A stretch of DNA of 63,976 nucleotides, filler included, from Candidatus Nezhaarchaeota archaeon WYZ-LMO8 (GTDB lineage: Archaea; Thermoproteota; Methanomethylicia; Nezhaarchaeales; WYZ-LMO8), in the NCBI GenBank assembly GCA_004347965.1. It is 3 parts of 3 records of this genome, joined end to end, with 100 filler letters (N's around TTAATTAATTAA, not from the genome) between each part and the next. Parts side by side here need not be neighbours in the genome. Positions count along the whole stretch, not along the records: positions 30,326 to 59,631 come from QNVF01000016.1; 2 more parts are not named here. One strand, written 5' to 3'. Each line of letters starts with the position of its first letter. Position 1 is the stretch's first letter. The notes beneath the pieces were generated by a model. The model was not told the DNA's origin, made no database searches, and saw nothing but the letters and a program-made list of their open reading frames with translations. This document shows, one piece after another, positions 1 to 63,976 of the stretch. Both the position numbers and the translations under genes were made by a program.

Positions 1-362
1 ACGTTTACTGAAATGAGGTCCCCATCCTCCACCTCCTTGGTTACTCCAGGACATGCTATTGCCGGTAAGCCGTTATTTATCGCGTTCCTGTAGAATATCC
101 TAGCAAAGGACTCAGCTACAACAACTCTTACTCCAGCAGCCTTTATGGCTATGGCTGCCTGCTCTCTCGATGAGCCCATTCCAAAAACCTTCCCAGCAAC
201 TATTATTGCTCCCTGAGCTTTCTTGTGGAATTCTGGATCTATTGATTCCAGAACGTGTTGAGCTAGGTATTGAGGGTCCGTCGACTTCAAGTACTTAGCT
301 GGTATTATTACGTCGGTGTCTATCTTGTCTCCCAACTTGATTACCTTGCCCTCGATTATCAT
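1..362 (-). CDS. leuD: 3-isopropylmalate/homoaconitate dehydratase small subunit (3' end outside window)
   Basis: Manual translation [30 protein letters not shown]...[10 protein letters not shown]...[16 protein letters not shown] has DTD and GSSRE motifs; ATGA overlap with the leuC stop; absent from the ORF track. Confidence 0.92.
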
Positions 363-1606
363 AGCACCTCACCCGGCTCAGCTATTCTACCAGCTATAGC
401 TGTAGCTGCAGCTACAGCTGGACCTGACAAATAAACTTTTGACTGTGGACTACCCATCCTACCTACGAAGTTTCTATTTGAAGTGGAAACTACAACCTCG
501 TTTGGTCCAGCTACTCCAAAGTGCCCTCCTATGCAGGGTCCACAGGTTCCATAAGTGACTACGCAACCTGCTTCGACGAGGGTCTGTATGTATCCTAGCT
601 CTAATGCCTTCTTGAAGACGCTCCAGGAAGCCGGTATGACTATGCACCTGGTCTTAACCTTCTTACCCCTCATTATCTTAGCAGCTATCTCGAGGTCGCT
701 TAACCTTCCATTGGTGCAGGATCCTATGAAGACCATGTCGACTTCAACGTTAGAGAGCTCTCGAACGCTCTTGACATTGTCAACGCTACTCGGTGCAGCC
801 ACTAGGAAGTCCACATTGTTTAGCTGGAGAGTGTACTCATCAACGTACTTCGCGCCTGGATCTGGCTTCTCGACCTTAGATAACTTCACGTTCCTCATAG
901 ATTCTATGTAGCTTCGAGTCACTTCATCTGGTATGAAGATTAGAGAGTCAGCATTCATCTCAATGCCCATGTTTGCCACGGTTAGCCTATAATCCATTGG
1001 GAATTTGCTGGGTTCATTAACAAAGACTTCTATTGACGTACCTACGAAGTAATCTGCCTTAAACACTCTAAGCAGCTCTAGTGAAACCTCCTTCCCTGTT
1101 ATCCACTGCCTTGGCTCACCATCCAGGACAAGCTTGAAGGGTTGGGGAACCGTTAGCCAAGTTCTACCAGTCATGACTATGGCGGCTACGTCACTTGCAC
1201 CCATTCCTTGAGCGAAGGCTCCAAGTGCTCCAGACGTTGAGGCGTGGCTGTCAGCGACTACAACAACTTGACCTGGCATGACATATCTTTCTACTAGGAC
1301 TTGGTGGAGAATTCCGTAGCCTACATCGTGGAAGTTTGGTAGCTTAAGCTCTCTCGCAAAGCTCCTCACTGCTTGCTGTATTTCGGCGCTTTTAACATCT
1401 GGTGGTGGCACTAGGTGATCGAACGCTACCACGAGGTTTTCAGGCTTGCTAACCTTCCTTGCTCCAACCTTATCCATGACCTCTATTACGTGGTAACCTG
1501 TTAGATCGTGGAAAGCTACTAGGTCAACCTCAACTTCGATCACATCACCTGGCGAGACGTCGGTTCCTGAGGCCCTGCTAAGTATCTTCTCAGTTAGGGT
1601 CTTCAT
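359..1606 (-). CDS. leuC: 3-isopropylmalate/homoaconitate dehydratase large subunit (aconitase family)
   Basis: [30 protein letters not shown] aconitase motifs; coupled to leuD. Confidence 0.93.
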
Positions 1607-1908
1607 GTCTCGACACCCAAAGTCACTGCTAGCATCCTTAGAGAGGATGTGGAATGCTATATAAGCCTAAAGATGCTTAGCATCAAGTACTTAAGTGTAA
1701 CTATCAGTTATTCGAGCTCGCTCCTCACAAGCTTCAAGAGCATCCAGCAGCCTTACCGTGACCTCAACGAGCACTATCGATGGTCGTCGAACGCTAAATT
1801 AGCCACTATATTAGGGTCTCTTGGTCGTGTTATTGGATGCTGCATTTTAACGCGTCCGCAACATACTTAAAGATTTCACGTTCCATAGTATGTGTTAAGG
1901 GGGAGATC

Positions 1909-2688
1909 ATGTCCGAATTTAAAACAATAATTTACGAAAAGAGAGGGAATGTGGCCTGGATAACTCTCAATCGTCCAGATAAGCTGAACGCGCAGAACAC
2001 TGAGATGCGGAGAGAATTGATACGAGCGCTTGAAGATGCTTGGAAGGACGATAACGTGCGCGTAGTGGTAATAACCGGTGCAGGTCGAGCTTTTAGTGCA
2101 GGAGCTGACATAAGCGAGTTCCCTATCTTAACTCCAGCTGACTTAGTAAAACGTGCTGAGATAATAAGGCCGTACGAGCTCATTCGTAATATGCCAAAGC
2201 CGGTGATAGCTGCTGTTAACGGCTTAGCACTTGGTGGAGGTTGCGAGCTGGCAATGTCATGCGACATAGTAATAGCATCGGAAGACGCACAATTTGGACA
2301 ACCAGAAGTGAGAGTTGGAGTCATACCAGGTGGTGGAGGTACACAAATCCTTCCAAGATTAGTAGGTGAGAAGATAGCGAAAGAAATGATCTTCACCGGG
2401 AAGTTTATATCAGCTCAAGAGGCTTACAGACTTGGCATGATTAACAAGGTAGTTCCTAGAGAGAAGTTAATGGAGGAGGTGAACAACATGGTCAATGAGC
2501 TTCTAAAGCAGAGCCCCATAATACTAGCTTTCGCTAAAATGGCTGTGAACAAGGCTTTAGAGACAACCTTAACTGAAGGGTTAAAGTGCGAAGTAGACCT
2601 GTTTAGACTATGCTTTAGCACGGAGGATCAAAAAGAGCTATCAAAAGCTTTCCTTGAGAAGAAACCACCGGCAATTAAGGGGAGATAA
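1909..2688 (+). CDS. Enoyl-CoA hydratase/crotonase
   Basis: AFSAGADI, ALGGGCEL, FGQPEVRVGVIPGGGG motifs; ATG at 1909 follows GGGGAG SD (ORF track start 1837 likely too long). Confidence 0.92.
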   Translation: MSEFKTIIYEKRGNVAWITLNRPDKLNAQNTEMRRELIRALEDAWKDDNVRVVVITGAGRAFSAGADISEFPILTPADLVKRAEIIRPYELIRNMPKPVIAAVNGLALGGGCELAMSCDIVIASEDAQFGQPEVRVGVIPGGGGTQILPRLVGEKIAKEMIFTGKFISAQEAYRLGMINKVVPREKLMEEVNNMVNELLKQSPIILAFAKMAVNKALETTLTEGLKCEVDLFRLCFSTEDQKELSKAFLEKKPPAIKGR

Positions 2689-3115
2689 CGAGGTTCTCTC
2701 TGATTTAGTAACTCTTCCTCTTTTAGTACAAGAATTGTTTGAAGAAATTGATAGCCCTTAGCATGCCTCCTTCTAAGGTTGTTACGACTACCGTAACCAT
2801 TACCATTACCTCGAACTTCTTTCCCTGATATTACTTGCTAGTTTAAGATGAGCCAGGCTTTTGCACGACCAGTCACCTTAACACCTTAACCACTTGACAT
2901 CATTCTTCAACACCCTGACTGTACGCTCAATGCTGCTACTCTTGGAATACTTATTCTCAATATCTTCTCAAGACTTAGTAAGTAGCACCATGATAGCTAT
3001 TAAGGCGCTTCATATTCTTCCTGAGTTCTAAACACTCAACACAAAACACTTATATGGTCAAGCTTCAATACCAAAATTGCAAGGTTGAGTCGTTATACGA
3101 GGAGCAGGAAACTCT

Positions 3116-3577
3116 ATGAGTGAAAGTGAACCTCTTCCTAGTTTCAAAATAGGTGAAAAAGTTGTTTCACCTGGTAGGACAATAACGGAAACTGATATAG
3201 TAATGTTTGCAGCTCTCTCAGGTGATTGGACAGAGCTTCATACAAATGCTGAATACATGAAGCACACGATCTTCGGTCAAAGAATAGCTCATGGATTACT
3301 AACTTTGAGCGTAGCTTCTGGATTGGCATTACGAGCACGAAGAGAGCCCCTAGAGGTCATAGCGTTCTTAGGAATGGATAATGTGAGGTTTACAGCTCCC
3401 GTATTCATAGGTGATACAATAAGGGTTGAGTCAGAGCTTATTGAGGCAAGACCAAGTAAGAGCAGGCCAGGTGCGGGAATAGTGAAGTTTAGGAACTATG
3501 TGAAAAATCAAAGAGATGAAGTTGTAGCAACTTACGAGACTACATTAATGATACGCATACGAGCTGAAGGTCAATAG
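3116..3577 (+). CDS. MaoC-family (R)-specific enoyl-CoA hydratase/dehydratase
   Basis: FAALSGDWTELH...IAHG hydratase-2 motif, FTAPVFIGDT. Confidence 0.9.
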   Translation: MSESEPLPSFKIGEKVVSPGRTITETDIVMFAALSGDWTELHTNAEYMKHTIFGQRIAHGLLTLSVASGLALRARREPLEVIAFLGMDNVRFTAPVFIGDTIRVESELIEARPSKSRPGAGIVKFRNYVKNQRDEVVATYETTLMIRIRAEGQ

Positions 3578-3844
3578 ATTGACAGTACGCAAACTTCACA
3601 GCATTACTACGCATCATGTTACTCGAAGAGCCTACTTGATGTCATTAGTTTTTTGAGCTGAAGACTCCCGACTAACCTCTCAAGTAGGTAGATCTTCTAG
3701 ACAGCTACCGTCTTCCACTTAAAAGCTCTTCCAAGTCTCTCAAATGCTCCGACAACATTTCAATAATGTTTAGCACGTTTTTAACTAGCCAGTAACCCAT
3801 GAGCATTATGAAGTGAAGGTCATGCATCTTTTTATTACTATTAA

Positions 3845-3862
3845 TGGTGTTACTTAACACCA
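3845..3862. promoter_or_regulatory. Palindromic operator candidate TGGTGTTA-CT-TAACACCA upstream of the fmdE-ABC operon
   Basis: Perfect 8-bp inverted repeat with 2-bp spacer ~35 bp upstream of the first ATG, flanked by TTATTACTA direct repeats (3832-3840, 3869-3877). Confidence 0.45.
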
Positions 3863-3896
3863 AAAAAGTTATTACTAAAAACTGAAAATTATAGGA

Positions 3897-4580
3897 ATGG
3901 CTGGAATTATGGTGGATCAAGCCCTAATAGCGAAAGCTAAGAACCTACACGGGCATGTGTGTCCGTTCTTAGTTCTTGGCTTAAGAGCTTCTGAGATTGC
4001 TATGAAGAAGCTCGGTGTTGAAAGAGCTGGAGAGTCTGAGACTGTTAGCGAAGATCTTTTAGCCATAGTTGAGTGCAACAACTGCTTTACTGATGGCGTT
4101 CAAGTTGCAACTGGCTGTACTCTAGGAAATAACTGTCTCATCTACTTGGATCTAGGAAAGAACGCAATCACCCTGGTTAGAAGGAGTGACTGGATAGGTG
4201 TGAGGGTATACGTAGATGGAGAGAGACTATTTGCTAAGTACTTCAACGAAGAAGCGATGAAGCTCTTCGAGAAGGTAGTTGTAAAGAGGGAGGGAACAGC
4301 AGATGATGTCAAGAGATTGCGGGAGATGTGGAGCCAGATAGCTTACTCTCTAAGCAACATGCCTGAAGAGGAGTTCAAGATAGAGGAGGTTAAGGTAACT
4401 GAAGTTGAAAGAGCGCCAATCTTTGAGAGCATTCGATGCGAAAAGTGTGGCGAGCTGGCCATGAAGACCCGCGTGGAGATCGTTAACGGGAAAGCTATGT
4501 GCTTAAGCTGCTTAGGTGAGTGCAATGCCGTTGTTGGAAGAGGAATAATTTCGAGATTTAAGGTCCCATATGCTAGGTGA
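3897..4580 (+). CDS. FmdE/FwdE-family protein with C-terminal Zn finger
   Basis: HGHVCP, ECNNCFTDGVQVATGCTLG, C-terminal CEKCGE...CLSC. Confidence 0.9.
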   Translation: MAGIMVDQALIAKAKNLHGHVCPFLVLGLRASEIAMKKLGVERAGESETVSEDLLAIVECNNCFTDGVQVATGCTLGNNCLIYLDLGKNAITLVRRSDWIGVRVYVDGERLFAKYFNEEAMKLFEKVVVKREGTADDVKRLREMWSQIAYSLSNMPEEEFKIEEVKVTEVERAPIFESIRCEKCGELAMKTRVEIVNGKAMCLSCLGECNAVVGRGIISRFKVPYAR

Positions 4581-5761
4581 TGTCTATGAGGAGGGGTATA
4601 ACCAAGCTTCAAGCCATAGCATTGATGATTATAATGGTCGCAGCTATAGCTCTCACGGTCACCTTTGGTCTTAATAGCCAGCTCTATTCGACAGGTCCAA
4701 GCACATCGACTCACCAATTCGACCAGGCTCCAGCTAGAGCTAGTTACGTAATCGACTTCATGGGTAGAAACGTGACCATACCGGAGAACGTAACCCGCAT
4801 AGTAGCCATAGGTCCTGGAGCACTTCGATTAGTCTGTTACTTAAAAGCTGTCGACCTGCTGGTAGGAGTTGAGGAAAGTGAGATCAAGTGGGGATTTGTT
4901 GGGAGAGACTACGCCATGGCCTATGGAGAAGCCTTTGAGAGCCTTCAGATAATAGGTCCTGGAGGTCCTGGCAAACCTCCAAATCCAGAACTGATACTGC
5001 AAGCAAAACCGGACCTCATAATCATGAGCCGGGCCTACGCTGAGATGTATGATCCAGATAGGCTTGAGAGTGAGACCAAAGCCAAAGTCGTCGTGGTAGA
5101 CTATGGTGAAGCAGGTTACTTGGACGTTGACGGGTTGGCTAAAGCACTGAGAATGCTTGGCTTGGTGTTGAATAGGAGCGAGAGAGCTGAAGAGCTGATA
5201 AGGTATGTGAACAGTATAGTTGAGGATTTAAGCACTAGAACCGAGAAGATAGCGGAGAGACCTAAGGTCTACGTGGGCGCGATATCCTATAGAGGTCCTC
5301 AACCATTCACTACAACTCAAGTTGCTTTTCCGCCGCTTAAGCTGCTACACACTCCATCGATTGCCGACAAGTACTCAGATAAACCTGGAGTCCTATTCTG
5401 GAGCTTTGAGACGATATTGCTTGAGCAACCAGATGTGGTGTTCATAGATCAGGGCAACTTAGCTACAGTACTTAGCGACTTTGGAAAGGATCCATCTAAA
5501 TACTTACAGTTAAAAGCGTTTAGAGATGGTAACGTCTATGGGATCATACCATACAACTACTATCACACTAACGTAGCAACAGCTTTAGCGAACGCTTACT
5601 ACATGGGTAAGGTTCTGTACCCAAAGAGCTTTGAAGGTGTTGACCCAGAGAAGAAGGCTGACGAGATATTTACGGTCTTCGTTGGGAAGCCAATATATCA
5701 ACTGTATAAAGAGGGGTATGGGGGCTTCAGAAACCTATCCGGCTTGTTCAAGGTGCCATAG
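4577..5761 (+). CDS. ABC transporter substrate-binding protein, iron-chelate/cobalamin class
   Basis: N-terminal TM anchor, DFMGRNVTIP..RIVAIGPG, PELIL..KPDLII; in operon with FecCD permease. Confidence 0.88.
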   Translation: MMSMRRGITKLQAIALMIIMVAAIALTVTFGLNSQLYSTGPSTSTHQFDQAPARASYVIDFMGRNVTIPENVTRIVAIGPGALRLVCYLKAVDLLVGVEESEIKWGFVGRDYAMAYGEAFESLQIIGPGGPGKPPNPELILQAKPDLIIMSRAYAEMYDPDRLESETKAKVVVVDYGEAGYLDVDGLAKALRMLGLVLNRSERAEELIRYVNSIVEDLSTRTEKIAERPKVYVGAISYRGPQPFTTTQVAFPPLKLLHTPSIADKYSDKPGVLFWSFETILLEQPDVVFIDQGNLATVLSDFGKDPSKYLQLKAFRDGNVYGIIPYNYYHTNVATALANAYYMGKVLYPKSFEGVDPEKKADEIFTVFVGKPIYQLYKEGYGGFRNLSGLFKVP

Positions 5762-5763
5762 CG

Positions 5764-6813
5764 TTGCCCCTAGTAACATCGAAAAGTGGCAAGCGGCTCA
5801 TCTTAATCTCTTTAACATTTTTTGTTCTCCTCCTTATCCCAACATCAATCTCCCTGGGTTTATATAAGGCCTCATTTATGGACGTTATCCGCGCATTACT
5901 AATGCCGAGCGACGACATGCTATCAACTGTAATCTGGGATTTAAGGCTTAGAAGGGTTTTAGCTGGAATAATTATAGGAGCAATTCTAGGTGGAGCTGGG
6001 ACAGCAATTCAAGCTTGTATGAGAAATCCACTGGCCTCTCCCTTCACCTTCGGCTTATCCTTTGCAGCCTCTCTAGGGGTTGCTATTGCTCTACTAGCTC
6101 TGCATGGAGGAGGTATTCAAAGGTATCAAATCACGATTTACAACCCCTTCGTGGTCTCAATGTTCGCCTTCATATTCTCTTTAATTCAAGTGGCTTTAGT
6201 ACTAACTCTGGCCTACAAAGCTGGGCTTAGCGCGGGCTCTCTTGTGCTCTCAGCTATTGCTACTTCCTTCGCTTATCAAGCCATACTCTATTTAATACAA
6301 TACTTCTACCTCAATGAGATCATGGTGTCTACGGTGATCTTTTGGACCTTCGGGGATCTCGGTAGGATTTCATGGCTTGAGCTCAATATTGTGAGCGTTG
6401 TTGCCTTTACGATAGTCATCCCCTACTTCACACTTAGGAGCTTGGATTACGACCTCATCTTAAGTGGAGATGAATTAGCTAAGTCGTCGGGGGTAAGTCC
6501 TCAGAGACTTAGGCTCGAGACCATCATCGTAGCTGCTTTAGCTACCGCTCTCGCAACATCGTTTGTAGGCGTCATAGGTTTTGTTTGTCTTGCCGCTCCT
6601 CACGTAGCTAGGCTAATCGTTGGAAGTGGCCATAGATACTTAATACCAGCTTCGATGCTATTCGGCTCAATACTCTTAACCTCCTCAGATACCATTGGTA
6701 GAGCTATTATAGCTCCAACGGTAATCCCTGTTGGAATAATGACGTCCCTCATAGGAGCTCCTCTACTCGTCTACCTCCTTCTTGGGGCGAGAGGTCGTGG
6801 TTATAGAGATTAG
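5764..6813 (+). CDS. FecCD/BtuC-family ABC permease
   Basis: LRLRR, MRNPLASPFTFG, GVIGFVCLAAPH, IPVGIMTSLIGAP; TTG start. Confidence 0.92.
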   Translation: MPLVTSKSGKRLILISLTFFVLLLIPTSISLGLYKASFMDVIRALLMPSDDMLSTVIWDLRLRRVLAGIIIGAILGGAGTAIQACMRNPLASPFTFGLSFAASLGVAIALLALHGGGIQRYQITIYNPFVVSMFAFIFSLIQVALVLTLAYKAGLSAGSLVLSAIATSFAYQAILYLIQYFYLNEIMVSTVIFWTFGDLGRISWLELNIVSVVAFTIVIPYFTLRSLDYDLILSGDELAKSSGVSPQRLRLETIIVAALATALATSFVGVIGFVCLAAPHVARLIVGSGHRYLIPASMLFGSILLTSSDTIGRAIIAPTVIPVGIMTSLIGAPLLVYLLLGARGRGYRD

Positions 6814-7558
6814 CGTTAGAGACGTTAAGGTATATTATCGAAGCATTAAGGCCTTAGACGGCGTCTCAATAAGCGTAAATGGAGGTGAAGTACTTTCAAT
6901 CCTAGGACCTAATGGTGCTGGTAAGAGTACGCTTTTGAAGGTAATCAATGGAGTTTTAAGACCTGTGATGGGTGTTGTCTACATAGACAATAAGAATTTA
7001 CTTAAAATTCCTAGAAGAGAATTAGCAAGGAGAATCGGTATTGTACCTCAAAGAGTACACTTAGCAACGCTACTATCAGTCTACGACTTCGTTATGACTG
7101 GAAGAAGATCGTACATAAATCTATTTCCCACAAAAATTGATGAAGAGAAAGTTTACGAGGCTCTGAAAGTTGTTGGTGCCCTCGAGCTAGCTAACAGAAG
7201 TTTGGATGAATTAAGTGGAGGAGAACTTCAAAGAGTCGTCATTGCTAGAGCATTAGCTGGAGAGCCAGAAGTTCTATTGCTAGATGAACCTACAAATAAC
7301 CTAGACCTTAAATATCAAATCGAGGTCCTGAATTTAATAAGGTCGTTGCGATCGAGAGGTCTAACGATAATAGTTGCGCTACACGACCTCACTCAAGCAT
7401 TTAGGATATCAGATAAAGTCCTGCTCTTAAAGGGAGGTAGAGTGTACGCTGTCGGGAGACCTGAAGAGGTTTTGAAGCCAGAGGTGATCTTTGAAGTTTA
7501 TGGCGTTCCAACAATTGTTATCAGAGAACATAAGATAATAGCACCATTATTTCAATAG
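6782..7558 (+). CDS. ABC ATPase, FepC/BtuD type
   Basis: GPNGAGKS, LSGGELQR, LLLDEPT, LHDL; true start may be a few codons downstream. Confidence 0.93.
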   Translation: MGREVVVIEISVRDVKVYYRSIKALDGVSISVNGGEVLSILGPNGAGKSTLLKVINGVLRPVMGVVYIDNKNLLKIPRRELARRIGIVPQRVHLATLLSVYDFVMTGRRSYINLFPTKIDEEKVYEALKVVGALELANRSLDELSGGELQRVVIARALAGEPEVLLLDEPTNNLDLKYQIEVLNLIRSLRSRGLTIIVALHDLTQAFRISDKVLLLKGGRVYAVGRPEEVLKPEVIFEVYGVPTIVIREHKIIAPLFQ

Positions 7559-7725
7559 CCACAATCAATAGCATCAGCCTTCATGACTTGAAAATACATT
7601 ATCTCAAGATCATGCGGATCGTGGGCTGTGAAGACTGGAAAGGGTAAACTCACTTAATAATGCTAGCACTAATCGGATTAATGAGAAGTGAGCACCTTAA
7701 GAAGTAATAGTCTTAGTCTCTAGGG

Positions 7726-8328
7726 GTGAGGATTATGAGGATCTTAAAGGCATGGTCGAAGATTGTAATCTTCATAGCCGGGCTTATCTGTGGAATGCTC
7801 ATTTACGCTTTAACGGTCTCCGAAGTACCTCAACAACCACATGAGGTCTATAGTGGCGGGGCAGGATTACAAATCCACGTGCTCTTAGACAGAGACTATT
7901 ACCACTCATTACTTGCTGATCTGAGGAATTCAACTAAAAGTGTGAAGGTCGTCATGTACTCCATGATTTACGACGAGAAAGATCACTTTGACTGGGCTAA
8001 CGACTTGATAAGAGAGCTCGTAAATGCAAAACAGAGAGGTGTAGATGTTAGGGTGGTCATTGAGTACAGAACGTATTACGGGTACATGAATGACAACCTC
8101 CCAGCTTACGATTACCTTACATCTCACGGTGTTTACGTTAAGTTAGACAACGAGACAGATACAGATCACTTAAAGCTCGTGCTGATTGACGATGAAGTAG
8201 TGTACATAGGATCACACAATTGGAGTGAGTCAGCGCTTTACTACAATCGAGAAGCATCAGTCAAAATAATTAGCAAAGAGGTTGCAAATATCTTCATCGA
8301 TTACTTGAAGAGAAATTATGGTATATGA
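7726..8328 (+). CDS. Membrane-anchored phospholipase D/Nuc-family protein (single HKD)
   Basis: N-terminal TM helix; HLKLVLIDD...GSHNWS..N.E motif. Confidence 0.85.
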   Translation: MRIMRILKAWSKIVIFIAGLICGMLIYALTVSEVPQQPHEVYSGGAGLQIHVLLDRDYYHSLLADLRNSTKSVKVVMYSMIYDEKDHFDWANDLIRELVNAKQRGVDVRVVIEYRTYYGYMNDNLPAYDYLTSHGVYVKLDNETDTDHLKLVLIDDEVVYIGSHNWSESALYYNREASVKIISKEVANIFIDYLKRNYGI

Positions 8329-8396
8329 TCAGTGAACTCCTTAGAATATGCAAACTTTAACTGTTCCTTAGTTTAACTTTGTATCGGGGTTGATGG

Positions 8397-9575
8397 TTGC
8401 CTCTAGACTTTTACATGGTTGATGAACTTTTAAGCGAGGAAGAGCGCTTGATAAGAGATACCGTGAGAAGCTTCCTTAGAAAGGAGATTGCACCTCTAGT
8501 AGTAGACGCGTGGCATAAAGAGGAACCTCTCGACGTGAGAATGATTGCTAAGAAGTTCGGAGAGCTTGGAATGCTTGGAAGCTTCATACCGCAAGACTAT
8601 GGATGTCCAGGCATGAACTACACATCTTTCGGCTTAATATGCCAAGAAGTTGAGAGCATTGATAGCGCGCTTAGGAGCTTTGTTGCCGTTACGTCTGGTT
8701 TAGTCATGTACCCTATATGGCAGTATGGAAGTGAAGAACAGAAAAGGAAGTACCTGCCAAAGCTTGCACGTGGAGAAATAATAGGTTGCTTCGGCATGAC
8801 TGAGCCTAATGTTGGAAGTGACCCTGCCAGTATGGAGACGACAGCGAAGAGACAAGGAGGTGAATGGATACTAAATGGAACAAAGACTTGGATAAGCGAG
8901 GCTGGAGTCGCTGACATAGCAATTGTATGGGCTAAAGACGTTGAAGACAAGAAGGTAAAGGGCTTCATAGTTGAGAGAGGGACTCCAGGCTTTGAGCAGA
9001 CATCCATAATTAAGAAGGGCTCCATGAGGGCTGGAGACGTAGGAGAGCTTCATCTATCTGACTGCAAGGTTCCAGAGGAGAATAGACTCCCAAAAGCTAC
9101 TGGGTTAAGAGCAGCATTAAGCTGTCTAGATCAAGCCAGGTTTGGGATTGCTTGGGGCGCTATTGGGGCAGCTATTGACTGCTACAAGACGGCTTTGGAG
9201 TACGCTAAGAATAGAAAGCAATTTGGAGCACCAATAGCCTCATACCAATTGATCCAGGAAAAGCTAGTTGAAATGCTTACAGAGATAACTAAAGGTCAGC
9301 TTGTAGCATGGCGCTTAGGTAGGCTTATGGATGCTGGGAAGGCTACACCGGAGCAGATATCATTCGCTAAGAGGAACAACGTCCGAGTGGCAAGATTTTG
9401 TGCTAGAACTGCTAGGGAGATTCTGGGTGCAAATGGCATAAGTCTCGATTACTCACCAATAAGGCACATGGCTAATATAGAGAGCGTTTACACTTACGAG
9501 GGAACCGATGACATACACACCCTCATATTAGGAAGGTACATCACCGGGATACAGGCCTTCAGAAGGGAAATGTGA
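8397..9575 (+). CDS. gcdH: Acyl-CoA dehydrogenase, glutaryl-CoA dehydrogenase-like
   Basis: GCFGMTEPNVGSDP, LNGTKTWIS, DSALRS, RKQFG, TYEGTDDIHTLILGR closely match GCDH. Confidence 0.8.
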   Translation: MPLDFYMVDELLSEEERLIRDTVRSFLRKEIAPLVVDAWHKEEPLDVRMIAKKFGELGMLGSFIPQDYGCPGMNYTSFGLICQEVESIDSALRSFVAVTSGLVMYPIWQYGSEEQKRKYLPKLARGEIIGCFGMTEPNVGSDPASMETTAKRQGGEWILNGTKTWISEAGVADIAIVWAKDVEDKKVKGFIVERGTPGFEQTSIIKKGSMRAGDVGELHLSDCKVPEENRLPKATGLRAALSCLDQARFGIAWGAIGAAIDCYKTALEYAKNRKQFGAPIASYQLIQEKLVEMLTEITKGQLVAWRLGRLMDAGKATPEQISFAKRNNVRVARFCARTAREILGANGISLDYSPIRHMANIESVYTYEGTDDIHTLILGRYITGIQAFRREM

Positions 9576-9648
9576 AGGGACTAGAACTACAAGCTTTCAA
9601 ACTGTGGTGGAACTAAGGTGAGGGGCATTGCGAACATTAAGGTGGTAA

Positions 9649-10830
9649 GTGGAGGTGGATCTAGGCCTATTTGTGGTGAACCCAAGCATTAGAGTTAGCC
9701 CGTACTGCTACTCCATATTTAGAGTAGAGAGCTACTCTTCTTGCGAATATGAGTGCGTCTATTGCTTTGGACGATGGTATAGAAAGGGAGAGCAAGGCGA
9801 AAGATGGCATGACGTCCTGTGGAGCTTCAAAAGGCTACTTCGGCTTCTAAAGAACGCTAACTTAAAGAGCATCCCTTTCAGGTTATCCACCCTCGTAGAT
9901 CCATTTCAACCGAGAGAGGAGAAGCTTAGAATCAGCATGAAGATAATGAAGCTCTGCCTTAAGTACGACGTACCGCTGATAATAAACACCAAATCCACCA
10001 TGTTGTTGAGCAGCGAGTACCTAGCGATTCTACGCTGTCTAAACGCCGAAGGGTTAGTGATCGCTCAAATATCAATCTCAACAGCGAGTAGAGGTTTAGC
10101 GCAATCTCTTGAACCCAAAGCTCCAGCACCTGAGGCTAGATTTGATGTTGCTCGAAAGCTATCAGAAGAAGGGATACCAGTGGTTATTAGGTTTCAGCCA
10201 TTCATACCTGGAATAAGCGATCACGAGATTGAGGGGATAATCGAGAAGGCGTATAGTAGCGGTGTAAAACATGTAATCGTAGAGTCGCTTAGAGATGAGG
10301 CTGAGCGTTTAGGCTTCTATCGAGGTCTAGCCTATGATCAAACAATATATGAGCATATGAATGAATGGGAACCCTACTCCTCAGCTGAGGAGCCGAGAGT
10401 TCTCCGTCCAAGTGAGCAGTGGAGAAGAAGCGTCTACTTAAGAGTTAAGAAGTTTTGCGATAAGTATGGAATAAAGTTTGCTACATGCAAGGAAGGGCTT
10501 TACGATTACCACACGGCTGATGATTGTTGTGGAATGTACATGTTAAATGGGGAGAAGTACGTTTTAAGGCCCACACTCTTTGAAGCATGGAAGTATTATA
10601 AGAGGAGGGGCTATGTTCCTAAATTTGATGAACTTGTAAAGGAGCTTCCAAATACTTACTTATCCGGCGATGCGGTAGGGCGCTATCCAAAGCCCTTGAG
10701 GAAGAAGATGGCCTCCCACGAGAAGATCTTAATTAAAGTCCTTAATGAAAGGGTAGTGAACTTAAACCCTGTTAACTGCTATGATCCTACTCTGAATGAC
10801 CTTAGTCTCCACAATAACCTTAAGCTATAA
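9649..10830 (+). CDS. Radical SAM protein, SplB-like (archaeal)
   Basis: CEYECVYC motif, DPFQP.E, INTKS, LEPKAP...RF, RFQPFIPG. Confidence 0.8.
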   Translation: MEVDLGLFVVNPSIRVSPYCYSIFRVESYSSCEYECVYCFGRWYRKGEQGERWHDVLWSFKRLLRLLKNANLKSIPFRLSTLVDPFQPREEKLRISMKIMKLCLKYDVPLIINTKSTMLLSSEYLAILRCLNAEGLVIAQISISTASRGLAQSLEPKAPAPEARFDVARKLSEEGIPVVIRFQPFIPGISDHEIEGIIEKAYSSGVKHVIVESLRDEAERLGFYRGLAYDQTIYEHMNEWEPYSSAEEPRVLRPSEQWRRSVYLRVKKFCDKYGIKFATCKEGLYDYHTADDCCGMYMLNGEKYVLRPTLFEAWKYYKRRGYVPKFDELVKELPNTYLSGDAVGRYPKPLRKKMASHEKILIKVLNERVVNLNPVNCYDPTLNDLSLHNNLKL

Positions 10831-11043
10831 TGGGTCTCATAGTAAAAGATTAGCTCCTCGAATACTGGTTATGAGTTTTTTAGTAACTATGCAACCGTTG
10901 GATTATACATTCTACTTAAAATGAGAATCTTCAACTTTCAAGCAGGGGCATGAACTATGATGAAAATTGCATAGTAATGGACTAAAAACGTCATTTAACA
11001 TTTCTGACCATCAGTCATACCATATCTTTCATTCTATTGCAAG

Positions 11044-11640
11044 TCAATAATTAACAGTCAGTACCACGATGTATGCGTCTATTAGGATTATGCCGTAAAC
11101 TTCTAACAAAGCCACAGAAGGCCACTCGATGAGGAGTGCAATTAATGGACCTGCTATTGAGATCGATAAGAGGATCATCCCTGAAAACATTTTCTTCTTG
11201 GCTAGGAAGTCTATTGACGATGCCAAGATAGCCATCCACATCTGCACGAAGAACCAAGATGATACGAAGGTATGTGGACGTGTTCCACTTGGAAAGATCC
11301 CTATTAATGCTAGAAATATTCCAGCTATGAAAACAAAGGCTGATGCATACAATGCAACTTTACCCGTGGAGAAGTAAGCTAAATAAAGTGCGTAGATCAA
11401 TGCGATCACACCAGTAATTAAGAGACCGAGATTGTATATCCAAGGATCGAAAGCTCTAGGTCCTCCAAGATCGCTTAAAGCGTGTTTAAACAGATCGAAC
11501 CAAGGGTTTCTATTAATAGATAGAAGTATTACTAGCCAAGCTAGCACAACTGCGGCAACGCCGCACAATCTCCAAAACATCTTAACTTGTGTTAAATGCA
11601 TAGTTAAACTGTTCATGGCGTGGTCTAAATTTCTTCCCAA
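11044..11640 (-). CDS. DUF998-family membrane protein
   Basis: NPWF...ALSDLG, LIGIFP..T.PH, multiple TM helices; probable start ATG near 11580. Confidence 0.8.
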   Translation of the reverse strand: MGRNLDHAMNSLTMHLTQVKMFWRLCGVAAVVLAWLVILLSINRNPWFDLFKHALSDLGGPRAFDPWIYNLGLLITGVIALIYALYLAYFSTGKVALYASAFVFIAGIFLALIGIFPSGTRPHTFVSSWFFVQMWMAILASSIDFLAKKKMFSGMILLSISIAGPLIALLIEWPSVALLEVYGIILIDAYIVVLTVNY

Positions 11641-12116
11641 CTCGTTAGTCGATAATTTTAGATGAAATCAACTATCTTAGTAACACGTTGATATCTTCAT
11701 GAAGTTTAGGGGAGGATGTATGTTTAATTTAATTATACCTTCCTGTTCTGCGGCTCTACTTCTTAAAAGGACCTTTAGGTTTAAGAGCACCTGCATGGCG
11801 GCTAAGATGAAAGTCATACCAAGCAGAATCTTAAGCGCATGCTCTTCGACTATGCCCACACATGAAGCTCCTCCGTTGAGCTAATGTGAAGCTAATGCAA
11901 AAGTTAGAAGAAATTTTGAAATTTTATTAACGTAAAAAGCAAGTCACGTCATTGACTTAGCTGCTTGCTAAACACCTAAAGATGAACGTTCAGAGTTGAT
12001 TATCACTTTCAGAGCTTTGAAATCAGAATCTAGTGATGCTCGACAAAAATGGTGAGAAGGTAGAATCATAGAATTTTTGAACACTACGAAGCTATGTCCT
12101 CCCGAAATCTTTCATA

Positions 12117-12899
12117 TCATTTGCGTAGAACTACGCCATAAGGATCTAAGCTTCTCAGAACTTTTAATTCCTCATCTGTAGGTTCTGGCGTAACTTCAAC
12201 TTTCTTAGGAATCTTTATTGGGAAGCTACTGTTATTCTGAACATCTTCAATACTTACACCTGGATGTACTGATAGCAACGTCATCCTCTTGTCTTGGTCA
12301 TCAAAACCGTAAATGCCGAGTTGGGTTATCACTCGCCATGGACCAGTACCGCGCGGTAAGCCAGCTTTCTCCCTTGCTCCTGGACCAGATAAGTAGCCAG
12401 GTGTTGTCACGAAGTCCACTCTCTCAACGAACCTTTGTTTGTCCTGTCTCATTAAGACTATGATTCTCCAACAAAGGGAACCAAAGTCATTCGCTCCGCC
12501 ACTTCCAGGAAGCCTGACCTTAGGTTTATCGTAGGGGCCGATGACAGTTGTATTTATGTTTCCGTAAATATCTATTTGTGCTGCACCCAGAAAGGCGTAC
12601 TCTCCGTAGCCAGCTTGAATGAAGTTCATCACGTAGTCCATGCTTGCAGCCATTATAGCCTTGTAAGTGGTCATTGAATCTCCAACAGATATGGGAATTG
12701 TTGGAGGGATCTCTGGGCACATGCCTCCAGCCTCATATATTATTGCTAGCCTTGGAGCATGAGTCTTCTTGGCTAGAAGTGCAGCTAGTATCGGCATTCC
12801 GGTTCCAGTGAACACTGTCTTACCATCTTCTAAAAGTCTTGAGGCGGCTACTATCATCATCTCTGTTTGCGTATACTTAACTTTAGACAACCCACTCAT
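12117..12899 (-). CDS. gctB: Family I CoA-transferase beta subunit, glutaconate CoA-transferase-like
   Basis: GTGMP, IIYEAG (catalytic Glu position), AQIDIYGNINTT, RLPGSGGAND. Confidence 0.85.
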   Translation of the reverse strand: MSGLSKVKYTQTEMMIVAASRLLEDGKTVFTGTGMPILAALLAKKTHAPRLAIIYEAGGMCPEIPPTIPISVGDSMTTYKAIMAASMDYVMNFIQAGYGEYAFLGAAQIDIYGNINTTVIGPYDKPKVRLPGSGGANDFGSLCWRIIVLMRQDKQRFVERVDFVTTPGYLSGPGAREKAGLPRGTGPWRVITQLGIYGFDDQDKRMTLLSVHPGVSIEDVQNNSSFPIKIPKKVEVTPEPTDEELKVLRSLDPYGVVLRK

Positions 12900-12905
12900 C
12901 CTCCT

Positions 12906-13925
12906 CTAGGAGCTTATCCATGGATAAACGAACTTTGCCCTCCCCTGCTCAAGTCTCCTAAGGTAATTGAGCTTCTCTACGCCTCCTACAAGCTCTAAGT
13001 AATCGTTAAAGTCTTCAACTCCGAAGACGTATTTGTTAAAGTACTCCTTCGTTCCTTCCTCCGTTCGAGTCATTCTTAGGTACTCAGCTATATGTTCTTC
13101 ATCAAAGTAATAGCATCCAGGCATGTTGCACGGGTGACAGCCATAAGGTACTTCGACAACAGCGTCAACGTAAAAGTACGGTATGCACGTTCTCCAAGGC
13201 TCCTTCTTAATCTCCTCGGTTGAAACTATTTCTTCGGTGGTGATTATCAACCTTTTTGCGGCTCTGGCGAGCTCATAGTCCATGACGAATGCGCCATCTA
13301 TCTGACAATTACCATACTTATCACAACGATGAACATGTATAATTGCTACATCGGGGAAACATGCTGGAATTAAGCAAATAGGCCTCCCGGTAAACGGATC
13401 TTTAACTACCTTCGCTGCACTACGTTTAAACGTGTCAGTGCCTAGCAGTACGTACGCTGGAATGAAGGGGAGCCCTGATGCAGCAGCTTTGAATCTCCAT
13501 TGAAAAGCTGCGTTGCTCCATTCTGCAGCAACTTTAACACGTCCTGATTCAACAGCTCTCCTAGAAGCAGGAGATAGCCCCCTCAGTTCATGCCCAAAGG
13601 AATAAGCCACCTCAACTTTACTTACACAATCAGCAGCTATGAGAACGTCTAGGTCATGAACTGCAGTTTTCCCCGCGACTATAAGATCTCTCTTTCTTTG
13701 TCGAATGATCTCGTAAATCGCTGCCATTGATACCCTCACATGCCCAAACCCTCCCATCGCGATGTAGCTTCCGTCTCGCACAAACTTTGATATAGCTTCG
13801 TGAAGATCCATGGTCTTGTCCTCCATGCTTAAACACTTGTTTTTCCGAACCCACTCACGGTGTTCTTCAGGATCAACCCAGCCTAGCAATTCTCCTTTAC
13901 CTTCATCTAGTATCTCCATGTACAT
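12906..13925 (-). CDS. gctA: Family I CoA-transferase alpha subunit, glutaconate CoA-transferase-like
   Basis: GGF, AAASGLPFIP, DPFTG, PDVAIIHV..CDKYGN, PYGCHP. Confidence 0.85.
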   Translation of the reverse strand: MYMEILDEGKGELLGWVDPEEHREWVRKNKCLSMEDKTMDLHEAISKFVRDGSYIAMGGFGHVRVSMAAIYEIIRQRKRDLIVAGKTAVHDLDVLIAADCVSKVEVAYSFGHELRGLSPASRRAVESGRVKVAAEWSNAAFQWRFKAAASGLPFIPAYVLLGTDTFKRSAAKVVKDPFTGRPICLIPACFPDVAIIHVHRCDKYGNCQIDGAFVMDYELARAAKRLIITTEEIVSTEEIKKEPWRTCIPYFYVDAVVEVPYGCHPCNMPGCYYFDEEHIAEYLRMTRTEEGTKEYFNKYVFGVEDFNDYLELVGGVEKLNYLRRLEQGRAKFVYPWISS

Positions 13926-14059
13926 CCCTCAAGATTTTAGTGATAATCTTATTTCAACATATAACTTTTTCGAGGATAAATACACAGCCTAATTCAATAA
14001 CTCCTCCAGTTATAGGTAGTAAGGCTTATTAATTGATAAAGGAATAACAAAAGACTTTA

Positions 14060-15529
14060 ATGACTGAGAAAAATAGAGAGGTAAGAGAAAGCTGGATCGA
14101 GCGTTTCGGCTTAGCACTTTCAAGAAGCGTTGAGAGCTGGATGCCAGATCCACTAATCTTCGCTTTAATACTGTCGATAGTAACAATAGTCATGGCTTTG
14201 GTGGTAATGAGGCCCTACGAAGTTATGGGTCCAATAGATGTTCTAGACTGGCTTTTTAGAAAATGCTGGTATGGAGGCTTCTGGGAACTACTTGCCTTCG
14301 CCATGCAAATGTGCCTAATATTAGTTACTGGGTATGCAATAGCCTACCATCCATTGGTGTATAGAGCTTTAAGAGGACTTAGCAGACGTGTTAAAGACAC
14401 AAAGCAAGCAGTGATTGCGACAACAGCCATTGCCATGTTCTTTTCATGGATAAACTGGGGTTTGGGACTGATAATAGGAGCAGTACTAGCACGAGTAATA
14501 GGAGTAGAGTTCTATAAGCAAGGGAAGCCGCTACATTACCCTGTAGTATGCGCTGCGGGGTATACAGGTCTAGGACTAATATGGCATTGGGGCCTTTCAG
14601 CTTCAGCACCATTGCTATCGAACACTAAAGGACATGTGTTTGCAAGCCTGTTTAAGAGCCTCTTTGGTAGAGAACTTGTACCTTTAGATGAAACAATATT
14701 TCATCTTTATGCATTATCGCTCAGTGCCTTAATGTTTGTGTCAGCAGTCATAATCATGTGGGCTCTTGCACCTAAGAGCCCTGAGCATATGAAGGGCATA
14801 GATGTGGTCGCTCCACATGTATTAAGAGAGGAGCTTGAAGGAGAAAGGAGGGAGGGTAAGAGATTTGAAAAGTGGACGGTGGCAGACAAGCTTGAAAATA
14901 GCATGGTAATTGCAGGAATAATAGTATTGATATTCCTGCTATCCATGATCTTTTGGTTCAACAAGATGGGCTTCATCGCTGGACTGGATCTGAACTCGGT
15001 GAACTTCATCTTCATTTTAGCTGGCTTCCTACTGTACCTAAACCCCATAGCCTACATGAGAGCTATAGCTAGAGCAGCACCCGGCGTAGCAGGTATAATC
15101 ATCCAATTCCCATTCTACGCTGGGATAATGGGGGTGATGAAGTACTCCTCGGTCGTTGCAGGGGGACCCAACCTAGCAGCTGTTATTGCTCAAAGCCTAG
15201 CTGCGACGGCAACGCCATTTACATGGCCGGTCATATGTTGGTTGCTATCAGGATTAATAAACATATTCATTCCGTCAGGGGGAGGACAATGGGCTGCTAC
15301 GGGAGAGTTTTTAACGAGGACTTCAGCTCTACTTAACGTACCAATAGGTAAAACCATAATCGCATACGCTGCTGGAGATCAGTGGACAAACCTCTTCACA
15401 CCCTTCTGGGCTATAGCGCTTCTAGGTGTAACTGGAACTAGAGCAAGAGACATCTTTGGCTACTGCATAGCACTGATGCTGATAGCAGCCATACCGATGG
15501 GACTTGGCCTAGCCTTCATACCTTACTGA
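14060..15529 (+). CDS. atoE: Short-chain fatty acid transporter, AtoE family
   Basis: WMPDP, LLAFAMQM, NWG, WHWGLSASAPL, QFPFYAGIMG, PSGGGQW, GDQWTNL; divergent from gctAB. Confidence 0.88.
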   Translation: MTEKNREVRESWIERFGLALSRSVESWMPDPLIFALILSIVTIVMALVVMRPYEVMGPIDVLDWLFRKCWYGGFWELLAFAMQMCLILVTGYAIAYHPLVYRALRGLSRRVKDTKQAVIATTAIAMFFSWINWGLGLIIGAVLARVIGVEFYKQGKPLHYPVVCAAGYTGLGLIWHWGLSASAPLLSNTKGHVFASLFKSLFGRELVPLDETIFHLYALSLSALMFVSAVIIMWALAPKSPEHMKGIDVVAPHVLREELEGERREGKRFEKWTVADKLENSMVIAGIIVLIFLLSMIFWFNKMGFIAGLDLNSVNFIFILAGFLLYLNPIAYMRAIARAAPGVAGIIIQFPFYAGIMGVMKYSSVVAGGPNLAAVIAQSLAATATPFTWPVICWLLSGLINIFIPSGGGQWAATGEFLTRTSALLNVPIGKTIIAYAAGDQWTNLFTPFWAIALLGVTGTRARDIFGYCIALMLIAAIPMGLGLAFIPY

Positions 15530-15670
15530 TGACACCCTAACATTCTTTAACTTTTTACTATAGGCTAACATCGGAGGAGAGCTTGCAATAACTAATGGTA
15601 GAGCTGATAGGCAAGAACAGAGCCTGTTATGAAATCAACAGCCTGCAACGTTGAGTTAGGTGGTAGCATG

Positions 15671-16018
15671 TTAAGTGTGAGATGTTAGAAATGGCTTCAA
15701 CTCTCTAACTGCTTCAAGCAAGCCTTTAAGATCATTACATCCTCTAGCCTTCTCTACGTAATACCCTAAAGTCACTAATGTTCCTCCAATAATATTGGAT
15801 ATTAGTGGTTCCGGAAAAGCTAGGCAAGCTAATCCCAACTTTATAAGCATATTACTTCCTTGATGTCTCCTAATCAATGACCTCTTAATGGCTACTAACT
15901 CTTCGATCACCTCTTTCATGTTACGAGCTACGTCCAGGTTGACCAGCATCCCTTCTCTACGATGCTCATTAAGGAGCCTTAAGAAGCGTTCGCTACCGTA
16001 ATTCTCTTTCATATGCAA
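15671..16018 (-). CDS. Hypothetical protein with hydrophobic hairpin
   Basis: 115-aa ORF alone in an intergenic gap; LIKLGLACLAFPEPLISNIIGG segment. Confidence 0.6.
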   Translation of the reverse strand: MHMKENYGSERFLRLLNEHRREGMLVNLDVARNMKEVIEELVAIKRSLIRRHQGSNMLIKLGLACLAFPEPLISNIIGGTLVTLGYYVEKARGCNDLKGLLEAVRELKPFLTSHT

Positions 16019-16286
16019 GAGCCTTATGGTAATACTCTATTAAGATTTCTCATTATTTAAGCTGCCATCTCTACGAACTGATCATAAACGCGGACAGCAT
16101 ACTCACGTCCATCACAAACCAAAAGTTCCTTCCTTAAGGCTACATTAAATTATACTTTCCATTTAAAGACAACTTCCCTTTTTACGGCAAACGAAGTTAA
16201 AGTTTAATTCAAGACTTGTTAAAAGGTGCTATTTAAATGAATATGTTAAAAGCATTTAACTATTGAAGTCGCACATAATCTCTTAG

Positions 16287-16664
16287 GTGAAGTGTGTGAG
16301 CAAAGGAGGTATGATCGAGATAGAATGTCCTCACTGTCACAACAAGGTTGTGCCTAAGAAACGCTTCTCTCGCCTTGCCTTTACTGGCCTGTTGATTATA
16401 GGGCTTATACCATTCGTTTTGTTCCTAGTGCTCAATGTGCTCTACATGCTAGCCTTACCCTCACTCTTAAGGTCAATGACAGCTGGTCTCCCTTTAATGC
16501 CCTTCAACTTGGAAGCTTTAATTACAGCATTGTTCCTGATTATGATACCAACATCAATAGCAACATTGTTACTAGTCCTGATCATAGGCATAATTCCAGC
16601 TACAATTTACTTGTCCGTGAGACGAGACACGTACAAATGCCCGATGTGCGGCATGATCCTTTAA
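16287..16664 (+). CDS. Split Zn-ribbon membrane protein (CxxC-hydrophobic-CxxC, LITAF-like architecture)
   Basis: CPHC near N-terminus, long hydrophobic segments, YKCPMC at C-terminus; GGAGG SD before internal ATG. Confidence 0.75.
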   Translation: MKCVSKGGMIEIECPHCHNKVVPKKRFSRLAFTGLLIIGLIPFVLFLVLNVLYMLALPSLLRSMTAGLPLMPFNLEALITALFLIMIPTSIATLLLVLIIGIIPATIYLSVRRDTYKCPMCGMIL

Positions 16665-17018
16665 ACTATCGTCTTTACCCTCCACTTTTTAGGCAGTGGT
16701 TTGCTTTCTATGTTTTTGATGTCTCCCTATAATCTCGTAGACGAATCTAATAGGTTAAGTTGCAAAGCTTAAACTAACAATGTTAAGACGCTAAACACTA
16801 GCACCCTTACTTATGACCTTTATTAAGATTGCGAGTTCAGGGAGATTAAAAATTTTAACGCCATGAGCGAACAGCGAGTTAAATTCTTGACGACTAAAGA
16901 TTCTACATCTCCTCATAAACTCTTAATAAAACTTTATAAACCCTTACATTGCTAGTCTTCGATTTCCTCAAAATTTTAGTAAAAGGATTAATTTATACCC
17001 TATGCATAAGCCCTTAAT

Positions 17019-18005
17019 CTACTTTCCAGCAATCTTCTCTATGTAGTGACATGCAACTTTCCTGTTCATGTCGACTTCTATCATCTCTGGTTCTTCTTTA
17101 ACACATTTCATTCCATCAGAATATGGGCATCTCGGATGAAACCTACAACCCGACGGTGGATTTAGAGGGCTAGGTGGTTCACCCGTCACAACTCTTCTAA
17201 GTCTAAATCTATTATGAGGATCAGGATCTGGAACAGCATCAATTAAGGCTACTGTATACGGGTGAAGTGGCTCTTTCAGAATTCTTTGCGAGGGACCTAT
17301 TTCAAGAAGTTTTCCAGCATACATAACTGCTATTTTATCCGAGAAGTATTTTGTCGTAGCTATATCGTGAGTTATGTACATCATACCAATACCGTACTTT
17401 CCTTGTAAGGAGCGCATTAGGAGGAGTATCTCTACTCTGCTTGAAGCATCAATCATAGAGACAGGCTCATCAGCAACTATAAAGACAGGCTCAAGCACTA
17501 GACACCTTGCTATACCCACCCTTTGTCTCTGACCACCAGACAACATGTGTGGGTACTTTGAAAGAAAGGTCTCAGGAGGTAATAAGCGTACATCTTCAAG
17601 AGCCTTAATTACTCTTTCCTCTCTTTCTCTTGCATCAAATCCATGCACTACTAGTGGCTCTTCTATGATTTGTTTAATAGTCATAAACGGGTTTAACGAG
17701 GTGTAGGGATCTTGAAATATCATTTGAGCTTTTCTTCTAAACCATTTTAGATCTTCAGAAGAGAGGTTCGTTATATCCTTACCTTCAAAAATGATTTTGC
17801 CAGAAGTGGGTTCAACAAGCTTAAGCGCGGTCCTACCAAGGGTTGATTTTCCACTTCCTGATTCGCCTACTATGGCAACTGTTTCTCCTCTATTAATGCT
17901 GAGAGACACGCCATCAACTGCCTTTACGGCTAATGTCTTAAACAATCCTTTCCTAACGTAGAAATAAGTCCTTACCTCCTGGAGTTCCAGTAAAGAGTCC
18001 CTCAT
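17019..18005 (-). CDS. Oligopeptide/dipeptide ABC ATPase, OppF/DppF type
   Basis: GESGSGKS, LSGGQRQR, DEP, HPYT, GCRFHPRC. Confidence 0.93.
   Translation of the reverse strand: MRDSLLELQEVRTYFYVRKGLFKTLAVKAVDGVSLSINRGETVAIVGESGSGKSTLGRTALKLVEPTSGKIIFEGKDITNLSSEDLKWFRRKAQMIFQDPYTSLNPFMTIKQIIEEPLVVHGFDAREREERVIKALEDVRLLPPETFLSKYPHMLSGGQRQRVGIARCLVLEPVFIVADEPVSMIDASSRVEILLLMRSLQGKYGIGMMYITHDIATTKYFSDKIAVMYAGKLLEIGPSQRILKEPLHPYTVALIDAVPDPDPHNRFRLRRVVTGEPPSPLNPPSGCRFHPRCPYSDGMKCVKEEPEMIEVDMNRKVACHYIEKIAGK
17077..17159. repeat. 83-bp exact repeat, copy 1 (inside OppF-type gene)
   Basis: Identical to 18057-18139 on base-by-base reading. Confidence 0.9.
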
Positions 18006-18970
18006 TTTGAGCCACCACTATGGAGCCAACATTTTACAAAGTGATCATCTTCAACCTCTATCATCTCTGGTTCTTCTTTAACACATTTCATTCCATCAGA
18101 ATATGGGCATCTCGGATGAAACCTACAACCCGACGGTGGGCTCACAAGATCTGGTGGAGCTCCGGGTATGAATTCCGGCATTTTCTCTTCTCTTAATCGT
18201 GGAATACTGGCTATCAACTTTTGCGTATAAGGATGTCTTGGATTTAGCAGTACATTTTCACTTGAAGATAGTTCAACGATTTGTCCAGCATACATTACAC
18301 CTATTTTATCGCAGATATCGCTTGCCAAAGCAATATCATGAGTAATGAATATCATGGATAGTCCTAACTCCTTCTTTAGATTCTTCAAAAGGTTCATTAT
18401 TTGTGCTTGAATGCTCACGTCTAAAGCTGACGTGGGCTCATCTAAGATTACTATATCAGGATTGAGAATTAAAGCCATGGCAATGGCAGCTCGTTGTCTC
18501 ATGCCACCACTTAGCTCGTGCGGGTATCTATCAACATAATCCGGTGGCATTCCTACAAGCTTAAACAACTCTCTAACCTTCTTCAAAGTCTCGGGTTTTC
18601 TCATATTTTGATGAACCATCAGAGGTTCAGCAACTTGAAAGCCAATCTTTAAAACTGGGTTGAAAGAGCTCATAGCCCCTTGAGGAACCATTGAAATTTT
18701 CTTCCATCTAATCTTCTCTCTAAAGTCTTTCTCGCTAAGCTTTGATATATCAACACCGTTTAGAAGTATCCTTCCATCGTATAGCTCAACGTTTCTCGGT
18801 AGGAGACGCATTATTGCTATAGCTGTACTTGATTTTCCAGAGCCTGATTCTCCTACAAGTCCTAAGGTTTCCCCCTTTCCTAGGGAGAAGCTTACTCCGT
18901 CTACTGCTCTAAGCGTTCCCCTTGATGTTTTGTAATAGAGCATCAATTTTTGGACATCAAGGAGAGACAT
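18002..18970 (-). CDS. Oligopeptide/dipeptide ABC ATPase, OppD/DppD type
   Basis: GESGSGKS, YPHELSGGMRQR, DEPTSALD, HPYT, GCRFHPRC. Confidence 0.93.
   Translation of the reverse strand: MSLLDVQKLMLYYKTSRGTLRAVDGVSFSLGKGETLGLVGESGSGKSSTAIAIMRLLPRNVELYDGRILLNGVDISKLSEKDFREKIRWKKISMVPQGAMSSFNPVLKIGFQVAEPLMVHQNMRKPETLKKVRELFKLVGMPPDYVDRYPHELSGGMRQRAAIAMALILNPDIVILDEPTSALDVSIQAQIMNLLKNLKKELGLSMIFITHDIALASDICDKIGVMYAGQIVELSSSENVLLNPRHPYTQKLIASIPRLREEKMPEFIPGAPPDLVSPPSGCRFHPRCPYSDGMKCVKEEPEMIEVEDDHFVKCWLHSGGSK
18057..18139. repeat. 83-bp exact repeat, copy 2 (inside OppD-type gene)
   Basis: Identical to 17077-17159. Confidence 0.9.
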
Positions 18971-20404
18971 TCATCGCCACCGTCGTAGTCTCGGATTTAT
19001 GACAGGTTCAAAGCCGAGGGCTATGAATACGAACGTTATTGCAGAAAAAACTATCATTAAGCCTGGAGGTACTACCCACCACCAATAGCCTAGAAAAACA
19101 GCTCCATTGCGGAAGCCATATTCAAGAATTTGCCCCCAAGTTGGTATTGAGGGATCTCCCAGTCCTAGAAAGCTTAAAGCAGCTTCGGCAAGTATTGCTG
19201 AAGGTGTGAAGAATATCATTTGAGCTAAGATGTATGGTGCTACTTGTGGAAAGACGTGTCGGATCATTATGCGCCATCGCGATGCTCCTACTGATATAGC
19301 CGCCTCAATGAAAGAGGAGGACTTCGCTTGCAACACCATTGATCGGACAACTATTACAAGTGATGGCCATCCAAAGAGAACTAAAATCACCACGATTATC
19401 CAGAGCTTTCCTCCAAAAATGAATGTCAAGAATATGAGAATTGGAAGTTGAGGTATATTGTTCATCACATCGCAAACACGCTGTATTATTTCATCTACTC
19501 GTCCTCCAACATATCCACTAACGATTCCTAGTGTAGCACCGATTATAGTGGTCAGAACTGAGACTACAATTCCTATAAGTAAAGCAACTGGGAACCCGAA
19601 GAGGAGTCCTTGTGATAGATCCCTTCCTAAGATATCTGTCCCCATGAGTCCGTAGACTTGCCCTCCAATAACTATTGAGACTGTACCTATTTGGTCTCTA
19701 ACATCTCTTGCATAAAGAGTAGTCGTGAAAACGTATTTACCCTTTAGTGGTTTAAAGCCATTTTCGTAAGGCTCCCCAAAAATAACCTTTTCATAACCAA
19801 TCTCAGCCACATCTTTTGGATCAATAGACAAATTATACTTATCCAGCAAAAAATTTGAGAGAACTAGGGATAACTGCGGCTCCCCACTCAGCATTATTCT
19901 CTTCGGCTCAACTACGTACCTGCTATACGGCGGCTCTTCCGTAGAAAGAGGCGGCTCAACTACAAATTTATACAGATTAATAGTGCTATTATCGGGTCTA
20001 ATCACAAGCACTTCAATCGTTGGGGGTCTCGAAAAGAAGGTTACATTATCAAATTTTAATGTGATGAAAGTGGGGAATTGATCAGCCATGAGATCATACA
20101 CGATTTCGTAAGTTTTGATGTAATATGCTCCAGAGGGATACATTTTTTGAATAGTACTAGTGGATAGGATATTGTGTTCAAGAAACTTATTTCCTACAAA
20201 AAGGTTGATCCACTCGGGCATTGCTATCTTAGGATTGTCAGCCCAATACTTCGGGTTGTTCCAATAGCGTGTTCCATAATCTAAGGGGAATGTGAACAAC
20301 GTGTACATCGAAATGATAATGATTATCAACAGAAAGGCTAATCCCATCTTTGAAGTTTTGCTAGCCCAAAATTCACTTAAACCTTCTATAAAATACTTGC
20401 TCAT
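18971..20404 (-). CDS. Peptide ABC permease, OppC/DppC type, with large extracellular insertion
   Basis: GTDILGRD, FIEAAISVGAS, EAALSFLGLG, WWW..PPG. Confidence 0.92.
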   Translation of the reverse strand: MSKYFIEGLSEFWASKTSKMGLAFLLIIIIISMYTLFTFPLDYGTRYWNNPKYWADNPKIAMPEWINLFVGNKFLEHNILSTSTIQKMYPSGAYYIKTYEIVYDLMADQFPTFITLKFDNVTFFSRPPTIEVLVIRPDNSTINLYKFVVEPPLSTEEPPYSRYVVEPKRIMLSGEPQLSLVLSNFLLDKYNLSIDPKDVAEIGYEKVIFGEPYENGFKPLKGKYVFTTTLYARDVRDQIGTVSIVIGGQVYGLMGTDILGRDLSQGLLFGFPVALLIGIVVSVLTTIIGATLGIVSGYVGGRVDEIIQRVCDVMNNIPQLPILIFLTFIFGGKLWIIVVILVLFGWPSLVIVVRSMVLQAKSSSFIEAAISVGASRWRIMIRHVFPQVAPYILAQMIFFTPSAILAEAALSFLGLGDPSIPTWGQILEYGFRNGAVFLGYWWWVVPPGLMIVFSAITFVFIALGFEPVINPRLRRWR

Positions 20405-21450
20405 GCATATCTCACCCGCGGATCAACTATGACGTATAGAACTTCAAGAACAAACCTTGCAATAACGTATATTAGCGTGTACATGTACGTTAAGGCAAGT
20501 ATCAATGCTTCGTCAACAGACATTATAGCTTCGAAGTATAGAAGGCCCATCCCAGGCCATGAAAAGATGGTTTCCGTGAGAATGGCTCCACCAAGGTAAG
20601 CAGCTAGACTTAAAATCAGGTTAGTTAAAATTGGAGGTGCTGCAGGTCGAATTATGTATCTCCACAGAACTATTCTCTCTGAAAGACCCTTAGCCCTAGC
20701 TATGGATACGAAATCCTCTTGCGCTGTCGTTATGACTATGCTCCTAGTTATGTAGATCCACGAGCCTGATGTTGCTATTACCAAAGTCAATACTGGAAGA
20801 CAGAGATGCCAAACTAGGTCGAGGCTACGAACTAAAGGATCTACCGGCGGTGGTGTGCTATACATGCCGCCAAAGGGGAAAATCTTGAGGTAGAAAGCGA
20901 ATACTAGGATCATGAGTATTCCCAACCACCACGTTGGTAAGGCATAAGATACTGCAGAGTACATTGAAATGAGTCTATCAAGGAAAGAACCAGGCTTTGT
21001 AGCGACCCTAACCCCTATCATCAGACTTAAGGCGAAGTTTATGATTAAGACCGTAATCATGAGAAGTACGGTGTTAGGTAACCTCTCCAATATTATGTCG
21101 GAGATTTTATTACTTCCAGAGAAGCTAACTACTGTCCTGGAGTTGCCAAGGTCGAGGGTTACTATCCTCCATATCATGTCCGGCATTCTGACGTACCATG
21201 GTTTGTCTAGGCCATAACTTCTAATAAGGTCCTCCTTAATTTTCTCTAAGGCTCTCTCTAAATCTTCTGGATTTCTTATCTCACGGGCAAGCTCTTGTCG
21301 AATAGCCCTTAAGTTATCCTGGACCATGCCATTTAATATCTTATCCGAGATTCCTGTAGCACCTATTATTATTGTGGTCAGCAGTAGAACGAATAGTAAG
21401 ACAACCACTAGACTTGCCGCTTTAAGTGTTAAAGCCCTCTTAAGCCCCAA
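20401..21450 (-). CDS. Peptide ABC permease, OppB/DppB type
   Basis: YGLDKP, RLPNT, ARAKGL, ETIFSWPGMG, DPRVR. Confidence 0.92.
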   Translation of the reverse strand: MGLKRALTLKAASLVVVLLFVLLLTTIIIGATGISDKILNGMVQDNLRAIRQELAREIRNPEDLERALEKIKEDLIRSYGLDKPWYVRMPDMIWRIVTLDLGNSRTVVSFSGSNKISDIILERLPNTVLLMITVLIINFALSLMIGVRVATKPGSFLDRLISMYSAVSYALPTWWLGILMILVFAFYLKIFPFGGMYSTPPPVDPLVRSLDLVWHLCLPVLTLVIATSGSWIYITRSIVITTAQEDFVSIARAKGLSERIVLWRYIIRPAAPPILTNLILSLAAYLGGAILTETIFSWPGMGLLYFEAIMSVDEALILALTYMYTLIYVIARFVLEVLYVIVDPRVRYA

Positions 21451-21575
21451 GCATTAACACCTTGTCATGCTTAAGGTGCAGCACTATATAGCGCTCTGCG
21501 AACATATTTGAGATATAAAGTTTTCTTTAAGTACAAAAGGAAAGAAAGGAATGAAATAAAAAAGGAGTTAAACTT

Positions 21576-24155
21576 TTAACGTCTTCGAAGACTTATGCTA
21601 CTGACCACTATACCCACTATGACGAGTACTGCTACGACGATGAGCATCATCAATACGTTACTTGCTTGCGCTGAGAGGGTGCTCAGACTTTGAGCTAATG
21701 AGTCTAGAGCACTACTTACTTTCGCTATCTCTTGGGACAATGCTGTTCCAACATCCCGGAAAGTGGATTCTAAAGGTCGTACATTAAAGACGTCGAAGTA
21801 CGTCTTAGATGTGCCTACAAACGCAACTTGCTCGCTATACGTAGCTATGATCAACTCGTATAGCCCTGGCTCTAAAGCTTCTGTGAACGTCGGCGACATC
21901 CTAATAACAAACTTCGACGCTGTTAAGGCTTCAGCATCTCCAAGACTTACTATGTCTCCTGTTATTGGGTTTTTGATTAAGTACTTTACTCCAAGAGGTG
22001 GTGGTCCTTGAACCTCTATGATTATTGATGCAGCTCCACCAGGAACAACGAGTGGCACTCCCATACTAACTACCTTGGGGGGTTCTGGTTTACCAAAGAA
22101 CCAATCACCCTTTGAGAACGGGTAGCTTGGATCTCTAAAAGCTTTGAGTTGAGCGTATTGCGCTATCGGGTCGAATATATTCAAGTAGAATGGCCCGTCG
22201 CTGATAACTAAGTGACCTTTATCGTTGAACCATGCAACGTCAGCTGCTCTTCTAGCCTCAAACTCTGTCTCGGTTGCATAGGCCTTGCCTCTTACATTAA
22301 AGATTTTTTCATAATCGCTGAACTTCATTTTCTCTAATGCTGTTTTAACCAGCTCAGCGTGCAACTTTAAATTAACTGAAAGCCATGGAACGCCATAGCT
22401 CTTAGAGGCGCTCCGCGAGTACATGGCTGCTTTGTCTTCGAAGACTACCTTGTCCATGGCAGCAAGTAATTCCCACGGGTAATGTCCTCCTGGAATGACA
22501 GCATACTCGGCTATGTAGTCGTCACTAAAGTGCCAATAGTCCACGTAAACCTCTAGGTACTTCTCATCCACTATTCTAAAGCCTTTAAAGAGCTTAAGTG
22601 TTTCACTAAGTGTTGCTGCTATAGACGACTCAATAGAGCTCTTCACCGGATCATAAGCTATCTCAAAGGCTTGATATATTGCGTACAGAACGTCAGCCCA
22701 AGTTATTGGCTGACCATTGTGCCACTTTGAACCCACGTACTTTGATAAGTCGAATACGACCTTGCTTTTCGCAGTTACACCCTTACCTACAGTCTTCCAT
22801 GTGTCAGAGACTGCATCCCATATTATGGCATCTTCTGGGACTGGCAGAGAGCCTGTTGGTCCAGCCGTTGTAACCTTGTAATTCCACCTGAATGGAATAG
22901 GTGCCCCACTAAATGGATGTCTCCACATAAATGGATCATGTATAGCTCTCCACATGTCTACGCTGTACACATCGTCGTGTCCACCTATAGGATTCCAGGC
23001 GCTACTTTCCGTATGAATCCATAGGTGACCAATCTTCACGGTAGTTTTACCAGGTATGTAGACTTCTCGTGGATTAAGGGGTGATCTAAGTCCAGTTCCC
23101 ACATCCTCTGTTAACCCGCTAACCTCCTTCTTAGCTGGATGTACTTCAAGCCTTGTAGCAACCCAAATTCTTACGGATTCTTGAATTATCATCTCTGTGG
23201 CTTTTCTGTAGAGTTCATCTCTCTCATTCTTACTATTGAAGATTCCCATGTAAATCTTCTTTCCAAGCTCATCTATTGTAGAATTCTCGTATTGCCAATA
23301 TCCGGCCTCTTGCCAACCTGGCATCCAACCGTACCATGGTGCACCAAATTGGCTGATGGTTGAATAGTCATACTTTTCAGGGACTGACTTCCCCCAACCC
23401 TCAGTGTATAGATGCCATTGTAATTCCGCAGGGTCAGTGCCGTATACTATTGGTATTGCTTGCCCAAAAGCCATGTAAAGCCTGTTAACAGTGAAGCCCA
23501 CGCTCTCGAGTGCTGAGGCGAGCATGTCACCTATCTCTCTCCTTTCATCTTCTATTCTTATAATGAAGTTTATGACTATTGGACTTCCGTTGTAGTACCA
23601 CTTTCCTTCAACTTTACTAGCTCCAGCCTTAGTCAATGCTTTATCGATTATGGCGGCAGCGGTCACTGGATCGTACTTAAAGTCGTACTTAGCTATGATA
23701 TCGTAAATCGTTACGTAGTCTGGATCGTATTGAGAGAGGAACGTTACCATTGGAGCTGCAAATCCTTTATATATTTGATTAACGACGTAGTCCCTATCAA
23801 TTAGGTAATTCAATGCGAACCTTACTTCTCTTATTGAAAATGGATTTAATGATCCTTTTGGTGCTGGTGCTGGATTCAGTATGATGCTGACCATAGCGGC
23901 AGGTGCGTAGTATACAACTACATCTGGATCGCCTTTCAATGCCTCAGCTTGAGCTGGCCTTAACCCGAAAATGTAGTAGTCTATCTCACCAGCCTTTAAT
24001 GCTTGAGCCGCCAAGTCCACAGGAACTCTCCTAAATTCAATGATATCTGTTGCTGGACCGCTTTCAGCTAAAACTGGTATCGACACTGTTGCGAAAACGT
24101 TGAAGGTCAGTAAGAAGATCATAAGTAGGGGTATTCCAACATTCCTTTTCATCAA
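21576..24155 (-). CDS. Family 5 peptide-binding protein with C-terminal coiled-coil and TM anchor
   Basis: Signal peptide, NPFSIREVRFALNYLIDR, GQPITWADV, C-terminal hydrophobic helix plus RRR. Confidence 0.9.
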   Translation of the reverse strand: MMKRNVGIPLLMIFLLTFNVFATVSIPVLAESGPATDIIEFRRVPVDLAAQALKAGEIDYYIFGLRPAQAEALKGDPDVVVYYAPAAMVSIILNPAPAPKGSLNPFSIREVRFALNYLIDRDYVVNQIYKGFAAPMVTFLSQYDPDYVTIYDIIAKYDFKYDPVTAAAIIDKALTKAGASKVEGKWYYNGSPIVINFIIRIEDERREIGDMLASALESVGFTVNRLYMAFGQAIPIVYGTDPAELQWHLYTEGWGKSVPEKYDYSTISQFGAPWYGWMPGWQEAGYWQYENSTIDELGKKIYMGIFNSKNERDELYRKATEMIIQESVRIWVATRLEVHPAKKEVSGLTEDVGTGLRSPLNPREVYIPGKTTVKIGHLWIHTESSAWNPIGGHDDVYSVDMWRAIHDPFMWRHPFSGAPIPFRWNYKVTTAGPTGSLPVPEDAIIWDAVSDTWKTVGKGVTAKSKVVFDLSKYVGSKWHNGQPITWADVLYAIYQAFEIAYDPVKSSIESSIAATLSETLKLFKGFRIVDEKYLEVYVDYWHFSDDYIAEYAVIPGGHYPWELLAAMDKVVFEDKAAMYSRSASKSYGVPWLSVNLKLHAELVKTALEKMKFSDYEKIFNVRGKAYATETEFEARRAADVAWFNDKGHLVISDGPFYLNIFDPIAQYAQLKAFRDPSYPFSKGDWFFGKPEPPKVVSMGVPLVVPGGAASIIIEVQGPPPLGVKYLIKNPITGDIVSLGDAEALTASKFVIRMSPTFTEALEPGLYELIIATYSEQVAFVGTSKTYFDVFNVRPLESTFRDVGTALSQEIAKVSSALDSLAQSLSTLSAQASNVLMMLIVVAVLVIVGIVVSSISLRRR

Positions 24156-24371
24156 ATCACCTTTCTCTTCAGCATCCTTTTATATGATACTAATTTTTAA
24201 ACTTTAAGATCCAGTTAGAATATTTCATAATATAGTACATGAGCCCTATTGCACTAAGGTTCTCTGAATTTTCATTAATTATCTTCTCTTCGTCTCGCTG
24301 CGTTCAGCATTATCTTCTCAAAGCATTTAAAAATTTTAAAGATGCTTAATTTGCTTATTGTGGTGTAAATT

Positions 24372-24659
24372 ATGCAGTCTCATGATAAGGATCTCCTAGT
24401 GATCACGGTCATAGGTGTTGATAAGCCCGGTATAGTTGCTGGGATTACAAGTGTCTTGGCTAGCTTTAACGTAAACATTGAGGACATAAGCCAGACGGTT
24501 TTGAGGGGCTTCTTCGCTATGATAATGGTTGCCGATATGAGCAAGGCTAAGTGCAGCCTAAATGAGCTTAGAGAAAAGCTTGAGGTTAAAGCTAAGGAAC
24601 TAGGAGTTGAGGTCTTCGTTCAGCACTCCGACATATTTAAAGCTATGCATAGAGTGTGA
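24372..24659 (+). CDS. Stand-alone ACT domain protein (UPF0237-like)
   Basis: VITVIGVDKPGIVA...NIEDISQT...IFKAMHRV. Confidence 0.88.
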   Translation: MQSHDKDLLVITVIGVDKPGIVAGITSVLASFNVNIEDISQTVLRGFFAMIMVADMSKAKCSLNELREKLEVKAKELGVEVFVQHSDIFKAMHRV

Positions 24660-24794
24660 CTAAGTAACCGATGTTTCATCAATTTAAAGTGCACACAGGT
24701 TGATTGCAACACAGCACGACCTCAATGTCCAATCGAATAATTGATCTGATTGATTGCTTAAAGAAACTTCACGTAGTTTGAGTAGAGGAATGAT

Positions 24795-25652
24795 TTATCT
24801 GTGGTCTTGAAGCCAATTTAATATGTCGTTTAAGACTTCCTGCTTTGCTCTTTCATTTAAAATCTCGTGCTTCATGTTGGGATAGACCTTTAATACCTTA
24901 TCCTGGATCTTTAAAGTACTGTAGAGCCTCTTTGATGCTTCTATAGGTACTATCTTGTCGTCAGCTCCATGCAGTATTAACGCTGGGACAGCTATCTTCT
25001 CAATGTACCTCCACACTCTACGAGAAGCTCCTACAAGTTCGGCTAAGAGCTTTATCGTTGGATCCTTAAACACCAACGGGTCCTCCACGTACCTCTTACC
25101 TACCTCTGGGTCGGTTGATAGCTCTCTTGGATCTATTGGTAGAGCAAGCCTCTTCATAGGCAATACAACACTAAGAAGTATCAATAGTAGCTTATGCAAA
25201 GCTGGAGTAGCTAGGTACACTCCAGCACCACTAGTGATGATTGTCTTCACGCTCTTACCTACGTAGCCAGCGTAATGAACTGCTATTAAACCGCCCATGC
25301 TATGCCCTAATAGATGAACTTTCTCATGCCCAGTCCTCGATAACATGTATTCTATGTATGCTTCTAGGTCATCGAGGTAATCCTCAAACCTCCTCACGTA
25401 CCCCCTTAAGGTCTTCTCAGCTGTTCTCCCATGCCCCCTTAAATCCATTATACAGAAGTCGTAAGAGTTATCTGCAAAGAACTTACCCACATGCTCGTAC
25501 CTACCACCATGCTCTGCGAATCCATGAACCCCAACTATGAGCCCTTTACTATTCGTTGCCGTCCAACATCTATGGTAAACCTCAACTCCTGTTCGAAGCT
25601 TTACAAAATCTTCGAAATAAGCCAATGGACTACACCTAATTATTGACCTCAA
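24795..25652 (-). CDS. Lysophospholipase/monoacylglycerol lipase (alpha/beta hydrolase)
   Basis: HGFAEHGGRY, DLRGHG, GHSMGG, HGADD, HEILNE. Confidence 0.9.
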   Translation of the reverse strand: MRSIIRCSPLAYFEDFVKLRTGVEVYHRCWTATNSKGLIVGVHGFAEHGGRYEHVGKFFADNSYDFCIMDLRGHGRTAEKTLRGYVRRFEDYLDDLEAYIEYMLSRTGHEKVHLLGHSMGGLIAVHYAGYVGKSVKTIITSGAGVYLATPALHKLLLILLSVVLPMKRLALPIDPRELSTDPEVGKRYVEDPLVFKDPTIKLLAELVGASRRVWRYIEKIAVPALILHGADDKIVPIEASKRLYSTLKIQDKVLKVYPNMKHEILNERAKQEVLNDILNWLQDHR

Positions 25653-25731
25653 ATTAACAGTTAATATTTCTTATCGTAAAGTTAACGTGGTGTTAAGTCG
25701 TTGTAGAACGATAACCTCGATTACCTGGTAA

Positions 25732-26985
25732 CTAAGTGCTTCTTGCATTAAAAGTTATGGTACCCACTTCCTTAGATCTTGCAAGCGCTCTTACAGGAAT
25801 CTTGATTCTAATAATCTCTGCAGGTCTAGCCTTGTAAAGCTCCACTTGGAATCCTATCTCATCCACCTCCAATACCACATCATTCATGGGTTTTTGAGCC
25901 CTCATGTAAAACGTCACGTCTCTTAATCCTGAAATGTAGTGGGGTACAACGAACCTTAGACCTTCGCCAACCTTAACCTTAATACCGGCTTTATAGACTT
26001 CTTTTTCGTTAAGTCTCTCTAAGAGACCTTCAGCAGCCCACTCGCCCTGCTCCACAGCGTAATCTACTAAGTCATTTATGAGTAGTGCATTACCAGCCAC
26101 ATGTAATCTTGGTTTGCTTGCTTCAAGGAGGTCGTTTACTACTGGACCACCTGTAGTAGGTTCTAATTCTACACCTAGCTTGGCTAGTAGGTCCACGTCA
26201 GGTCTAAGGCCAGCTGAGACTATCACGGTATCGCACTTTAACTCGAACTCTGAGCCTGGTATTGGATTTAGATCTTCGTCCACTCTACACACAACAACTT
26301 TCTCAACTCTACTTCTACCCTCAATCCTCCTCACCATGTGGCTAAGCAAGAGTGGTATATTGAAGTCCTGTAGGCACCACACCACGTTCCTAATTAGCCC
26401 ACCGGGGTAGGGCATGATCTCTACAACTGCCTTCACATTTGCTCCTTCAACAGCAAACCTGCGAGCCATTATCAGGCCCACATCGCCGCTTCCAATAATC
26501 ACCACATCCCTTCCAGGCATTATGCCGTATAGATCCATTAACGCTTGAGCTTCTCCAGCTGTGTAAACGCCCTCAGGTCTCTCTCCGGTCACCCATATCT
26601 CGAAAATGCTTCTTTCACGCGCACCTGCAGCGTAGATTAAGCCCTTCGACTCTATCCTACAAACGCCGCTACGAGTTATAGCGAAGAGCTCGTAGACACC
26701 ATGAGATTTCTCTCTTATCTCGGTGACGTGGGCTTTAACCATGTAATCTGCTTCAGTGCTTAGGAACATGTCCACTAGCTCTTGTGCAAACTCAGTTCCA
26801 GCTACATCCCTCTTGAAGTAGAGGAGCCCAAACCCTGTATGAATGCATTGAACTGGTATTCCACCGAGGTGCTTCCTATTCTCTATTAGTAAAACCTTCA
26901 AGCCGCTTTTAGCCAGCTTTGTAGCAGCTGCTAGTCCTGCTGGTCCTCCACCCAATATAACTACGTCGTAGCTCACCCTCTTCAT
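25732..26985 (-). CDS. FAD/NAD(P)-dependent oxidoreductase, partner of GlpA-like dehydrogenase
   Basis: GGGPAG, GGIPVQCIH.GFG, GSGDVGLIMARR; overlaps upstream gene. Confidence 0.85.
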   Translation of the reverse strand: MKRVSYDVVILGGGPAGLAAATKLAKSGLKVLLIENRKHLGGIPVQCIHTGFGLLYFKRDVAGTEFAQELVDMFLSTEADYMVKAHVTEIREKSHGVYELFAITRSGVCRIESKGLIYAAGARERSIFEIWVTGERPEGVYTAGEAQALMDLYGIMPGRDVVIIGSGDVGLIMARRFAVEGANVKAVVEIMPYPGGLIRNVVWCLQDFNIPLLLSHMVRRIEGRSRVEKVVVCRVDEDLNPIPGSEFELKCDTVIVSAGLRPDVDLLAKLGVELEPTTGGPVVNDLLEASKPRLHVAGNALLINDLVDYAVEQGEWAAEGLLERLNEKEVYKAGIKVKVGEGLRFVVPHYISGLRDVTFYMRAQKPMNDVVLEVDEIGFQVELYKARPAEIIRIKIPVRALARSKEVGTITFNARST

Positions 26986-28463
26986 ATCTCTTGCCTCAAA
27001 AGTACCTTAACATCACCTATACCAATCGGGCTCCTCCTCCACATCACGGCGTGAAGAGGCTTACCGGTGACTTCAGAAATTATTTGAGCAACGTTTATCC
27101 TACATTTAGATCCTTGACACCTGCCAAAGCCAGCTGTAGTCCTAAACTTTACTCCATCAATCGTGGGTACAGCCCCGATTTCAAGGGTTCTTCGTAAAGC
27201 TTCAAGCACTTCAGCCTTTGAGACCACGTTGCAGTAGCAAACCACTTCACCGTAATCGGGGTTTTGTCGTATCAGCTTGTCAATCTCCTTGTAGCTTTTC
27301 TCAGCCATTCTCTCCATGCTCTTTATCACTTTAATCTCTTCCTTACCTTCGAACTTTAGGTCGAAGACCTCCTCGACAATCTCCTTTACGTAGTATGCTA
27401 TTGCAGGAGCAGCAGTTAGTCCAGGAGACCTAATTCCTGCTACGCTAATCAAGCCCCATGGATCATCATAAGCTTTTATTAGCCAATTACCATCAGGTGG
27501 TTCAGGTCTTAAACCGCTGAAGAACCTTATAACCTTTGATCTTGGCGGTATCCTGTATATCTTCGAAGCCTCCTTAATTAGCTGCTCTAAACCAGTCTCA
27601 GTGGTGGCAGTGTTCTCCTTCTCGTCGTAGTCTAGATCTTCAGCTGTAGGTCCTATGAGTAGGTTTCCGTGAACTGTCGTCACAACGTAAACCCCCTTGG
27701 TTAAGGGGGTAGGCGTTGTGTGAAGAATAACCCTCGGCTTAGGTTCAACATCTCTCTCAAAAACTATATATTGTCCCCTCCTTGGTCTTATCTTGAAGTC
27801 TAGCTCTACGCCAGCTGTGTGTGCTAGCTTATCTGAGTAGAGCCCTGCAGCATTTACGACGACATCTCCATCTATGATGCCCCTATTGGTTTCAACACCT
27901 CTTACCTCTCCATTCTCAATGATGATTCTCTTAACCTCGGTGTTAACCAGAAGCTTTGCACCATTAGCAACAGAGTTCTCGATTAGCGTTATGGTTGCTT
28001 CGAAAGGACTTATGATGCCAGCTGTCTTAGCATACACAGCACCGAGCACGCTTGGTGCCACACCCCTCTCTAACATCAGGACTTCTTGTCCCTCAAGTAG
28101 GGAAACTCCAGGTACATTGTTTAGCTTAGCAAACTCAACATACTTTAAAGCCTCTCTCCTTTCCTCTAGTGTTGTGAATATCATGAGTTCTCCTCTTTCT
28201 TCAAAGGGTATGTTCATTAACGACGACCATTCCCTCCAAATTTTATTGCCTTCCACACACAACTTTGCTCTAAGAGGGTGGGCCCTAGGATCTTCCTCGT
28301 GACCTGGATGTATGATCCCCGTGTTGGCTTTACTAACACCCCAACAAACATCAGGCTCCTTTTCTACTACGATGACTTCCACGTTCTTGATCGTGGAAAA
28401 TACGTAAGCTATGCTAGCTCCAATCACTCCAGCACCTACAATGATTACCCTCAATACCATCAC
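26982..28463 (-). CDS. glpA: FAD-dependent glycerol-3-phosphate dehydrogenase-like protein with BFD-like Fe-S domain
   Basis: GAGVIG, SKANTGIIH, GIRSPGLTAAP, C-terminal CYC...GRCQG..C; follows glpK. Confidence 0.78.
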   Translation of the reverse strand: MMVLRVIIVGAGVIGASIAYVFSTIKNVEVIVVEKEPDVCWGVSKANTGIIHPGHEEDPRAHPLRAKLCVEGNKIWREWSSLMNIPFEERGELMIFTTLEERREALKYVEFAKLNNVPGVSLLEGQEVLMLERGVAPSVLGAVYAKTAGIISPFEATITLIENSVANGAKLLVNTEVKRIIIENGEVRGVETNRGIIDGDVVVNAAGLYSDKLAHTAGVELDFKIRPRRGQYIVFERDVEPKPRVILHTTPTPLTKGVYVVTTVHGNLLIGPTAEDLDYDEKENTATTETGLEQLIKEASKIYRIPPRSKVIRFFSGLRPEPPDGNWLIKAYDDPWGLISVAGIRSPGLTAAPAIAYYVKEIVEEVFDLKFEGKEEIKVIKSMERMAEKSYKEIDKLIRQNPDYGEVVCYCNVVSKAEVLEALRRTLEIGAVPTIDGVKFRTTAGFGRCQGSKCRINVAQIISEVTGKPLHAVMWRRSPIGIGDVKVLLRQEI

Positions 28464-28483
28464 TTCTTCAAGCTTCCTGATGT

Positions 28484-30046
28484 TTAAGAGACTTCCCTAG
28501 CCCAGTTGAGAGCTCTTTTAACTGCTGCCTTCCAATTGCCGTATAGTCTCTCTCGCTCTTCAAGTGGCATCTTCGGTTCAAAAACCTTCTCAGCCTTCCA
28601 TATCCTACATAATTCCTCTAATGACCTCCAAATTCCTGTCGCAAGCCCAGCCATGAACGCCACGCCTAAGCTGGTAGTCTCGTAGATCACTGGCCTAACG
28701 ACTTTGATCCCAAGAATGTCTGCTTGAAACTGCATTAGAAAGTTGCTCTTAGAAGCTCCACCATCAGCTTTCAGCTTGCTTATCTCCTTCCTCGCATCTA
28801 ACTTCATTACTTCGATTACGTCGCGAGTTAAATACGCTATCGATTCGAGTACAGCTCTCGCAATATGCTTCCTCGTAGTATCCCTAGTTATACCGATTAT
28901 CAGCCCTCTAGCGTATGGATCCCAGTAAGGCGCACCTAATCCTGTGAAGGCTGGGACAAAGTATACTCCACCAGTATCTTGAACTGCTTCAGCTAGAGGA
29001 TCCACTTCAGCTGAAACCTCTATAATCTTTAGACCATCTCTAAGCCATTGAATAGCAGCACCCGTCACGAATATACTGCCTTCAAGAGCATAGTAAGCTG
29101 ACTTGGGCTTATCACTATAGTATACTGTGGTTAGAAGGCCATGCTCTGATAGCGTTACATCATCTCCAGTGTTCAGTAGTATGAAGTTGCCTGTACCGTA
29201 AGTGCACTTTACATCTCCCTCCTTAAAGCAAGCTTGTCCAAATAGAGCTGCTTGTTGATCTCCTGCATCACCTGCTATTGGTATCTCAACAGAGCCTAAG
29301 ATCGATCTCACCTCTGATCCTGTGTATCCATAAAAATCCCTATCTACGCTGGGTCTAGTTAATGGTAGAGATTCTATTGGTATCATCCCCTGTACTTCTG
29401 CTAGCTCAGGATCCCACTCAAGCCTTCTTATGTTGAACAGCATGGTCCTACTTGCATTACTGTAATCAGTCACGAAGGCTCCATTAAACTCTGGAGTTAA
29501 GCACTCTCTAGACCCTCTTGATAGGTTCCATATGATCCACGTATCTATTGTTCCGAAGATCACTTCACCTCGCTTCGCTCTTTCACGTAGTCCTTCGATG
29601 TTATCTAGCATCCACCATATCTTGGTGCTTGAGAAGTAGGGATCCGGTATGAGCCCCGTTTTAGCTCTTATAATCTCTAAGTAGTTCTCTCTTAGGTATT
29701 CAACGTACTTTACTGTTCGCCTATCTTGCCATACTAAGGCGTTGCCATAAACCATTCCAGTCTTTGGGTTCCAGGCTACGACAGTCTCTCTTTGATTTGT
29801 AACACCTATCCCAACTATCTCGCTCGGCTTGACATAGCTTCGAGCTATAACCTCTTTAATGCAGTACTTAACGTTCTCCCATATTTCGATGGGGTTATGC
29901 TCAACCCAGCCAGGATGTGGATATATTTGTGTATGCTCTCTATAGCACCATGCTACTGGCTTGCCCTCTTCATTAAAAAGCCCCACACGACTACCTGTAG
30001 TTCCACTATCTATCGCTATAATGTACATGACAGCTTCACCCATCAA
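28484..30046 (-). CDS. glpK: Glycerol kinase
   Basis: DSGTTG, TNQRET, WQDRRT, GDQQAALFGQ, TYGTG, GLGAPYWD, DGG. Confidence 0.96.
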   Translation of the reverse strand: MMGEAVMYIIAIDSGTTGSRVGLFNEEGKPVAWCYREHTQIYPHPGWVEHNPIEIWENVKYCIKEVIARSYVKPSEIVGIGVTNQRETVVAWNPKTGMVYGNALVWQDRRTVKYVEYLRENYLEIIRAKTGLIPDPYFSSTKIWWMLDNIEGLRERAKRGEVIFGTIDTWIIWNLSRGSRECLTPEFNGAFVTDYSNASRTMLFNIRRLEWDPELAEVQGMIPIESLPLTRPSVDRDFYGYTGSEVRSILGSVEIPIAGDAGDQQAALFGQACFKEGDVKCTYGTGNFILLNTGDDVTLSEHGLLTTVYYSDKPKSAYYALEGSIFVTGAAIQWLRDGLKIIEVSAEVDPLAEAVQDTGGVYFVPAFTGLGAPYWDPYARGLIIGITRDTTRKHIARAVLESIAYLTRDVIEVMKLDARKEISKLKADGGASKSNFLMQFQADILGIKVVRPVIYETTSLGVAFMAGLATGIWRSLEELCRIWKAEKVFEPKMPLEERERLYGNWKAAVKRALNWAREVS

Positions 30047-30225
30047 TTACAATGCCTTATACAAGTTTTCCCAAGCAATCATCAAGTTCTTCAATGCCAA
30101 AGATAGGATAGGCACCTGACACACCCGACATAGAGGTAAGGCACGTAAAGGCTAAATTAGCCTTGCCAGTTAAGAGTTATGTCTAGAACGTGTAGGTAAA
30201 GATCTCCTCGTTACTACGACATCTG

Positions 30226-30325
30226 NNNNNNNNNNNNNNNNNNNNNNNNNNNNNNNNNNNNNNNNNNNNTTAATTAATTAANNNNNNNNNNNNNNNNNNN
30301 NNNNNNNNNNNNNNNNNNNNNNNNN
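30226..30325. other. Artificial contig linker (N44-TTAATTAATTAA-N44)
   Basis: 100-bp N block with a 12-mer giving stops in all six frames. Confidence 0.98.
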
Positions 30326-30765
30326 AGCTGAAGAAGATAGCAGAATCAGTTGGACGATCTTTAGAGAACTTTGAACCTGGTCTATACGTCTATGTAGTGA
30401 TGGCTGAGAAGCGTGAAGATGCCTTGAACCAATTAAGGCGAATAAAGTCACTGATAGCCCCTTCACTAAGGGGCATTAGAGAGGCTGGCTATGATGTAGA
30501 GATTCCTCCTCATCTGTTAGAAGTAACGTACTCTAACATCATGGTCACAGAAGAGGGTCTCAAGCTATTTGAAGAACTTAACAAGTACGTTCCTGATGAG
30601 GTAGCTCTTGAATTCTCGATTGCTGGGACACCTGAGGACTGTGCAAATAAGGTTGAAGAGTTTGTGAAAGCTGGAGTCAAGCACTTCGTATTAGTGAATG
30701 CAGGACCAGACCCTAAGTTTGTCTTTGAGACGTTGGCTAGGAAGATAATACCCTCCTATAGATAA
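30326..30765 (+). CDS. LLM-class (luciferase-like/Mer-like) oxidoreductase, C-terminal part truncated by contig edge
   Basis: Frame is open back to the gap (LKKIAESVGRSLENFEPGLYVYVV...); VPDEVALEFSIAGTPEDC...AGVKHFV typical LLM C-terminus. Confidence 0.75.
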
Positions 30766-30785
30766 TGAGTTGAAGGTGTTGAAGG

Positions 30786-32306
30786 ATGATGACTGGGAGA
30801 GAGTACGTAGAGAGTCTGAAGAAGCTTAAGCCTAAAGTATACTTCATGGGTAAAGAAGTCGAAAGCGTTGCCGACCATCCAGTGCTCAGACCACATGTTA
30901 ATGCAGCGGCGATGACGTACGAGCTGGCTCATGAGCCTGATTACGAAGAAATTATGACGGCGAGATCCCACCTTACTGGAGAGAAGATCAATAGGTTCAC
31001 TCACATACATCAAAGTACTGAGGACCTTGTTAAGAAGGTAAAGATGATGCGACTTCTTGGTCAAAAGACTGGAGCATGCTTTCAACGATGCGTTGGCTTC
31101 GACGCTCTCAATGCACTCTACATAGTAACTTATGACGTAGATAAGAAGCTTGGCACTGATTACCATGAGAGACTCAAGAAGTACTTGCTCTACGTTCAAA
31201 AGAATGATTTGATGTGTGCTGGTGCGATGACTGATGTGAAGGGCGATCGAGGGCTAAGACCTCATCAGCAGAAAGATCCAGACATGTATGTCCACGCAGT
31301 TGAGAAGACGGAAGCTGGAATAATAGTTAGAGGAGCGAAAGCCCACATAACTGGGGCTGCGAACTCTCACGAGATAATCGTCATGCCGACGAGGGCTTTA
31401 GGTCCAGAAGACAAAGATTATGCTGTCTCCTTCGCTGTCCCCGTCGACACAGAAGGTGTGTACTTGATCTTTGGAAGGCAGCCAAACGAGCTTAGAAGAC
31501 TTGAAAGCTTCATAGATTGTGGTAACGCTAAGTATGGAGCTGTTGGCGGTGAGGCCCTGATAATATTCGACAACGTCTTCGTGCCTTGGGAAAGGGTCTT
31601 CATGTGTGGAGAGTACGAGTTTGCAGGAGAGCTCGTAGAGATCTTTGCAACATTCCATAGACAGAACTATGGTGGCTGCAAAGTTGGTGTTGCCGATGTG
31701 CTCGTTGGTGCAACTACAAATATTGCTGAGTACATCGGAGTTGCTAATGCATCGCACGTAATCGATAAAATCACTGAGATGATGTTTATGGCAGAGGCCT
31801 GTTGGTGTGGCTCGCTTGCATGCTCATACGAAGGCTACAAGACGCCCTCTGGAGCCTACATGCCTAACCCATTACTCGCTAACGTTACGAAGCTCCTCAT
31901 AACTAGGTTTCCCTATGAATGGTCGAGGTTGGCACAAGACATTGCCGGAGGCCTACTTGCAACTTGTCCCTCAGAAAGAGACTTTAAGCATCCAAAGATT
32001 GGGAAGTTTGTAGAGAAGTACTGCAAGGGAGTTGCTGAAGTACCCACAGAGCATAGAATTCGAATGCTTAGGCTTATTGAGGCTCTCTCCATAGGTGCAC
32101 ACCTAGTAGAGTCACTGCATGGTGCTGGATCTCCTCAAGCGCAGAAGATAATGATCTGGAGGCGAGGAAACATCGAGGCGAAGAAGCAGTTAGCGAAGAT
32201 CATTGCTGGGATAGAGGAGGACAAGTACTTTAAGAGGATTACTGGCAAAAGCGAAGAAGAGTATTTCGAGGAATTTATGAGGAAAGTTAAACAAGCACAT
32301 AAATGA
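30786..32306 (+). CDS. abfD: 4-hydroxybutyryl-CoA dehydratase (HpaB/AbfD family)
   Basis: CFQRCVG Fe-S ligands, MTDVKGDR, GAKAHITG, HRQNYGGCK, ESLHGAGSPQAQ. Confidence 0.88.
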   Translation: MMTGREYVESLKKLKPKVYFMGKEVESVADHPVLRPHVNAAAMTYELAHEPDYEEIMTARSHLTGEKINRFTHIHQSTEDLVKKVKMMRLLGQKTGACFQRCVGFDALNALYIVTYDVDKKLGTDYHERLKKYLLYVQKNDLMCAGAMTDVKGDRGLRPHQQKDPDMYVHAVEKTEAGIIVRGAKAHITGAANSHEIIVMPTRALGPEDKDYAVSFAVPVDTEGVYLIFGRQPNELRRLESFIDCGNAKYGAVGGEALIIFDNVFVPWERVFMCGEYEFAGELVEIFATFHRQNYGGCKVGVADVLVGATTNIAEYIGVANASHVIDKITEMMFMAEACWCGSLACSYEGYKTPSGAYMPNPLLANVTKLLITRFPYEWSRLAQDIAGGLLATCPSERDFKHPKIGKFVEKYCKGVAEVPTEHRIRMLRLIEALSIGAHLVESLHGAGSPQAQKIMIWRRGNIEAKKQLAKIIAGIEEDKYFKRITGKSEEEYFEEFMRKVKQAHK

Positions 32307-32578
32307 AAGCTTTGCTGTAAACTAGGCTATGATGAGGGATCAGCATCCCCACTTAAGCATCATTCTTCAACATTTTTTTAAACTTAATATAGAAAACTTG
32401 ATTAAAGCTTGTTTAACTTCAATGAGATAGTAAGTATTTAGAATTACTGTGAATCATGAAGTGACTGAGCACTAAGATCACGTGACTTCGTCTCTAATTT
32501 TTAACGTGGTGTAAGGGGAGGTTTGTTATCTCATGCTGGTTAAAAAACTAAAAGAGGGAATAAAGGGGAATTCGCTTA

Positions 32579-34081
32579 CTAAATCCCTCTACTGAAGATC
32601 TCTATAACTACGTAGTTAGTTAACAGTTCTGCGATTTCTGGAGGAAGTGATGCTAAGAGCTGATAGATCATGCCCATCTCCTTGGGAAAACCTTTCTCTA
32701 AACCCAGTATCTTTAATATTCTTTCACCGTAAACGTTAACCATCCTCTCCATATCTGAAAGTATCTTTCCCAGCGTAGCCAAGTCCATTTCTCCAGGCAC
32801 GAGCATGCTGAATATGGTTCCGAACATTTCCAAAAGTCCTTCTGCTTCTCGTGGAGGCATTTTCTTCACAGCTTCTGTGCAAACTTTGAGGTCAGAGATC
32901 ATGAGGTCAGATAAATCGTCGTGGATCGGAGTAATTGTTAGATGTACGCTAGGTGGAATGTTCATGTTTGCTATTCCTTTTTGTGGTAGAAAGAGCCATC
33001 CCTTCTTCGCCATCTCATCACAAAGAGTGAAGAGGTTGAGTTCATCAGAGGTGAAGGCGGCTATAACCGATGGCTCGCCCATAATCTTATAGCCTATCTC
33101 CTTTAAGCCTTTAACTATCTTGTTTCTCGCACTCACTAACTTCTTTGCAAGCTCCATATAGCCCTCTTCACCTAAGAAGTGGAGTATAGCCCAAGCTGCA
33201 GCTAAGAGAGCTTCTGAGCGTGAAGATAGGACTGCTGGATTAACTATCGGGTATCCTGGCCACCTAATGTTCGCATATTGAGAGAACATCTTATAGAACT
33301 TCTTCCTGAAAAGTACGATGGATGCTCCAATTGGTGTGTAAGCATATTTATGGGGGTCCATAGAGATGGAGCAGACGCCCTCTATCCTGAAATCGAATTC
33401 TGGAATGTTCTCACCAAGCTTCTTCATGAATGGTAGCACGAAACCGCCAACACATGCATCGACATGCATCCATATGTTCTTGTCTAAGGCTATTTCAGCT
33501 AGGTCCTTTATTGGGTCTATAGTCCCAAATGGCCAGTTTGGCGTAGAACCAACTATCATTGCTGTATTCTCAGTTATAGCTTCATTTATGGCATCAGGAT
33601 CTGCTGTTAAGCTCTCCTCGTCAACTCTAACTCTCTTAACCTTAAGACCCATGTACTCTGCTGCCTTATCGTAGCAGGGATGTCCTGTTACTGGCATCAC
33701 TATTTCTGGAATCGTTATCATCCCCCTGCTTAAAATGAACCTATCTCTAGCTGCTTTCACCGCAAGAAAGACGCTTTCTGTACCTCCAAATGTGAAGGTT
33801 CCAGTGACTTGTTCATCACCATGCACCAACGAGGAAGCAATATCAATTAAGTCCTTCTCCATTCTAATCATGCTTGGAAACTCCGTGAAGTCAAGCATGT
33901 TCTTAAAAGCAAACATCTTGAGAACTTCAAAGGCAACTGCCCTGAGCTCCTCGACACCTGGTTCAAATGCTATCGTAAAGAGCTTCCCACTAAATGGATC
34001 AGCATCGTCTCTACAATACTCATTTAGTCTTTGAATTATCTCTTCCTTGCTTAAACCCTTCTTTGGTAGACCCTTTCTCAT
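32579..34081 (-). CDS. PLP-dependent group II enzyme, sphingosine-1-phosphate-lyase/MfnA-like
   Basis: GGTES, HVDACVGGF, FDFRIEGV.SIS.DPHKY; C-terminal extension. Confidence 0.82.
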   Translation of the reverse strand: MRKGLPKKGLSKEEIIQRLNEYCRDDADPFSGKLFTIAFEPGVEELRAVAFEVLKMFAFKNMLDFTEFPSMIRMEKDLIDIASSLVHGDEQVTGTFTFGGTESVFLAVKAARDRFILSRGMITIPEIVMPVTGHPCYDKAAEYMGLKVKRVRVDEESLTADPDAINEAITENTAMIVGSTPNWPFGTIDPIKDLAEIALDKNIWMHVDACVGGFVLPFMKKLGENIPEFDFRIEGVCSISMDPHKYAYTPIGASIVLFRKKFYKMFSQYANIRWPGYPIVNPAVLSSRSEALLAAAWAILHFLGEEGYMELAKKLVSARNKIVKGLKEIGYKIMGEPSVIAAFTSDELNLFTLCDEMAKKGWLFLPQKGIANMNIPPSVHLTITPIHDDLSDLMISDLKVCTEAVKKMPPREAEGLLEMFGTIFSMLVPGEMDLATLGKILSDMERMVNVYGERILKILGLEKGFPKEMGMIYQLLASLPPEIAELLTNYVVIEIFSRGI

Positions 34082-34502
34082 ACATTATTTTATGTGGTTG
34101 TGCTTAATAAGAACACCGGAGAGCTACACCGCTTCTACAGCCAACTTTATGAAGAAGTCTAAATAATTCCCTCTAACCTCAATAAGGATAGTGCCGTGTT
34201 TTGTAGGGTGATGTTTAATAGGCTTCCACAATTCCAGCATGAAGTCCCTTCGATTGTTACTTTGCTTAGTGACTATTAAGAACTCTTTTAAGGCTAGATG
34301 CCGAGTCAAAGGCTCTTAAGAACACATTAAAAGTTTTCTCCTAGAATTTTGATACGAGAAAGCTACTAGCAAGTACTTCTAAAATCGCTAAACATGATTG
34401 TAAAATTGTAAATGTGTTGGAGGTTTCGATGTTCGGTTTTTGATGGCTGCTTATAAAGCACGAGTATTAAGGTTTACTTCCTCGTTAAAAATGGGGTTGT
34501 TT

Positions 34503-34592
34503 ATGATTGAGGTGCTAATAGTAAGCTTAAGTGCATCTATAGCTTTAGTCTCTATCTACAAGGCGATGTATGCGATATTTAGGAGAAAATAA
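34503..34592 (+). CDS. Candidate 29-aa single-pass membrane microprotein
   Basis: MIEVLIVSLSASIALVSIYKAMYAIFRRK; GGGGTTG just upstream; TTATAAA at 34451. Confidence 0.35.
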   Translation: MIEVLIVSLSASIALVSIYKAMYAIFRRK

Positions 34593-34767
34593 CAAACTTA
34601 TGATGTATGGGATTATCAGGGTAAAATCGCAAAACCTGCTCGTAGATACGTAGCTCTCACGACATTAATATTCGCCACGCTACTTTACTGTGAAACTTTG
34701 CGTCCTTAGCATGACCTTTTAACTCTGAGCTATTACGCGAAATGATGGTGCCCTTGCATCAATGCAT

Positions 34768-35676
34768 TTACTTATATTTTTTCTTGAATCTTCTGCGTGG
34801 TGACATATACACGTCGATGTGGTATATCAAGTCACTTTCTTCTCTGATTAGATCTATCATTTGGTTTCGAAGTTTATATGCTTCTTCAATAGTAGTCTTA
34901 GGATTCACCTCTACGTGAATTGAAACTATGTAAAAAGAGCCTATTCTTCTAGCATCCACGAATTTCACGTGAACCCTCTCTAGACACCTTACAAGCTTCT
35001 CGAATATCTTTAACCTTAGTTCAACCTCTACGTTCCTCCCTATAATGGTCTTAAAAGTGTCGCGTAGCACCTCAACAATTCCGTGGAAGACGAATAATGT
35101 TAGCAACGCCGTAAACAAGGCTTCGTAACCGGGATTTCCCGTATAGCTAATTGTCAGCATGCCGGTTGTTGCTACTGCCGCTGCGAAAGTATCTATAACA
35201 GCATGCAGGTAGTCTATTTTAATGGCTTTTAGACCAAGCCTTTCATAGCGCTTTTTCTGAATCTTCATAGCTATGGCAGTGAATACTCCTCCAAGAACTG
35301 TCACAAGAGCTAATGCTGGGTGATATTCCCCACTCAATTCTTGTGGAGTATAGCTTGCAAAGTAGTTTACGAAGAAGTACCCGTAAACTCCAATCATCAC
35401 GAGAGCTACTAATGTAACTAAGATAGACTCTAGCATTATGATGCCTAACGGAAACCTTCTGTAAGATTTAGAAGCATAGCTCAATGAGGTTACGAAGAGA
35501 GCTTCGAGGATCGTATCTATTAACCAGTGTGCGAAGTCTGCTAACAGAACTATGTTATAAGCAAAGAATGTAAGAACCATTCCCTCAATAACCGTGCCAC
35601 TCAAGCTTAAGCTCAGTGAAATTTTGAAGCCTCCTACCGCCTCCCTCAACCTTGAGCTTATTGATCCATACTTCAT
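34768..35676 (-). CDS. Cation diffusion facilitator family transporter
   Basis: Six TM segments with HWLID and HAVID motifs; C-terminal ARRIG...HVEVNP..TIEEAY domain. Confidence 0.85.
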   Translation of the reverse strand: MKYGSISSRLREAVGGFKISLSLSLSGTVIEGMVLTFFAYNIVLLADFAHWLIDTILEALFVTSLSYASKSYRRFPLGIIMLESILVTLVALVMIGVYGYFFVNYFASYTPQELSGEYHPALALVTVLGGVFTAIAMKIQKKRYERLGLKAIKIDYLHAVIDTFAAAVATTGMLTISYTGNPGYEALFTALLTLFVFHGIVEVLRDTFKTIIGRNVEVELRLKIFEKLVRCLERVHVKFVDARRIGSFYIVSIHVEVNPKTTIEEAYKLRNQMIDLIREESDLIYHIDVYMSPRRRFKKKYK

Positions 35677-35780
35677 AGATACCAGCTTTTGCTGTGGTCA
35701 TACTAACTTGGTCTTCTCAAGCTGAAATATTCATCTGTTAGCTTGTTGCTGATACTGTAGATCACATTACGATGATTAAG

Positions 35781-35833
35781 TCAGACGAAACCTTGTGGTA
35801 AATTTGATCATAAGATGTGAGTATGTTCATCAT
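35781..35833 (-). ncRNA. Candidate C/D box sRNA
   Basis: ATGATGA-ACATACTCACAT-CTTA-TGATCAA-...CAAGGTTTCGT-CTGA, 53 nt, intergenic; internal boxes degenerate. Confidence 0.28.
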
Positions 35834-35947
35834 TAAATTTAAGACTTTCATATCCATGTGGCGGATACATAGTGAGCTAGATATTAGGCTTCTCTAACAA
35901 GAGATGTGAAGCGCTTATAAGTTTCGAAAACTCGATAAAGCGGTGAG

Positions 35948-36367
35948 CTACTCTTTCAAGGAGCTTCTACAAGCATATGTTGCTGCATCTAAAACACCAA
36001 TTATAATGCTTCCAGCAAGTATGATGTAGATGAGCAAAGATACGTCAAGAGTCACAATGAAGTTAGCAATGTTTGCTGAAACGATTCCACCATTCAATGC
36101 GAAGTAGAGATAAGAGGCTCCAACAAGTTTTGATAACACTCTGAAGACTGCACTGGATATAGTTGGTGCAACGTTTTCAGCTATACCAAGTGCTATGAAG
36201 ACTGTAAGTATCGTGAGGAAATCCATTGGTAGCTCTATGCCTACTGGTAAACCAGCTATACGTTGAAAGACACTTGGTAATGCAGCCACGTAAAGAAAGA
36301 AGTAGATTAAACCCGTTACGGCCCCCACTACTCCACGTGAGATGGTCTTTAATATCGTGCTAACCAA
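35948..36367 (-). CDS. Hypothetical membrane protein (about 4 TM)
   Basis: Hydrophobic ORF overlapping upstream gene. Confidence 0.7.
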   Translation of the reverse strand: MVSTILKTISRGVVGAVTGLIYFFLYVAALPSVFQRIAGLPVGIELPMDFLTILTVFIALGIAENVAPTISSAVFRVLSKLVGASYLYFALNGGIVSANIANFIVTLDVSLLIYIILAGSIIIGVLDAATYACRSSLKE

Positions 36368-36734
36368 CTCCCTTCACCTCAACGCTGTAGAGACCTGCAA
36401 TTCTAAACTTGAAGGCGAAGGGTGCTCGCTGCATCTCATTAAACTCTTCTATTCTAACTATGGTAGTGATGGATTTAACGTCTCCAGCATGTAGATCGCC
36501 TATATCAAAAATCCTCTCAGCCAACTTCATTTTTACGTCAGTCATAGGGATGGAGCCAGAATACGAAACTTCAATTCTTAAGAGGACGTGTGTCTCATTA
36601 AGTGCTTCACCCTTAACTTGGAGCCCAAGAAATGATGGATTTTGTGGTACTTCGATAGCAAACAGGAGTAATGGGTAGAGGAGTACGGCTATGACGATGA
36701 AGAAGACTATTGCTAGTATCGTGGGCGATCTCAA
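36360..36734 (-). CDS. Hypothetical protein, N-terminal TM plus beta-rich domain
   Basis: Signal anchor then alternating hydrophobic strands (GDLHAGDVKSIT, Ig-like pattern); overlaps both neighbours. Confidence 0.7.
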   Translation of the reverse strand: MRSPTILAIVFFIVIAVLLYPLLLFAIEVPQNPSFLGLQVKGEALNETHVLLRIEVSYSGSIPMTDVKMKLAERIFDIGDLHAGDVKSITTIVRIEEFNEMQRAPFAFKFRIAGLYSVEVKGVG

Positions 36735-37027
36735 CGCTTCTCTCCCTTCTCCTCCTTCTCTCCATGAAGTAGCTTTATCCCATTAGAGAGGAGTAGGCTT
36801 CCTCCCCAAACTATGAACGAGAGGAATATAGCCTTAACAGCTATTATCGAGAATAACGACAATATCTCCACAAGCGAAGTTTGAAGAGTTTTGGAAATCA
36901 GTATGTTGCTAGCAGACAAGTACTCATTGTATGCTACGTACACGACGAAGAGAATTAGTCCCACTCCTACCAATAATAGTATGGGTCCAAGCGTCTTGTT
37001 TAAAGCGACCCTCACAAGTTCCACCAT
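36731..37027 (-). CDS. Hypothetical 2-TM membrane protein
   Basis: Two hydrophobic helices; ATGA overlap with next gene. Confidence 0.7.
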   Translation of the reverse strand: MVELVRVALNKTLGPILLLVGVGLILFVVYVAYNEYLSASNILISKTLQTSLVEILSLFSIIAVKAIFLSFIVWGGSLLLSNGIKLLHGEKEEKGEKR

Positions 37028-37241
37028 ACTAAATGATGTTGAGTGAAGTATAAGTGAGTTTCCACAGTCCTAATCGGGAAACTTGAAGGAATGAATTAAA
37101 GGAATGAGCTTTAATCGTAGAGGGTCTAGTTCCTAGGCTGAACTATCTTGATCTTCTATTAACACACATGAAGCTACTTAATATATGCATACGAAATTTT
37201 CTTTACACTAAGTCCCTATAATTCATTATGGAAGTGAAACC

Positions 37242-37400
37242 ATGTCGGAATACGAGGGTAAGTGCCCTAGATGTGGATCTTCTTCAGCAAATTACGGCTT
37301 AGTCTTGATAACTGTTGGTATGACGAGGAAGGTAAGGGCATCCGTAAACGTATGCGGTAAATGCAGCTTACTCTTCTACGAGTTTAAACAACCACAATAG
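37242..37400 (+). CDS. Small Zn-ribbon protein (52 aa)
   Basis: Manual translation MSEYEGKCPRCGSSSANYGLVLITVGMTRKVRASVNVCGKCSLLFYEFKQPQ; two CxxC; below ORF-track cutoff. Confidence 0.7.
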   Translation: MSEYEGKCPRCGSSSANYGLVLITVGMTRKVRASVNVCGKCSLLFYEFKQPQ

Positions 37401-37472
37401 CGTCCTAAACCATCAATAAAACTCTTTCTTTTTGGCTTAAAGAACACTATGAGGGTAAAGAAAGATGGAGGT

Positions 37473-37838
37473 TTAGACCTTACCTCTTTGTCTCTCCAAC
37501 ACTCGTGAAAGGAAGTAACCGAATGATGCTCCAAGTAGTCCTAGAACTAAGACTAGAACTAAGGAAATGATTAAGATCAATGAGAACATTGATGCTGCGA
37601 TGCCTACTCCAATAGGGTTCATTACATAATATGCTCCTAGATATATTATCCAGCACATCAACAAGCCTAGCCCACCTGCGATCACTGCTTTTACGAAGCT
37701 TTTTGATAGAAAACCACCTACTATGCTTGCAATGACGAGTAGCACCCATATCCTCGTTAGCTCAAGTGCACACGCTATGACTAAGGTTATGAGCAAGCAG
37801 ATCAGTAAACCAAGTCTTCGCATGCCATCACCTCTCAA
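37473..37838 (-). CDS. Hypothetical multi-TM membrane protein
   Basis: Gly-rich hydrophobic ORF translationally coupled to the acylase. Confidence 0.72.
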   Translation of the reverse strand: MRGDGMRRLGLLICLLITLVIACALELTRIWVLLVIASIVGGFLSKSFVKAVIAGGLGLLMCWIIYLGAYYVMNPIGVGIAASMFSLILIISLVLVLVLGLLGASFGYFLSRVLERQRGKV

Positions 37839-40366
37839 CCAGTAGGTGTAAGTATGATCCTACATACAGCATCCTTAACGTCCTCCGACTTAGCTGGAAA
37901 ACTCATGGTCTTGTATTTGCCATCAAGCCACATTCTAAGCTGATCGTAATACCACTCACTAAACGGGTTGCCTGATTGTCCACCTGGAATTACGCATAGG
38001 CTGTCATTCAGGTTAGCGAAGTTTAGTATCATCCTCCAAGAGGGGCCGTGACCACCGCCTTTCGCTATGTTGTTTACGCAATCGCTCCAACCAGGAGCCT
38101 CCCAAGCCGGATAGCTAAGTCCCCTAAACACGGTTCCTAGTTGATGCTCAGCACGTAGTTTATGAAGTTCGCCCAACCTCCACTTATGAGGATCATCGGT
38201 TTTGAATATGCCTTTAAGCTCCTCGACTGCTGCGTTGAGTGCCCTCTTTGCGATGTCAACTGCATCTTCGACTAAACCTTTCGTCGTAATGTCATCGAAC
38301 CACTTAGATTTCGGATTGTACAGCACTAAGTATTCTAATGTGCTATCTGGGACTCTATCCCAATAGTCTCTAAGACCCTTTTCTTCTAGTTCATCAATGA
38401 AGGTGTACATTTTGAAGTACTTGTACCATGTTATAAAGATGGCTGCCGCAGGAGAATCAATGCTCATTTCGTAGCTCCACGCTTTAAGTATGCTTTTAAT
38501 TTCTCCATCAGCCACGCTCACTAAGAGTTGGGTTAAGTTCCTTGCAAGTACGAATTGAACATCGTTCTGTATGCTACGCATGTCATTCATCGTGATTTTT
38601 CGCCCACTCCTTATGATATCCTCAATACGCTCAGTAATCCTGAAGGCTCTATAGTAGTCTGCAAATGTCCAAGCAACGTCGTAGATGAATGGATAATCGC
38701 TTACAGAAGCTAGTTTGTTGTTGGCTGTCACCACGTACCCCCATGGTGGATTCAATAGTTGAGGAGCCTCCCACGGCTCTATCCAGTCTTCCTCGTTCCA
38801 CTCAACAACGTCGAGTGCACTGCCATTTATTGGAAGTCGAGGTAGTAGTGGGTTAAGTGCTACAGCATTTGTTCCGTTAGGATACGTTCTGTTGGGATAT
38901 TTACCGCATGCCCTCCACCCTATGTTGCCGTAAATGTCTGCAACCACGTGGTTCTGTGGAGGTGTTTGGAAGTAGTTCATCGCATCGAAGAATTCACTAA
39001 TGTTGCGTGCACGTGAATACTTCCAGATAGCAACAGCCTCCGTTGTCCCTTTATGGCCAATCCAGCACATAGCAAATCGTGCTCCTCCCCTCTCTATTAA
39101 GGGACCGTGAACCGTGAAGTTTATGTAAATCGATCTCTCTTCGTAGCCTCCATCAGTCTTGACCCTTATGACCTCCTTCCTCCGATCTATCTTGCGAAGC
39201 TCGCCCTTGTACCAGTAATGGGTTTCATTTGCCCACTCATAGTAGTAGAAGTCTATTTGATCGGCCATGACGTTCGTGAAGCCCCAGCCAACGTATTGGT
39301 TGCTTCCTATAACCACAAGCGGGATACCTGGAAAAGTAACTCCTCTAACAATGAAGAGCTCGCCACCGCTTCTAACAGCATAATGAAGTTCGTACCATAC
39401 AGGTGGTACAGTTAACTGTAGGTGTGGATCGTTGCATAAGATTGGCTTGCCAGTATCAGTTAAAGCTCTACTAATCACCCAATTGTTCGATGCAAAGGCG
39501 TCAATTATAGGTGGCATCCAGGCATCCACAGATCTCTTCCACTCAAGTATTGACATCACGTCTTTGCTGTTCATGTGTATAGGTAGTGCAACAAGCCTTC
39601 CAGCAAGTTCCGAGTAATTGCCAAGAACAACTTTGTGACCAGGTTTCACGATATATGTCTCTAAATATCGATCGAGAGGAATAAGCTCCCAGACTTTGTC
39701 TCCAAGTCTTGAGTACAGCAAGTAGAGCTCGATGTCAGCGAAGGTCCCCGTTAACCCCCAAGCAATAAGCCTTGCTATCTCAAAAACGTTTAGTGGTGTC
39801 CAAGGTTCTGGCTCATACCCTAATAGCTTAAACTCTACTGGAAGTCCTTTGCTTGCCTTCATTTCTTCAATCGCCTTATTTACGCCACTACAATACGCCT
39901 CCAATAATTCGTATAGTTCAGGATGTTTAGCCTTAATTAGTTGGAGACTGGCTTCAGCACCTCTATGCAACCCAATAATTCTTTGGAACAAGTCTACGTC
40001 GTAAGCTATGCTACCAAATATCTCGGATAATCGGCCTTCCACTAGCCTCCTTTGAAGATCCATTTGCCAGAGCCTGTCATTTGCATGTATATATCCAATA
40101 GCAAAAGCAAGGTCCTTATCTGAATCTGCAAATATGTGTGGAACTCCATACCTGTCAATCACGATTATCACTTGACTTGTTAAGCCAGGTATCACAACCC
40201 TCTTATCGGCTGGAAGCTTAGCAACCACAGCATTTACCCATACACCTGAAGTAGGATCTGTAAGGGTAAGGAGTCTGTATGGTGAAAGAGGAATGGAGTA
40301 AGGCACTAGAAGCAATACTAAAAGCACTAGCGACACTACTAGACCTACTACCTCCTTTCTCTTCAT
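37835..40366 (-). CDS. Penicillin acylase family (Ntn-hydrolase), membrane-anchored
   Basis: DRYGVPHI, DRLWQMD, SNNW nucleophile site, NDPHL, TANN, PGGQSGNP. Confidence 0.92.
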   Translation of the reverse strand: MKRKEVVGLVVSLVLLVLLLVPYSIPLSPYRLLTLTDPTSGVWVNAVVAKLPADKRVVIPGLTSQVIIVIDRYGVPHIFADSDKDLAFAIGYIHANDRLWQMDLQRRLVEGRLSEIFGSIAYDVDLFQRIIGLHRGAEASLQLIKAKHPELYELLEAYCSGVNKAIEEMKASKGLPVEFKLLGYEPEPWTPLNVFEIARLIAWGLTGTFADIELYLLYSRLGDKVWELIPLDRYLETYIVKPGHKVVLGNYSELAGRLVALPIHMNSKDVMSILEWKRSVDAWMPPIIDAFASNNWVISRALTDTGKPILCNDPHLQLTVPPVWYELHYAVRSGGELFIVRGVTFPGIPLVVIGSNQYVGWGFTNVMADQIDFYYYEWANETHYWYKGELRKIDRRKEVIRVKTDGGYEERSIYINFTVHGPLIERGGARFAMCWIGHKGTTEAVAIWKYSRARNISEFFDAMNYFQTPPQNHVVADIYGNIGWRACGKYPNRTYPNGTNAVALNPLLPRLPINGSALDVVEWNEEDWIEPWEAPQLLNPPWGYVVTANNKLASVSDYPFIYDVAWTFADYYRAFRITERIEDIIRSGRKITMNDMRSIQNDVQFVLARNLTQLLVSVADGEIKSILKAWSYEMSIDSPAAAIFITWYKYFKMYTFIDELEEKGLRDYWDRVPDSTLEYLVLYNPKSKWFDDITTKGLVEDAVDIAKRALNAAVEELKGIFKTDDPHKWRLGELHKLRAEHQLGTVFRGLSYPAWEAPGWSDCVNNIAKGGGHGPSWRMILNFANLNDSLCVIPGGQSGNPFSEWYYDQLRMWLDGKYKTMSFPAKSEDVKDAVCRIILTPTG

Positions 40367-40601
40367 TTTCTAAACCCCATCTCTACTTATTATTATGATC
40401 AGAAAACTTTAGCTCTTCCTCTATGCTCACACTTCCGATTTACCAAAATGGTACGGCTTTAATAACTAGAATGATGAAGTAGACTACTTTGGAGCACTAG
40501 ATCATCGTAGGAAGCTTCATATCACGCATAAGTGATAGCTTAGATAGCTAAGTTAATTTATGAGAACTTGACCCCATATAGCTCTTCGTGGAGGTTCTAG
40601 G

Positions 40602-41243
40602 ATGGAGAGGAGAGTTAGCTTCAAGAGTGGATATCTAGTTCTTGAAGGCATCCTCCACCTTCCCTCTGAAGTTAAGGGAAGAGTGCCAGCTATAGTGGTC
40701 TGCCACCCTCATCCTCTCTATGGTGGATCCATGTACAACATCATGGTTGAGAAGCTATGTAGAAAGTTAGAGAGCTCAGGTCTCATCACACTTCGCTTCA
40801 ACTTTAGAGGAGTAGGATTCAGTGAGGGGGTCTACGATGGAGGGGTTAGTGAAGTAATGGACGTGAAAGCAGCCCTCAACTTCCTAGAAACCATTGACCC
40901 ACAAGCCCTTAAGTTGTTTGGCATCGCAGGCTACTCTTTCGGAGCTTACGTAGCTTCTCGTGCAGCAGAGGATCCTAGAGTTAAGGCTTTAGCCTTAATA
41001 TCTCCTCCATTCGCCTTCTACAACTTCGATAATCTTAGGTACATTCGTAAACCAAAGCTAATTGTTTGGGGCGATCAAGACGAGTTTGTGAGTGCCACTA
41101 TCGAGGAAGTAGTCGGCATGATAGCTGAGCCGAAGAAACTCATTTTAGTCAAGGGAGCAGATCACTTCTGGTTTGGCTACGAGGACGAAGTGAGTGATAC
41201 GGTTACATCATTCTTCCAAGACATTTTTAAAGCTGGTCATTGA
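40602..41243 (+). CDS. Alpha/beta hydrolase
   Basis: CHPHPLYGGSM, RFNFRGVG.S.G, GYSFG, GDQD, ADHF. Confidence 0.9.
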   Translation: MERRVSFKSGYLVLEGILHLPSEVKGRVPAIVVCHPHPLYGGSMYNIMVEKLCRKLESSGLITLRFNFRGVGFSEGVYDGGVSEVMDVKAALNFLETIDPQALKLFGIAGYSFGAYVASRAAEDPRVKALALISPPFAFYNFDNLRYIRKPKLIVWGDQDEFVSATIEEVVGMIAEPKKLILVKGADHFWFGYEDEVSDTVTSFFQDIFKAGH

Positions 41244-41367
41244 AGTTTAAGTTAGCTAACACGATAATGCTTTTATGTACCCTAACTTATTAATGTGCGA
41301 GCTATTGATGGTGTTGTCAGTACTAATGTGTGTGCCTTAAGATCATTCGTTGATGTGAGGGGAAATT

Positions 41368-41925
41368 TTGGAGGAAGAAGCTTGCTTGCAACAATTCTTA
41401 GGTGATAACTTGGAGTTGGAGATAATTAATGTCAAGCATAATCCACTAAAAGACGAGGATATTAAAGCTATAGTTAGTATCGAGTTGCATCCGGATGTTA
41501 GAAAGTGGCTTCCAGACTATGCCTACGAGGATTTTGATAAGGAGTTCAAAGACTACAAGAAGTTCTTTCAGGATTTACAGAATAACAATAAAGTTGAGGT
41601 ATTAGTTGCTAGAGTTAATGGTCGTATAGTTGGTTTCCTAGCTTTATGGCGAATGGTTGAGTATGAGGAGCACGTGAGGAGCATAGGGGTAAGTGTTCAT
41701 CCAGATTACCGGAAGAAAGGTATAGCAACGAAGCTAGTGAAGAAAGCTATAGAGCTGGCTAAAGAGCTAGGCGCCAAGAAGCTCATCATCGAAACTTTAG
41801 AGGAGAACATTGCTATGAGGCGAGTGGCTGAAAAATTAAAGTTCAAGTTAGAGTATGTTAGAAGGAGTAGGGAGTTTAAGGACGGTTCACGTCATAATGA
41901 GTACGTCTATTTACTAAGCCTTTAA
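41368..41925 (+). CDS. GNAT-family N-acetyltransferase
   Basis: VHPDYRKKGIAT acetyl-CoA motif A; N.AM....EKL.F motif B; start uncertain. Confidence 0.9.
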   Translation: MEEEACLQQFLGDNLELEIINVKHNPLKDEDIKAIVSIELHPDVRKWLPDYAYEDFDKEFKDYKKFFQDLQNNNKVEVLVARVNGRIVGFLALWRMVEYEEHVRSIGVSVHPDYRKKGIATKLVKKAIELAKELGAKKLIIETLEENIAMRRVAEKLKFKLEYVRRSREFKDGSRHNEYVYLLSL

Positions 41926-41966
41926 ATGAAGACCTAGGGGTTCCTAAAGAACCAAGATTTCCAATA

Positions 41967-41980
41967 GAAAACTTTAAATA
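41967..41980 (+). promoter_or_regulatory. BRE-TATA promoter candidate for kamA
   Basis: GAAAACTTTAAATA ~25 bp upstream of TTG 42005. Confidence 0.5.
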
Positions 41981-42004
41981 GTCAGAGCTTAAGCGACCTA
42001 AGCT

Positions 42005-43108
42005 TTGGTACATTGCGAGCGCGAAGCATTTATGGATGAAGATTGGAAAAGCATTCTCAAAGAAAGCATAACCAGACCAGAGCAAATCCTCGAGAGATTC
42101 GATGTCGACATAAAGCCCATTAAAAAAGTTGCAGAAGTCTATCCGATGTTCATTTCTAGGTACTACTTTAACCTCATAGAGGAGGTTGAAGATCCAATAT
42201 GGAAGCAGTGCATACCAAGTCCTCTTGAGCTCCAAGACCTCTACGGCTATGAGGATCCACTAAGCGAGGAGGTTATGAGCCCAGTACCAGGCTTAGTGCA
42301 TAGGTACCCAGATAGGGTTTTAATGTGTGTTTCAAATAGTTGCGCTACCTATTGCAGATTTTGCACGAGGAAAAGGAAGGTTGGTAGACCAGAGGTAAGT
42401 TATACTGATGAAATCTACTTGGCGCAAATAAGCTACGTTCGTGAGAAACCAAAGATTAGAGATGTACTTCTATCTGGTGGAGACCCATTCATGCTTCCAG
42501 ATGAGAAGATAGAGTTCCTGCTAAAGAAGTTACGCGAGATACCTCACGTTGAGATCATAAGGATAGGTACGAGAGTTCCATGTACGCTACCTCAGAGGAT
42601 AACACCAAAGCTATGCAACATTCTTAAGAAGTATCACCCATTATACGTGAACGTACACTTTGAGCATCCACGTGAGATAACAGAGGAATCTGAGAGAGCA
42701 TGTGGATTGCTAGCTGATGCAGGTATACCACTTGGAAACCAATCCGTCCTATTAAAAGGGGTTAACGATAGTCCAGAGGTAATGAAGGAGCTCTGTCAGA
42801 AGTTGCTTAAGATGCGCGTTAGACCCTACTATCTCTTCCAAATGGATCCAGTGAAGGGAGCATCTCACTTCAGGACTAGGGTTGAAGTTGGCATCAAAAT
42901 AATAGAGTCTCTAATTGGCTGGACCTCTGGATTAGCTGTGCCACGCTTCGTTATTGATGCACCGGGCGGAGGAGGTAAGATACCCATCGAGCCGAACTAC
43001 ATAATCTCAATTGATGATGAGAAAGTCGTTTTAAGGAACTACGAGGGGAAGATATTCGTTTATCCACAAGCGCGACCACACATGAAGGGGTTGATAGCCG
43101 TACATTAG
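42005..43108 (+). CDS. kamA: KamA-family radical SAM 2,3-aminomutase
   Basis: LVHRYPDRVL, CATYCRFCTRKR, SGGDP, RIGTRVP, NQSVLLKGVND, RPYY, DAPGGGGK; start 42005 (TTG) or 42032 (ATG). Confidence 0.92.
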   Translation: MVHCEREAFMDEDWKSILKESITRPEQILERFDVDIKPIKKVAEVYPMFISRYYFNLIEEVEDPIWKQCIPSPLELQDLYGYEDPLSEEVMSPVPGLVHRYPDRVLMCVSNSCATYCRFCTRKRKVGRPEVSYTDEIYLAQISYVREKPKIRDVLLSGGDPFMLPDEKIEFLLKKLREIPHVEIIRIGTRVPCTLPQRITPKLCNILKKYHPLYVNVHFEHPREITEESERACGLLADAGIPLGNQSVLLKGVNDSPEVMKELCQKLLKMRVRPYYLFQMDPVKGASHFRTRVEVGIKIIESLIGWTSGLAVPRFVIDAPGGGGKIPIEPNYIISIDDEKVVLRNYEGKIFVYPQARPHMKGLIAVH

Positions 43109-43132
43109 AAGCAAAGATAGAAAGGGATTGCC

Positions 43133-44185
43133 ATGACTCTTAGAGTTGGCTTAACGTACAATCTTAGAAGGAAAGTTGAGGACAATAGCTTGCCAGAGGA
43201 CTACTATGTAGAATACGACGACGAGAGCACCGTTGATGCCATCGCTTCGGCCTTAAGGAAGGGCGGATGCAAGGTAATAAAGATAGAGGCTAACGAGGAG
43301 GCATACATTAAGCTATGCAGATGTAGACCTGATATAGTCTTCAACATCGCTGAAGGTCTACGTGGTGAGAGCAGAGAATCACATATCCCAGCAATACTAG
43401 AGATGCTTGGAATACCTTATACGGGCTCTAGTTCATCGACTTTAGCTATATGCCTAGATAAGGCCTTGACCCACAAGGTTCTTAGCGCCTACGGAGTTCC
43501 ATCACCAAAATTCCAGGTCTTTAAACGACCAGATGAGAAGTTAAGTGGAGAACTGGAGTTTCCACTAGTAGTTAAGCCGCTACTTGAAGGCTCTAGCAAG
43601 GGTATTAGAAACAGCTCGTTAGTGAGAGATGAATATAGCTTGAGGAGACAGGTCTCATGGGTTATCAAGACCTACAATCAGCCAGCTATAGTCGAAGAAT
43701 TCATGCCTGGAAGAGAGTTCACAGTTGGGCTAATAGGTAACGAGGAGCCAGTTGTACTACCAATCGTAGAGATACACCTTGAGAGGCTACCAAACGGTGC
43801 AAATCCAATATACTCTTACGAGGCTAAGTGGGTTTGGGATACGCCTGAAAGACCATTAGACATATTCGAGTGCCCGGCGAGGATACCAAGTGACTTAAAG
43901 AGGGAAGTGGAGGAGATCGCAATTAAGACCTTTAACGTTTTAAACTGTAGAGATCTTTGTCGTATAGATATGAGGTTAGATAAGGACGGAGTGCCAAGGG
44001 TTTTAGAGGTTAATCCTCTACCTGGCTTAATTCCGGATCCAAGGGCTCACTCATGCTTACCAGAAGCTGCGAGAGCTCTAGGCTTTACGTACGATGAGCT
44101 GATATGCACCATTCTATGGCAAGCCTTAAAGAGATACGGCATGCAGCAATTGTTTAAGAATAAGTCTCTGGTAAAGATACCGTGA
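43133..44185 (+). CDS. ATP-grasp ligase, D-Ala-D-Ala-ligase-like (paralog 1)
   Basis: FNIAEG, IPYTGS, DK, VKP..EGSSKGI, EEFMPGREFTV, RID.R, EVNPLPG; lacks the Ddl N-terminal GGxSxE. Confidence 0.88.
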   Translation: MTLRVGLTYNLRRKVEDNSLPEDYYVEYDDESTVDAIASALRKGGCKVIKIEANEEAYIKLCRCRPDIVFNIAEGLRGESRESHIPAILEMLGIPYTGSSSSTLAICLDKALTHKVLSAYGVPSPKFQVFKRPDEKLSGELEFPLVVKPLLEGSSKGIRNSSLVRDEYSLRRQVSWVIKTYNQPAIVEEFMPGREFTVGLIGNEEPVVLPIVEIHLERLPNGANPIYSYEAKWVWDTPERPLDIFECPARIPSDLKREVEEIAIKTFNVLNCRDLCRIDMRLDKDGVPRVLEVNPLPGLIPDPRAHSCLPEAARALGFTYDELICTILWQALKRYGMQQLFKNKSLVKIP

Positions 44186-44197
44186 GAAGATCACTTC

Positions 44198-45223
44198 TCA
44201 ATGCTGTCTAGGATTTTGCTTCGCTCTCTTAAGTGCGAAGCTTATTATCATCTCTACAAATTCTTCAAAAGATATTCTAGCAGCTCTCAATGAGCGTACG
44301 AAGCCTGAATCTGGCGATATGTCTGGGTTAGGATTAACCTCGAGGACGTACGGCATCCCAGTTCTAGCGTCTAAGCGTACATCGATCCTCGCGTAATCTC
44401 TACACTTTAAGGCTCTATATGCTCTGATAGCTATCTCCTCAATCGTGCTCTTGAGGGGGGCATCTATCTTAGCAGGGCAGAGGGGCTTGGTCTTCACATA
44501 TTCTTCACTATCTTTAAACCACTTAGCCTTGTAGCCGACTATTTTAGGGTCTTCATCATATTCAAAAACTATCTCTGAAATCGGTAGAACAACAAGTTCA
44601 TCGTTGCCTAATATAGAGACGTTAAACTCTCTTCCACTGATGTACTCTTCGACTAGAGCTGGCTGCTCATAAGTGCTAATTACATACTTCACTTGTCTCT
44701 CTAGCTCTGCAAGGTTTCTAACAAAGCTATCCTTAGTAATCCCTATGCTAGCATCCTCTCTCAAAGGCTTAACTATAAGTGGAAAGCTTAATCCCTCTGG
44801 GGGCTCAAAGACTTTCATTACTCGATACTTTGGTGTTGGTATGCCATTAGCTCTAAGAACATCCTTAGCTAGACCCTTATCTTGACATAAACCGAGAGTT
44901 AACGGTGTAGACCCTGTGTAGGGTATTCTCAGCATCTCTAATATTGATGCTGCGTGCATTTCAAGGCTGCTATCGCCCATATACCCTTCAGAGAGGTTTA
45001 TGACTACATCAGGCTTATGGGCCCTCAACGACTTTATAATCTCCCCTATGTCATCTCTAAGTGGAAAGAGCTGATAGTTAAAGCCAAGCCTTACTAGAGC
45101 TTCTTCAACTGCCTTCACTTGATCTAGCACATTGACCTCAGCTAAGTAATCCGCATCTTCACCTTTCTTAGGTCTTACAGGGACGTTGAATAATATGCCG
45201 ACCAAAAGAGCCAACCATTTCAC
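44198..45223 (-). CDS. ATP-grasp ligase, D-Ala-D-Ala-ligase-like (paralog 2)
   Basis: INLSEG, IPYTGS, VKP..EDASIGI, EEYISGREFNV, YARIDVR, EVNPNPD. Confidence 0.88.
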   Translation of the reverse strand: MKWLALLVGILFNVPVRPKKGEDADYLAEVNVLDQVKAVEEALVRLGFNYQLFPLRDDIGEIIKSLRAHKPDVVINLSEGYMGDSSLEMHAASILEMLRIPYTGSTPLTLGLCQDKGLAKDVLRANGIPTPKYRVMKVFEPPEGLSFPLIVKPLREDASIGITKDSFVRNLAELERQVKYVISTYEQPALVEEYISGREFNVSILGNDELVVLPISEIVFEYDEDPKIVGYKAKWFKDSEEYVKTKPLCPAKIDAPLKSTIEEIAIRAYRALKCRDYARIDVRLDARTGMPYVLEVNPNPDISPDSGFVRSLRAARISFEEFVEMIISFALKRAKQNPRQH

Positions 45224-45377
45224 CGCCTTTGCTTCACACTCTTACCTAAAGATTCTTCTATAAAGTCTTTGAGCTAGAATAAGAGCTATCCCTTCATCGA
45301 TGCTTACAACCATTATTGTAGAGCTTAAGTCCTCTGATCACTATTTAAGAGCTGATAATGTCTAGTGTAAGCTGAGA

Positions 45378-45432
45378 ATGATGAAAGACGATATTGTCCC
45401 CACCTGGTTAATGAAGAAAACCGCGACTCTGA
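45378..45432 (+). ncRNA. Candidate C/D box sRNA
   Basis: C box ATGATGA (45378), possible D' CTGG (45404), C' ATGAAGA (45411), 11-nt guide AAACCGCGACT, D box CTGA (45429); 55 nt, intergenic. Confidence 0.38.
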
Positions 45433-45631
45433 CGTCGCTTTAAGCTTCATAACTTATAGTACCATGATGTAGACGATGACTAATATAGCTTTTCGGTTTA
45501 GTGATTTTCAAGTTATACGCTGCCACGTTTTGACCTAATGTCACTTAAGTGACATATCATAATCCATTGGATCATGGGGACGACAAGTTATTCTAGTTCT
45601 AAAGTCAATTAAGAGGTTAGAGGTCTAATCA

Positions 45632-47005
45632 ATGTCCTGTTTAAGAGGCTTTGGCCTACCAATAGGCTATACGACTCGACCAACGGTAAGGCCTGTGATG
45701 ACTTTAGGTCTCATAGTCACCAACACGATAGTTTACCTCTTAACTTCATATGAAAACAGCTTTTTGACGATAAGCAGTCGTTGGATCATCCTCGGAGGCT
45801 ATATACCATCTATGCTTGAAGCATTAGATCAGCTCTACAGGTTGCTTTCATCGATGTTCTTGCATGCAGATATTTTCCACATACTCTTCAACATGTACTT
45901 TCTCTACATATTTGGTAGAGCAATTGAGGAGGCATTGGGCAAGTGGAGGTTTCTAGCTTTGTACTTAGCGTCCGGGGTACTAGCAGCTCTCTTCCACACA
46001 GCTTTCAGTTTCATCGGGGGAGCATCAGCTTACACAATCCCAGCCATTGGTGCTTCAGGAGCTATTAGCGGGATTTTAGGTGCTTACTTGATATTATTCC
46101 CAGGCACAACGCTCTTTGTAGGCTGGTTCTTCTTCATAATTCCAGTCTTCCTCAGAATGAGAGCAGCCTATTTCTTAATCATGTGGTTTGCGATGCAAGT
46201 AGCCTACGGATACGCGAAGATAGGTGGCATAGCATTCTTCGCTCACGCTGGAGGATTCGTAGCTGGAATAGCACTGCTCCCCATGTTTAAGGTTAGAAGC
46301 GAGGGTAGCATTTCTCGATTGAAACTCTTAGAAGAACTAGGACGGCTTAGCACGCATGTAGCATTTACAGAGACTTCTAGAAGCATTAGAGGTTTAAGTC
46401 GAGGGACTAAGATCGTAGTCGCTCTACTATTAACTTCACTCCTCGCCGGTGCAGCTTATGCTTCATCTGGCTTACTCGTTGAAGAAGGCCTTAAGGCAAT
46501 CACGTTACACTATACATTCGAGGGAGCACAGTACATCGACTACGTGGGAGTACAAAAATCTAATATTGAAAGGCAGCTCAGCGCTATACCGAAAAGTGAA
46601 ACACGAATCCTATTGAATAGGTTGTATGCAGCAGACCTGCTATACGATGAAGCTAAAGCTGGTAAGGAATTGAAGATAGATAACTGGCACGATAGGGTAT
46701 TCATGAGTATTGAGAAACGCCGAGTTATCGTGGATGTTTTAATGATTAGCTTTACTGGTAGTTACGACTTAGATGGCTTCTTAAGCTATGGCATAGGCGA
46801 GCTGAAGACTCAAGTGGTTCTCATAGGTCAAAACCGTGTTTCAGTCACTGACTACATGGTGCACTACATCTTTGAAGTCACTTCGAAAACTGTGAACATA
46901 GAAAACATACTACGAATTACTGGGCTAATATCACTAATTACTTCAGCACTTGCCCTTTTAGTAGTCCTTACGAAAGATAAAGAGCTTACCCTAGTAGGCG
47001 AATAA
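45632..47005 (+). CDS. Rhomboid intramembrane serine protease with long C-terminal extension
   Basis: SMFLH...HILFNM, GASG (Ser), AHAGG (His); ~230 extra aa bounded by TM helices. Confidence 0.9.
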   Translation: MSCLRGFGLPIGYTTRPTVRPVMTLGLIVTNTIVYLLTSYENSFLTISSRWIILGGYIPSMLEALDQLYRLLSSMFLHADIFHILFNMYFLYIFGRAIEEALGKWRFLALYLASGVLAALFHTAFSFIGGASAYTIPAIGASGAISGILGAYLILFPGTTLFVGWFFFIIPVFLRMRAAYFLIMWFAMQVAYGYAKIGGIAFFAHAGGFVAGIALLPMFKVRSEGSISRLKLLEELGRLSTHVAFTETSRSIRGLSRGTKIVVALLLTSLLAGAAYASSGLLVEEGLKAITLHYTFEGAQYIDYVGVQKSNIERQLSAIPKSETRILLNRLYAADLLYDEAKAGKELKIDNWHDRVFMSIEKRRVIVDVLMISFTGSYDLDGFLSYGIGELKTQVVLIGQNRVSVTDYMVHYIFEVTSKTVNIENILRITGLISLITSALALLVVLTKDKELTLVGE

Positions 47006-47095
47006 TAAAACTTCACTTGCGTACTGGAAATGCTTAAGGAGCACTTGGAGTTGTTGAATGAGTAGGTGAAGAGCTTATCAAAAATTCGCTTAAAA

Positions 47096-47768
47096 TCATA
47101 CGACTTCTCCACTTCTAACCTCTACTTCAAGCTCCCCAGATATTCGAGGGCTCCTTTATCTATCGTTACTGTGATTAAGAGAAGCTTAGGTTTAACGTTT
47201 GTGACCTTATTGTATAAAGCTCCTATTCTATGTAGCTCAGCTCCATACACTTCTTCCAGCATGGATCCTGCACTCTATTTATGCTCTTGATTCCTAACGA
47301 GAACATTGACTTTCATACTGATGGGCTTCCGTAAACAACACCATTGCTATCGTAGTAAATCCACCCTCCTAACAGCATACGTCTTCAGTAAATCTTCAAT
47401 AAGTACTTCACTGCTTATCTAAGCGCTTCCTCAGTAACGACTCCATACCCTCTACTTACCGATTGGCTGCTATGGTTCCTGTAAGGCCCTTAATATCTTC
47501 ACCTTGAAGAATGATTTCTTTCTAGAGACTTAATGGTGATGTTATGCTCAACAACAGTCCTTGCAAGAACTCAATAGCTCTAGTGTGATCAATGACTGTA
47601 TCTCGTAGGGATTCTATGGCTTTACTATGCCCGGCAATTGCCTTCTTAACCTCTATTAAGCTTAATTAATTCTTCAAGGTCCGTGAGACCTGTAATAGCA
47701 TACCTAAACTTTTCATCTTCTTTAAGTAAGATCCAAAGCATCTTCTTAAGCTCGGCTGTGGACAGCAC
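47096..47768 (-). pseudogene. Degraded DUF3782-type coiled-coil/PD-(D/E)XK protein
   Basis: Fragments in shifting frames: LSTAELKKMLWILLKEDEKFRYAITGL; HSKAIESLRDTVIDHTRAIE; YGVVTEEALR*; WIYYDSNGVVYGSPSV; ELHRIGALYNKVTNVKPKLLLIT; several stops and frameshifts. Confidence 0.72.
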
Positions 47769-48090
47769 TAGCGACAGCAATCACGATGGACTTAATTCGT
47801 CTAATGAGACTCAAGACTTGACTTAGATAAAGCCTTCGTTGTAGTTAATGTGTTAAGCTTTAAGCATAGTAGATGAGGTGGAGGTTATTTATTCGCTATC
47901 TAAAAAATGTTGTGGTTATGTCCGTGTGGCTTAATGTTGTGATGAGCTGAACAAGTTGAAATATGCTTTATCAAATGTTCTATCCTACTCGATTTCGCTA
48001 TTCACTGATGCGGTCCATAAGATACTAAATTGTTCATGCAAGGTTGTTGCAGCTATTACTATTGTCCTCTACATTATTTGTTAAGAGCAG

Positions 48091-49764
48091 CTAGGGTCTA
48101 AGCTCCATCAGTTCTACTGGTATGGTCTTCACAATCATACGACTTGCTTCGGACTTTATTATCACATGCTTGAGCCAATGAACATCATCCCTCTCAGGGT
48201 AATCTTCCCTATAGTGTGCTCCCCTGCTCTCGGTCCTATGGAGTGCTGCTGTTGCCACGATTTTGCCTGTGCATATCATATTTATCGTCTCTAAAGCGTT
48301 AATAAGTGCTTGATGACTTCTCTCCTCGCCAAGATATATTCTTGGTAACTCGTTGACTTCTATGTACTCTAGCTCGGCCAACGCTTTTTTAAGATTGTCA
48401 CCGGTCTTTACAACGCCAACGTAATCATCCATCATCTTTTGTATCTTCGACTTAACTTGTGATGCAGATACCCCTTCCTTCCTCTCATATATTTCGTCGA
48501 CCATCTTGATGCATGCTTCCACATGCTCCTCGTGGACTTCGACATCGCCAATCATTCGAGCTCTTTCAGCAGCATAAGCACCAGCTCTAGCTCCAAAGAC
48601 TTGCGTGTCAGTCAGAGCATTCCCGCCAACTCTATTTGCCCCATGCACTCCACCAGCAGCCTCACCAGCTGCGTATAGTCCTGCTATCGATGACTCACAC
48701 CTCTCATTTATTCTGACACCACCCATACAATGATGAACTCCTGGAGCCCACTCGATCGGTTGCCATGTTATGTCTATGCCTAGAGTCTGGTAAGCTTTCC
48801 AAACTTTTTCCCAAGCTTTCACTATATGCTCTGGAACTCCGGAAAGATCCATGTAGAGACCCCCACGTGGAGTAGCTTTGCCAGCCTTTATTTCTTTGTA
48901 AGCCGTTATGCATACAACATCTCTAGTTACGTTCTCCAGTTTTTCACGATCATACTTCTTCATGTATCTTTCACACAAAGCGTTGTAGAACCTAGCTCCG
49001 TGAGCAACCCAACCGTCATATGGTGGTGGAAAGCCCCTTAAACTTGGTGGATGAATTACACAAGTCATCCACTGTATGAACTCCATGTCTATAAGTTCCG
49101 CTCCAGCTCTATAAGCCATTGCATATCCATCTCCAGTTACGTCAGGTGGATTCGAGGTCAGCGAATACATGTTCCCTAAACCGCCAGAAGCTAGTACTGT
49201 CGACTTAGCCTTAAAGGCATAGAAATCCCCGGTCCTCAGATCTAAGCCTACAGCTCCTACAACAGAGTCTCCACTCTTAAGCAGATCTATTACGAAGACG
49301 TTAGAGTAAACCTGAACCCCGATACTTCGTGCTTCCTTCAGCAGCCCTCTCATGAACTCTCCGGCGACAGCTACGAAATTTCTTGGACAAGAAGTCCCCG
49401 AAGCATGTATTATCCTGTAGTTTCCAGATTCATCCTTGATGAATTCTGTGCCCATCTCTTCGAGCTCCTTAAGTCTCTGTAGAGCTTCGTACGCCATGAT
49501 CTTGACTAGCTTCTGATCGTTTATGTAGACTCCACCAATCACCGTGTCTTTGAAGTGCATTTCTGGGTTGTCTTGAGGTAAGTAAGCAGCTTGATAGCCC
49601 CCCATAGCTTTTGGAGTACAGCCAGAGGGAAATCCTCCCTTGGCTACTAGCACAACATCAACTCCTCTACGCTTAGCCTCGATGGCTGCTCGTGTCCCTG
49701 CTCCGCCAGCACCTATAATTAAGACGTCCGTCTTAATTAGCTCGTAGTTCTTAGTCATGAACAA
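48091..49764 (-). CDS. SdhA/FrdA/TfrA-family flavoprotein (TfrA-like, no covalent-FAD His)
   Basis: GAGGAG, SGCT..A.GG, TGDG, RD, HHCMGG, HGANRVGGNAL, RTESRGAHYREDYP. Confidence 0.85.
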   Translation of the reverse strand: MFMTKNYELIKTDVLIIGAGGAGTRAAIEAKRRGVDVVLVAKGGFPSGCTPKAMGGYQAAYLPQDNPEMHFKDTVIGGVYINDQKLVKIMAYEALQRLKELEEMGTEFIKDESGNYRIIHASGTSCPRNFVAVAGEFMRGLLKEARSIGVQVYSNVFVIDLLKSGDSVVGAVGLDLRTGDFYAFKAKSTVLASGGLGNMYSLTSNPPDVTGDGYAMAYRAGAELIDMEFIQWMTCVIHPPSLRGFPPPYDGWVAHGARFYNALCERYMKKYDREKLENVTRDVVCITAYKEIKAGKATPRGGLYMDLSGVPEHIVKAWEKVWKAYQTLGIDITWQPIEWAPGVHHCMGGVRINERCESSIAGLYAAGEAAGGVHGANRVGGNALTDTQVFGARAGAYAAERARMIGDVEVHEEHVEACIKMVDEIYERKEGVSASQVKSKIQKMMDDYVGVVKTGDNLKKALAELEYIEVNELPRIYLGEERSHQALINALETINMICTGKIVATAALHRTESRGAHYREDYPERDDVHWLKHVIIKSEASRMIVKTIPVELMELRP

Positions 49765-50073
49765 ACACCAAGAAGCTATTATCTAGGTTACTCTACAAAA
49801 AGTTTTTCAAATAACCTTAACTAGCGGGTAATAACTAACCTTCATAACATCGACCAAACCTTTGCTTAAAAATAATTGCATACATGTACTTAATATTCAG
49901 ATGATCCATCTTAATTCTATACGAAGAGACTTCTATAAGGCAATGTTGGAGACATGGATAAATCCTGCATGTTGAAGAGCTATGCGATTATTTATGGAAA
50001 TCCATTAAAAAAGATTGTGATATTGTTCTTATGGATGAAAATCAAAATAAATAAGGATCGCAAGATCCTGACT

Positions 50074-51207
50074 TTAAATAGTTACTTGTATGCCTTTTAC
50101 CTTTCTAGCTATCTCGTCTCCAACTTCATCTGTGCGAGCTGAGCCGCCAAGATCTCGCGGGAGGACTTTGCCTTCCTCAAGCAATTCTATGACCGCAGTC
50201 TCTATTCTAGTAGCAGCCTCAGCAGCAGCTTTATCTTGGTACTTCGTCTGGAAGTACCTCATGAGCCACATCACTGACAGGATTGATGCAAGAGGATTAG
50301 CAACTCTTTTACCGTAATACTTGGGTGCTGAACCATGCACTGGCTCAGCCATAGCTAATTTGTCCCCTACTTGAATGCTAGGGGCAAGTCCGAGCCCTCC
50401 TTGTATAGCTGCTGCAAGGTCTGTTATTATGTCGCCGAACATGTTTGAGGTAACGCAGACGTTGTACCATTCAGGTCTCCTAATGGCCCACTGAGTCCAA
50501 GCGTCTACGTATGCGTAGTCCTTCTCTATGTCTGGATATTCTTGACCTACCTTGTTGAATACTTCTCTCCAAAAAACGCAACCCTTCAATACATTGCTCT
50601 TATCTATACACGTGACCCTCTTCTTACCGTCAACTGGAGCTCCATGAGGTAGTGATCTTGCAAGTTCAAAAGCGTACCTTATGACCCTCTCGCAACCCTT
50701 TCGTGTTAAAACTCTCACATCTATGGCTAACTCTGATTCTCCCCCTCTATTGAGTCTACCTCCTATGCCTTGATAGAGACATTCGGTGTTCTCTCTTATT
50801 ATGACCATGTTTACATCCTTTGGCTCTTTCTTGATTGGTGTTGGTACATTGGGGTAGAGCCTACAAGGCCTAACATTAGCGTAAAGATCTAAGCCAAACC
50901 TCACATCGAATATGAGTTTAGCGCCGGCATAAGTGCCATCAGGCCATCTAGCATCCTGCCAGCCAACAGCTCCAAATATGATGCCATGACTCTCTCTGCA
51001 TGTTGGCAGCAGCTCGGGTGGATACTCTTCTTTTAAATTCTTTAGATAGTACATAGCCCCTGCTTCAAACTCTATAAACTCAAAGTTCAATCCGGTGATA
51101 ACTTCTTCGCAGGCTTTAAGAACCTTTACTGCTTCCGGTGTCACTTCTCGTCCAATGCCATCACCGGGCACAACTACTATCTTATATTTGCTCGGCACAA
51201 CAGACAC
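50074..51207 (-). CDS. Beta-decarboxylating dehydrogenase (isopropylmalate/tartrate/D-malate family)
   Basis: [46 protein letters not shown]. Confidence 0.9.
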
Positions 51208-51308
51208 CGCTTAGTGGGTGCTCAAAATCGCATATAAATGCTTAACGCTTCCAATAACCTAAAAAGTTGATGGCTCTTAGAGGTAAAAAAGGAAGGTAAA
51301 GGATGATA

Positions 51309-52526
51309 CTACTCTGTTACCATGTCGAGAATCTCCATTAGGTCATACATTTTCATGTGGGAGTCCGTCATTTGTATGGCATCGCTTAGGTTCCTGTAAC
51401 AGAATGGACATATCGACGTAATTATGTCAGCACCTGTTCCTTCAGCCTCCCTAAGCCTATTCTTAGCTAACGTTAATGAAACTTGAGGGTTGTAAGACCT
51501 AAGACCCCCACCAGCACCACAACACCAAGAATTCCTCCTAACCCTCTCCATTTCAATAAACTCTAGACCTGGTATCCTCTTGAGTACTTCTCTTGGCTGT
51601 TCGAATATCTCAGCCCTCATATGCACCAAGTGCCTACCAGTATGGCATGGATCATGATAAGTGACCTTGTGCTTAAACTCCTTCTTTATAGAGAGCTTAC
51701 CTTCATTTATTAATTGAAGAGCTAGATCGATCGCATGCCTTAATTCGAATGGGGGTTGTAGCCCTAGTTCTTGGTAGTCAATCTTAAATGCTCTGTAACA
51801 GCCAGCACATGAAAACACAACCGTTTTGGCCCCAGCATTCTTTATCGCATTTATGTTATGCTCAGCCAGCTTTCTTGCTAGCTCTCTATGACCTATCCTA
51901 ATCATTGGAGAGCCGCAGCACCACTCATCTCCATATAGTAAAGCGACATTTATTCCCACTTTTTGGAGTAACCTCAATGTCGCAGAAGCAATGTTCTTTT
52001 GTCTATACGAAGACGTACAACCAACGAAGTACACTACATCGCCTCTACTTGGAGGTTGCTTCACGTCTTCAGGGAGCCATTTTACTCTGTCTTCGTGCTT
52101 CTCGAGGTATGGATTATGCTCTTTCTCAGTCCATTCTAATATCTCTTTATGCCTTGGACTTATGAGGCCTGCTTTAAACAGATCGTGCCGAAAGGCCTCG
52201 TAGATTTCAACTGTATTGAGCATGTATTTGCCTTCAAGTCTCGTCTGAGCTACGTAACACTTGTCCCAGCAGTTCCTACAAGTTGGACAGGTGTAGAAGA
52301 GTTCTGCCAGCTTCTCGTTGAGTTGAAGCTTCCCTTCAATAACAAATCTTAGTAGCATTAACCGACCCCTGGCAGAGTATGGTTCGAAGCCAGGTGTCGT
52401 GTCAGCCTCTCGTAGTGGACATACTTTGTAGGCAGCATCTCTGTACCTCGCAAAATCACGGCAGTAACCACACCTGATACATCTATATATTTCGTCTATG
52501 TAACTCTTCACAAACAACTCAGACAT
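51309..52526 (-). CDS. HdrD/GlcF-like Fe-S protein (2x[4Fe-4S] plus two CCG domains)
   Basis: CIRCGYC, CPTCRNC; GC...CCG...CAGC and HDPC...CCG...CPFC. Confidence 0.88.
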   Translation of the reverse strand: MSELFVKSYIDEIYRCIRCGYCRDFARYRDAAYKVCPLREADTTPGFEPYSARGRLMLLRFVIEGKLQLNEKLAELFYTCPTCRNCWDKCYVAQTRLEGKYMLNTVEIYEAFRHDLFKAGLISPRHKEILEWTEKEHNPYLEKHEDRVKWLPEDVKQPPSRGDVVYFVGCTSSYRQKNIASATLRLLQKVGINVALLYGDEWCCGSPMIRIGHRELARKLAEHNINAIKNAGAKTVVFSCAGCYRAFKIDYQELGLQPPFELRHAIDLALQLINEGKLSIKKEFKHKVTYHDPCHTGRHLVHMRAEIFEQPREVLKRIPGLEFIEMERVRRNSWCCGAGGGLRSYNPQVSLTLAKNRLREAEGTGADIITSICPFCYRNLSDAIQMTDSHMKMYDLMEILDMVTE

Positions 52527-52543
52527 ACCTACACCTCCAGTTT

Positions 52544-53953
52544 CTATAACAATAAGAGACCTGGGTTCAAGATGTTGTTAGGATCCAAGGTCCTCTTGAG
52601 AGACCTCAAGAAGTCGAAATATACACCTGTATATGCTCTTGCTACTCTTTCACCTATGACCTTACCGAGCCAATAATGTATTGCTCCGTATCTTATTTCG
52701 TTCTCTATTAAGTCCCTCCATATCTTCCTCACCCATTCTCTAGCTTCTTCATCTTTATCAAACCAGTACAACACGTTCATTGGGTCAAGAGCGTTCTCAA
52801 CTACTAGTGAGGCTACGTAGAAGTCTATCCTCTTTTCCTTCATCACTTCTCTGTACTTGTCTAACACCCTATACCACAAGTCTCTATGAGCTGGGTAGTC
52901 CAATATTGGAACCTTGTAGCAGGCTGTTATCCACGCCTGTCCGAGGGGACCTGTTCTAGGTTGCCATTCCCAAGGTCTTGTGAAATTCCAAATTGGGAAG
53001 TCAGGGGGGACCTCTTGACCATCGTGCTTCTTCATTATGTCGTCTATGAGTGCTTTATGCTTCTCAACTTCATCTTTACTATAACCTTCCACATGTATGT
53101 GTACGGAGAAAGGTGCATCAGCTAGCCCTCTAAAGCCAGCCTTACCAAAGATTCTATTAAAGTCAGGTTCTAAGAGCGCTATATTGGTCGCTCTACGCTT
53201 TGACTGAAGCTCATGCATTGCTCTGCAAGCTTTTTCAAGATCCTGAAAAACATAACTGCCAAATGCCTGCTCATCGGGCCAAGGGATTATCTTTAGTGAC
53301 GCTTCGGTTTTAATGCCGAATACCCCTTGATCTCCAATGAACAAGCCCGTTGTGTCGGGACCAAACCCCCACCTAGTGAACTTCTTAGCATAAGGGTTAG
53401 CTCCCGAACCGGTCCTTATAACATCGCCTGTTGGTAGTACAACTTCAAGGCCAACGAGTATATCAGCAACTGAGCCGTATTTCGCACTTCCAAGACCAAC
53501 ACTGGCATTACTTATCGAGCCGCCCACGGTTGCAGCACCACCACTGAAGGGCCCGTAGAATGGTGTTCGATATCCCTTCTTCTTGAGGTCGTAGGTCATT
53601 AATGACCAGTTGATTCCAGCTTGAACGGTAACGGTCATGGAAGTCTCGTCCAGTTCCACTATCTTAGACATCCTGGTCATATCAATGGTAATTCCACCAC
53701 TTCCAGGTGGAAGGCCAACCAAGCCTGCTCCTCCACCTCTAATGATTATGGGCACTTTAAATCTATTAGCCACCTTCACTATTTCAGCAACTTCCTCTGT
53801 CGAGGATGGCCTTACGACTACGTCACAAACCCTGGGAGGCTCTGGGCTAGCATCCCTGGAATATGCCAGTCTAACGTTAATGTCATCGCTAACGAACTTT
53901 GAGCCTACGATATTACTTAAAGCTTCTACAAGAGCTGAGTGTGGGCTTACCAT
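52544..53953 (-). CDS. FAD-binding oxidoreductase, GlcD/VAO-PCMH fold
   Basis: P.STEEV, RGGG.G, ATVGG, GLEVVLPTG, GDQGVFGIKT, LDPNNILNPG. Confidence 0.88.
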   Translation of the reverse strand: MVSPHSALVEALSNIVGSKFVSDDINVRLAYSRDASPEPPRVCDVVVRPSSTEEVAEIVKVANRFKVPIIIRGGGAGLVGLPPGSGGITIDMTRMSKIVELDETSMTVTVQAGINWSLMTYDLKKKGYRTPFYGPFSGGAATVGGSISNASVGLGSAKYGSVADILVGLEVVLPTGDVIRTGSGANPYAKKFTRWGFGPDTTGLFIGDQGVFGIKTEASLKIIPWPDEQAFGSYVFQDLEKACRAMHELQSKRRATNIALLEPDFNRIFGKAGFRGLADAPFSVHIHVEGYSKDEVEKHKALIDDIMKKHDGQEVPPDFPIWNFTRPWEWQPRTGPLGQAWITACYKVPILDYPAHRDLWYRVLDKYREVMKEKRIDFYVASLVVENALDPMNVLYWFDKDEEAREWVRKIWRDLIENEIRYGAIHYWLGKVIGERVARAYTGVYFDFLRSLKRTLDPNNILNPGLLLL

Positions 53954-54113
53954 GCCTTAAACCCATAGAGTGTAAGTTATTTCTCATTTTAAAGTTTTCT
54001 AAGAACTAATTGGCTTGTGACATAACCCAAGTAGATAATGTGCAAATGGAGAGTTCTACACTTCACTATATTTCTTCATGATATTACAAAGTAGAAAAAG
54101 GGGGGTTAGGAGC

Positions 54114-55349
54114 TTACCAGCCCTTACTTAGTATCGTTGCAGCATTGTTTCCTGCGTAGCCATAAGTTTGAGCTAGAGCATGTCTTAGATCCTTCTTAAC
54201 TTGCCGTTGACCTGCTTCTCCACGCAGCTGCCAAACTAGTTCACATACTTGAGCTAGACCTTGAGCTACAACAGCTTCGCCAAATGCTCCAATACCACCA
54301 CTTGGACAAACAGGTATTTTGCCAGTTATGGGGTCTAAGTCGCCTTGTCTCAACATCTTCTCAGGCTCTCCTGGGTCTAAGTTCAATATGCAATCTAAGT
54401 ACGCGAAGTAATGCCAAGAACTGTTATCCGGCAGTTCAATTACATCTATCTTGTCGGGTGTTAGTCCAGCCATCTTGTAAACTCTTTGAACAGCATTTCT
54501 ACTTTCGCTAAGCGTTGGCACTCCTGGCTTCTTAAATGAGCTCGTATAGGTAAGTCTAACAGTTGGATCGCCGAATGATGGGGTACCAACTGTGACTGCA
54601 TTTATGTAAACTGGCTTCTTACATATCTTCTTAGCCTTCTCGTACTCGCATACAACGACGGCTGCAGCCCCATCGCTCGTAGAGCAAATCATCAATAACC
54701 TCAATGGATCACAGACCATCGGCGACTTCAATACCTCCTCTAGAGTGAAGGTTCTTTGATACCTAGCATAGGGGTTGTGAGGTGCTGGCTTGCTCGTTAC
54801 GACCTTAACTAGTGCTAAGTCTTCTTCTGTTGTCCCAGCTTCATACATCCTTCTCCTACACTCCATAGCCCAATACGCGGGGTTAGTCTCTCCACACATG
54901 ACGAACCTTATATAATCTATGTCGGCCTTAGCATCTGTTGATTGCGGCCTGAAGAAGCCGAAAGCTGACTTATCAGCAGCTACTGCAAGTGCTATATCAC
55001 ACTCGCCGCTTGCAACTGCTAGAACAGCTTCTCTTAATATTGACTGACCAGTGGCACAAGCATTTGCTACGCTAACAATTGGTATCCCCGTATAACCCAT
55101 TAAGTTGGCTATTGCAGTCCCACTTAGTATGCCATGCACTCCAGCTTGCTGACTAACCCACAAGTAGACGCCAGCAACCATAGCCTCCACTTGACGCCAG
55201 CTTATTTTGGCATCTTCAAGTGCTCTCTTAATGGCTTCAACAGCCATTTCTGGCATGGTTCTTTCAGGGTATGCTGTCGGGTTCTTAGGATCTGGGTATC
55301 TTCCCCACGGTATCATTCCAACTCCAATAATTGCAACATCCCTCTCCAT
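54114..55349 (-). CDS. SCP2/Ltp-type thiolase-family protein
   Basis: NACATG, SDGAAA, PSGG, Q..ELVWQLRGEAGQRQV; His motifs altered. Confidence 0.85.
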   Translation of the reverse strand: MERDVAIIGVGMIPWGRYPDPKNPTAYPERTMPEMAVEAIKRALEDAKISWRQVEAMVAGVYLWVSQQAGVHGILSGTAIANLMGYTGIPIVSVANACATGQSILREAVLAVASGECDIALAVAADKSAFGFFRPQSTDAKADIDYIRFVMCGETNPAYWAMECRRRMYEAGTTEEDLALVKVVTSKPAPHNPYARYQRTFTLEEVLKSPMVCDPLRLLMICSTSDGAAAVVVCEYEKAKKICKKPVYINAVTVGTPSFGDPTVRLTYTSSFKKPGVPTLSESRNAVQRVYKMAGLTPDKIDVIELPDNSSWHYFAYLDCILNLDPGEPEKMLRQGDLDPITGKIPVCPSGGIGAFGEAVVAQGLAQVCELVWQLRGEAGQRQVKKDLRHALAQTYGYAGNNAATILSKGW

Positions 55350-55360
55350 ACTACATCCCC

Positions 55361-55819
55361 CTACTTCTTACTTACATCTTCAACTGGTTTCCACATCCAA
55401 GTTATGTACTCGTTCTCCCCATCTTCGTATAGCTTGCCAACAGTTAATTCAACCTCCATATCGCATCTTAAGTTCTCAGTCGTAGCCAACATTCCCAAAA
55501 CCCTTATTCCCTCTGGTAAGTCAACTAAGCCTATAGCATACGGCTTGAATGGCTCCATCTTGAATGGTGGAGGTGGAGAATATCGTTGAATTGTCCAGCT
55601 CCACAGCTTGCCTCTACGGCTTAGTTCAATGACCTCCATGTTGCCAGGATCTTTCTCACAATCTGGATTGGGGCAGTAAGCAGCTTTTGGGAAGACTATG
55701 GCACCACACTTCTTACAACGGGCGGCTATGAGGGCTGGTTTATCTGAGGGCCAAGTGAAGAGACCTTCAACTATTGGGACCTTCTTCTTCTCTTTCTTAA
55801 TGAGTGCTTCTCCGTTCAT
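55361..55819 (-). CDS. DUF35/ChsH2-type Zn-ribbon OB-fold protein
   Basis: CKKCG..FP..YCPNPDC, GKLWSWT, PYAIGLVDL.EG; directly upstream of the thiolase. Confidence 0.9.
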   Translation of the reverse strand: MNGEALIKKEKKKVPIVEGLFTWPSDKPALIAARCKKCGAIVFPKAAYCPNPDCEKDPGNMEVIELSRRGKLWSWTIQRYSPPPPFKMEPFKPYAIGLVDLPEGIRVLGMLATTENLRCDMEVELTVGKLYEDGENEYITWMWKPVEDVSKK

Positions 55820-55936
55820 GTAGATCGCTTAATAAATTGTAGTTACTGCACCTATAATTCTTACGTTGCAAAAATCCATGAAAGGGCTTAATTAATTGAG
55901 ACTTCCTACATTTTATGATTACACTTTGATTGAAAT

Positions 55937-57307
55937 GTGAGTCTAGAGTTTTGCTTAAGTCAATTAGCGTGTAGATTAAAATATAGGATTAAGCTATTAA
56001 GGTTGGTAAGGAGTTTTATGAGGTCTACGTTTCTTGAAAGGTGGTTTGAGGAGATCGATGAGGTTAAGCGGAGGTATTGGAGAAACATAGTATACGAAAT
56101 TGCTCCCAAAGATCTCCCACCAATTGACGAAGTTAGAGCGGTTAAAGAAGCTCTTAGAAAGCCAATAGCGTCCAAGCCATTAAGTGAGATTGCAGGACCA
56201 GGCATGAAAGCTGTCGTGGTCGTTGACGATATTACTAGGGCTACGCCAAGACAGAGAATACTCCCAGTGATTCTTGATGAGCTTAATCATGCTGGAATTC
56301 TCGACTCTGACATTAAGATAGTGATAGCTTTAGGCACACATAGATACTTGAAGTCCGAAGAGATCGTAAAATGTGTTGGTGAAGAAGTTGTTAGAAGGGT
56401 CGAAGTATTGAACCATGAGTGGATGGACAAGGAGAAGCTAGTCTACATCGGTGAGACCAGAAGCGGCATACCAGTATACGTCAATAAGCTTGTCTACGAA
56501 GCCGACTTAATAGTGGGTGTTGGCTGCATAATACCGCACCTATATGCTGGTTATGGTGGGGGGGCTAAGATAATTCAGCCAGGTGTATGTGGTGAGATCA
56601 CCACTGCCCGTACTCATGTCCTAGGAGCTCTCATCGGTCCAGAGAATTTGTTGGGAAATCCTTACAACGAGGTAAGGATGGAGATGGAGGAGGTCGCTGA
56701 GACTGTGGGCTTGGACTTCATAGTCAACGTGGTCTTAAATGGAAGAGGTGAGGTGGTCAAAGTGGTTGCAGGTGACATGAGAGAGGCTTTTAGAAAGGGG
56801 GTTGCAGTTGCTGAGGAAGTCTATAAGAGAGAGATACCGAGATTAGCTGATGTGGTAGTAGTTAACTCGTACCCTGCAATCCTAGACTACTGGCAAGCTA
56901 TAAAGGGGTTAGTTCATGCTCAATTAGGAGTCAAGGAAGGCGGTACAGTCGTTTTGTACACTGATTGCCCGGATGGAATATCAGCTACGCATGGAAAAGT
57001 ATTTGAAAAGTATACTAAGATGAGCTTAACAGAGATCGAAAAGAAGCTTAAGGAAGCCGAAGGAGAAGACCTTATCGGATTGAGCACCCTCTTCGTTCAT
57101 AAAAAGTGCTTAGCAAAGACCAAGTGCATATGCATATCTGAGGAACTTAGCATTAGGGATAAGGAGATACTCAGCTTTACTCACGCCGATACCATAGTTA
57201 AAGCTATTGAAGAAGTGCTTAGTGAATACGGTAGAGATTCTGAGATAGGCTTAATACATCATGGAGGAGAGGTCTTTCCCCAGCTGAAGGGCTGTATCGT
57301 TAAGTGA
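55937..57307 (+). CDS. larA: LarA-family nickel-pincer racemase/epimerase
   Basis: DDITR, ALGTHR, PHLYAGYGGGAK, downstream His (RTH), WQAIK; true start probably ~56018 or later. Confidence 0.85.
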   Translation: MSLEFCLSQLACRLKYRIKLLRLVRSFMRSTFLERWFEEIDEVKRRYWRNIVYEIAPKDLPPIDEVRAVKEALRKPIASKPLSEIAGPGMKAVVVVDDITRATPRQRILPVILDELNHAGILDSDIKIVIALGTHRYLKSEEIVKCVGEEVVRRVEVLNHEWMDKEKLVYIGETRSGIPVYVNKLVYEADLIVGVGCIIPHLYAGYGGGAKIIQPGVCGEITTARTHVLGALIGPENLLGNPYNEVRMEMEEVAETVGLDFIVNVVLNGRGEVVKVVAGDMREAFRKGVAVAEEVYKREIPRLADVVVVNSYPAILDYWQAIKGLVHAQLGVKEGGTVVLYTDCPDGISATHGKVFEKYTKMSLTEIEKKLKEAEGEDLIGLSTLFVHKKCLAKTKCICISEELSIRDKEILSFTHADTIVKAIEEVLSEYGRDSEIGLIHHGGEVFPQLKGCIVK

Positions 57308-57308
57308 T

Positions 57309-57332
57309 ATACCTAGTTCTTAAGATAGGTAT
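57309..57332. terminator. Hairpin between convergent larA and SDR genes
   Basis: ATACCTA-GTTCTTAAGA-TAGGTAT, 7-bp arms just after the larA stop. Confidence 0.25.
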
Positions 57333-57357
57333 GTGAAGCTACTCGAAAACTTCATGC

Positions 57358-58269
57358 TCACAGATGAAATTTTAGGTGATTAATGTAGTCAGTCACTCCA
57401 TCTCTTATTGTATACTTTTGCTTGTATTGTAGTTCATCCCTGATTCTATTAGCATTAACAAGAACTCTCGGTGTCTCATCTCCCGGCTCTACCTCAATTT
57501 GTGCCTCTGGCACTAATTCTTTAACGTAGCTAGCTAGCTCTCTTAAGGTCACGACCTCGTCGCATGTATTGTAAATACAGTATTTGTGGTGTTTAACGTT
57601 TAAGCCGAACCACAATACGTTAGCAGCCTCCTTAACATACTGAAGTACTAGTTTCGTATCGGCCTTCGTGACTAGCACCTTCCTCCCCGCCACTGAGTCC
57701 TCGAAGAGCAATACAAGGATATCCATGAAGCCTATTCGATCGCGTCCTGGACCGAAGACTAGGCCGAGCCTAAGCCCTAAGATATCTAGACCGTAGGTTC
57801 CCCAATAATATTGAGCGTTAAACTCGTTAACGATGTAGCTCACTCCATGACCTACCATTGGCTTTACTGGGGCATCTTCATCAACCCTAACTTGAGAGTA
57901 GAGGTGTGGTGGACCTAGTTGAGCATACGAACTAGCCCAAACAAGTCTCTTCACATCAGTTAATCTTACGGCTTCCAAGACATTTAAGAATCCTGTAATC
58001 ATAGTCTTCACAACGTTTTTCGGAGTCCAAGGAGGTCTCTCAGCAGCAACGTATATTACATAGTCCACACAGTACCTCTTAATTACGCTTATGACCTCAT
58101 CTATCTCAGTTATCGAGCCTCTCTCTATCTTCACCTTATCCTTAATGTCACTTATCTTGGAGGTATCGCTTGATCGACTAAAAACTATGACGTCAGCGTT
58201 CTCACTTAAAAGCTTACGAACTGTGTGAGAACCTATGAAGCCTGTTCCGCCTATTACTAGGCATCGCAT
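57358..58269 (-). CDS. Extended SDR (NAD-dependent epimerase/dehydratase fold), atypical active site
   Basis: GGTGFIG, ASS, LR..LVFGPG; YxxxK position reads HGVSY. Confidence 0.85.
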   Translation of the reverse strand: MRCLVIGGTGFIGSHTVRKLLSENADVIVFSRSSDTSKISDIKDKVKIERGSITEIDEVISVIKRYCVDYVIYVAAERPPWTPKNVVKTMITGFLNVLEAVRLTDVKRLVWASSYAQLGPPHLYSQVRVDEDAPVKPMVGHGVSYIVNEFNAQYYWGTYGLDILGLRLGLVFGPGRDRIGFMDILVLLFEDSVAGRKVLVTKADTKLVLQYVKEAANVLWFGLNVKHHKYCIYNTCDEVVTLRELASYVKELVPEAQIEVEPGDETPRVLVNANRIRDELQYKQKYTIRDGVTDYINHLKFHL

Positions 58270-58277
58270 CGAACCAC

Positions 58278-59483
58278 CTACTTGTACACCATCTTCGCTA
58301 AGAGCTCTATTACATCGTAGAACTTGATCCTCGAATTTACAGCGTTTATTGCGTCAACCAGATTCCTCTTGCAAAATGGACATGCAGAGACTAAGACCTC
58401 TGCGTCTACACTCTCAGCTCTCTTAACGGTTGCTATTCCTATCCTTAAAGCTAGCTCGCTGAAGCCAGATTTTACTCCTCCTCCACCACCACAACAGATC
58501 GCGTATTGCCTTGTCGGAGTCATCTCTACGAACTCTACTTCCGGGACACTCTTTATGATCTCTCTTGGAGGATCATAGACCCCAGCATGCCTACCTAAGT
58601 GGCATGGATCGTGATATGTGACTCTGCAGTTAACGCCCCCAATGACCTTCAGCCATCCCTTCTCGATAAGCTCCCAAATAAGCTCGGTCGAGTGGAGAAC
58701 CTCGAAGTCCCACTTCTCACCTAGAATTTCAGGGTAATCGAGCTTTAGAGTCCTGTAGCAACCAGCGCATGAAGTAATGACCCTCCTTGCCCCAACCCTC
58801 TTCAATTCTTCTAAGTTGTGCTTAGCTAAAGTCTCAACGTAGTCCCACTGACCAGTCCTTAGGAGAATCGATCCGCAACACCATTCATCAATTACTGCTG
58901 GCGATATACCTGCCCTAGTCAGTACTCTGATGGTACTCTCGCATATCTCTGGATGTCTATAAGGCGATGTGCAACCCGCGAAGTACACTACATCGCCTTT
59001 CTTAGTTGGCTTATAGCTACTTAGAAGCCAAGCAAATCGGTTTTCGTGAGGTTCTCCATAAGGGTTCTTATGCATGGCTATGTTAACGCTAACTTGACGA
59101 TGCTTCTCTAAGAGCAGGTTAGGCTTTCTCTTGAATATCTCGGCTCGTAGAGCCTCAAAAATCTCTACTTGGTTTAGTTCATCTACATTAGAGACCCCCA
59201 TGACAACTGGAAGGTGTATTATGCAAACTTCATGGCATGCACCACACAGAGTACAGCTGTAAACTACCTCAACAAGGTCCTCTGTTATGTCGATTTCTCC
59301 CTCTAAAAGTCCCTGGGCCATGGCTAGTCTGCCTCTAGCAGTTAAGAAGTCCCACGGACCTTTAGGATTATGCTCATATACTGGGCATATCTTGTGTATC
59401 CCGCGATCAGCGAAGACAGGTGTTCTACACCAACCACATCTAGCACACCGATAGATTTGCTTGGCATAATTCTCCAGCATCAT
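58278..59483 (-). CDS. HdrD/GlcF-like Fe-S protein (second paralog)
   Basis: CARCGWC, CTLCGACHEVC; GC...CCG...CAGC and HDPCH...CCGGGG...CPFC. Confidence 0.88.
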   Translation of the reverse strand: MMLENYAKQIYRCARCGWCRTPVFADRGIHKICPVYEHNPKGPWDFLTARGRLAMAQGLLEGEIDITEDLVEVVYSCTLCGACHEVCIIHLPVVMGVSNVDELNQVEIFEALRAEIFKRKPNLLLEKHRQVSVNIAMHKNPYGEPHENRFAWLLSSYKPTKKGDVVYFAGCTSPYRHPEICESTIRVLTRAGISPAVIDEWCCGSILLRTGQWDYVETLAKHNLEELKRVGARRVITSCAGCYRTLKLDYPEILGEKWDFEVLHSTELIWELIEKGWLKVIGGVNCRVTYHDPCHLGRHAGVYDPPREIIKSVPEVEFVEMTPTRQYAICCGGGGGVKSGFSELALRIGIATVKRAESVDAEVLVSACPFCKRNLVDAINAVNSRIKFYDVIELLAKMVYK

Positions 59484-59493
59484 TTATCCCCCC

Positions 59494-59631
59494 TCATAGA
59501 CCCATTATCCCGGGAGCCATTATGTTGTTCGGATCAAGAATCCTCTTGAGCTTCTTGAGGACTTCATAGTAAAGTCCCAACTTAGGCATCTGATCAGCCC
59601 ATAGAGCCCCCATCCTATAGGGGCATGCTCC
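59494..59631 (-). CDS. FAD-binding oxidoreductase (GlcD/VAO fold), C-terminal fragment cut by contig edge
   Basis: Manual translation GACPYRMGALWADQMPKLGLYYEVLKKLKRILDPNNIMAPGIMGL*. Confidence 0.8.
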   Translation of the reverse strand, partial: GACPYRMGALWADQMPKLGLYYEVLKKLKRILDPNNIMAPGIMGL

Positions 59632-59731
59632 NNNNNNNNNNNNNNNNNNNNNNNNNNNNNNNNNNNNNNNNNNNNTTAATTAATTAANNNNNNNNNNNNN
59701 NNNNNNNNNNNNNNNNNNNNNNNNNNNNNNN
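59632..59731. other. Artificial contig linker (N44-TTAATTAATTAA-N44)
   Basis: Same structure as 30226-30325. Confidence 0.98.
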
Positions 59732-59940
59732 ATCATAAGGGTCATACTGGGAAGGTAATAAAGTTAGACCATAAAAAGTTCAGGGTATACATAGAAGGTT
59801 TGGTTAGGAAGAAGGTTGATGGATCTGAGGTTCCCATCCCAATCCATCCTTCAAAGGTCGAGATAATTAAGCTCAACTTAGATGATGAGTGGAGGAAGAA
59901 GATAGTTGAAAGGAAAATGGCAGCTAAAACAACGACGTAA
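59732..59940 (+). CDS. rpl24p: 50S ribosomal protein uL24, C-terminal part
   Basis: Manual translation HKGHTGKVIKLD...IEGL..KKVDGSEVPIPIHPSKVEIIKLNLDDEWR; lies before rps4e. Confidence 0.92.
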
Positions 59941-59955
59941 CTTAAGGTGAGTTGA

Positions 59956-60699
59956 ATGACCAAGAAGTCTAAGTCTAGAGGCTTAAAGCGCTACGCCATG
60001 CCTGCTTGGTGGTCAATTCCAGTAAAGGAGCATGTATGGGCTCCAAAACCGTCACCTGGACCCCACTCTCTTGAAAGATCCGTACCTCTCTTGATAGTGT
60101 TGAGGGATATCCTCAAGCTAGCTGAGAGCGCGAGGGAGGTCAAGTACATGTTGAGGTCTGGCGCCGTAAAGGTTGACGGTGTTGTAAGAAAGGATTACCG
60201 ATTCCCCGTGGGCCTCATGGACGTTATAGAAATAGAGAAGGAGAACCTAGTCTTCAGGTTACTATCTAGACCAGGCAAATTCTTAGATCTAGTTCCAATT
60301 CCTGAAAATGAGAAGCACTTCAAGCTGTGTAGGATAGAGGACAAGACGACTGTGAGGGGTGGTCATATACAGTTGAACCTCCATGATGGGAGCAACGCTC
60401 TAGTCAAAGTATCGAACCCTCAAAAACCTCTCGAAGACGTGTATAGAACGTTTGACGTCATTAAGATAGCGCTTCCTGACCGCACTATCTTAGAGCACTA
60501 CCCCTTCGAACCTGGTAACTTGGCGTTAGTGATAAGTGGAAAGAAGGTTGGTAGGATAGGTAAGATCGTTGAGATCAAAGGAGGACCTATGAGAGAGAAC
60601 AAGATAGTTACCCTTGAACATGAGGGTGAGAGGTTCGACGTCGGATATTTAACGGTATTTGTAGTAGGAAAAGATTCGCCTGCCATAACTTTAGGGTGA
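59956..60699 (+). CDS. rps4e: 30S ribosomal protein eS4
   Basis: LKR..MP..W, PSPGPH, VDG..RKD..FPVGLMDV, QLNLHDG. Confidence 0.96.
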   Translation: MTKKSKSRGLKRYAMPAWWSIPVKEHVWAPKPSPGPHSLERSVPLLIVLRDILKLAESAREVKYMLRSGAVKVDGVVRKDYRFPVGLMDVIEIEKENLVFRLLSRPGKFLDLVPIPENEKHFKLCRIEDKTTVRGGHIQLNLHDGSNALVKVSNPQKPLEDVYRTFDVIKIALPDRTILEHYPFEPGNLALVISGKKVGRIGKIVEIKGGPMRENKIVTLEHEGERFDVGYLTVFVVGKDSPAITLG

Positions 60700-60706
60700 A
60701 GGAGTC

Positions 60707-61228
60707 ATGAGCGAGAGTAGCAGGAATGTTATGAGGAGTCTCAGAATAGCTAAAGTTGTAGTTAACATGGCTGTGGGGACTTCAGGTGAAAAACTCGCTA
60801 AAGCAGCTCAAGTCTTAGAATACTTAACAGGTCAAAAGCCTAGCTTTAGGAAGGCCAAGAAGACGATCAAGGAGTTCGGAATAAAGAAGGGGGAGAACAT
60901 AGCATGTATCGTCACATTGACTAAGGACAAAGCCCTAGACTTCCTAAAGAGAGCTCTCGCCGCTGTAGACTTCAAGATTAAGAGGACTTCGTTTGATGAG
61001 CATGGAAACTTCTCATTTGGGGTGAAGGAGCACATAGCTTTACCTGGCGTAAAGTACGATCCTTCTCTAGGAGTATTCGGATTTGACGTTTGCGTAACGT
61101 TTGAAAGGCCAGGTTTTCGCGTGGCAAGAAGACGTAGAAAGAGATCGAAGATAGGTAAGAAGCAAAGAGTAACAATGGAAGAGGGAATAAAATTTGTCCA
61201 GGAGGTTCTTGGTGTAAAAGTCGTGTAA
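60707..61228 (+). CDS. rpl5: 50S ribosomal protein uL5
   Basis: KVVVNM.VG, LTGQKP, FD..GNFSFG..EHI, RPGFRV. Confidence 0.96.
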
Positions 61229-61254
61229 CCTTACTAAATTATGAGGTGAATTGC

Positions 61255-61419
61255 TTGGGCAAGTATAGACCGCCAAAAGAGAGAAAATTTGGTAAAGGTA
61301 GTAGGTGCTGTAGAATCTGTGGTACTCATGAAGCTTTGATTCGTAAATACAACCTCATGTTATGTAGACGCTGCTTCAGAGAAGTTGCTCCTAAGCTTGG
61401 TTTTAAGAAGTATTCGTGA
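61255..61419 (+). CDS. rps14: 30S ribosomal protein uS14 (Zn-binding type)
   Basis: TTG start after [30 protein letters not shown]...[22 protein letters not shown]; absent from ORF track. Confidence 0.95.
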
Positions 61420-61435
61420 TCGAGGTGAGAGACTC

Positions 61436-61828
61436 ATGACCATGAATGATCCTCTTGCCGATGCTTTGACGACTATAAAGAACTGTGAGATGAGAGCTAA
61501 GAACGAAGCGCTCATAATGCCTGCCTCAAAATTAATAGCTAGTGTACTTAGAGTTATGTTGAAGTACGGCTACATAGGTAACTTTGAGTATATAGATGAT
61601 GGCAGGTTCGGTAAGATAAGGGTTCAATTGTTGGGCAGGATCAATAACTGTGGGGTCATAAAGCCTAGGTTTCCAGTCAAGAAGAACGAATATGAAAAGT
61701 GGGAGAAGAGGTACCTCCCATCACCTGATGTAGGTCTCCTTGTAGTCTCAACACCTAAAGGTGTTGTATCGCATAGAGAAGCTAAAGAACTTGGAATGGG
61801 TGGAGTATTACTCGCTTACGTTTACTAA
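61436..61828 (+). CDS. rps8: 30S ribosomal protein uS8
   Basis: [35 protein letters not shown]; start at ATG 61436 after GAGGTGA. Confidence 0.96.
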
Positions 61829-61833
61829 TTGAG

Positions 61834-62403
61834 GTGTTTGAAATGAAGCTTCTCTACCATCCATATGTAATTGAAAAGGTGAGCATACCAGAAGGTGTGG
61901 AAGTAAAGATTGAGGGTTCTTCGAAGATCACTATCAAGGGTCCCAAGGGCGCTTTAACTAAAGACTTCTCTCATACTAAAGTCTGCTTAAGGGTGGAGGG
62001 GGACTACGTCCTCATCGAATCCTACATTAAAGGTAAGAGAGGTAAGAGCACATGTAGAACTGTGGCTTCTCACATCAGGAACATGATTATTGGCGTTACT
62101 GAGGGCTTTGTCTACAAGCTCAAGATAGTGTACTCCCACTTCCCAATGGCTGTTAAGGTTGAAGGCGATAAGGTTGTTATAGAGAACTTCATGGGTGAGA
62201 AGTCGAAGAGGATAGCTAAGATAGTGGGCAATGTGAAGGTTCAAGTTAAAGGCGACGACGTGATAGTTGAAGGAGTAGACCTAGAGCAAGTATCGCAAAC
62301 TGCAGCTAACATAGAGAGGGCTACCAAGATAAAGGAGTATGATCCAAGAATATTCATGGATGGAATCTACATATACGAGCGTAAAGGTAAGAGTGTTGTG
62401 TAG
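61834..62403 (+). CDS. rpl6: 50S ribosomal protein uL6
   Basis: KGPKG.L, HIRNMI.GVTEGF, YSHFP, QTAANIE, DPRIF.DGIY. Confidence 0.96.
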   Translation: MFEMKLLYHPYVIEKVSIPEGVEVKIEGSSKITIKGPKGALTKDFSHTKVCLRVEGDYVLIESYIKGKRGKSTCRTVASHIRNMIIGVTEGFVYKLKIVYSHFPMAVKVEGDKVVIENFMGEKSKRIAKIVGNVKVQVKGDDVIVEGVDLEQVSQTAANIERATKIKEYDPRIFMDGIYIYERKGKSVV

Positions 62404-62457
62404 CATCGTGTTGATGAGGTTTTCTATGTTGGCTTCCTTAACGAGGTGTGAACTTAG

Positions 62458-62865
62458 ATGTCTACAAAATTAATGGATGTCAAGAGAAGGCTCTTAAAGT
62501 TAAGGTTGAAGATGAATAGGACTAGAGTAGAGTTTAGAAGGTTAAACATTTTAGGGCTCAGGAGAGTTGATGAGGAGCGCTGGAGAAGACCTAGAGGAAT
62601 AGACAACAAGATAAAGTTAAGTAGGAAAGGCTATCCACCCATAGTTAGAATAGGCTATCGTAATCCTAAACTAGTTAGAGGCCTTCACCCCTCAGGCTTA
62701 ATTGAAATATTGGTGTATAGGCCGCAAGATTTAGACAATCTAGATCCTAAGATTCATTGTGTAAGAATAGCTCACACCGTGGGAAGGAGGAAGAGACTTC
62801 AAATAATAGATAAGGCCAAAAGTATGGGGTTTAGGATCCTCAACGCGGTTGGTGTTGAAGAATGA
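62458..62865 (+). CDS. rpl32e: 50S ribosomal protein eL32
   Basis: WRRPRGIDNK, GY..PK.VRGLHPSG, IAHTVG.RKR. Confidence 0.96.
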   Translation: MSTKLMDVKRRLLKLRLKMNRTRVEFRRLNILGLRRVDEERWRRPRGIDNKIKLSRKGYPPIVRIGYRNPKLVRGLHPSGLIEILVYRPQDLDNLDPKIHCVRIAHTVGRRKRLQIIDKAKSMGFRILNAVGVEE

Positions 62866-63308
62866 ATCTCAGCATGGTTAGGAGACTTGCAGCAGAGGTT
62901 TTAGGCGTAGGTGAGAGCAGGGTCTACATAGACCCCTCAAGGCTTGACGAAGTATCATCAGCTGTAACGAAGGATGACGTCAGAAAGCTCATTGAAGAGG
63001 GCGTGATATCAGCTAAGCCAGTTAGAGGAACTAGTAGAGCCAGGGCGAGACTTAGACACCTTAAGAAGCGTAAAGGTTTAAGGAGAGGTGAGGGCTCTCG
63101 TAAAGGTTCAGTAGCCAACTTAGAGAAGAAGCTCTGGACTGCTAGGGTAAGGGCACTTAGAAATTACCTTAAGCTGTTGAGAGACAAGAAGATGATAGAT
63201 GCGAAGACTTATAGAAGGCTCTACAAGCTCGTCAAGGGAGGAGTCTTTCAGAGTAGAGCTCACTTAAAAGAGTACGTAAAGGAGCAAGGGCTTCTAAGGA
63301 GGGTTTAA
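62862..63308 (+). CDS. rpl19e: 50S ribosomal protein eL19
   Basis: RRLAA.VLGVG..RV, G.RRG.GSRKG, W..RVRALR, Y...KGG.F. Confidence 0.96.
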
Positions 63309-63310
63309 GC

Positions 63311-63910
63311 TTGGCTAGAAGGAAGACCATAAAGCGAATTCCTTTCAGAAGAAGGAGGAGGGGTCTAACAGATTATCGATCAAGGTTGAAGATGTTGCTC
63401 TCCGGTAAACCATTGCTAGTGGTCAGGAAGACCAACACTCAAATAATAGTCCAAGTCGTCAAGCCTGAAGTTAAGGGAGACGTAGTTCTAGCACAAGCAA
63501 CTGGTAGAGAGCTGAGGACTAAGTTCAGCTGGCCAGCTTCAGGTAAGAATACTCCTGCAGCTTACTTAGCTGGTTACCTTGCAGGGCTGAGAGCTATAAA
63601 AGCTGGGGTCAAGGAGGCCATCCTCTACATAGGTCTACATAGAGCGGTAAGGGGAGCTAGGGTCTTCGCAGCCTTGAAGGGAGCGTTGGATGCGGGTCTC
63701 AAGGTTCCCCATAGCCCAGAGATTCTTCCATCTGAAGATAGAATTCGAGGCTCACACATTGCAGAGTACGCAAGAATTCTCAAAGAAAGTAACCCAGCAT
63801 CCTTTGAGAAGCGCTTCTCGGCTTACCTTAAGTCTGGCTTCAACCCAGAGAAGATCGTTGAGACATTTGAAAGTGTAAAGAAGAGAATAGAGGAGTCTGC
63901 GTATTCATAA
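63311..63910 (+). CDS. rpl18: 50S ribosomal protein uL18
   Basis: [43 protein letters not shown]. Confidence 0.96.
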
Positions 63911-63976
63911 GTAGTATAGATGGCATGAATGAAGGAAAGCTTAAAATAAATCCCTCAACATGTAGGTTTTTCACTA

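Follow-up and report, generated by a model that had tools for sequence, protein, structure and literature searches.

In the AblA/AblB system, a lysine 2,3-aminomutase is encoded beside a GNAT acetyltransferase (PMC1224877, PMC11337218, PMC3543383). The locus analyzed here shares this arrangement, and a β-lysine-based product would likewise be expected from it. However, no ligase belongs to AblA/AblB, the GNAT of our locus is not AblB, and its KamA is shorter and falls below the AblA cut-off. In the pathway to the solute NAGGN in Sinorhizobium and Pseudomonas (Ngg and AsnO), Ngg acetylates and ligates glutamine, and acetylation plus peptide bond formation yield a non-ribosomal N-acetylated dipeptide (PMC8070244). 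This pathway differs from our locus by its use of glutamine and an amidotransferase, by a single ligase and by the lack of an aminomutase. In the EpmA/EpmB/EF-P system, a KamA-family enzyme also supplies β-lysine for an amide bond, whereas a paralogue of LysRS acts as its ligase. D-Ala-D-Ala and Van ligases share their three-domain fold and catalytic residues with the two ligases of our locus.

Layout and distribution of the cassette

The window, i.e., the whole stretch of 63,976 nucleotides that was analyzed, consists of three contigs joined by N spacers, and the cluster lies whole inside one of them. The longest open reading frames encode a GNAT (41368-41925, + strand), KamA (42005-43108, +), ligase 1 (43133-44185, +) and ligase 2 (44198-45223, −). 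A gap of 24 bp separates kamA from ligase 1 and one of 12 bp the convergent ends of the two ligases, just as the first-pass annotation had laid out the four adjacent genes and their directions. Because of the positions of Shine-Dalgarno and promoter elements and the lengths of homologues, the true starts are likely TTG 41410 for the GNAT (41410-41925, 171 aa, Shine-Dalgarno at 41400-41405), ATG 42032 for KamA (42032-43108, 358 aa) and TTG 45214 for ligase 2 (44198-45214, 338 aa). Pfam and NCBIfam profiles recognize one GNAT, one KamA family member and two proteins with Dala_Dala_lig_C, both of which stay under the Ddl cut-offs. Many catabolic genes are also present in the window. The neighboring genes for an α/β hydrolase (40602-41243) and a rhomboid protein (45632-47005) are not conserved in this position and were left out of the unit.

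To describe the wider distribution, 80 loci were chosen by ligase 1 alone. Ligase 2 was found in 73 of them, kamA in 66 and one of two GNATs in 57, and 50 loci hold all four parts. Gene order is shuffled between lineages, and a KamA-Lig1 fusion occurs at locus L018. GNAT and peptide ligase, adjacent in the same 57/80 loci, form one chain at L117-L119 and L164; these Lig2-GNAT fusions parallel Ngg, which we take to be a GNAT/ATP-grasp fusion. Within the genus of the window, all four genes co-occur in the same four of seven genomes, and no close copy was found in 34 other relatives. The window has the make-up of the cassette, with a Lig1-clade ligase, a Lig2-clade ligase and a short KamA together, and the type A GNAT is missing. 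These counts support the four genes as a conserved unit, as the first-pass annotation had proposed; the kamA-ddl-ddl-GNAT neighborhoods that it had suggested for anaerobic bacteria were confirmed by the loci. It had missed that some relatives carry a kamA-ligase-ligase core in which neither GNAT was found.

Across the 80 loci, the cassette has no transporter, hydrolase, carrier or target gene as a conserved neighbor, and neither an amidotransferase nor a recognized lysine-fermentation gene was found among the annotated conserved neighbors. A literature search, outside which most subscription papers and supplementary tables lay, returned no published account of the cassette, which is widespread and apparently undescribed. 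In an unrooted tree of ligase 1 (31 proteins), the four copies of the genus nest among Bathyarchaeia. A plasmid search returned distant rhizobial ligases only (14 records, all below 60%, the best 12 of 14 at 36-40%), and the one inspected stands without kamA.

KamA and the two Ddl-fold ligases

KamA is a short form (~358 aa) of the radical SAM/PLP lysine 2,3-aminomutases. It aligns with lysine 2,3-aminomutase 2a5h (E 2e-121) and carries the radical SAM motif CxxxCxxC at 113-120 (C113/C117/C120; numbering from 42005) and the PLP lysine K325 in GGGK. R122, D281, D318 and K325 align with R134, D293, D330 and K337 of 2a5h, the first three of which we take to bind lysine and the last PLP. In an alignment of cassette KamA copies, these four positions and the cysteine motif are invariant (70/70). 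The protein passed the KamA family model TIGR00238 (299 bits, cut-off 199), and its best NCBIfam model is AblA (TIGR03820) at 491 bits, followed by glutamate mutase (449), arginine mutase (346) and EpmB (249 of the 369 bits of its cut-off). The AblA equivalog cut-off of 525 bits was missed; the match spans profile positions 8-361 of 417 and is incomplete because the C-terminal domain is short, with LAM_C covered at positions 1-58 of 127 only. Judged by profiles and aligned residues, KamA looks lysine-specific, and as the first step of a pathway it would convert L-lysine to β-lysine, which is well supported by sequence.

The classical role of KamA is catabolic and the window holds many catabolic genes, both of which speak for a start of lysine fermentation with ligases that activate catabolic intermediates. 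This is highly improbable, as amide ligases consume ATP and no lysine-fermentation gene was recognized among the annotated conserved neighbors; lysine 5,6-aminomutase was also unmatched in the genome, in a search whose controls were unmatched too and which is therefore weak.

Ligase 1 and ligase 2 are 44% identical to each other and adopt the three-domain Ddl fold (TM 0.67-0.77 by query, 21-29% identity to Ddl/Van structures). Both contain the whole Ddl catalytic set of Lys, Glu, Arg, Asp and Asn residues, in ligase 1 K110, K148, E188, E195, R277, D279, E292, N294 and G298. JGI labels relatives of the ligases as D-Ala-D-Ala ligase, and the closest sequence and fold matches of both are Ddl/Van enzymes, as would be expected of true D-Ala-D-Ala or D-Ala-D-X ligases. 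We hold this to be extremely unlikely. The two proteins score 197 and 169 bits in the Ddl family against a cut-off of 243, and in a tree with five true Ddl as outgroup, Lig1 and Lig2 form two clades on a long branch. Moreover, pocket residues are replaced, a true Ddl is encoded elsewhere in five of five tested cassette-bearing bacteria, and the host of the window is an archaeon; cassette hosts thus keep a separate Ddl or need none. Sequence comparison therefore supports ligases distinct from true Ddl, in line with the first-pass annotation, which had called for this phylogeny.

All pocket assignments were taken from alignment to Ddl. In both clades, the Ddl LHG, EDG and omega-loop tyrosine are altered (His to Glu, Glu to Arg or variable, Tyr to Trp). 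Ligase 1 has E74 in place of the Ddl His, R81 in place of Glu and W233 in place of Tyr, and it retains S307, presumably the acceptor-carboxylate serine; R81 would suit a free di-amino donor poorly. Ligase 2 has W235 and gained the near-invariant D157 and D301 (numbering from 45223) at the positions of Ddl glycines. Since D301 replaces what we take to be the oxyanion-hole glycine, turnover by ligase 2 could be slow, or the protein could have a regulatory role. The GGxSxE segment, reported earlier as lacking, is indeed absent from both ligases, whereas its glutamate seems to be retained by alignment (Lig1 E27 in 83/84, Lig2 E29 in 49/77).

In the proposed second and third steps, each Ddl-fold ligase would make one amide bond via an acyl phosphate, possibly as a heterodimer. 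Ligase 1, with the serine for the acceptor carboxylate kept, most likely couples β-lysine with an amino acid, in the simplest case another β-lysine, and ligase 2, with its two additional aspartates, would then accept a more cationic partner, e.g., a polyamine or the side-chain amine of β-lysine. Step order and partners are a proposal. The Lig1 clade as such is not tied to β-lysine, because a sibling cassette without kamA carries close relatives of ligase 1. A complex model of ligase 1 with ligase 2 scored 0.80 (best control 0.00), with contacts agreeing to at least 93% and a partner pLDDT of at least 88; the mark applied was reached by 116/157 solved pairs and by 2/215 mismatched pairs. Because Ddl dimers have already been solved, this model may reflect likeness only.

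The exchanged acetyltransferase and the transcripts

Two GNAT subfamilies alternate across the 80 loci (45 versus 12 loci) and never occur together. The usual GNAT of bacterial operons, type A, matches the solved structure 2r7h (E 3.5e-32), which bears the putative name "putative D-alanine N-acetyltransferase of GNAT family" and which we take to be a structural-genomics target from Desulfovibrio strain G20. The GNAT of the window belongs to type B, with a RimJ/RimL-like Acetyltransf_3 profile; 2r7h is absent from its seven PDB matches, and the closest of these are weak, general acetyltransferases. The type A profile reaches at best 36 bits in the window genome versus 134-240 bits for true members. 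By these profiles, the usual type A GNAT is replaced by type B in the window cassette. Type B is specific to Bathyarchaeia/Nezhaarchaeales copies of the cassette: it was found in 15 of 201 Bathyarchaeia-class genomes, all 15 with a close ligase 1 and KamA and 13 of them adjacent, and its gene precedes kamA or, in L003 and L014, lies past ligase 2. The earlier inclusion of the GNAT in the set thus stands as to linkage, whereas its different subfamily from that of the bacterial operons had not been noticed.

An archaeal BRE and TATA promoter of kamA, its function assigned from consensus, lies at 41964-41980 (+) and is followed by a short leader at 41981-42031 (+). Of 22 archaeal upstream regions that were aligned, 20 show BRE and TATA at this position by eye, with or without a GNAT upstream. 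In the Bathyarchaeia leader, a hairpin is conserved that shows G-U and compensatory variants, and a GCGCG-like word comes after it; the window genus retains the word but has another sequence in place of the hairpin. A probable BRE and TATA promoter of ligase 2 matches the consensus at 45257-45271 (−). Because kamA has its own archaeal promoter, the cluster probably gives three transcripts and not one, with GNAT and kamA not co-transcribed; the shared strand of GNAT, kamA and ligase 1 noted earlier holds, a common transcript of the first two probably does not. An Rfam scan at gathering score over 14 loci, among them the window cluster (L081), returned one tRNA only and therefore no known riboswitch, and a sigma-70 scan, ill-suited to an archaeal host, returned nothing above chance. 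Contigs from one sediment RNA run, ~96-97% alike, cover kamA together with the beginning of ligase 1 and a fragment of the GNAT, with no flanks and no indication of strand or level; in three hot-spring RNA runs, the cluster drew 0, 0 and 2 partial reads. Neither result was counted as evidence of transcription.

With the kamA promoter downstream of a GNAT of the less usual subfamily, whose PDB matches are weak and general, the core could be kamA and the two ligases with a non-acetylated product, and the window GNAT a linked, separate enzyme (protein acetyltransferase, detoxifying or recycling). Four Bathyarchaeia with the kamA-ligase-ligase trio, in whose possibly incomplete genomes neither GNAT type was found, fit this as well. 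We nevertheless consider it quite unlikely, since type B occurs only with the cassette (15/15 among the 201 genomes, 4/4 in the genus), on either side of it and never with type A in the 80 loci. In the favored reading of a single pathway, the GNAT would cap a free amine in a fourth step, with exchangeable subfamilies and perhaps without capping in some lineages; the swap then offers a natural test of the acetylation step.

KamA and GNAT could also make N-epsilon-acetyl-β-lysine as in methanogens, with unrelated ligases, and the two genes are neighbors as in ablAB (PMC1224877, PMC11337218). This is very unlikely: AblB (TIGR03827) is not among the 22 NCBIfam matches of the GNAT and had no match in the 93%-complete genome (controls matched in 6/14), and kamA shows closer linkage to the ligases than to the GNATs of either type, with a fusion to ligase 1 at L018. 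The first-pass annotation had likewise set the locus apart from AblA/AblB.

The EPP motif and the possible product

Taken together, we favor with moderate confidence, from sequence and gene context, that the four genes form one biosynthetic unit whose product would be a small acetylated β-lysine amide or peptide, possibly polyamine-like. It would probably serve as a stress solute or polyamine-like cation. The product classes put forward by the first-pass annotation (di- or tripeptide, solute, modification) are likewise conjectural.

An EPP motif occurs near the start of the first gene of the operon in 24/88 cases versus 0/57 internal copies. All four proline codons are used at both positions (25 examples), so that EPP is read as a peptide feature, and an RNA anti-SD element was rejected on the same ground. 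Neither the window nor any of the 76 scored cassette genes of its archaeal group contains the motif. EPP is described as a strong EF-P-dependent stall (PMC5499558), and polyamines limit AZIN1 through diprolyl stalling (PMC11550727).

This tie of expression to translation, the lack of a conserved transporter or hydrolase and the lack of EpmA over its cut-off in five of five cassette-bearing bacteria, whose KamA is therefore without a known EF-P use, are compatible with attachment of β-lysine or a β-lysyl peptide to a protein, tRNA, lipid or folate/pterin-type cofactor instead of a free solute. The ATP-grasp enzymes RimK and LysX modify proteins. However, the ligase fold is of Ddl type and not of RimK type, and the cassette lacks a conserved neighbor that could serve as carrier or target; we judge such a target unlikely. 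EF-P was rejected as a common target: a PGKG lysine loop is present in only 1/7 EF-P proteins of the five bacteria, no EpmA exceeded its cut-off there, and archaea use aIF5A. The earlier exclusion of EpmB/EF-P is thereby upheld.

A bolder form of the favored reading is tentative and rather doubtful as a whole. In it, a cassette found in many phyla of bacteria and in several groups of archaea would make, via a two-ligase heterodimer, an as yet unknown polyamine-like cation (e.g., an acetylated β-lysyl-polyamine or β-lysine oligomer), with its synthesis restrained in many bacteria by ribosomes that pause at the diprolyl motif EPP of the first gene; by analogy, this pause might be a prokaryotic parallel to eukaryotic polyamine-sensing PPW stalling.

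If the biosynthetic reading is right, a common gene set in anaerobic bacteria and archaea, often labeled D-Ala-D-Ala ligase in databases, would make an unidentified metabolite, a new use of β-lysine besides fermentation, AblA/AblB and EF-P. It would also account for Ddl-like genes in wall-less archaea, provide two new ATP-grasp specificities useful for β-amino-acid amide synthesis and give a function to 2r7h. In 5/80 loci, of which three are closely related, polyamine genes (deoxyhypusine-synthase-like, agmatinase, pyruvoyl arginine decarboxylase) lie directly upstream of the ligases.

Architecture and conservation of the cassette

In the first-pass annotation, an acetyltransferase of the GNAT family, a KamA-type aminomutase and two ATP-grasp ligases had been placed side by side. 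Four open reading frames were found at these positions (GNAT, 41368-41925, plus strand; kamA, 42005-43108, plus; ligase 1, 43133-44185, plus; ligase 2, 44198-45223, minus), the gaps of 24 and 12 bases were right, and profile scans upheld the identities as GNAT, KamA-family radical SAM enzyme and two D-Ala-D-Ala-ligase-like (Ddl-like) ATP-grasp proteins. Translation probably starts at TTG 41410 for GNAT, ATG 42032 for kamA and TTG 45214 for ligase 2. The two ligases share 44% identity, and each cassette gene is single-copy in the WYZ-LMO8 genome. The cluster lies entirely within one of the window's three contigs; the N spacers at 30226-30325 and 59632-59731 separate contigs C7, C8 and C59, and gene neighbourhood across them is not real.

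A BRE+TATA box matching the consensus is located at 41964-41980, between GNAT and kamA, and a box in the same position was discerned by eye in 20 of 22 archaeal upstream regions that were aligned, the other two being from Nitrososphaerales. Given this box, the predicted layout is probably three transcripts: one for GNAT, one shared by kamA and ligase 1, and one for ligase 2 on the opposite strand. The kamA leaders of L002-L010, L014, L016 and L017 carry a conserved 7-9 bp hairpin right before the kamA start, with G-U and compensatory variants; the scanned loci gave no match to Rfam there. Elsewhere in the window, a direct repeat of 89 bp (98% identical, 17071-17159 and 18051-18139) has ~1 kb between its copies. 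PLP-dependent decarboxylase-family (32579-34081, minus) and penicillin-amidase-family (37835-40366, minus) genes lie upstream of the cassette, and their linkage with it is not conserved.

A ligase 1 scan of GTDB species genomes confirmed at least 577 of 600 candidate stretches. The best 80 of these were scored over 7 kb or as far as the contig reached, with ligase 1 itself over the score threshold in 79. Among these 80 loci, ligase 2 was present in 73, kamA in 66, one GNAT type in 45, the other in 12 and both in none. All four parts, whose co-occurrence had been put forward for checking, stood together in 50. The hosts include Bathyarchaeia, Nitrososphaerales, Woesearchaeota, Bacteroidota, Ignavibacteria, Acidobacteriota, Gemmatimonadota, Deltaproteobacteria and others. 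In bacteria the genes usually run ligase 1, ligase 2, GNAT, kamA, an order that is shuffled in archaea and Deltaproteobacteria. Fusions join KamA to ligase 1 in L018 and ligase 2 to GNAT in L117-L119 and L164, and 4 of 5 genomes with kamA-less ligase loci hold a close KamA elsewhere. As judged from these gene neighbourhoods, the cassette genes form a unit. The ligase 2 profile at E 1e-70 matched 82 of 251 genomes in the phylum of locus L027, a tally in which related subfamilies that have other partners are counted too.

In a set of 41 genomes close to that of the window, all four genes are shared by the same 4 of the 7 genus members, and no close copy of any cassette gene was detected in the other 34. 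In an unrooted ligase 1 tree, the four genus copies are nested within Bathyarchaeia (support 100/98 and 97/93), which suggests exchange between the genus and this class.

An M24 metallopeptidase gene is close to the cassette in 13 loci (L032, L033, L042, L043 and other Bacteroidota/Ignavibacteria), often straight after kamA; a product hydrolase or lineage synteny are both possible. In L165 (3755-4225) and L166 (4072-4647), an ORF upstream of ligase 1 has a KamA-like N-terminus with the motif EPP, after which similarity is lost; it may be what is left of a kamA gene, or encode a leader peptide.

Ligases and aminomutase

AlphaFold models of both ligases are confident (pLDDT 95.8 and 95.1). Their best structural matches are Ddl enzymes, at 21-29% identity, and no closer solved relative was among the structure matches listed. 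Both proteins score under the Ddl cut-offs. A 180-protein tree with five true Ddl as its root, the phylogeny proposed earlier as a check, places them in separate clades behind a long branch, apart from true Ddl, and all five bacteria tested carry both ligases plus a true Ddl elsewhere in the genome. The best sequence and fold matches speak for the ligases being true Ddl, a reading that is almost certainly wrong.

Both clades retain the catalytic set of lysines, glutamates, arginine, aspartate and asparagine and differ in the pocket, with residue roles assigned from Ddl by alignment. In the ligase 1 clade, a glutamate replaces a Ddl histidine and an arginine a Ddl glutamate (84/84 each), tryptophan stands at the omega-loop tyrosine (82/84) and the acceptor-site serine is kept (83/84). 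The ligase 2 clade has aspartates at two Ddl glycines (76/77 and 75/77) and tryptophan at the omega-loop tyrosine (77/77); its acceptor serine is mostly alanine (52/77) and is serine in the window copy. The N-terminal GGxSxE segment, described earlier as missing from both proteins, seems to survive in part, as its glutamate is apparently retained in ligase 1 (83/84), where the alignment is loose. By sequence and comparison the ligases are intact, distinct enzymes other than Ddl. The extra acid in the pockets would fit cationic substrates, for which the arginine is no neat match.

Modelled as a complex, the two ligases scored 0.80 vs 0.00 for the best control, with contacts agreeing at ≥93% and partner pLDDT ≥88, a mark reached by 116 of 157 solved pairs and 2 of 215 mismatched pairs. 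The modelled interface helices are, we assume, the Ddl dimer surface, and the pass may reflect likeness to Ddl dimers.

In L153 (8005-12535), L163 (1951-6510), L161 and L162, other subfamilies of the Ddl-like clade occur as longer fusions of 635-761 aa, and their conserved partners differ. Three loci, L039 (6084-6989), L049 (10891-11901) and L078 (9954-10868), add a RimK-like ATP-grasp protein to the cassette as a third. On the rhizobial symbiosis plasmid pNGR234a (L174, 5899-8981), a distant ligase relative (38%) adjoins a CapA-family gene, without kamA.

KamA matches the solved lysine 2,3-aminomutase 2a5h at E 2e-121. Its top family model is AblA, at 491 bits; a short C-terminal domain keeps this just under the cut-off of 525. 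Scores for the glutamate, arginine and EpmB models were 449, 346 and 249 bits, all below their cut-offs. The residues aligned with R134, D293, D330 and K337 of 2a5h do not vary among the 70 KamA proteins from cassette loci (70 of 70); we take these positions to bind PLP and, on the substrate, the carboxylate and the side-chain amine of lysine. The sequence thus carries the lysine-mutase signature, and KamA likely forms beta-lysine.

Probable acetyltransferase replacement and a sibling cassette

The usual bacterial acetyltransferase (type A) has a solved member, 2r7h, named a putative D-alanine N-acetyltransferase. A type A profile built from 44 proteins gives its members 134-240 bits and the window's genome at best 36 bits; the window's GNAT belongs to a second subfamily (type B). 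At E 1e-20, the window's GNAT had matches in 17 of 201 genomes of Bathyarchaeia, the class of genome G046 (host of L008), a set that includes three genomes of seed loci. All 15 strong matches (45-64% identity) are in genomes with a close ligase 1 and a close KamA, 13 of them adjacent, and the two weak ones (35-36%) are in genomes without this pair; these counts include kin and are not independent. A close ligase 1 occurs in 19 of the 201 genomes, four of which lack type B (completeness not given). Five further genomes bearing kamA and both ligases had type B in one and type A in none, while the type A control did match. The simplest reading of this distribution is non-orthologous replacement of type A by type B, acetylation being exchangeable and perhaps optional. 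That the window's GNAT has a separate role would agree with the genomes that lack type B and sits poorly with the adjacency of the strong matches; we consider it quite improbable.

No AblB match was obtained in the window's genome, while the controls did match. Chemistry like that of AblA/AblB, with the ligases unrelated to it, is favoured by kamA and a GNAT being neighbours and opposed by the tighter linkage of kamA to the ligases, and appears very unlikely.

A sibling cassette without kamA combines a ligase 1-clade ligase with a threonine-synthase-like PLP enzyme (353 bits for model PRK06381, above its cut-off), a MurL-like protein (452 aa, Atlas score 0.97, no Pfam match) and a third GNAT type, fused to the ligase in some regions. 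It was present in 16 of 16 regions inspected (L108-L116, L120-L126; Bathyarchaeia), one of them truncated by its contig, from a pool of ~32 candidate genomes. The two cassettes share one general design, in which a precursor enzyme and a ligase are joined by another ATP-dependent enzyme and an acetyltransferase; as the ligase works here beside no kamA, the ligase 1 clade is not tied to beta-lysine.

Proposed pathway and clues to the product

From its gene content, we class the cassette as a putative non-ribosomal ATP-grasp synthesis of a small amide. We lean toward a pathway in which beta-lysine from KamA would be taken by the ligases as substrate, two amide bonds would be formed by them and one amine acetylated, giving a small solute or polyamine-like cation. 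A catabolic role is extremely unlikely. The cassette would work most like a blend of AblA/AblB and the NAGGN pathway (PMC1224877, PMC11337218, PMC3543383, PMC9337991; PMC8070244), yet it belongs to none of AblA/AblB, NAGGN, Ddl and EpmA/B. In the literature listings searched, which cover few subscription papers and no supplements, no published description of it appeared.

In five of the best 80 loci (L027, L031, L034, L039, L041), the genes immediately preceding the ligases or kamA are polyamine genes, in varying sets of deoxyhypusine-synthase-like, agmatinase and pyruvoyl arginine decarboxylase genes. Modification of a macromolecule or cofactor by the cassette is, in our view, unlikely. The EpmB/EF-P system had been excluded in the first-pass annotation, and rightly so, with EpmA over cut-off in none of five cassette bacteria and the EpmB model under cut-off. 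EF-P as a target is likewise unlikely, as EpmA over cut-off was absent from all five and a PGKG loop occurs in one of seven EF-P proteins. Loop tips of EF-P vary in the five bacteria (arginine, asparagine, others; L167-L173), and in L170 efp adjoins a gene that by eye resembles an arginine decarboxylase.

With the window's archaeal group and the sibling-cassette loci excluded, an acidic stretch ending in EPP stands close to the N-terminus of ligase 1 or KamA in 24 of 88 operon-opening and 0 of 57 internal copies, a figure inflated by related genomes; in the background it occurs in 22 of 781 other ORFs. Neither the window nor its archaeal group carries the motif. Its prolines are encoded by all four proline codons, therefore EPP is a peptide feature. 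Examples, in which ligase 1, KamA or the PLP enzyme opens the operon, are L019, L040, L048, L143, L164 and L108. EPP is among the strong EF-P-dependent stalls (PMC5499558) and AZIN1 is limited by polyamine-induced stalling at PPW (PMC11550727). EPP is a candidate EF-P- or polyamine-sensitive ribosome pause, and as a lead, pausing within the first gene might provide feedback by the product.

Follow-up and report, generated by a model that had tools for sequence, protein, structure and literature searches.

A redox gene cluster of a Nezhaarchaeota genome composed of two older gene blocks, with a possible link to the heterodisulfide

The 11.5-kb redox gene cluster at the end of a contig in G000, the Nezhaarchaeota MAG under study (an mcr-encoding hot-spring methane archaeon; 93% complete), is read here as two older gene blocks brought side by side in this genus only, partly decayed and not one pathway. 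In this reading, to which we give about an even chance, the FADox/CCG enzymes would pass electrons to a disulfide, probably CoM-S-S-CoB, and LarA would supply the right enantiomer. If true, a flavin/iron-sulfur enzyme feeds electrons to the disulfide of the methane cycle. Block 2, in which a nickel-type racemase stands beside a flavin/iron-sulfur enzyme, has the clearest logic of the units and is the best kept.

Gene content and motifs

The window, the whole stretch analyzed (63,976 nucleotides), consists of three contigs (C7, C8 and C59) joined by N. An earlier note was therefore correct in stating that the cluster extends past the end of its contig: FADox2 is cut at 59631, and the ribosomal operon beyond 59732 is no neighbor of the cluster. 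The GC content is 0.43–0.45, versus 0.39–0.47 across the whole window, and there is no compositional sign of foreign DNA. Since the gene order of the sub-blocks is kept in three other genera and the base composition is ordinary, this is a true gene cluster, beyond chance. The redox genes that the note had listed are real, with nine complete and matching the expected families in Pfam and NCBIfam. All reading frames are intact except that of the second FAD oxidase, which the contig end leaves only partial (Table 1). Hence one of the two claimed pairs of FAD oxidase and HdrD/GlcF protein, FADox1–CCG1, is complete, and the other amounts to CCG2 and the last 45 codons of FADox2. As the note had also stated, there are several transcription units, at least five by our count, on both strands across the 11.5 kb.

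Table 1. Genes of the cluster, with positions along the window
Gene	Position	Strand	Family evidence
A, SdhA/FrdA/TfrA-like flavoprotein, 557 aa	48091–49764	−	Pfam FAD_binding_2 + Succ_DH_flav_C; NCBIfam TfrA 502.8 bits vs cut-off 718
B, beta-decarboxylating hydroxyacid dehydrogenase (IPMDH/tartrate-DH/homoisocitrate-DH family), 377 aa	50074–51207	−	Pfam Iso_dh 299.7 bits
CCG1, HdrD/GlcF-type Fe-S subunit, 405 aa	51309–52526	−	Pfam CCG x2 + Fer4_8
FADox1, VAO/PCMH-fold flavoprotein, 469 aa	52544–53953	−	Pfam FAD_binding_4 135 bits; FAD-oxidase_C just 35 bits
Thiolase-like, SCP2/"lipid-transfer" type, 411 aa	54114–55349	−	Pfam Thiolase_N + Thiolase_C_1
DUF35, ChsH2-type zinc ribbon + OB fold, 152 aa	55361–55819	−	Pfam OB_ChsH2_C + zf-ChsH2; BbsA-like 72.9 bits
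LarA-family NPN-dependent 2-hydroxyacid racemase/epimerase	55937–57307	+	Pfam Lar_N + LarA_C
Atypical extended SDR, 303 aa	57358–58269	−	Pfam Epimerase 106 bits
CCG2, second HdrD-type Fe-S subunit, 401 aa	58278–59483	−	Pfam; cysteine map
FADox2, final 45 codons + stop, cut by contig end	59494–59631	−	Translation matches C-terminus of G006 FADox2

Gene content and motifs are demonstrated, and the deviations from canonical motifs reported for the flavoprotein, FAD oxidase, SDR and thiolase were confirmed in all four by alignments and a motif scan. Aligned to solved SdhA chains and paralogues, A has Cys at the covalent-FAD His, Met at the His of QFHPT and an altered T/E loop; it retains the Arg of TRD, the His of HHCMGG and the Arg of GANRVGG. 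No SdhB or TfrB partner gene adjoins A in the G000 cluster, and its orthologues (77–90% identity) occur in G006, G009, G008 and G001. B is the third such paralogue in G000, the other two being on C3 and C12. Its conserved motifs align without gaps to a solved IPMDH, and it falls under the cut-off of every NCBIfam equivalog (best IPMDH, 318 vs 393); orthologues of 83–96% were found in G006, G009, G001, G007 and G008.

The thiolase-like protein, as aligned to 6esq, 7yvy and 6hsj, retains the Cys nucleophile, has lost the catalytic His (GH to GE) and reads PDNS for HDCF; its NCBIfam PRK06059 score is 368 bits (cut-off 424). DUF35 proteins are the usual scaffold partners of SCP2-type thiolases, and the DUF35 gene lies 11 nt upstream. 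The pair is kept in G006, G007 and G009, and thiolase orthologues (87–97%) occur in G006, G007, G008 and G009.

Two blocks in related genomes

The composite origin was demonstrated by comparing 10 family genomes, G000 and nine others. In three sister genera the cluster genes lie in two separate blocks. Block 1 holds A, B, FADox1–CCG1 and DUF35–thiolase; block 2 holds LarA next to FADox2–CCG2, with or without the SDR. The block 1 order in G007, G008 and G009 is A / CN-hydrolase / B <> TfrA'B' / CCG1 <- FADox1 <- canonical GlcD-like / 3HCDH / thiolase <- DUF35. Orthologues of five of these genes (CN-hydrolase, TfrA'B', the canonical GlcD-like gene and the local 3-hydroxyacyl-CoA dehydrogenase) were not found in G000, whose block 1 is a shortened version of a larger block present at family level. 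In G008, block 1 (282–295 kb) and LarA-CCG2-FADox2-SDR (433–439 kb) are about 150 kb apart on one contig, and in G009 the blocks are on separate contigs (C7 and C9 of that genome). Fusion was seen only in G000 and G006, whose gene order is the same.

These arrangements bear on the proposal of the earlier note that a single catabolic route comprises all nine or ten genes. A non-standard hydroxy- or dicarboxylic acid would be racemized, oxidized or decarboxylated, with electrons going to a thiol/disulfide. Everything does lie within 11.5 kb in an order identical in G000 and G006, and a malate-racemase-like LarA and a D-malate/tartrate-DH-like B are compatible families. Moreover, most genes are covered by RNA-library contigs: contigs 95–99% alike cover A, B, CCG1, FADox1, thiolase, DUF35 and CCG2/FADox2, which means presence in an RNA library and is not proof of transcription. 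Nevertheless, the synteny check that the note had suggested in related MAGs largely refutes the proposal, as the genes proved partly scattered and independently distributed (G008, G009). Across the 10 family genomes the distribution varies from gene to gene, the transcription units are spread over two strands, five block 1 genes are missing, and G006 carries broken copies. A single pathway is thus very improbable.

In G006, a sister species, a deletion of about 1.4 kb fuses FADox1 and CCG1, the SDR is split into four pieces and contains three stops, and a frameshift is read in FADox2. In contrast, 11 neighboring genes are intact, and A, B, thiolase, DUF35, LarA and CCG2 are retained, which indicates that the broken modules are dispensable. 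Much of the cluster might then be decaying in this genus, with FADox1–CCG1, lacking a GlcD-like subunit, and the Lys-less SDR as non-functional relics still undisrupted in G000. The trimmed order shared with G006 and the missing block 1 genes in a genome as complete as G000 agree with this. It is, however, quite unlikely given that every G000 frame is intact, that FADox1 folds confidently in the model and is predicted to bind CCG1, that RNA-library contigs cover both genes, and that FADox2–CCG2 is a two-gene unit with no GlcD-like gene in every genome where it was seen.

The FAD and iron-sulfur subunits

For the favored two-block reading, each FADox/CCG pair would be a soluble two-subunit flavo-iron-sulfur oxidoreductase, in which the HdrD-type subunit offers its ferredoxin-like N-terminal domain as the docking site of the FAD subunit. 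From FAD, electrons would pass along two [4Fe-4S] clusters and then two CCG (HdrB-type non-cubane) clusters to a disulfide, the direction being the presumed one. The FADox1 stop is followed after 17 nt by the CCG1 start. By the cysteine map, CCG1 and CCG2 each have two ferredoxin-type 4-Cys motifs and two complete CCG motifs, with all 10 CCG-motif and 8 ferredoxin cysteines; judged by sequence, they are complete HdrD-type modules. CCG1 has no 2Fe-2S domain and matches the TfrB model at positions 143–487 only (221.7 bits vs cut-off 385). CCG2 is 40% identical to CCG1, and its orthologues (70–84%) directly follow FADox2 in G001, G005, G006, G008 and G009, which makes adjacent FADox2–CCG2 orthologues in five of the nine other family genomes.

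The first 400 residues of FADox2 are on contig C38 (7274–8473, + strand), also running off its contig end, and are 82–92% identical to FADox2 of G006, G008 and G009. Going by these orthologues, some 17 residues would be unassembled between C38 and 59631. DNA-run contigs continue past 59631.

The FADox1 model (pLDDT 93.3) has mouse LDHD as its nearest solved fold (TM 0.81–0.84). Complex prediction for FADox1 and CCG1 scored 0.92, the best of three controls reaching 0.00. Of 157 solved complexes, 116 attain that score, as do 2 of 215 mismatched pairs; these counts are rough since own alignments were used. The prediction runs share at least 77% of contacts, with partner pLDDT of at least 89, and the predicted interface lies on CCG1 residues 10–102, the ferredoxin domain. 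This supports a FADox1–CCG1 complex, although resemblance to solved complexes may account for the pass.

Unlike D-2-hydroxyacid dehydrogenases, with their His/His/Glu-His metal site, FADox1, FADox2 and FADox3 lack HxGDGNxH and EHGxG in the motif alignment. Our own residue mapping matches these motifs to His398, His405, Glu442 and His443 of mouse LDHD, the alanine mutants of which lose all activity according to parts of PMC10589216. The hydroxyacid oxidation step put forward in the earlier note is therefore unproven, and substrate chemistry is the weakest step of the explanation. The cap domain has nearly no invariant residue among 60 FADox family members, so that the FAD subunits could be non-catalytic and GlcE-like. 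FADox1 holds the middle, GlcE-like position of a GlcD-like/FADox1/CCG1 operon in G007, G008 and G009; the canonical GlcD-like gene that precedes it there was not found in G000. Overall, the genes, the motifs and a possible disulfide link survive from the first interpretation; the single pathway and hydroxyacid oxidation are not supported.

LarA and the SDR

G000 has one LarA gene, probably starting at 56042 (421 aa) by orthologue comparison. The protein retains every cofactor and catalytic residue (D98, R101, H135, H201, K211, H227, Q320 and K323). It reaches no characterized NCBIfam equivalog (LarAH6 malate racemase, 329 vs 500; LarA, 266 vs 460), and its closest solved relative is Mar2 (6d6z). 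The SDR, the last gene of the FADox2-CCG2-SDR operon, starts 8 nt after CCG2; it has the GGTGFIG NAD(P) motif, and YxxxK reads YIVNE, with no Lys (motif scan). SDR orthologues (61–62%) lie beside FADox2 in G001 and G008.

In the proposed mechanism, the LarA-type nickel-pincer racemase, which faces this operon, would convert either enantiomer of a 2-hydroxy (di)carboxylic acid into the other, giving the flavoenzyme access to both, the substrate and the feeding of FADox2 being presumed. LarA might instead be unrelated to FADox2–CCG2, an inherited chance neighbor that epimerizes a sugar acid or other hydroxyacid, with a non-hydroxyacid as FADox/CCG substrate. The fetched flanks of the eight closest non-family LarA orthologues (60–64%) contain no FADox or CCG gene; DUF169 follows in 4/4 examined, and DHDPS-type, Zn-ADH or SSF genes occur in 3/4. 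One 44% relative adjoins altronate/galactarate dehydratase. LarA is also on the strand opposite to the FADox2 operon, the FADox proteins have no hydroxyacid site, and in G005 LarA was found neither on the 7.3-kb FADox2–CCG2 contig nor elsewhere in the genome. Yet LarA orthologues (64–82%), present in three of the nine other family genomes (G006, G008 and G009), all lie within about 0.6 kb of the FADox2–CCG2 pair or its SDR, and the adjacency persists in three local arrangements (G000/G006, G008, G009) as flanking genes change. Further, distant LarA genes adjoin a canonical GlcD-type gene at 4 of the 54 LarA loci fetched (L053, L059, L064 and L080), three with a CCG protein: the pairing of a racemase with a neighboring GlcD/CCG enzyme has independent origins in bacteria and Bathyarchaeia. 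An unrelated LarA is thus unlikely.

Electron acceptor and known systems

The genome context is likewise demonstrated. The search for mcr, hdr and larBCE genes suggested beforehand found McrA, two HdrABC-type loci (HdrB/HdrC with HdrA-like genes), LarB, LarC and LarE in G000, which makes a flavoprotein link to CoM/CoB disulfide chemistry chemically possible. As the organism makes CoM-S-S-CoB, the disulfide acceptor would most probably be the heterodisulfide. The claimed CCG-linked disulfide chemistry thus gains from the complete HdrD-type modules, these genes and the predicted FADox1–CCG1 complex, with the acceptor itself a presumption. McrA occurs in 4/10 family genomes, exactly the LarA-bearing set (G000, G006, G008 and G009); the co-occurrence may be a single event, since the four genomes are kin.

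The same architecture could serve another acceptor, namely a lipoyl GcvH-like or DsrC-like carrier, or HdrA/Etf-type complexes. McrA was not found in G001 (88% complete) or G005 (75% complete), both with FADox2–CCG2, or in G007, which has block 1. The FADox1 family is large (2152 matches at E<=1e-20 among 8000 candidates scored) and common in Asgard and Bathyarchaeia MAGs. In G000 a GcvH gene stands alone with no glycine-cleavage neighbors, and an HdrD-like gene is beside EtfAB and HdrA-MvhD. But the GcvH gene lies near no FADox/CCG gene, neither block holds a carrier gene in G000, G008 or G009, and the heterodisulfide is made by the organism, so we regard another acceptor as somewhat unlikely.

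Lactate, GlcD and LarA go unmentioned in the main text and one supplement of a paper on a cultured relative. GlcD/HdrD pairs are already known for the lineage: parts of two published studies describe hdrD co-located with glcD and propose heterodisulfide reduction (PMC6421429; PMC6783470).

Gene content and layout of the cluster

The WYZ-LMO8 genome (G000) is an assembly of 1.35 Mb in 78 contigs, 93% complete, and the window joins its contigs C7 (1–30225), C8 (30326–59631) and C59 (59732–63976) with N runs between them. The genome belongs to the Nezhaarchaeota (Methanonezhaarchaeia), a name also borne by its closest database proteins and by one related locus. Each spacer (30226–30325 and 59632–59731) consists of two 44-N runs flanking 12 ordinary letters. 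The redox cluster is the terminal 11.5 kb of C8, and the ribosomal protein genes after 59732 belong to another contig and are no true neighbours of it. The gene places and families given in an earlier note were reproduced as nine complete ORFs, with the families assigned by Pfam and NCBIfam. The same note described two FAD-oxidase/CCG pairs on an island running off the contig end. C8 does stop within a gene, FADox2; the FADox1–CCG1 pair and CCG2 are complete as described, while of FADox2 only the C-terminal peptide lies inside the cluster. In a sister species (G006), the gene lying upstream of CCG2 ends in a matching peptide. Residues 1–400 of FADox2 were located on contig C38, which itself ends mid-gene, and are 82–92% identical to the gene of G006 and of two sister genera, G008 and G009; about 17 residues are absent between C38 and C8. 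Contigs from public DNA runs continue beyond 59631.

Features of the cluster at the end of contig C8
Feature	Position	Strand	Basis
A, SdhA/TfrA-like flavoprotein	48091-49764	-	ORF + Pfam/NCBIfam
B, IPMDH / tartrate-DH family	50074-51207	-	ORF + Pfam/NCBIfam
CCG1, Fer4 + 2xCCG	51309-52526	-	ORF + Pfam/NCBIfam
FADox1, FAD_binding_4	52544-53953	-	ORF + Pfam/NCBIfam
Thiolase-like	54114-55349	-	ORF + Pfam/NCBIfam
DUF35	55361-55819	-	ORF + Pfam/NCBIfam
LarA homologue	55937-57307	+	ORF + Pfam/NCBIfam
Extended SDR	57358-58269	-	ORF + Pfam/NCBIfam
CCG2	58278-59483	-	ORF + Pfam/NCBIfam
FADox2 C-terminal piece, final 45 residues + stop	59494-59631 (138 bases)	-	Translation of contig end

Intergenic gaps are short from FADox1 to CCG1 (17 nt), from DUF35 to the thiolase gene (11 nt) and from CCG2 to the SDR gene (8 nt). 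A and B are each preceded by gaps of 100–300 nt, and LarA is the sole gene on the opposite strand within the cluster. One metatranscriptome run (X13) contains contigs 95–99% alike over A, B, CCG1, FADox1, thiolase, DUF35 and CCG2/FADox2, one of them spanning the CCG1/FADox1 boundary and one the thiolase/DUF35 boundary; these contigs stem from a 95–99% relative, not from G000, and their presence is no proof of transcription. X13 cover is absent over LarA and SDR (55862–58393), and this uncovered part is uninformative.

Other features of the window were observed. The convergent 1.1-kb gap at 47005–48091 has no ORF longer than 82 aa and no RNA-library cover, and its G006 counterpart spans about 600 nt. 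Scanning the contig, this gap included, against Rfam and for tRNAs gave zero matches. Two D-Ala-D-Ala-ligase-like ATP-grasp genes (43133–45223; 42–44% mutual identity) stand tail to tail, are also found in G006 and form an unusual cargo in an archaeon. An 89-nt direct repeat, 97.8% identical (17071–17159 and 18051–18139), lies within the tandem genes 17019–18005 and 18002–18970, which are probably recent paralogues or the product of gene conversion.

Conservation of gene order and gene decay

Forty related genomes were searched with LarA, McrA, A, B, FADox1, FADox2 and SDR, and the loci were fetched. The entire gene order of the cluster is conserved in G006. The earlier note had suggested one organic-acid pathway for the cluster, and the synteny check speaks against it: three sister genera (G007, G008, G009) lack this order, and the genes fall into two separate blocks, the first with A, B, FADox1–CCG1 and DUF35–thiolase, the second with LarA and FADox2–CCG2, with or without SDR. 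In G008 a single contig carries A, B and FADox1 at 282–295 kb and LarA at 433 kb, and in G009 the blocks are on separate contigs, C7 and C9. The cluster is real but composite, being two blocks and not one pathway.

Block 1 of G008 and G009, and over two contigs of G007, runs A, CN-hydrolase, B, TfrA'/TfrB', a three-gene operon (canonical GlcD-like, FADox1, CCG1), a 3-hydroxyacyl-CoA dehydrogenase and, adjoining it, the DUF35–thiolase pair. B and the full TfrA'/TfrB' pair face opposite ways, and TfrB' scores 540 bits, above the cut-off of 385. A tblastn search of the whole of G000 with the CN-hydrolase, TfrA', TfrB' and GlcD-like proteins of G009 found no orthologue, so block 1 of the window is a trimmed copy.

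In block 2, FADox2 is directly followed by CCG2 in five other family genomes (G001, G005, G006, G008 and G009). The SDR gene follows CCG2 in G000 and G006 and precedes FADox2 in G001 and G008. LarA orthologues were found only in G006 (82% identity), G009 (70%) and G008 (64%), and always adjoin FADox2–CCG2. The outer flanks vary: G000 has a Lon-type protease there, G009 a molybdopterin oxidoreductase, and G008 peptidase and TIM genes. Downstream of FADox2–CCG2 in G005 (L098, contig C65, 3625–6157) come genes for a luciferase-like (F420-type) oxidoreductase and for a di/tricarboxylate transporter of the DASS type; neither LarA nor McrA was detected in this genome. The transporter is a single hint toward a dicarboxylate substrate. 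A "joint" from 51667 to 58751, seen in three runs, was considered as a deletion and rejected; its shorter side is 25 letters and it links the paralogous CCG1 and CCG2, and it was read as a paralogue cross-match.

The trimming is more advanced in G006, where several of these genes are broken. FADox1 residues 1–172 are fused into CCG1 residues 169–405 by a deletion of about 1.4 kb, the SDR gene survives as four pieces with three stops, and FADox2 carries a frameshift. The breaks fall at about 11850–13070 and 16510–17430 of the joined region L014. Since they are confined to FADox1, CCG1, SDR and FADox2 while 11 neighbouring genes align over their full length, the pattern, at least for SDR and the 1.4-kb deletion, points to real pseudogenes and not to chance errors of assembly.

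The FADox/CCG pairs

FADox1 has the two-domain VAO/PCMH fold (Pfam FAD_binding_4, 135 bits). Its model has a mean pLDDT of 93.3, and the best solved Foldseek matches are mouse LDHD chains (TM 0.81–0.84), followed by vanillyl-alcohol-oxidase-type enzymes. The family is large: of the 8000 candidates scored, 2152 matched it at E<=1e-20. It occurs commonly among Asgard and Bathyarchaeia MAGs and has few invariant residues outside the FAD domain. For the FADox/CCG proteins, NCBIfam scores lie below the cut-offs for GlcD (145 vs 568), GlcE (74 vs 284) and GlcF (70 vs 333).

Alignment showed that the motifs HxGDGNxH and EHGxG are both missing from FADox1, FADox2 and a third paralogue, FADox3 (C14). 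Both are present in the canonical GlcD-like paralogue of G009 and in all four LarA-adjacent GlcD-like genes of other lineages. In mouse LDHD, according to PMC10589216, metal is bound by His398, His405 and Glu442 and substrate by Arg347 and His443, and replacing the metal and substrate residues with alanine abolishes activity. By a mapping made in this analysis, the two motifs would correspond to His398, His405, Glu442 and His443. The LDHD metal and substrate site thus mapped appears to be absent from the FADox proteins, as judged by sequence alignment only, Foldseek having given whole-fold matches and no residue superposition. With the GlcD/LDHD catalytic motifs absent, the name "GlcD" is misleading for these proteins.

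CCG1 and CCG2 have the two 4-Cys ferredoxin motifs and two complete CCG motifs (C...CCG...CxxC) of HdrD-type proteins. In CCG1 these are C16/19/22/36 and C80/83/86/90, and C170/203/204/240/243 and C294/335/336/373/376; CCG2 carries an equivalent set, and all these cysteines are invariant or nearly so in an 11-sequence alignment. Complex prediction for FADox1 with CCG1 gave a score of 0.92 (best of three controls, 0.00), a mark that 116 of 157 solved complexes attain, as do 2 of 215 mismatched pairs; these counts are only rough, as custom alignments were used, and a pass may reflect likeness to solved complexes. The runs agreed on at least 77% of contacts, with a partner pLDDT of at least 89. 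In the predicted interface the FAD domain of FADox1 sits on CCG1 residues 10–102, the site of the two ferredoxin-type clusters. The most defensible description of the pairs is that of soluble flavo-Fe-S oxidoreductases ending in an HdrB/HdrD-type disulfide site.

Mcr, Hdr and other CCG genes of the genome

A search of G000 for mcr and hdr genes recovered McrA (216 bits) and two HdrC/HdrB loci with HdrA-like genes. McrA and these HdrABC-type loci form the genomic context for a putative CoM-S-S-CoB reductase activity of the CCG proteins. One HdrC/HdrB locus adjoins a molybdopterin subunit and resembles the Fwd-Hdr cluster that PMC12700198 describes for a cultured relative. One supplement of the cultured-relative paper contains no racemase, glycolate, LarA, GlcD, HdrD or fumarate reductase entry; expression data for these genes may exist elsewhere.

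Ten CCG-domain proteins are encoded in the 1.35 Mb of G000, two of them in the window and some at the two HdrC/HdrB loci. Others include a third FADox/CCG pair and a degenerate CCG protein on C14, a near-canonical Tfr pair on C51 beside fumarase genes (665 vs 718 and 375 vs 385), and a second Tfr-shaped pair within a catabolic cluster on C1. C1 also has an HdrD-like CCG protein beside EtfB/EtfA and an HdrA-MvhD fusion (L031:2389-9090), which may be an Etf-linked Hdr module. C56 (L030:4691-6722) encodes LutA (CCG) and LutB (LUD and Fer4), genes of L-lactate oxidation, and the organism may handle lactate by this second route. A lipoyl carrier serving the FADox/CCG modules was considered and rejected, as the one GcvH gene (C17, L097:1459-1893, minus strand) is not near FADox or CCG genes; it stands alone, flanked by the genes for ribosomal protein S10 and RadA, and none for glycine cleavage adjoins it.

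LarA and its link to FADox2–CCG2

The LarA homologue has the Pfam domains Lar_N and LarA_C and the residues that define the superfamily. H135, H201, K211 and H227 are conserved in the four orthologues; over 12 homologues H135, K211 and H227 do not vary, and two have another residue at H201. The protein was also aligned to Mar2, and the Lys that tethers NPN, the His that binds Ni, both catalytic His and the Arg/Gln/Lys that bind the carboxylate are all conserved. The protein falls below the equivalog cut-offs for LarAH6 (329 vs 500), LarAH10 (297 vs 540), LarA (266 vs 460) and LarAH5 (251 vs 462). A search of the genome for larB, larC and larE found all three, above their cut-offs: LarC (356 bits) has LarB (224 bits) as its neighbour on C67, and C27 carries LarE (280 bits).

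Within the family, McrA was found in G000, G006, G008 and G009, exactly the four genomes with a LarA orthologue, and was not found in G001–G005 or G007 (69–93% complete). The four genomes are kin, so this co-occurrence may be a single event.

A scan of genome contigs with the single LarA protein found no relative, and the four-orthologue alignment was used thereafter, giving 54 LarA loci. The fetched flanks of the eight closest orthologues outside the family (60–64%; MAGs labelled Sulfolobales/Desulfurococcales) contain neither FADox nor CCG genes. In all four of those examined (L044, L046, L047, L050) LarA is directly followed by DUF169, and genes for a DHDPS-type aldolase, Zn-ADH or SSF transporter are close by in three of them; LarA–DUF169 may be an undescribed partnership in sugar-acid metabolism. 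Four Asgard loci (L062, L065, L068, L069) with a CCG or FADox gene 4–6 kb from LarA were rejected as linkage, being separate units with IlvD-type dehydratase, hydrolase, CdhC-like and CbiA-like genes.

Distant LarA genes stand directly beside a GlcD-type gene at two Dethiosulfatarculus loci, in a Clostridia MAG and in a Bathyarchaeia MAG. All four FAD proteins have canonical motifs, and a CCG protein is present at three of the loci (both Dethiosulfatarculus loci and the Clostridia MAG). From these loci, the pairing of a racemase with a D-specific flavoenzyme is a recurring, known kind of arrangement, and the Nezhaarchaeota version is one with a non-canonical flavoprotein.

Altered active sites in the remaining enzymes

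The earlier note held that the flavoprotein, the FAD oxidase, the SDR and the thiolase depart from canonical motifs, and alignments and a motif scan bore this out for all four. A was aligned to solved SdhA chains and to the near-canonical Tfr flavoprotein on C51. It has Cys at the covalent-FAD His position, Met for the QFHPT His and YD in the T/E loop, and retains the TRD Arg, the HxMGG His and the GANR Arg; the same active-site changes recur in the orthologue from G009. The roles given to these fumarate-site residues in A (QFHPT His, T/E loop, Arg, His, Arg) follow the SdhA/FrdA literature.

The thiolase-like protein keeps the Cys nucleophile (NACATG), while GH is changed to GE and HDCF to PDNS, leaving incomplete a catalytic triad that normally comprises the Cys nucleophile, the GHP His and the HDCF Cys. 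Ordinary thiolysis is doubtful because the catalytic His and HDCF are substituted. The SDR has the NAD(P) motif GGTGFIG, its expected catalytic site reads SYIVNE, and the motif scan found no YxxxK anywhere in the protein.

B has its family fold and conserved motifs, which align gap-free with solved IPMDH, and scores below the NCBIfam equivalog cut-offs for IPMDH (318 vs 393), TTC (292 vs 470) and AksF2 (275 vs 540). A role as AksF in coenzyme B synthesis was rejected as the main reading of B, a third paralogue that also occurs in G001 and G007, where McrA was not detected. A route from LarA as malate racemase to B as D-malate decarboxylating dehydrogenase was also rejected, because in G008 and G009 a long distance separates the two genes. 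Together with the SDR and the thiolase-like/DUF35 pair, A and B are conserved enzymes whose sites are altered; no ties of theirs to the CCG proteins were found beyond neighbourhood.

Discussion

The functional units that can best be defended are the FADox/CCG pairs and, in family members with Mcr, the LarA gene that is tied to one pair. To our knowledge, "GlcD/HdrD" pairs are mapped as a lactate-linked heterodisulfide reductase in almost every newly found mcr-bearing archaeon, and no member has been biochemically proven or purified. An essential or simple lactate-type role for the present pairs is argued against by the missing LDHD site, by their presence in relatives with no detectable Mcr and by the decay in G006. 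Here, then, is one mcr-bearing lineage whose flavin subunits lack the residues for D-lactate dehydrogenase function, which has several old paralogous pairs, and in which one pair accompanies a nickel-pincer racemase only in the Mcr-carrying family members.

LarA, FADox2 and CCG2 make a concrete three-protein system. That it forms a hydroxyacid:CoM-S-S-CoB oxidoreductase in methane-making Nezhaarchaeota, with a new flavoprotein active site free of the LDHD metal triad, is an idea that we regard as improbable. If true, a lactate- or malate-type organic acid would be a direct electron donor for heterodisulfide reduction, allowing organic-acid-driven methyl-reducing methanogenesis without H2 or formate. 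In a bolder form, the LarA homologue itself would be the hydride-abstracting subunit, passing electrons to a GlcE-like FAD subunit. For the pairs themselves, CoM-S-S-CoB as acceptor has already been put forward in print for the lineage (PMC6421429, PMC6783470); the literature search turned up no publication that connects HdrD to LarA or lactate racemase in archaea of this kind. For annotation, such pairs should not be labelled lactate or glycolate enzymes, and a tidy 11-kb cluster need not be one pathway.

Comparison with known systems

The LarA homologue shares its fold family and its cofactor and catalytic residues with the malate racemase Mar2/LarAH6 (6d6z, 7s91) and with lactate racemase LarA (5huq), but the window orthogroup has its own N-terminus (FLERWFEE...) replacing the usual first strand. 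The thiolase and DUF35 genes share the gene pair, the folds and the Cys nucleophile with SCP2-type systems (the archaeal acetoacetyl-CoA thiolase complex 6esq, BbsAB 7pxp and the Ltp2-ChsH2 aldolase 6ok1), whereas the catalytic His and HDCF are replaced in the window protein.

TfrAB, the thiol:fumarate reductase of methanogens, provides the best model both for A (TfrA) and for CCG1 and CCG2 (the C-terminal two thirds of TfrB), and its chemistry is of the same kind, a flavin connected via Fe-S clusters with a CCG site that works on CoM/CoB. Nevertheless, A scores 502.8 bits against a TfrA cut-off of 718 and has lost the covalent His and the QFHPT His. It has no TfrB beside it, and neither CCG1 nor CCG2 is adjacent to it. 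Both CCG proteins lack the 2Fe-2S (Fer2_3) domain, their TfrB match starting at model position 143 or 172.

The GlcDEF-type D-lactate dehydrogenase/glycolate oxidase of sulfate reducers has the same subunit architecture, a GlcD-like FAD protein with a GlcF/HdrD-like CCG protein, and likewise a predicted docking of the FAD subunit onto the ferredoxin domain. In E. coli the gene order is glcD-glcE-glcF, which is mirrored in G007, G008 and G009 by canonical GlcD-like, FADox1 and CCG1 genes, with FADox1 in the middle. Unlike GlcDEF, FADox1 and FADox2 lack the His/His/Glu-His site, and the canonical GlcD-like subunit is missing from G000. The LDH gene clusters of A. fulgidus are discussed in PMC3949148.

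Published counterparts are the "HdrD/GlcD" pairs of Methanomethyliales, Bathyarchaeota, Methanohydrogenales (Nezhaarchaeota) and A. fulgidus, for which PMC6421429 and PMC6783470 propose a reduction of CoM-S-S-CoB. Lineage and proposed acceptor are the same, as is the layout, a FAD_binding_4 protein directly upstream of a Fer4 + 2xCCG protein. The G000 system differs in that its FAD subunits lack the GlcD/LDHD catalytic motifs, that it comprises three paralogous pairs, and that one of these is tied to LarA.
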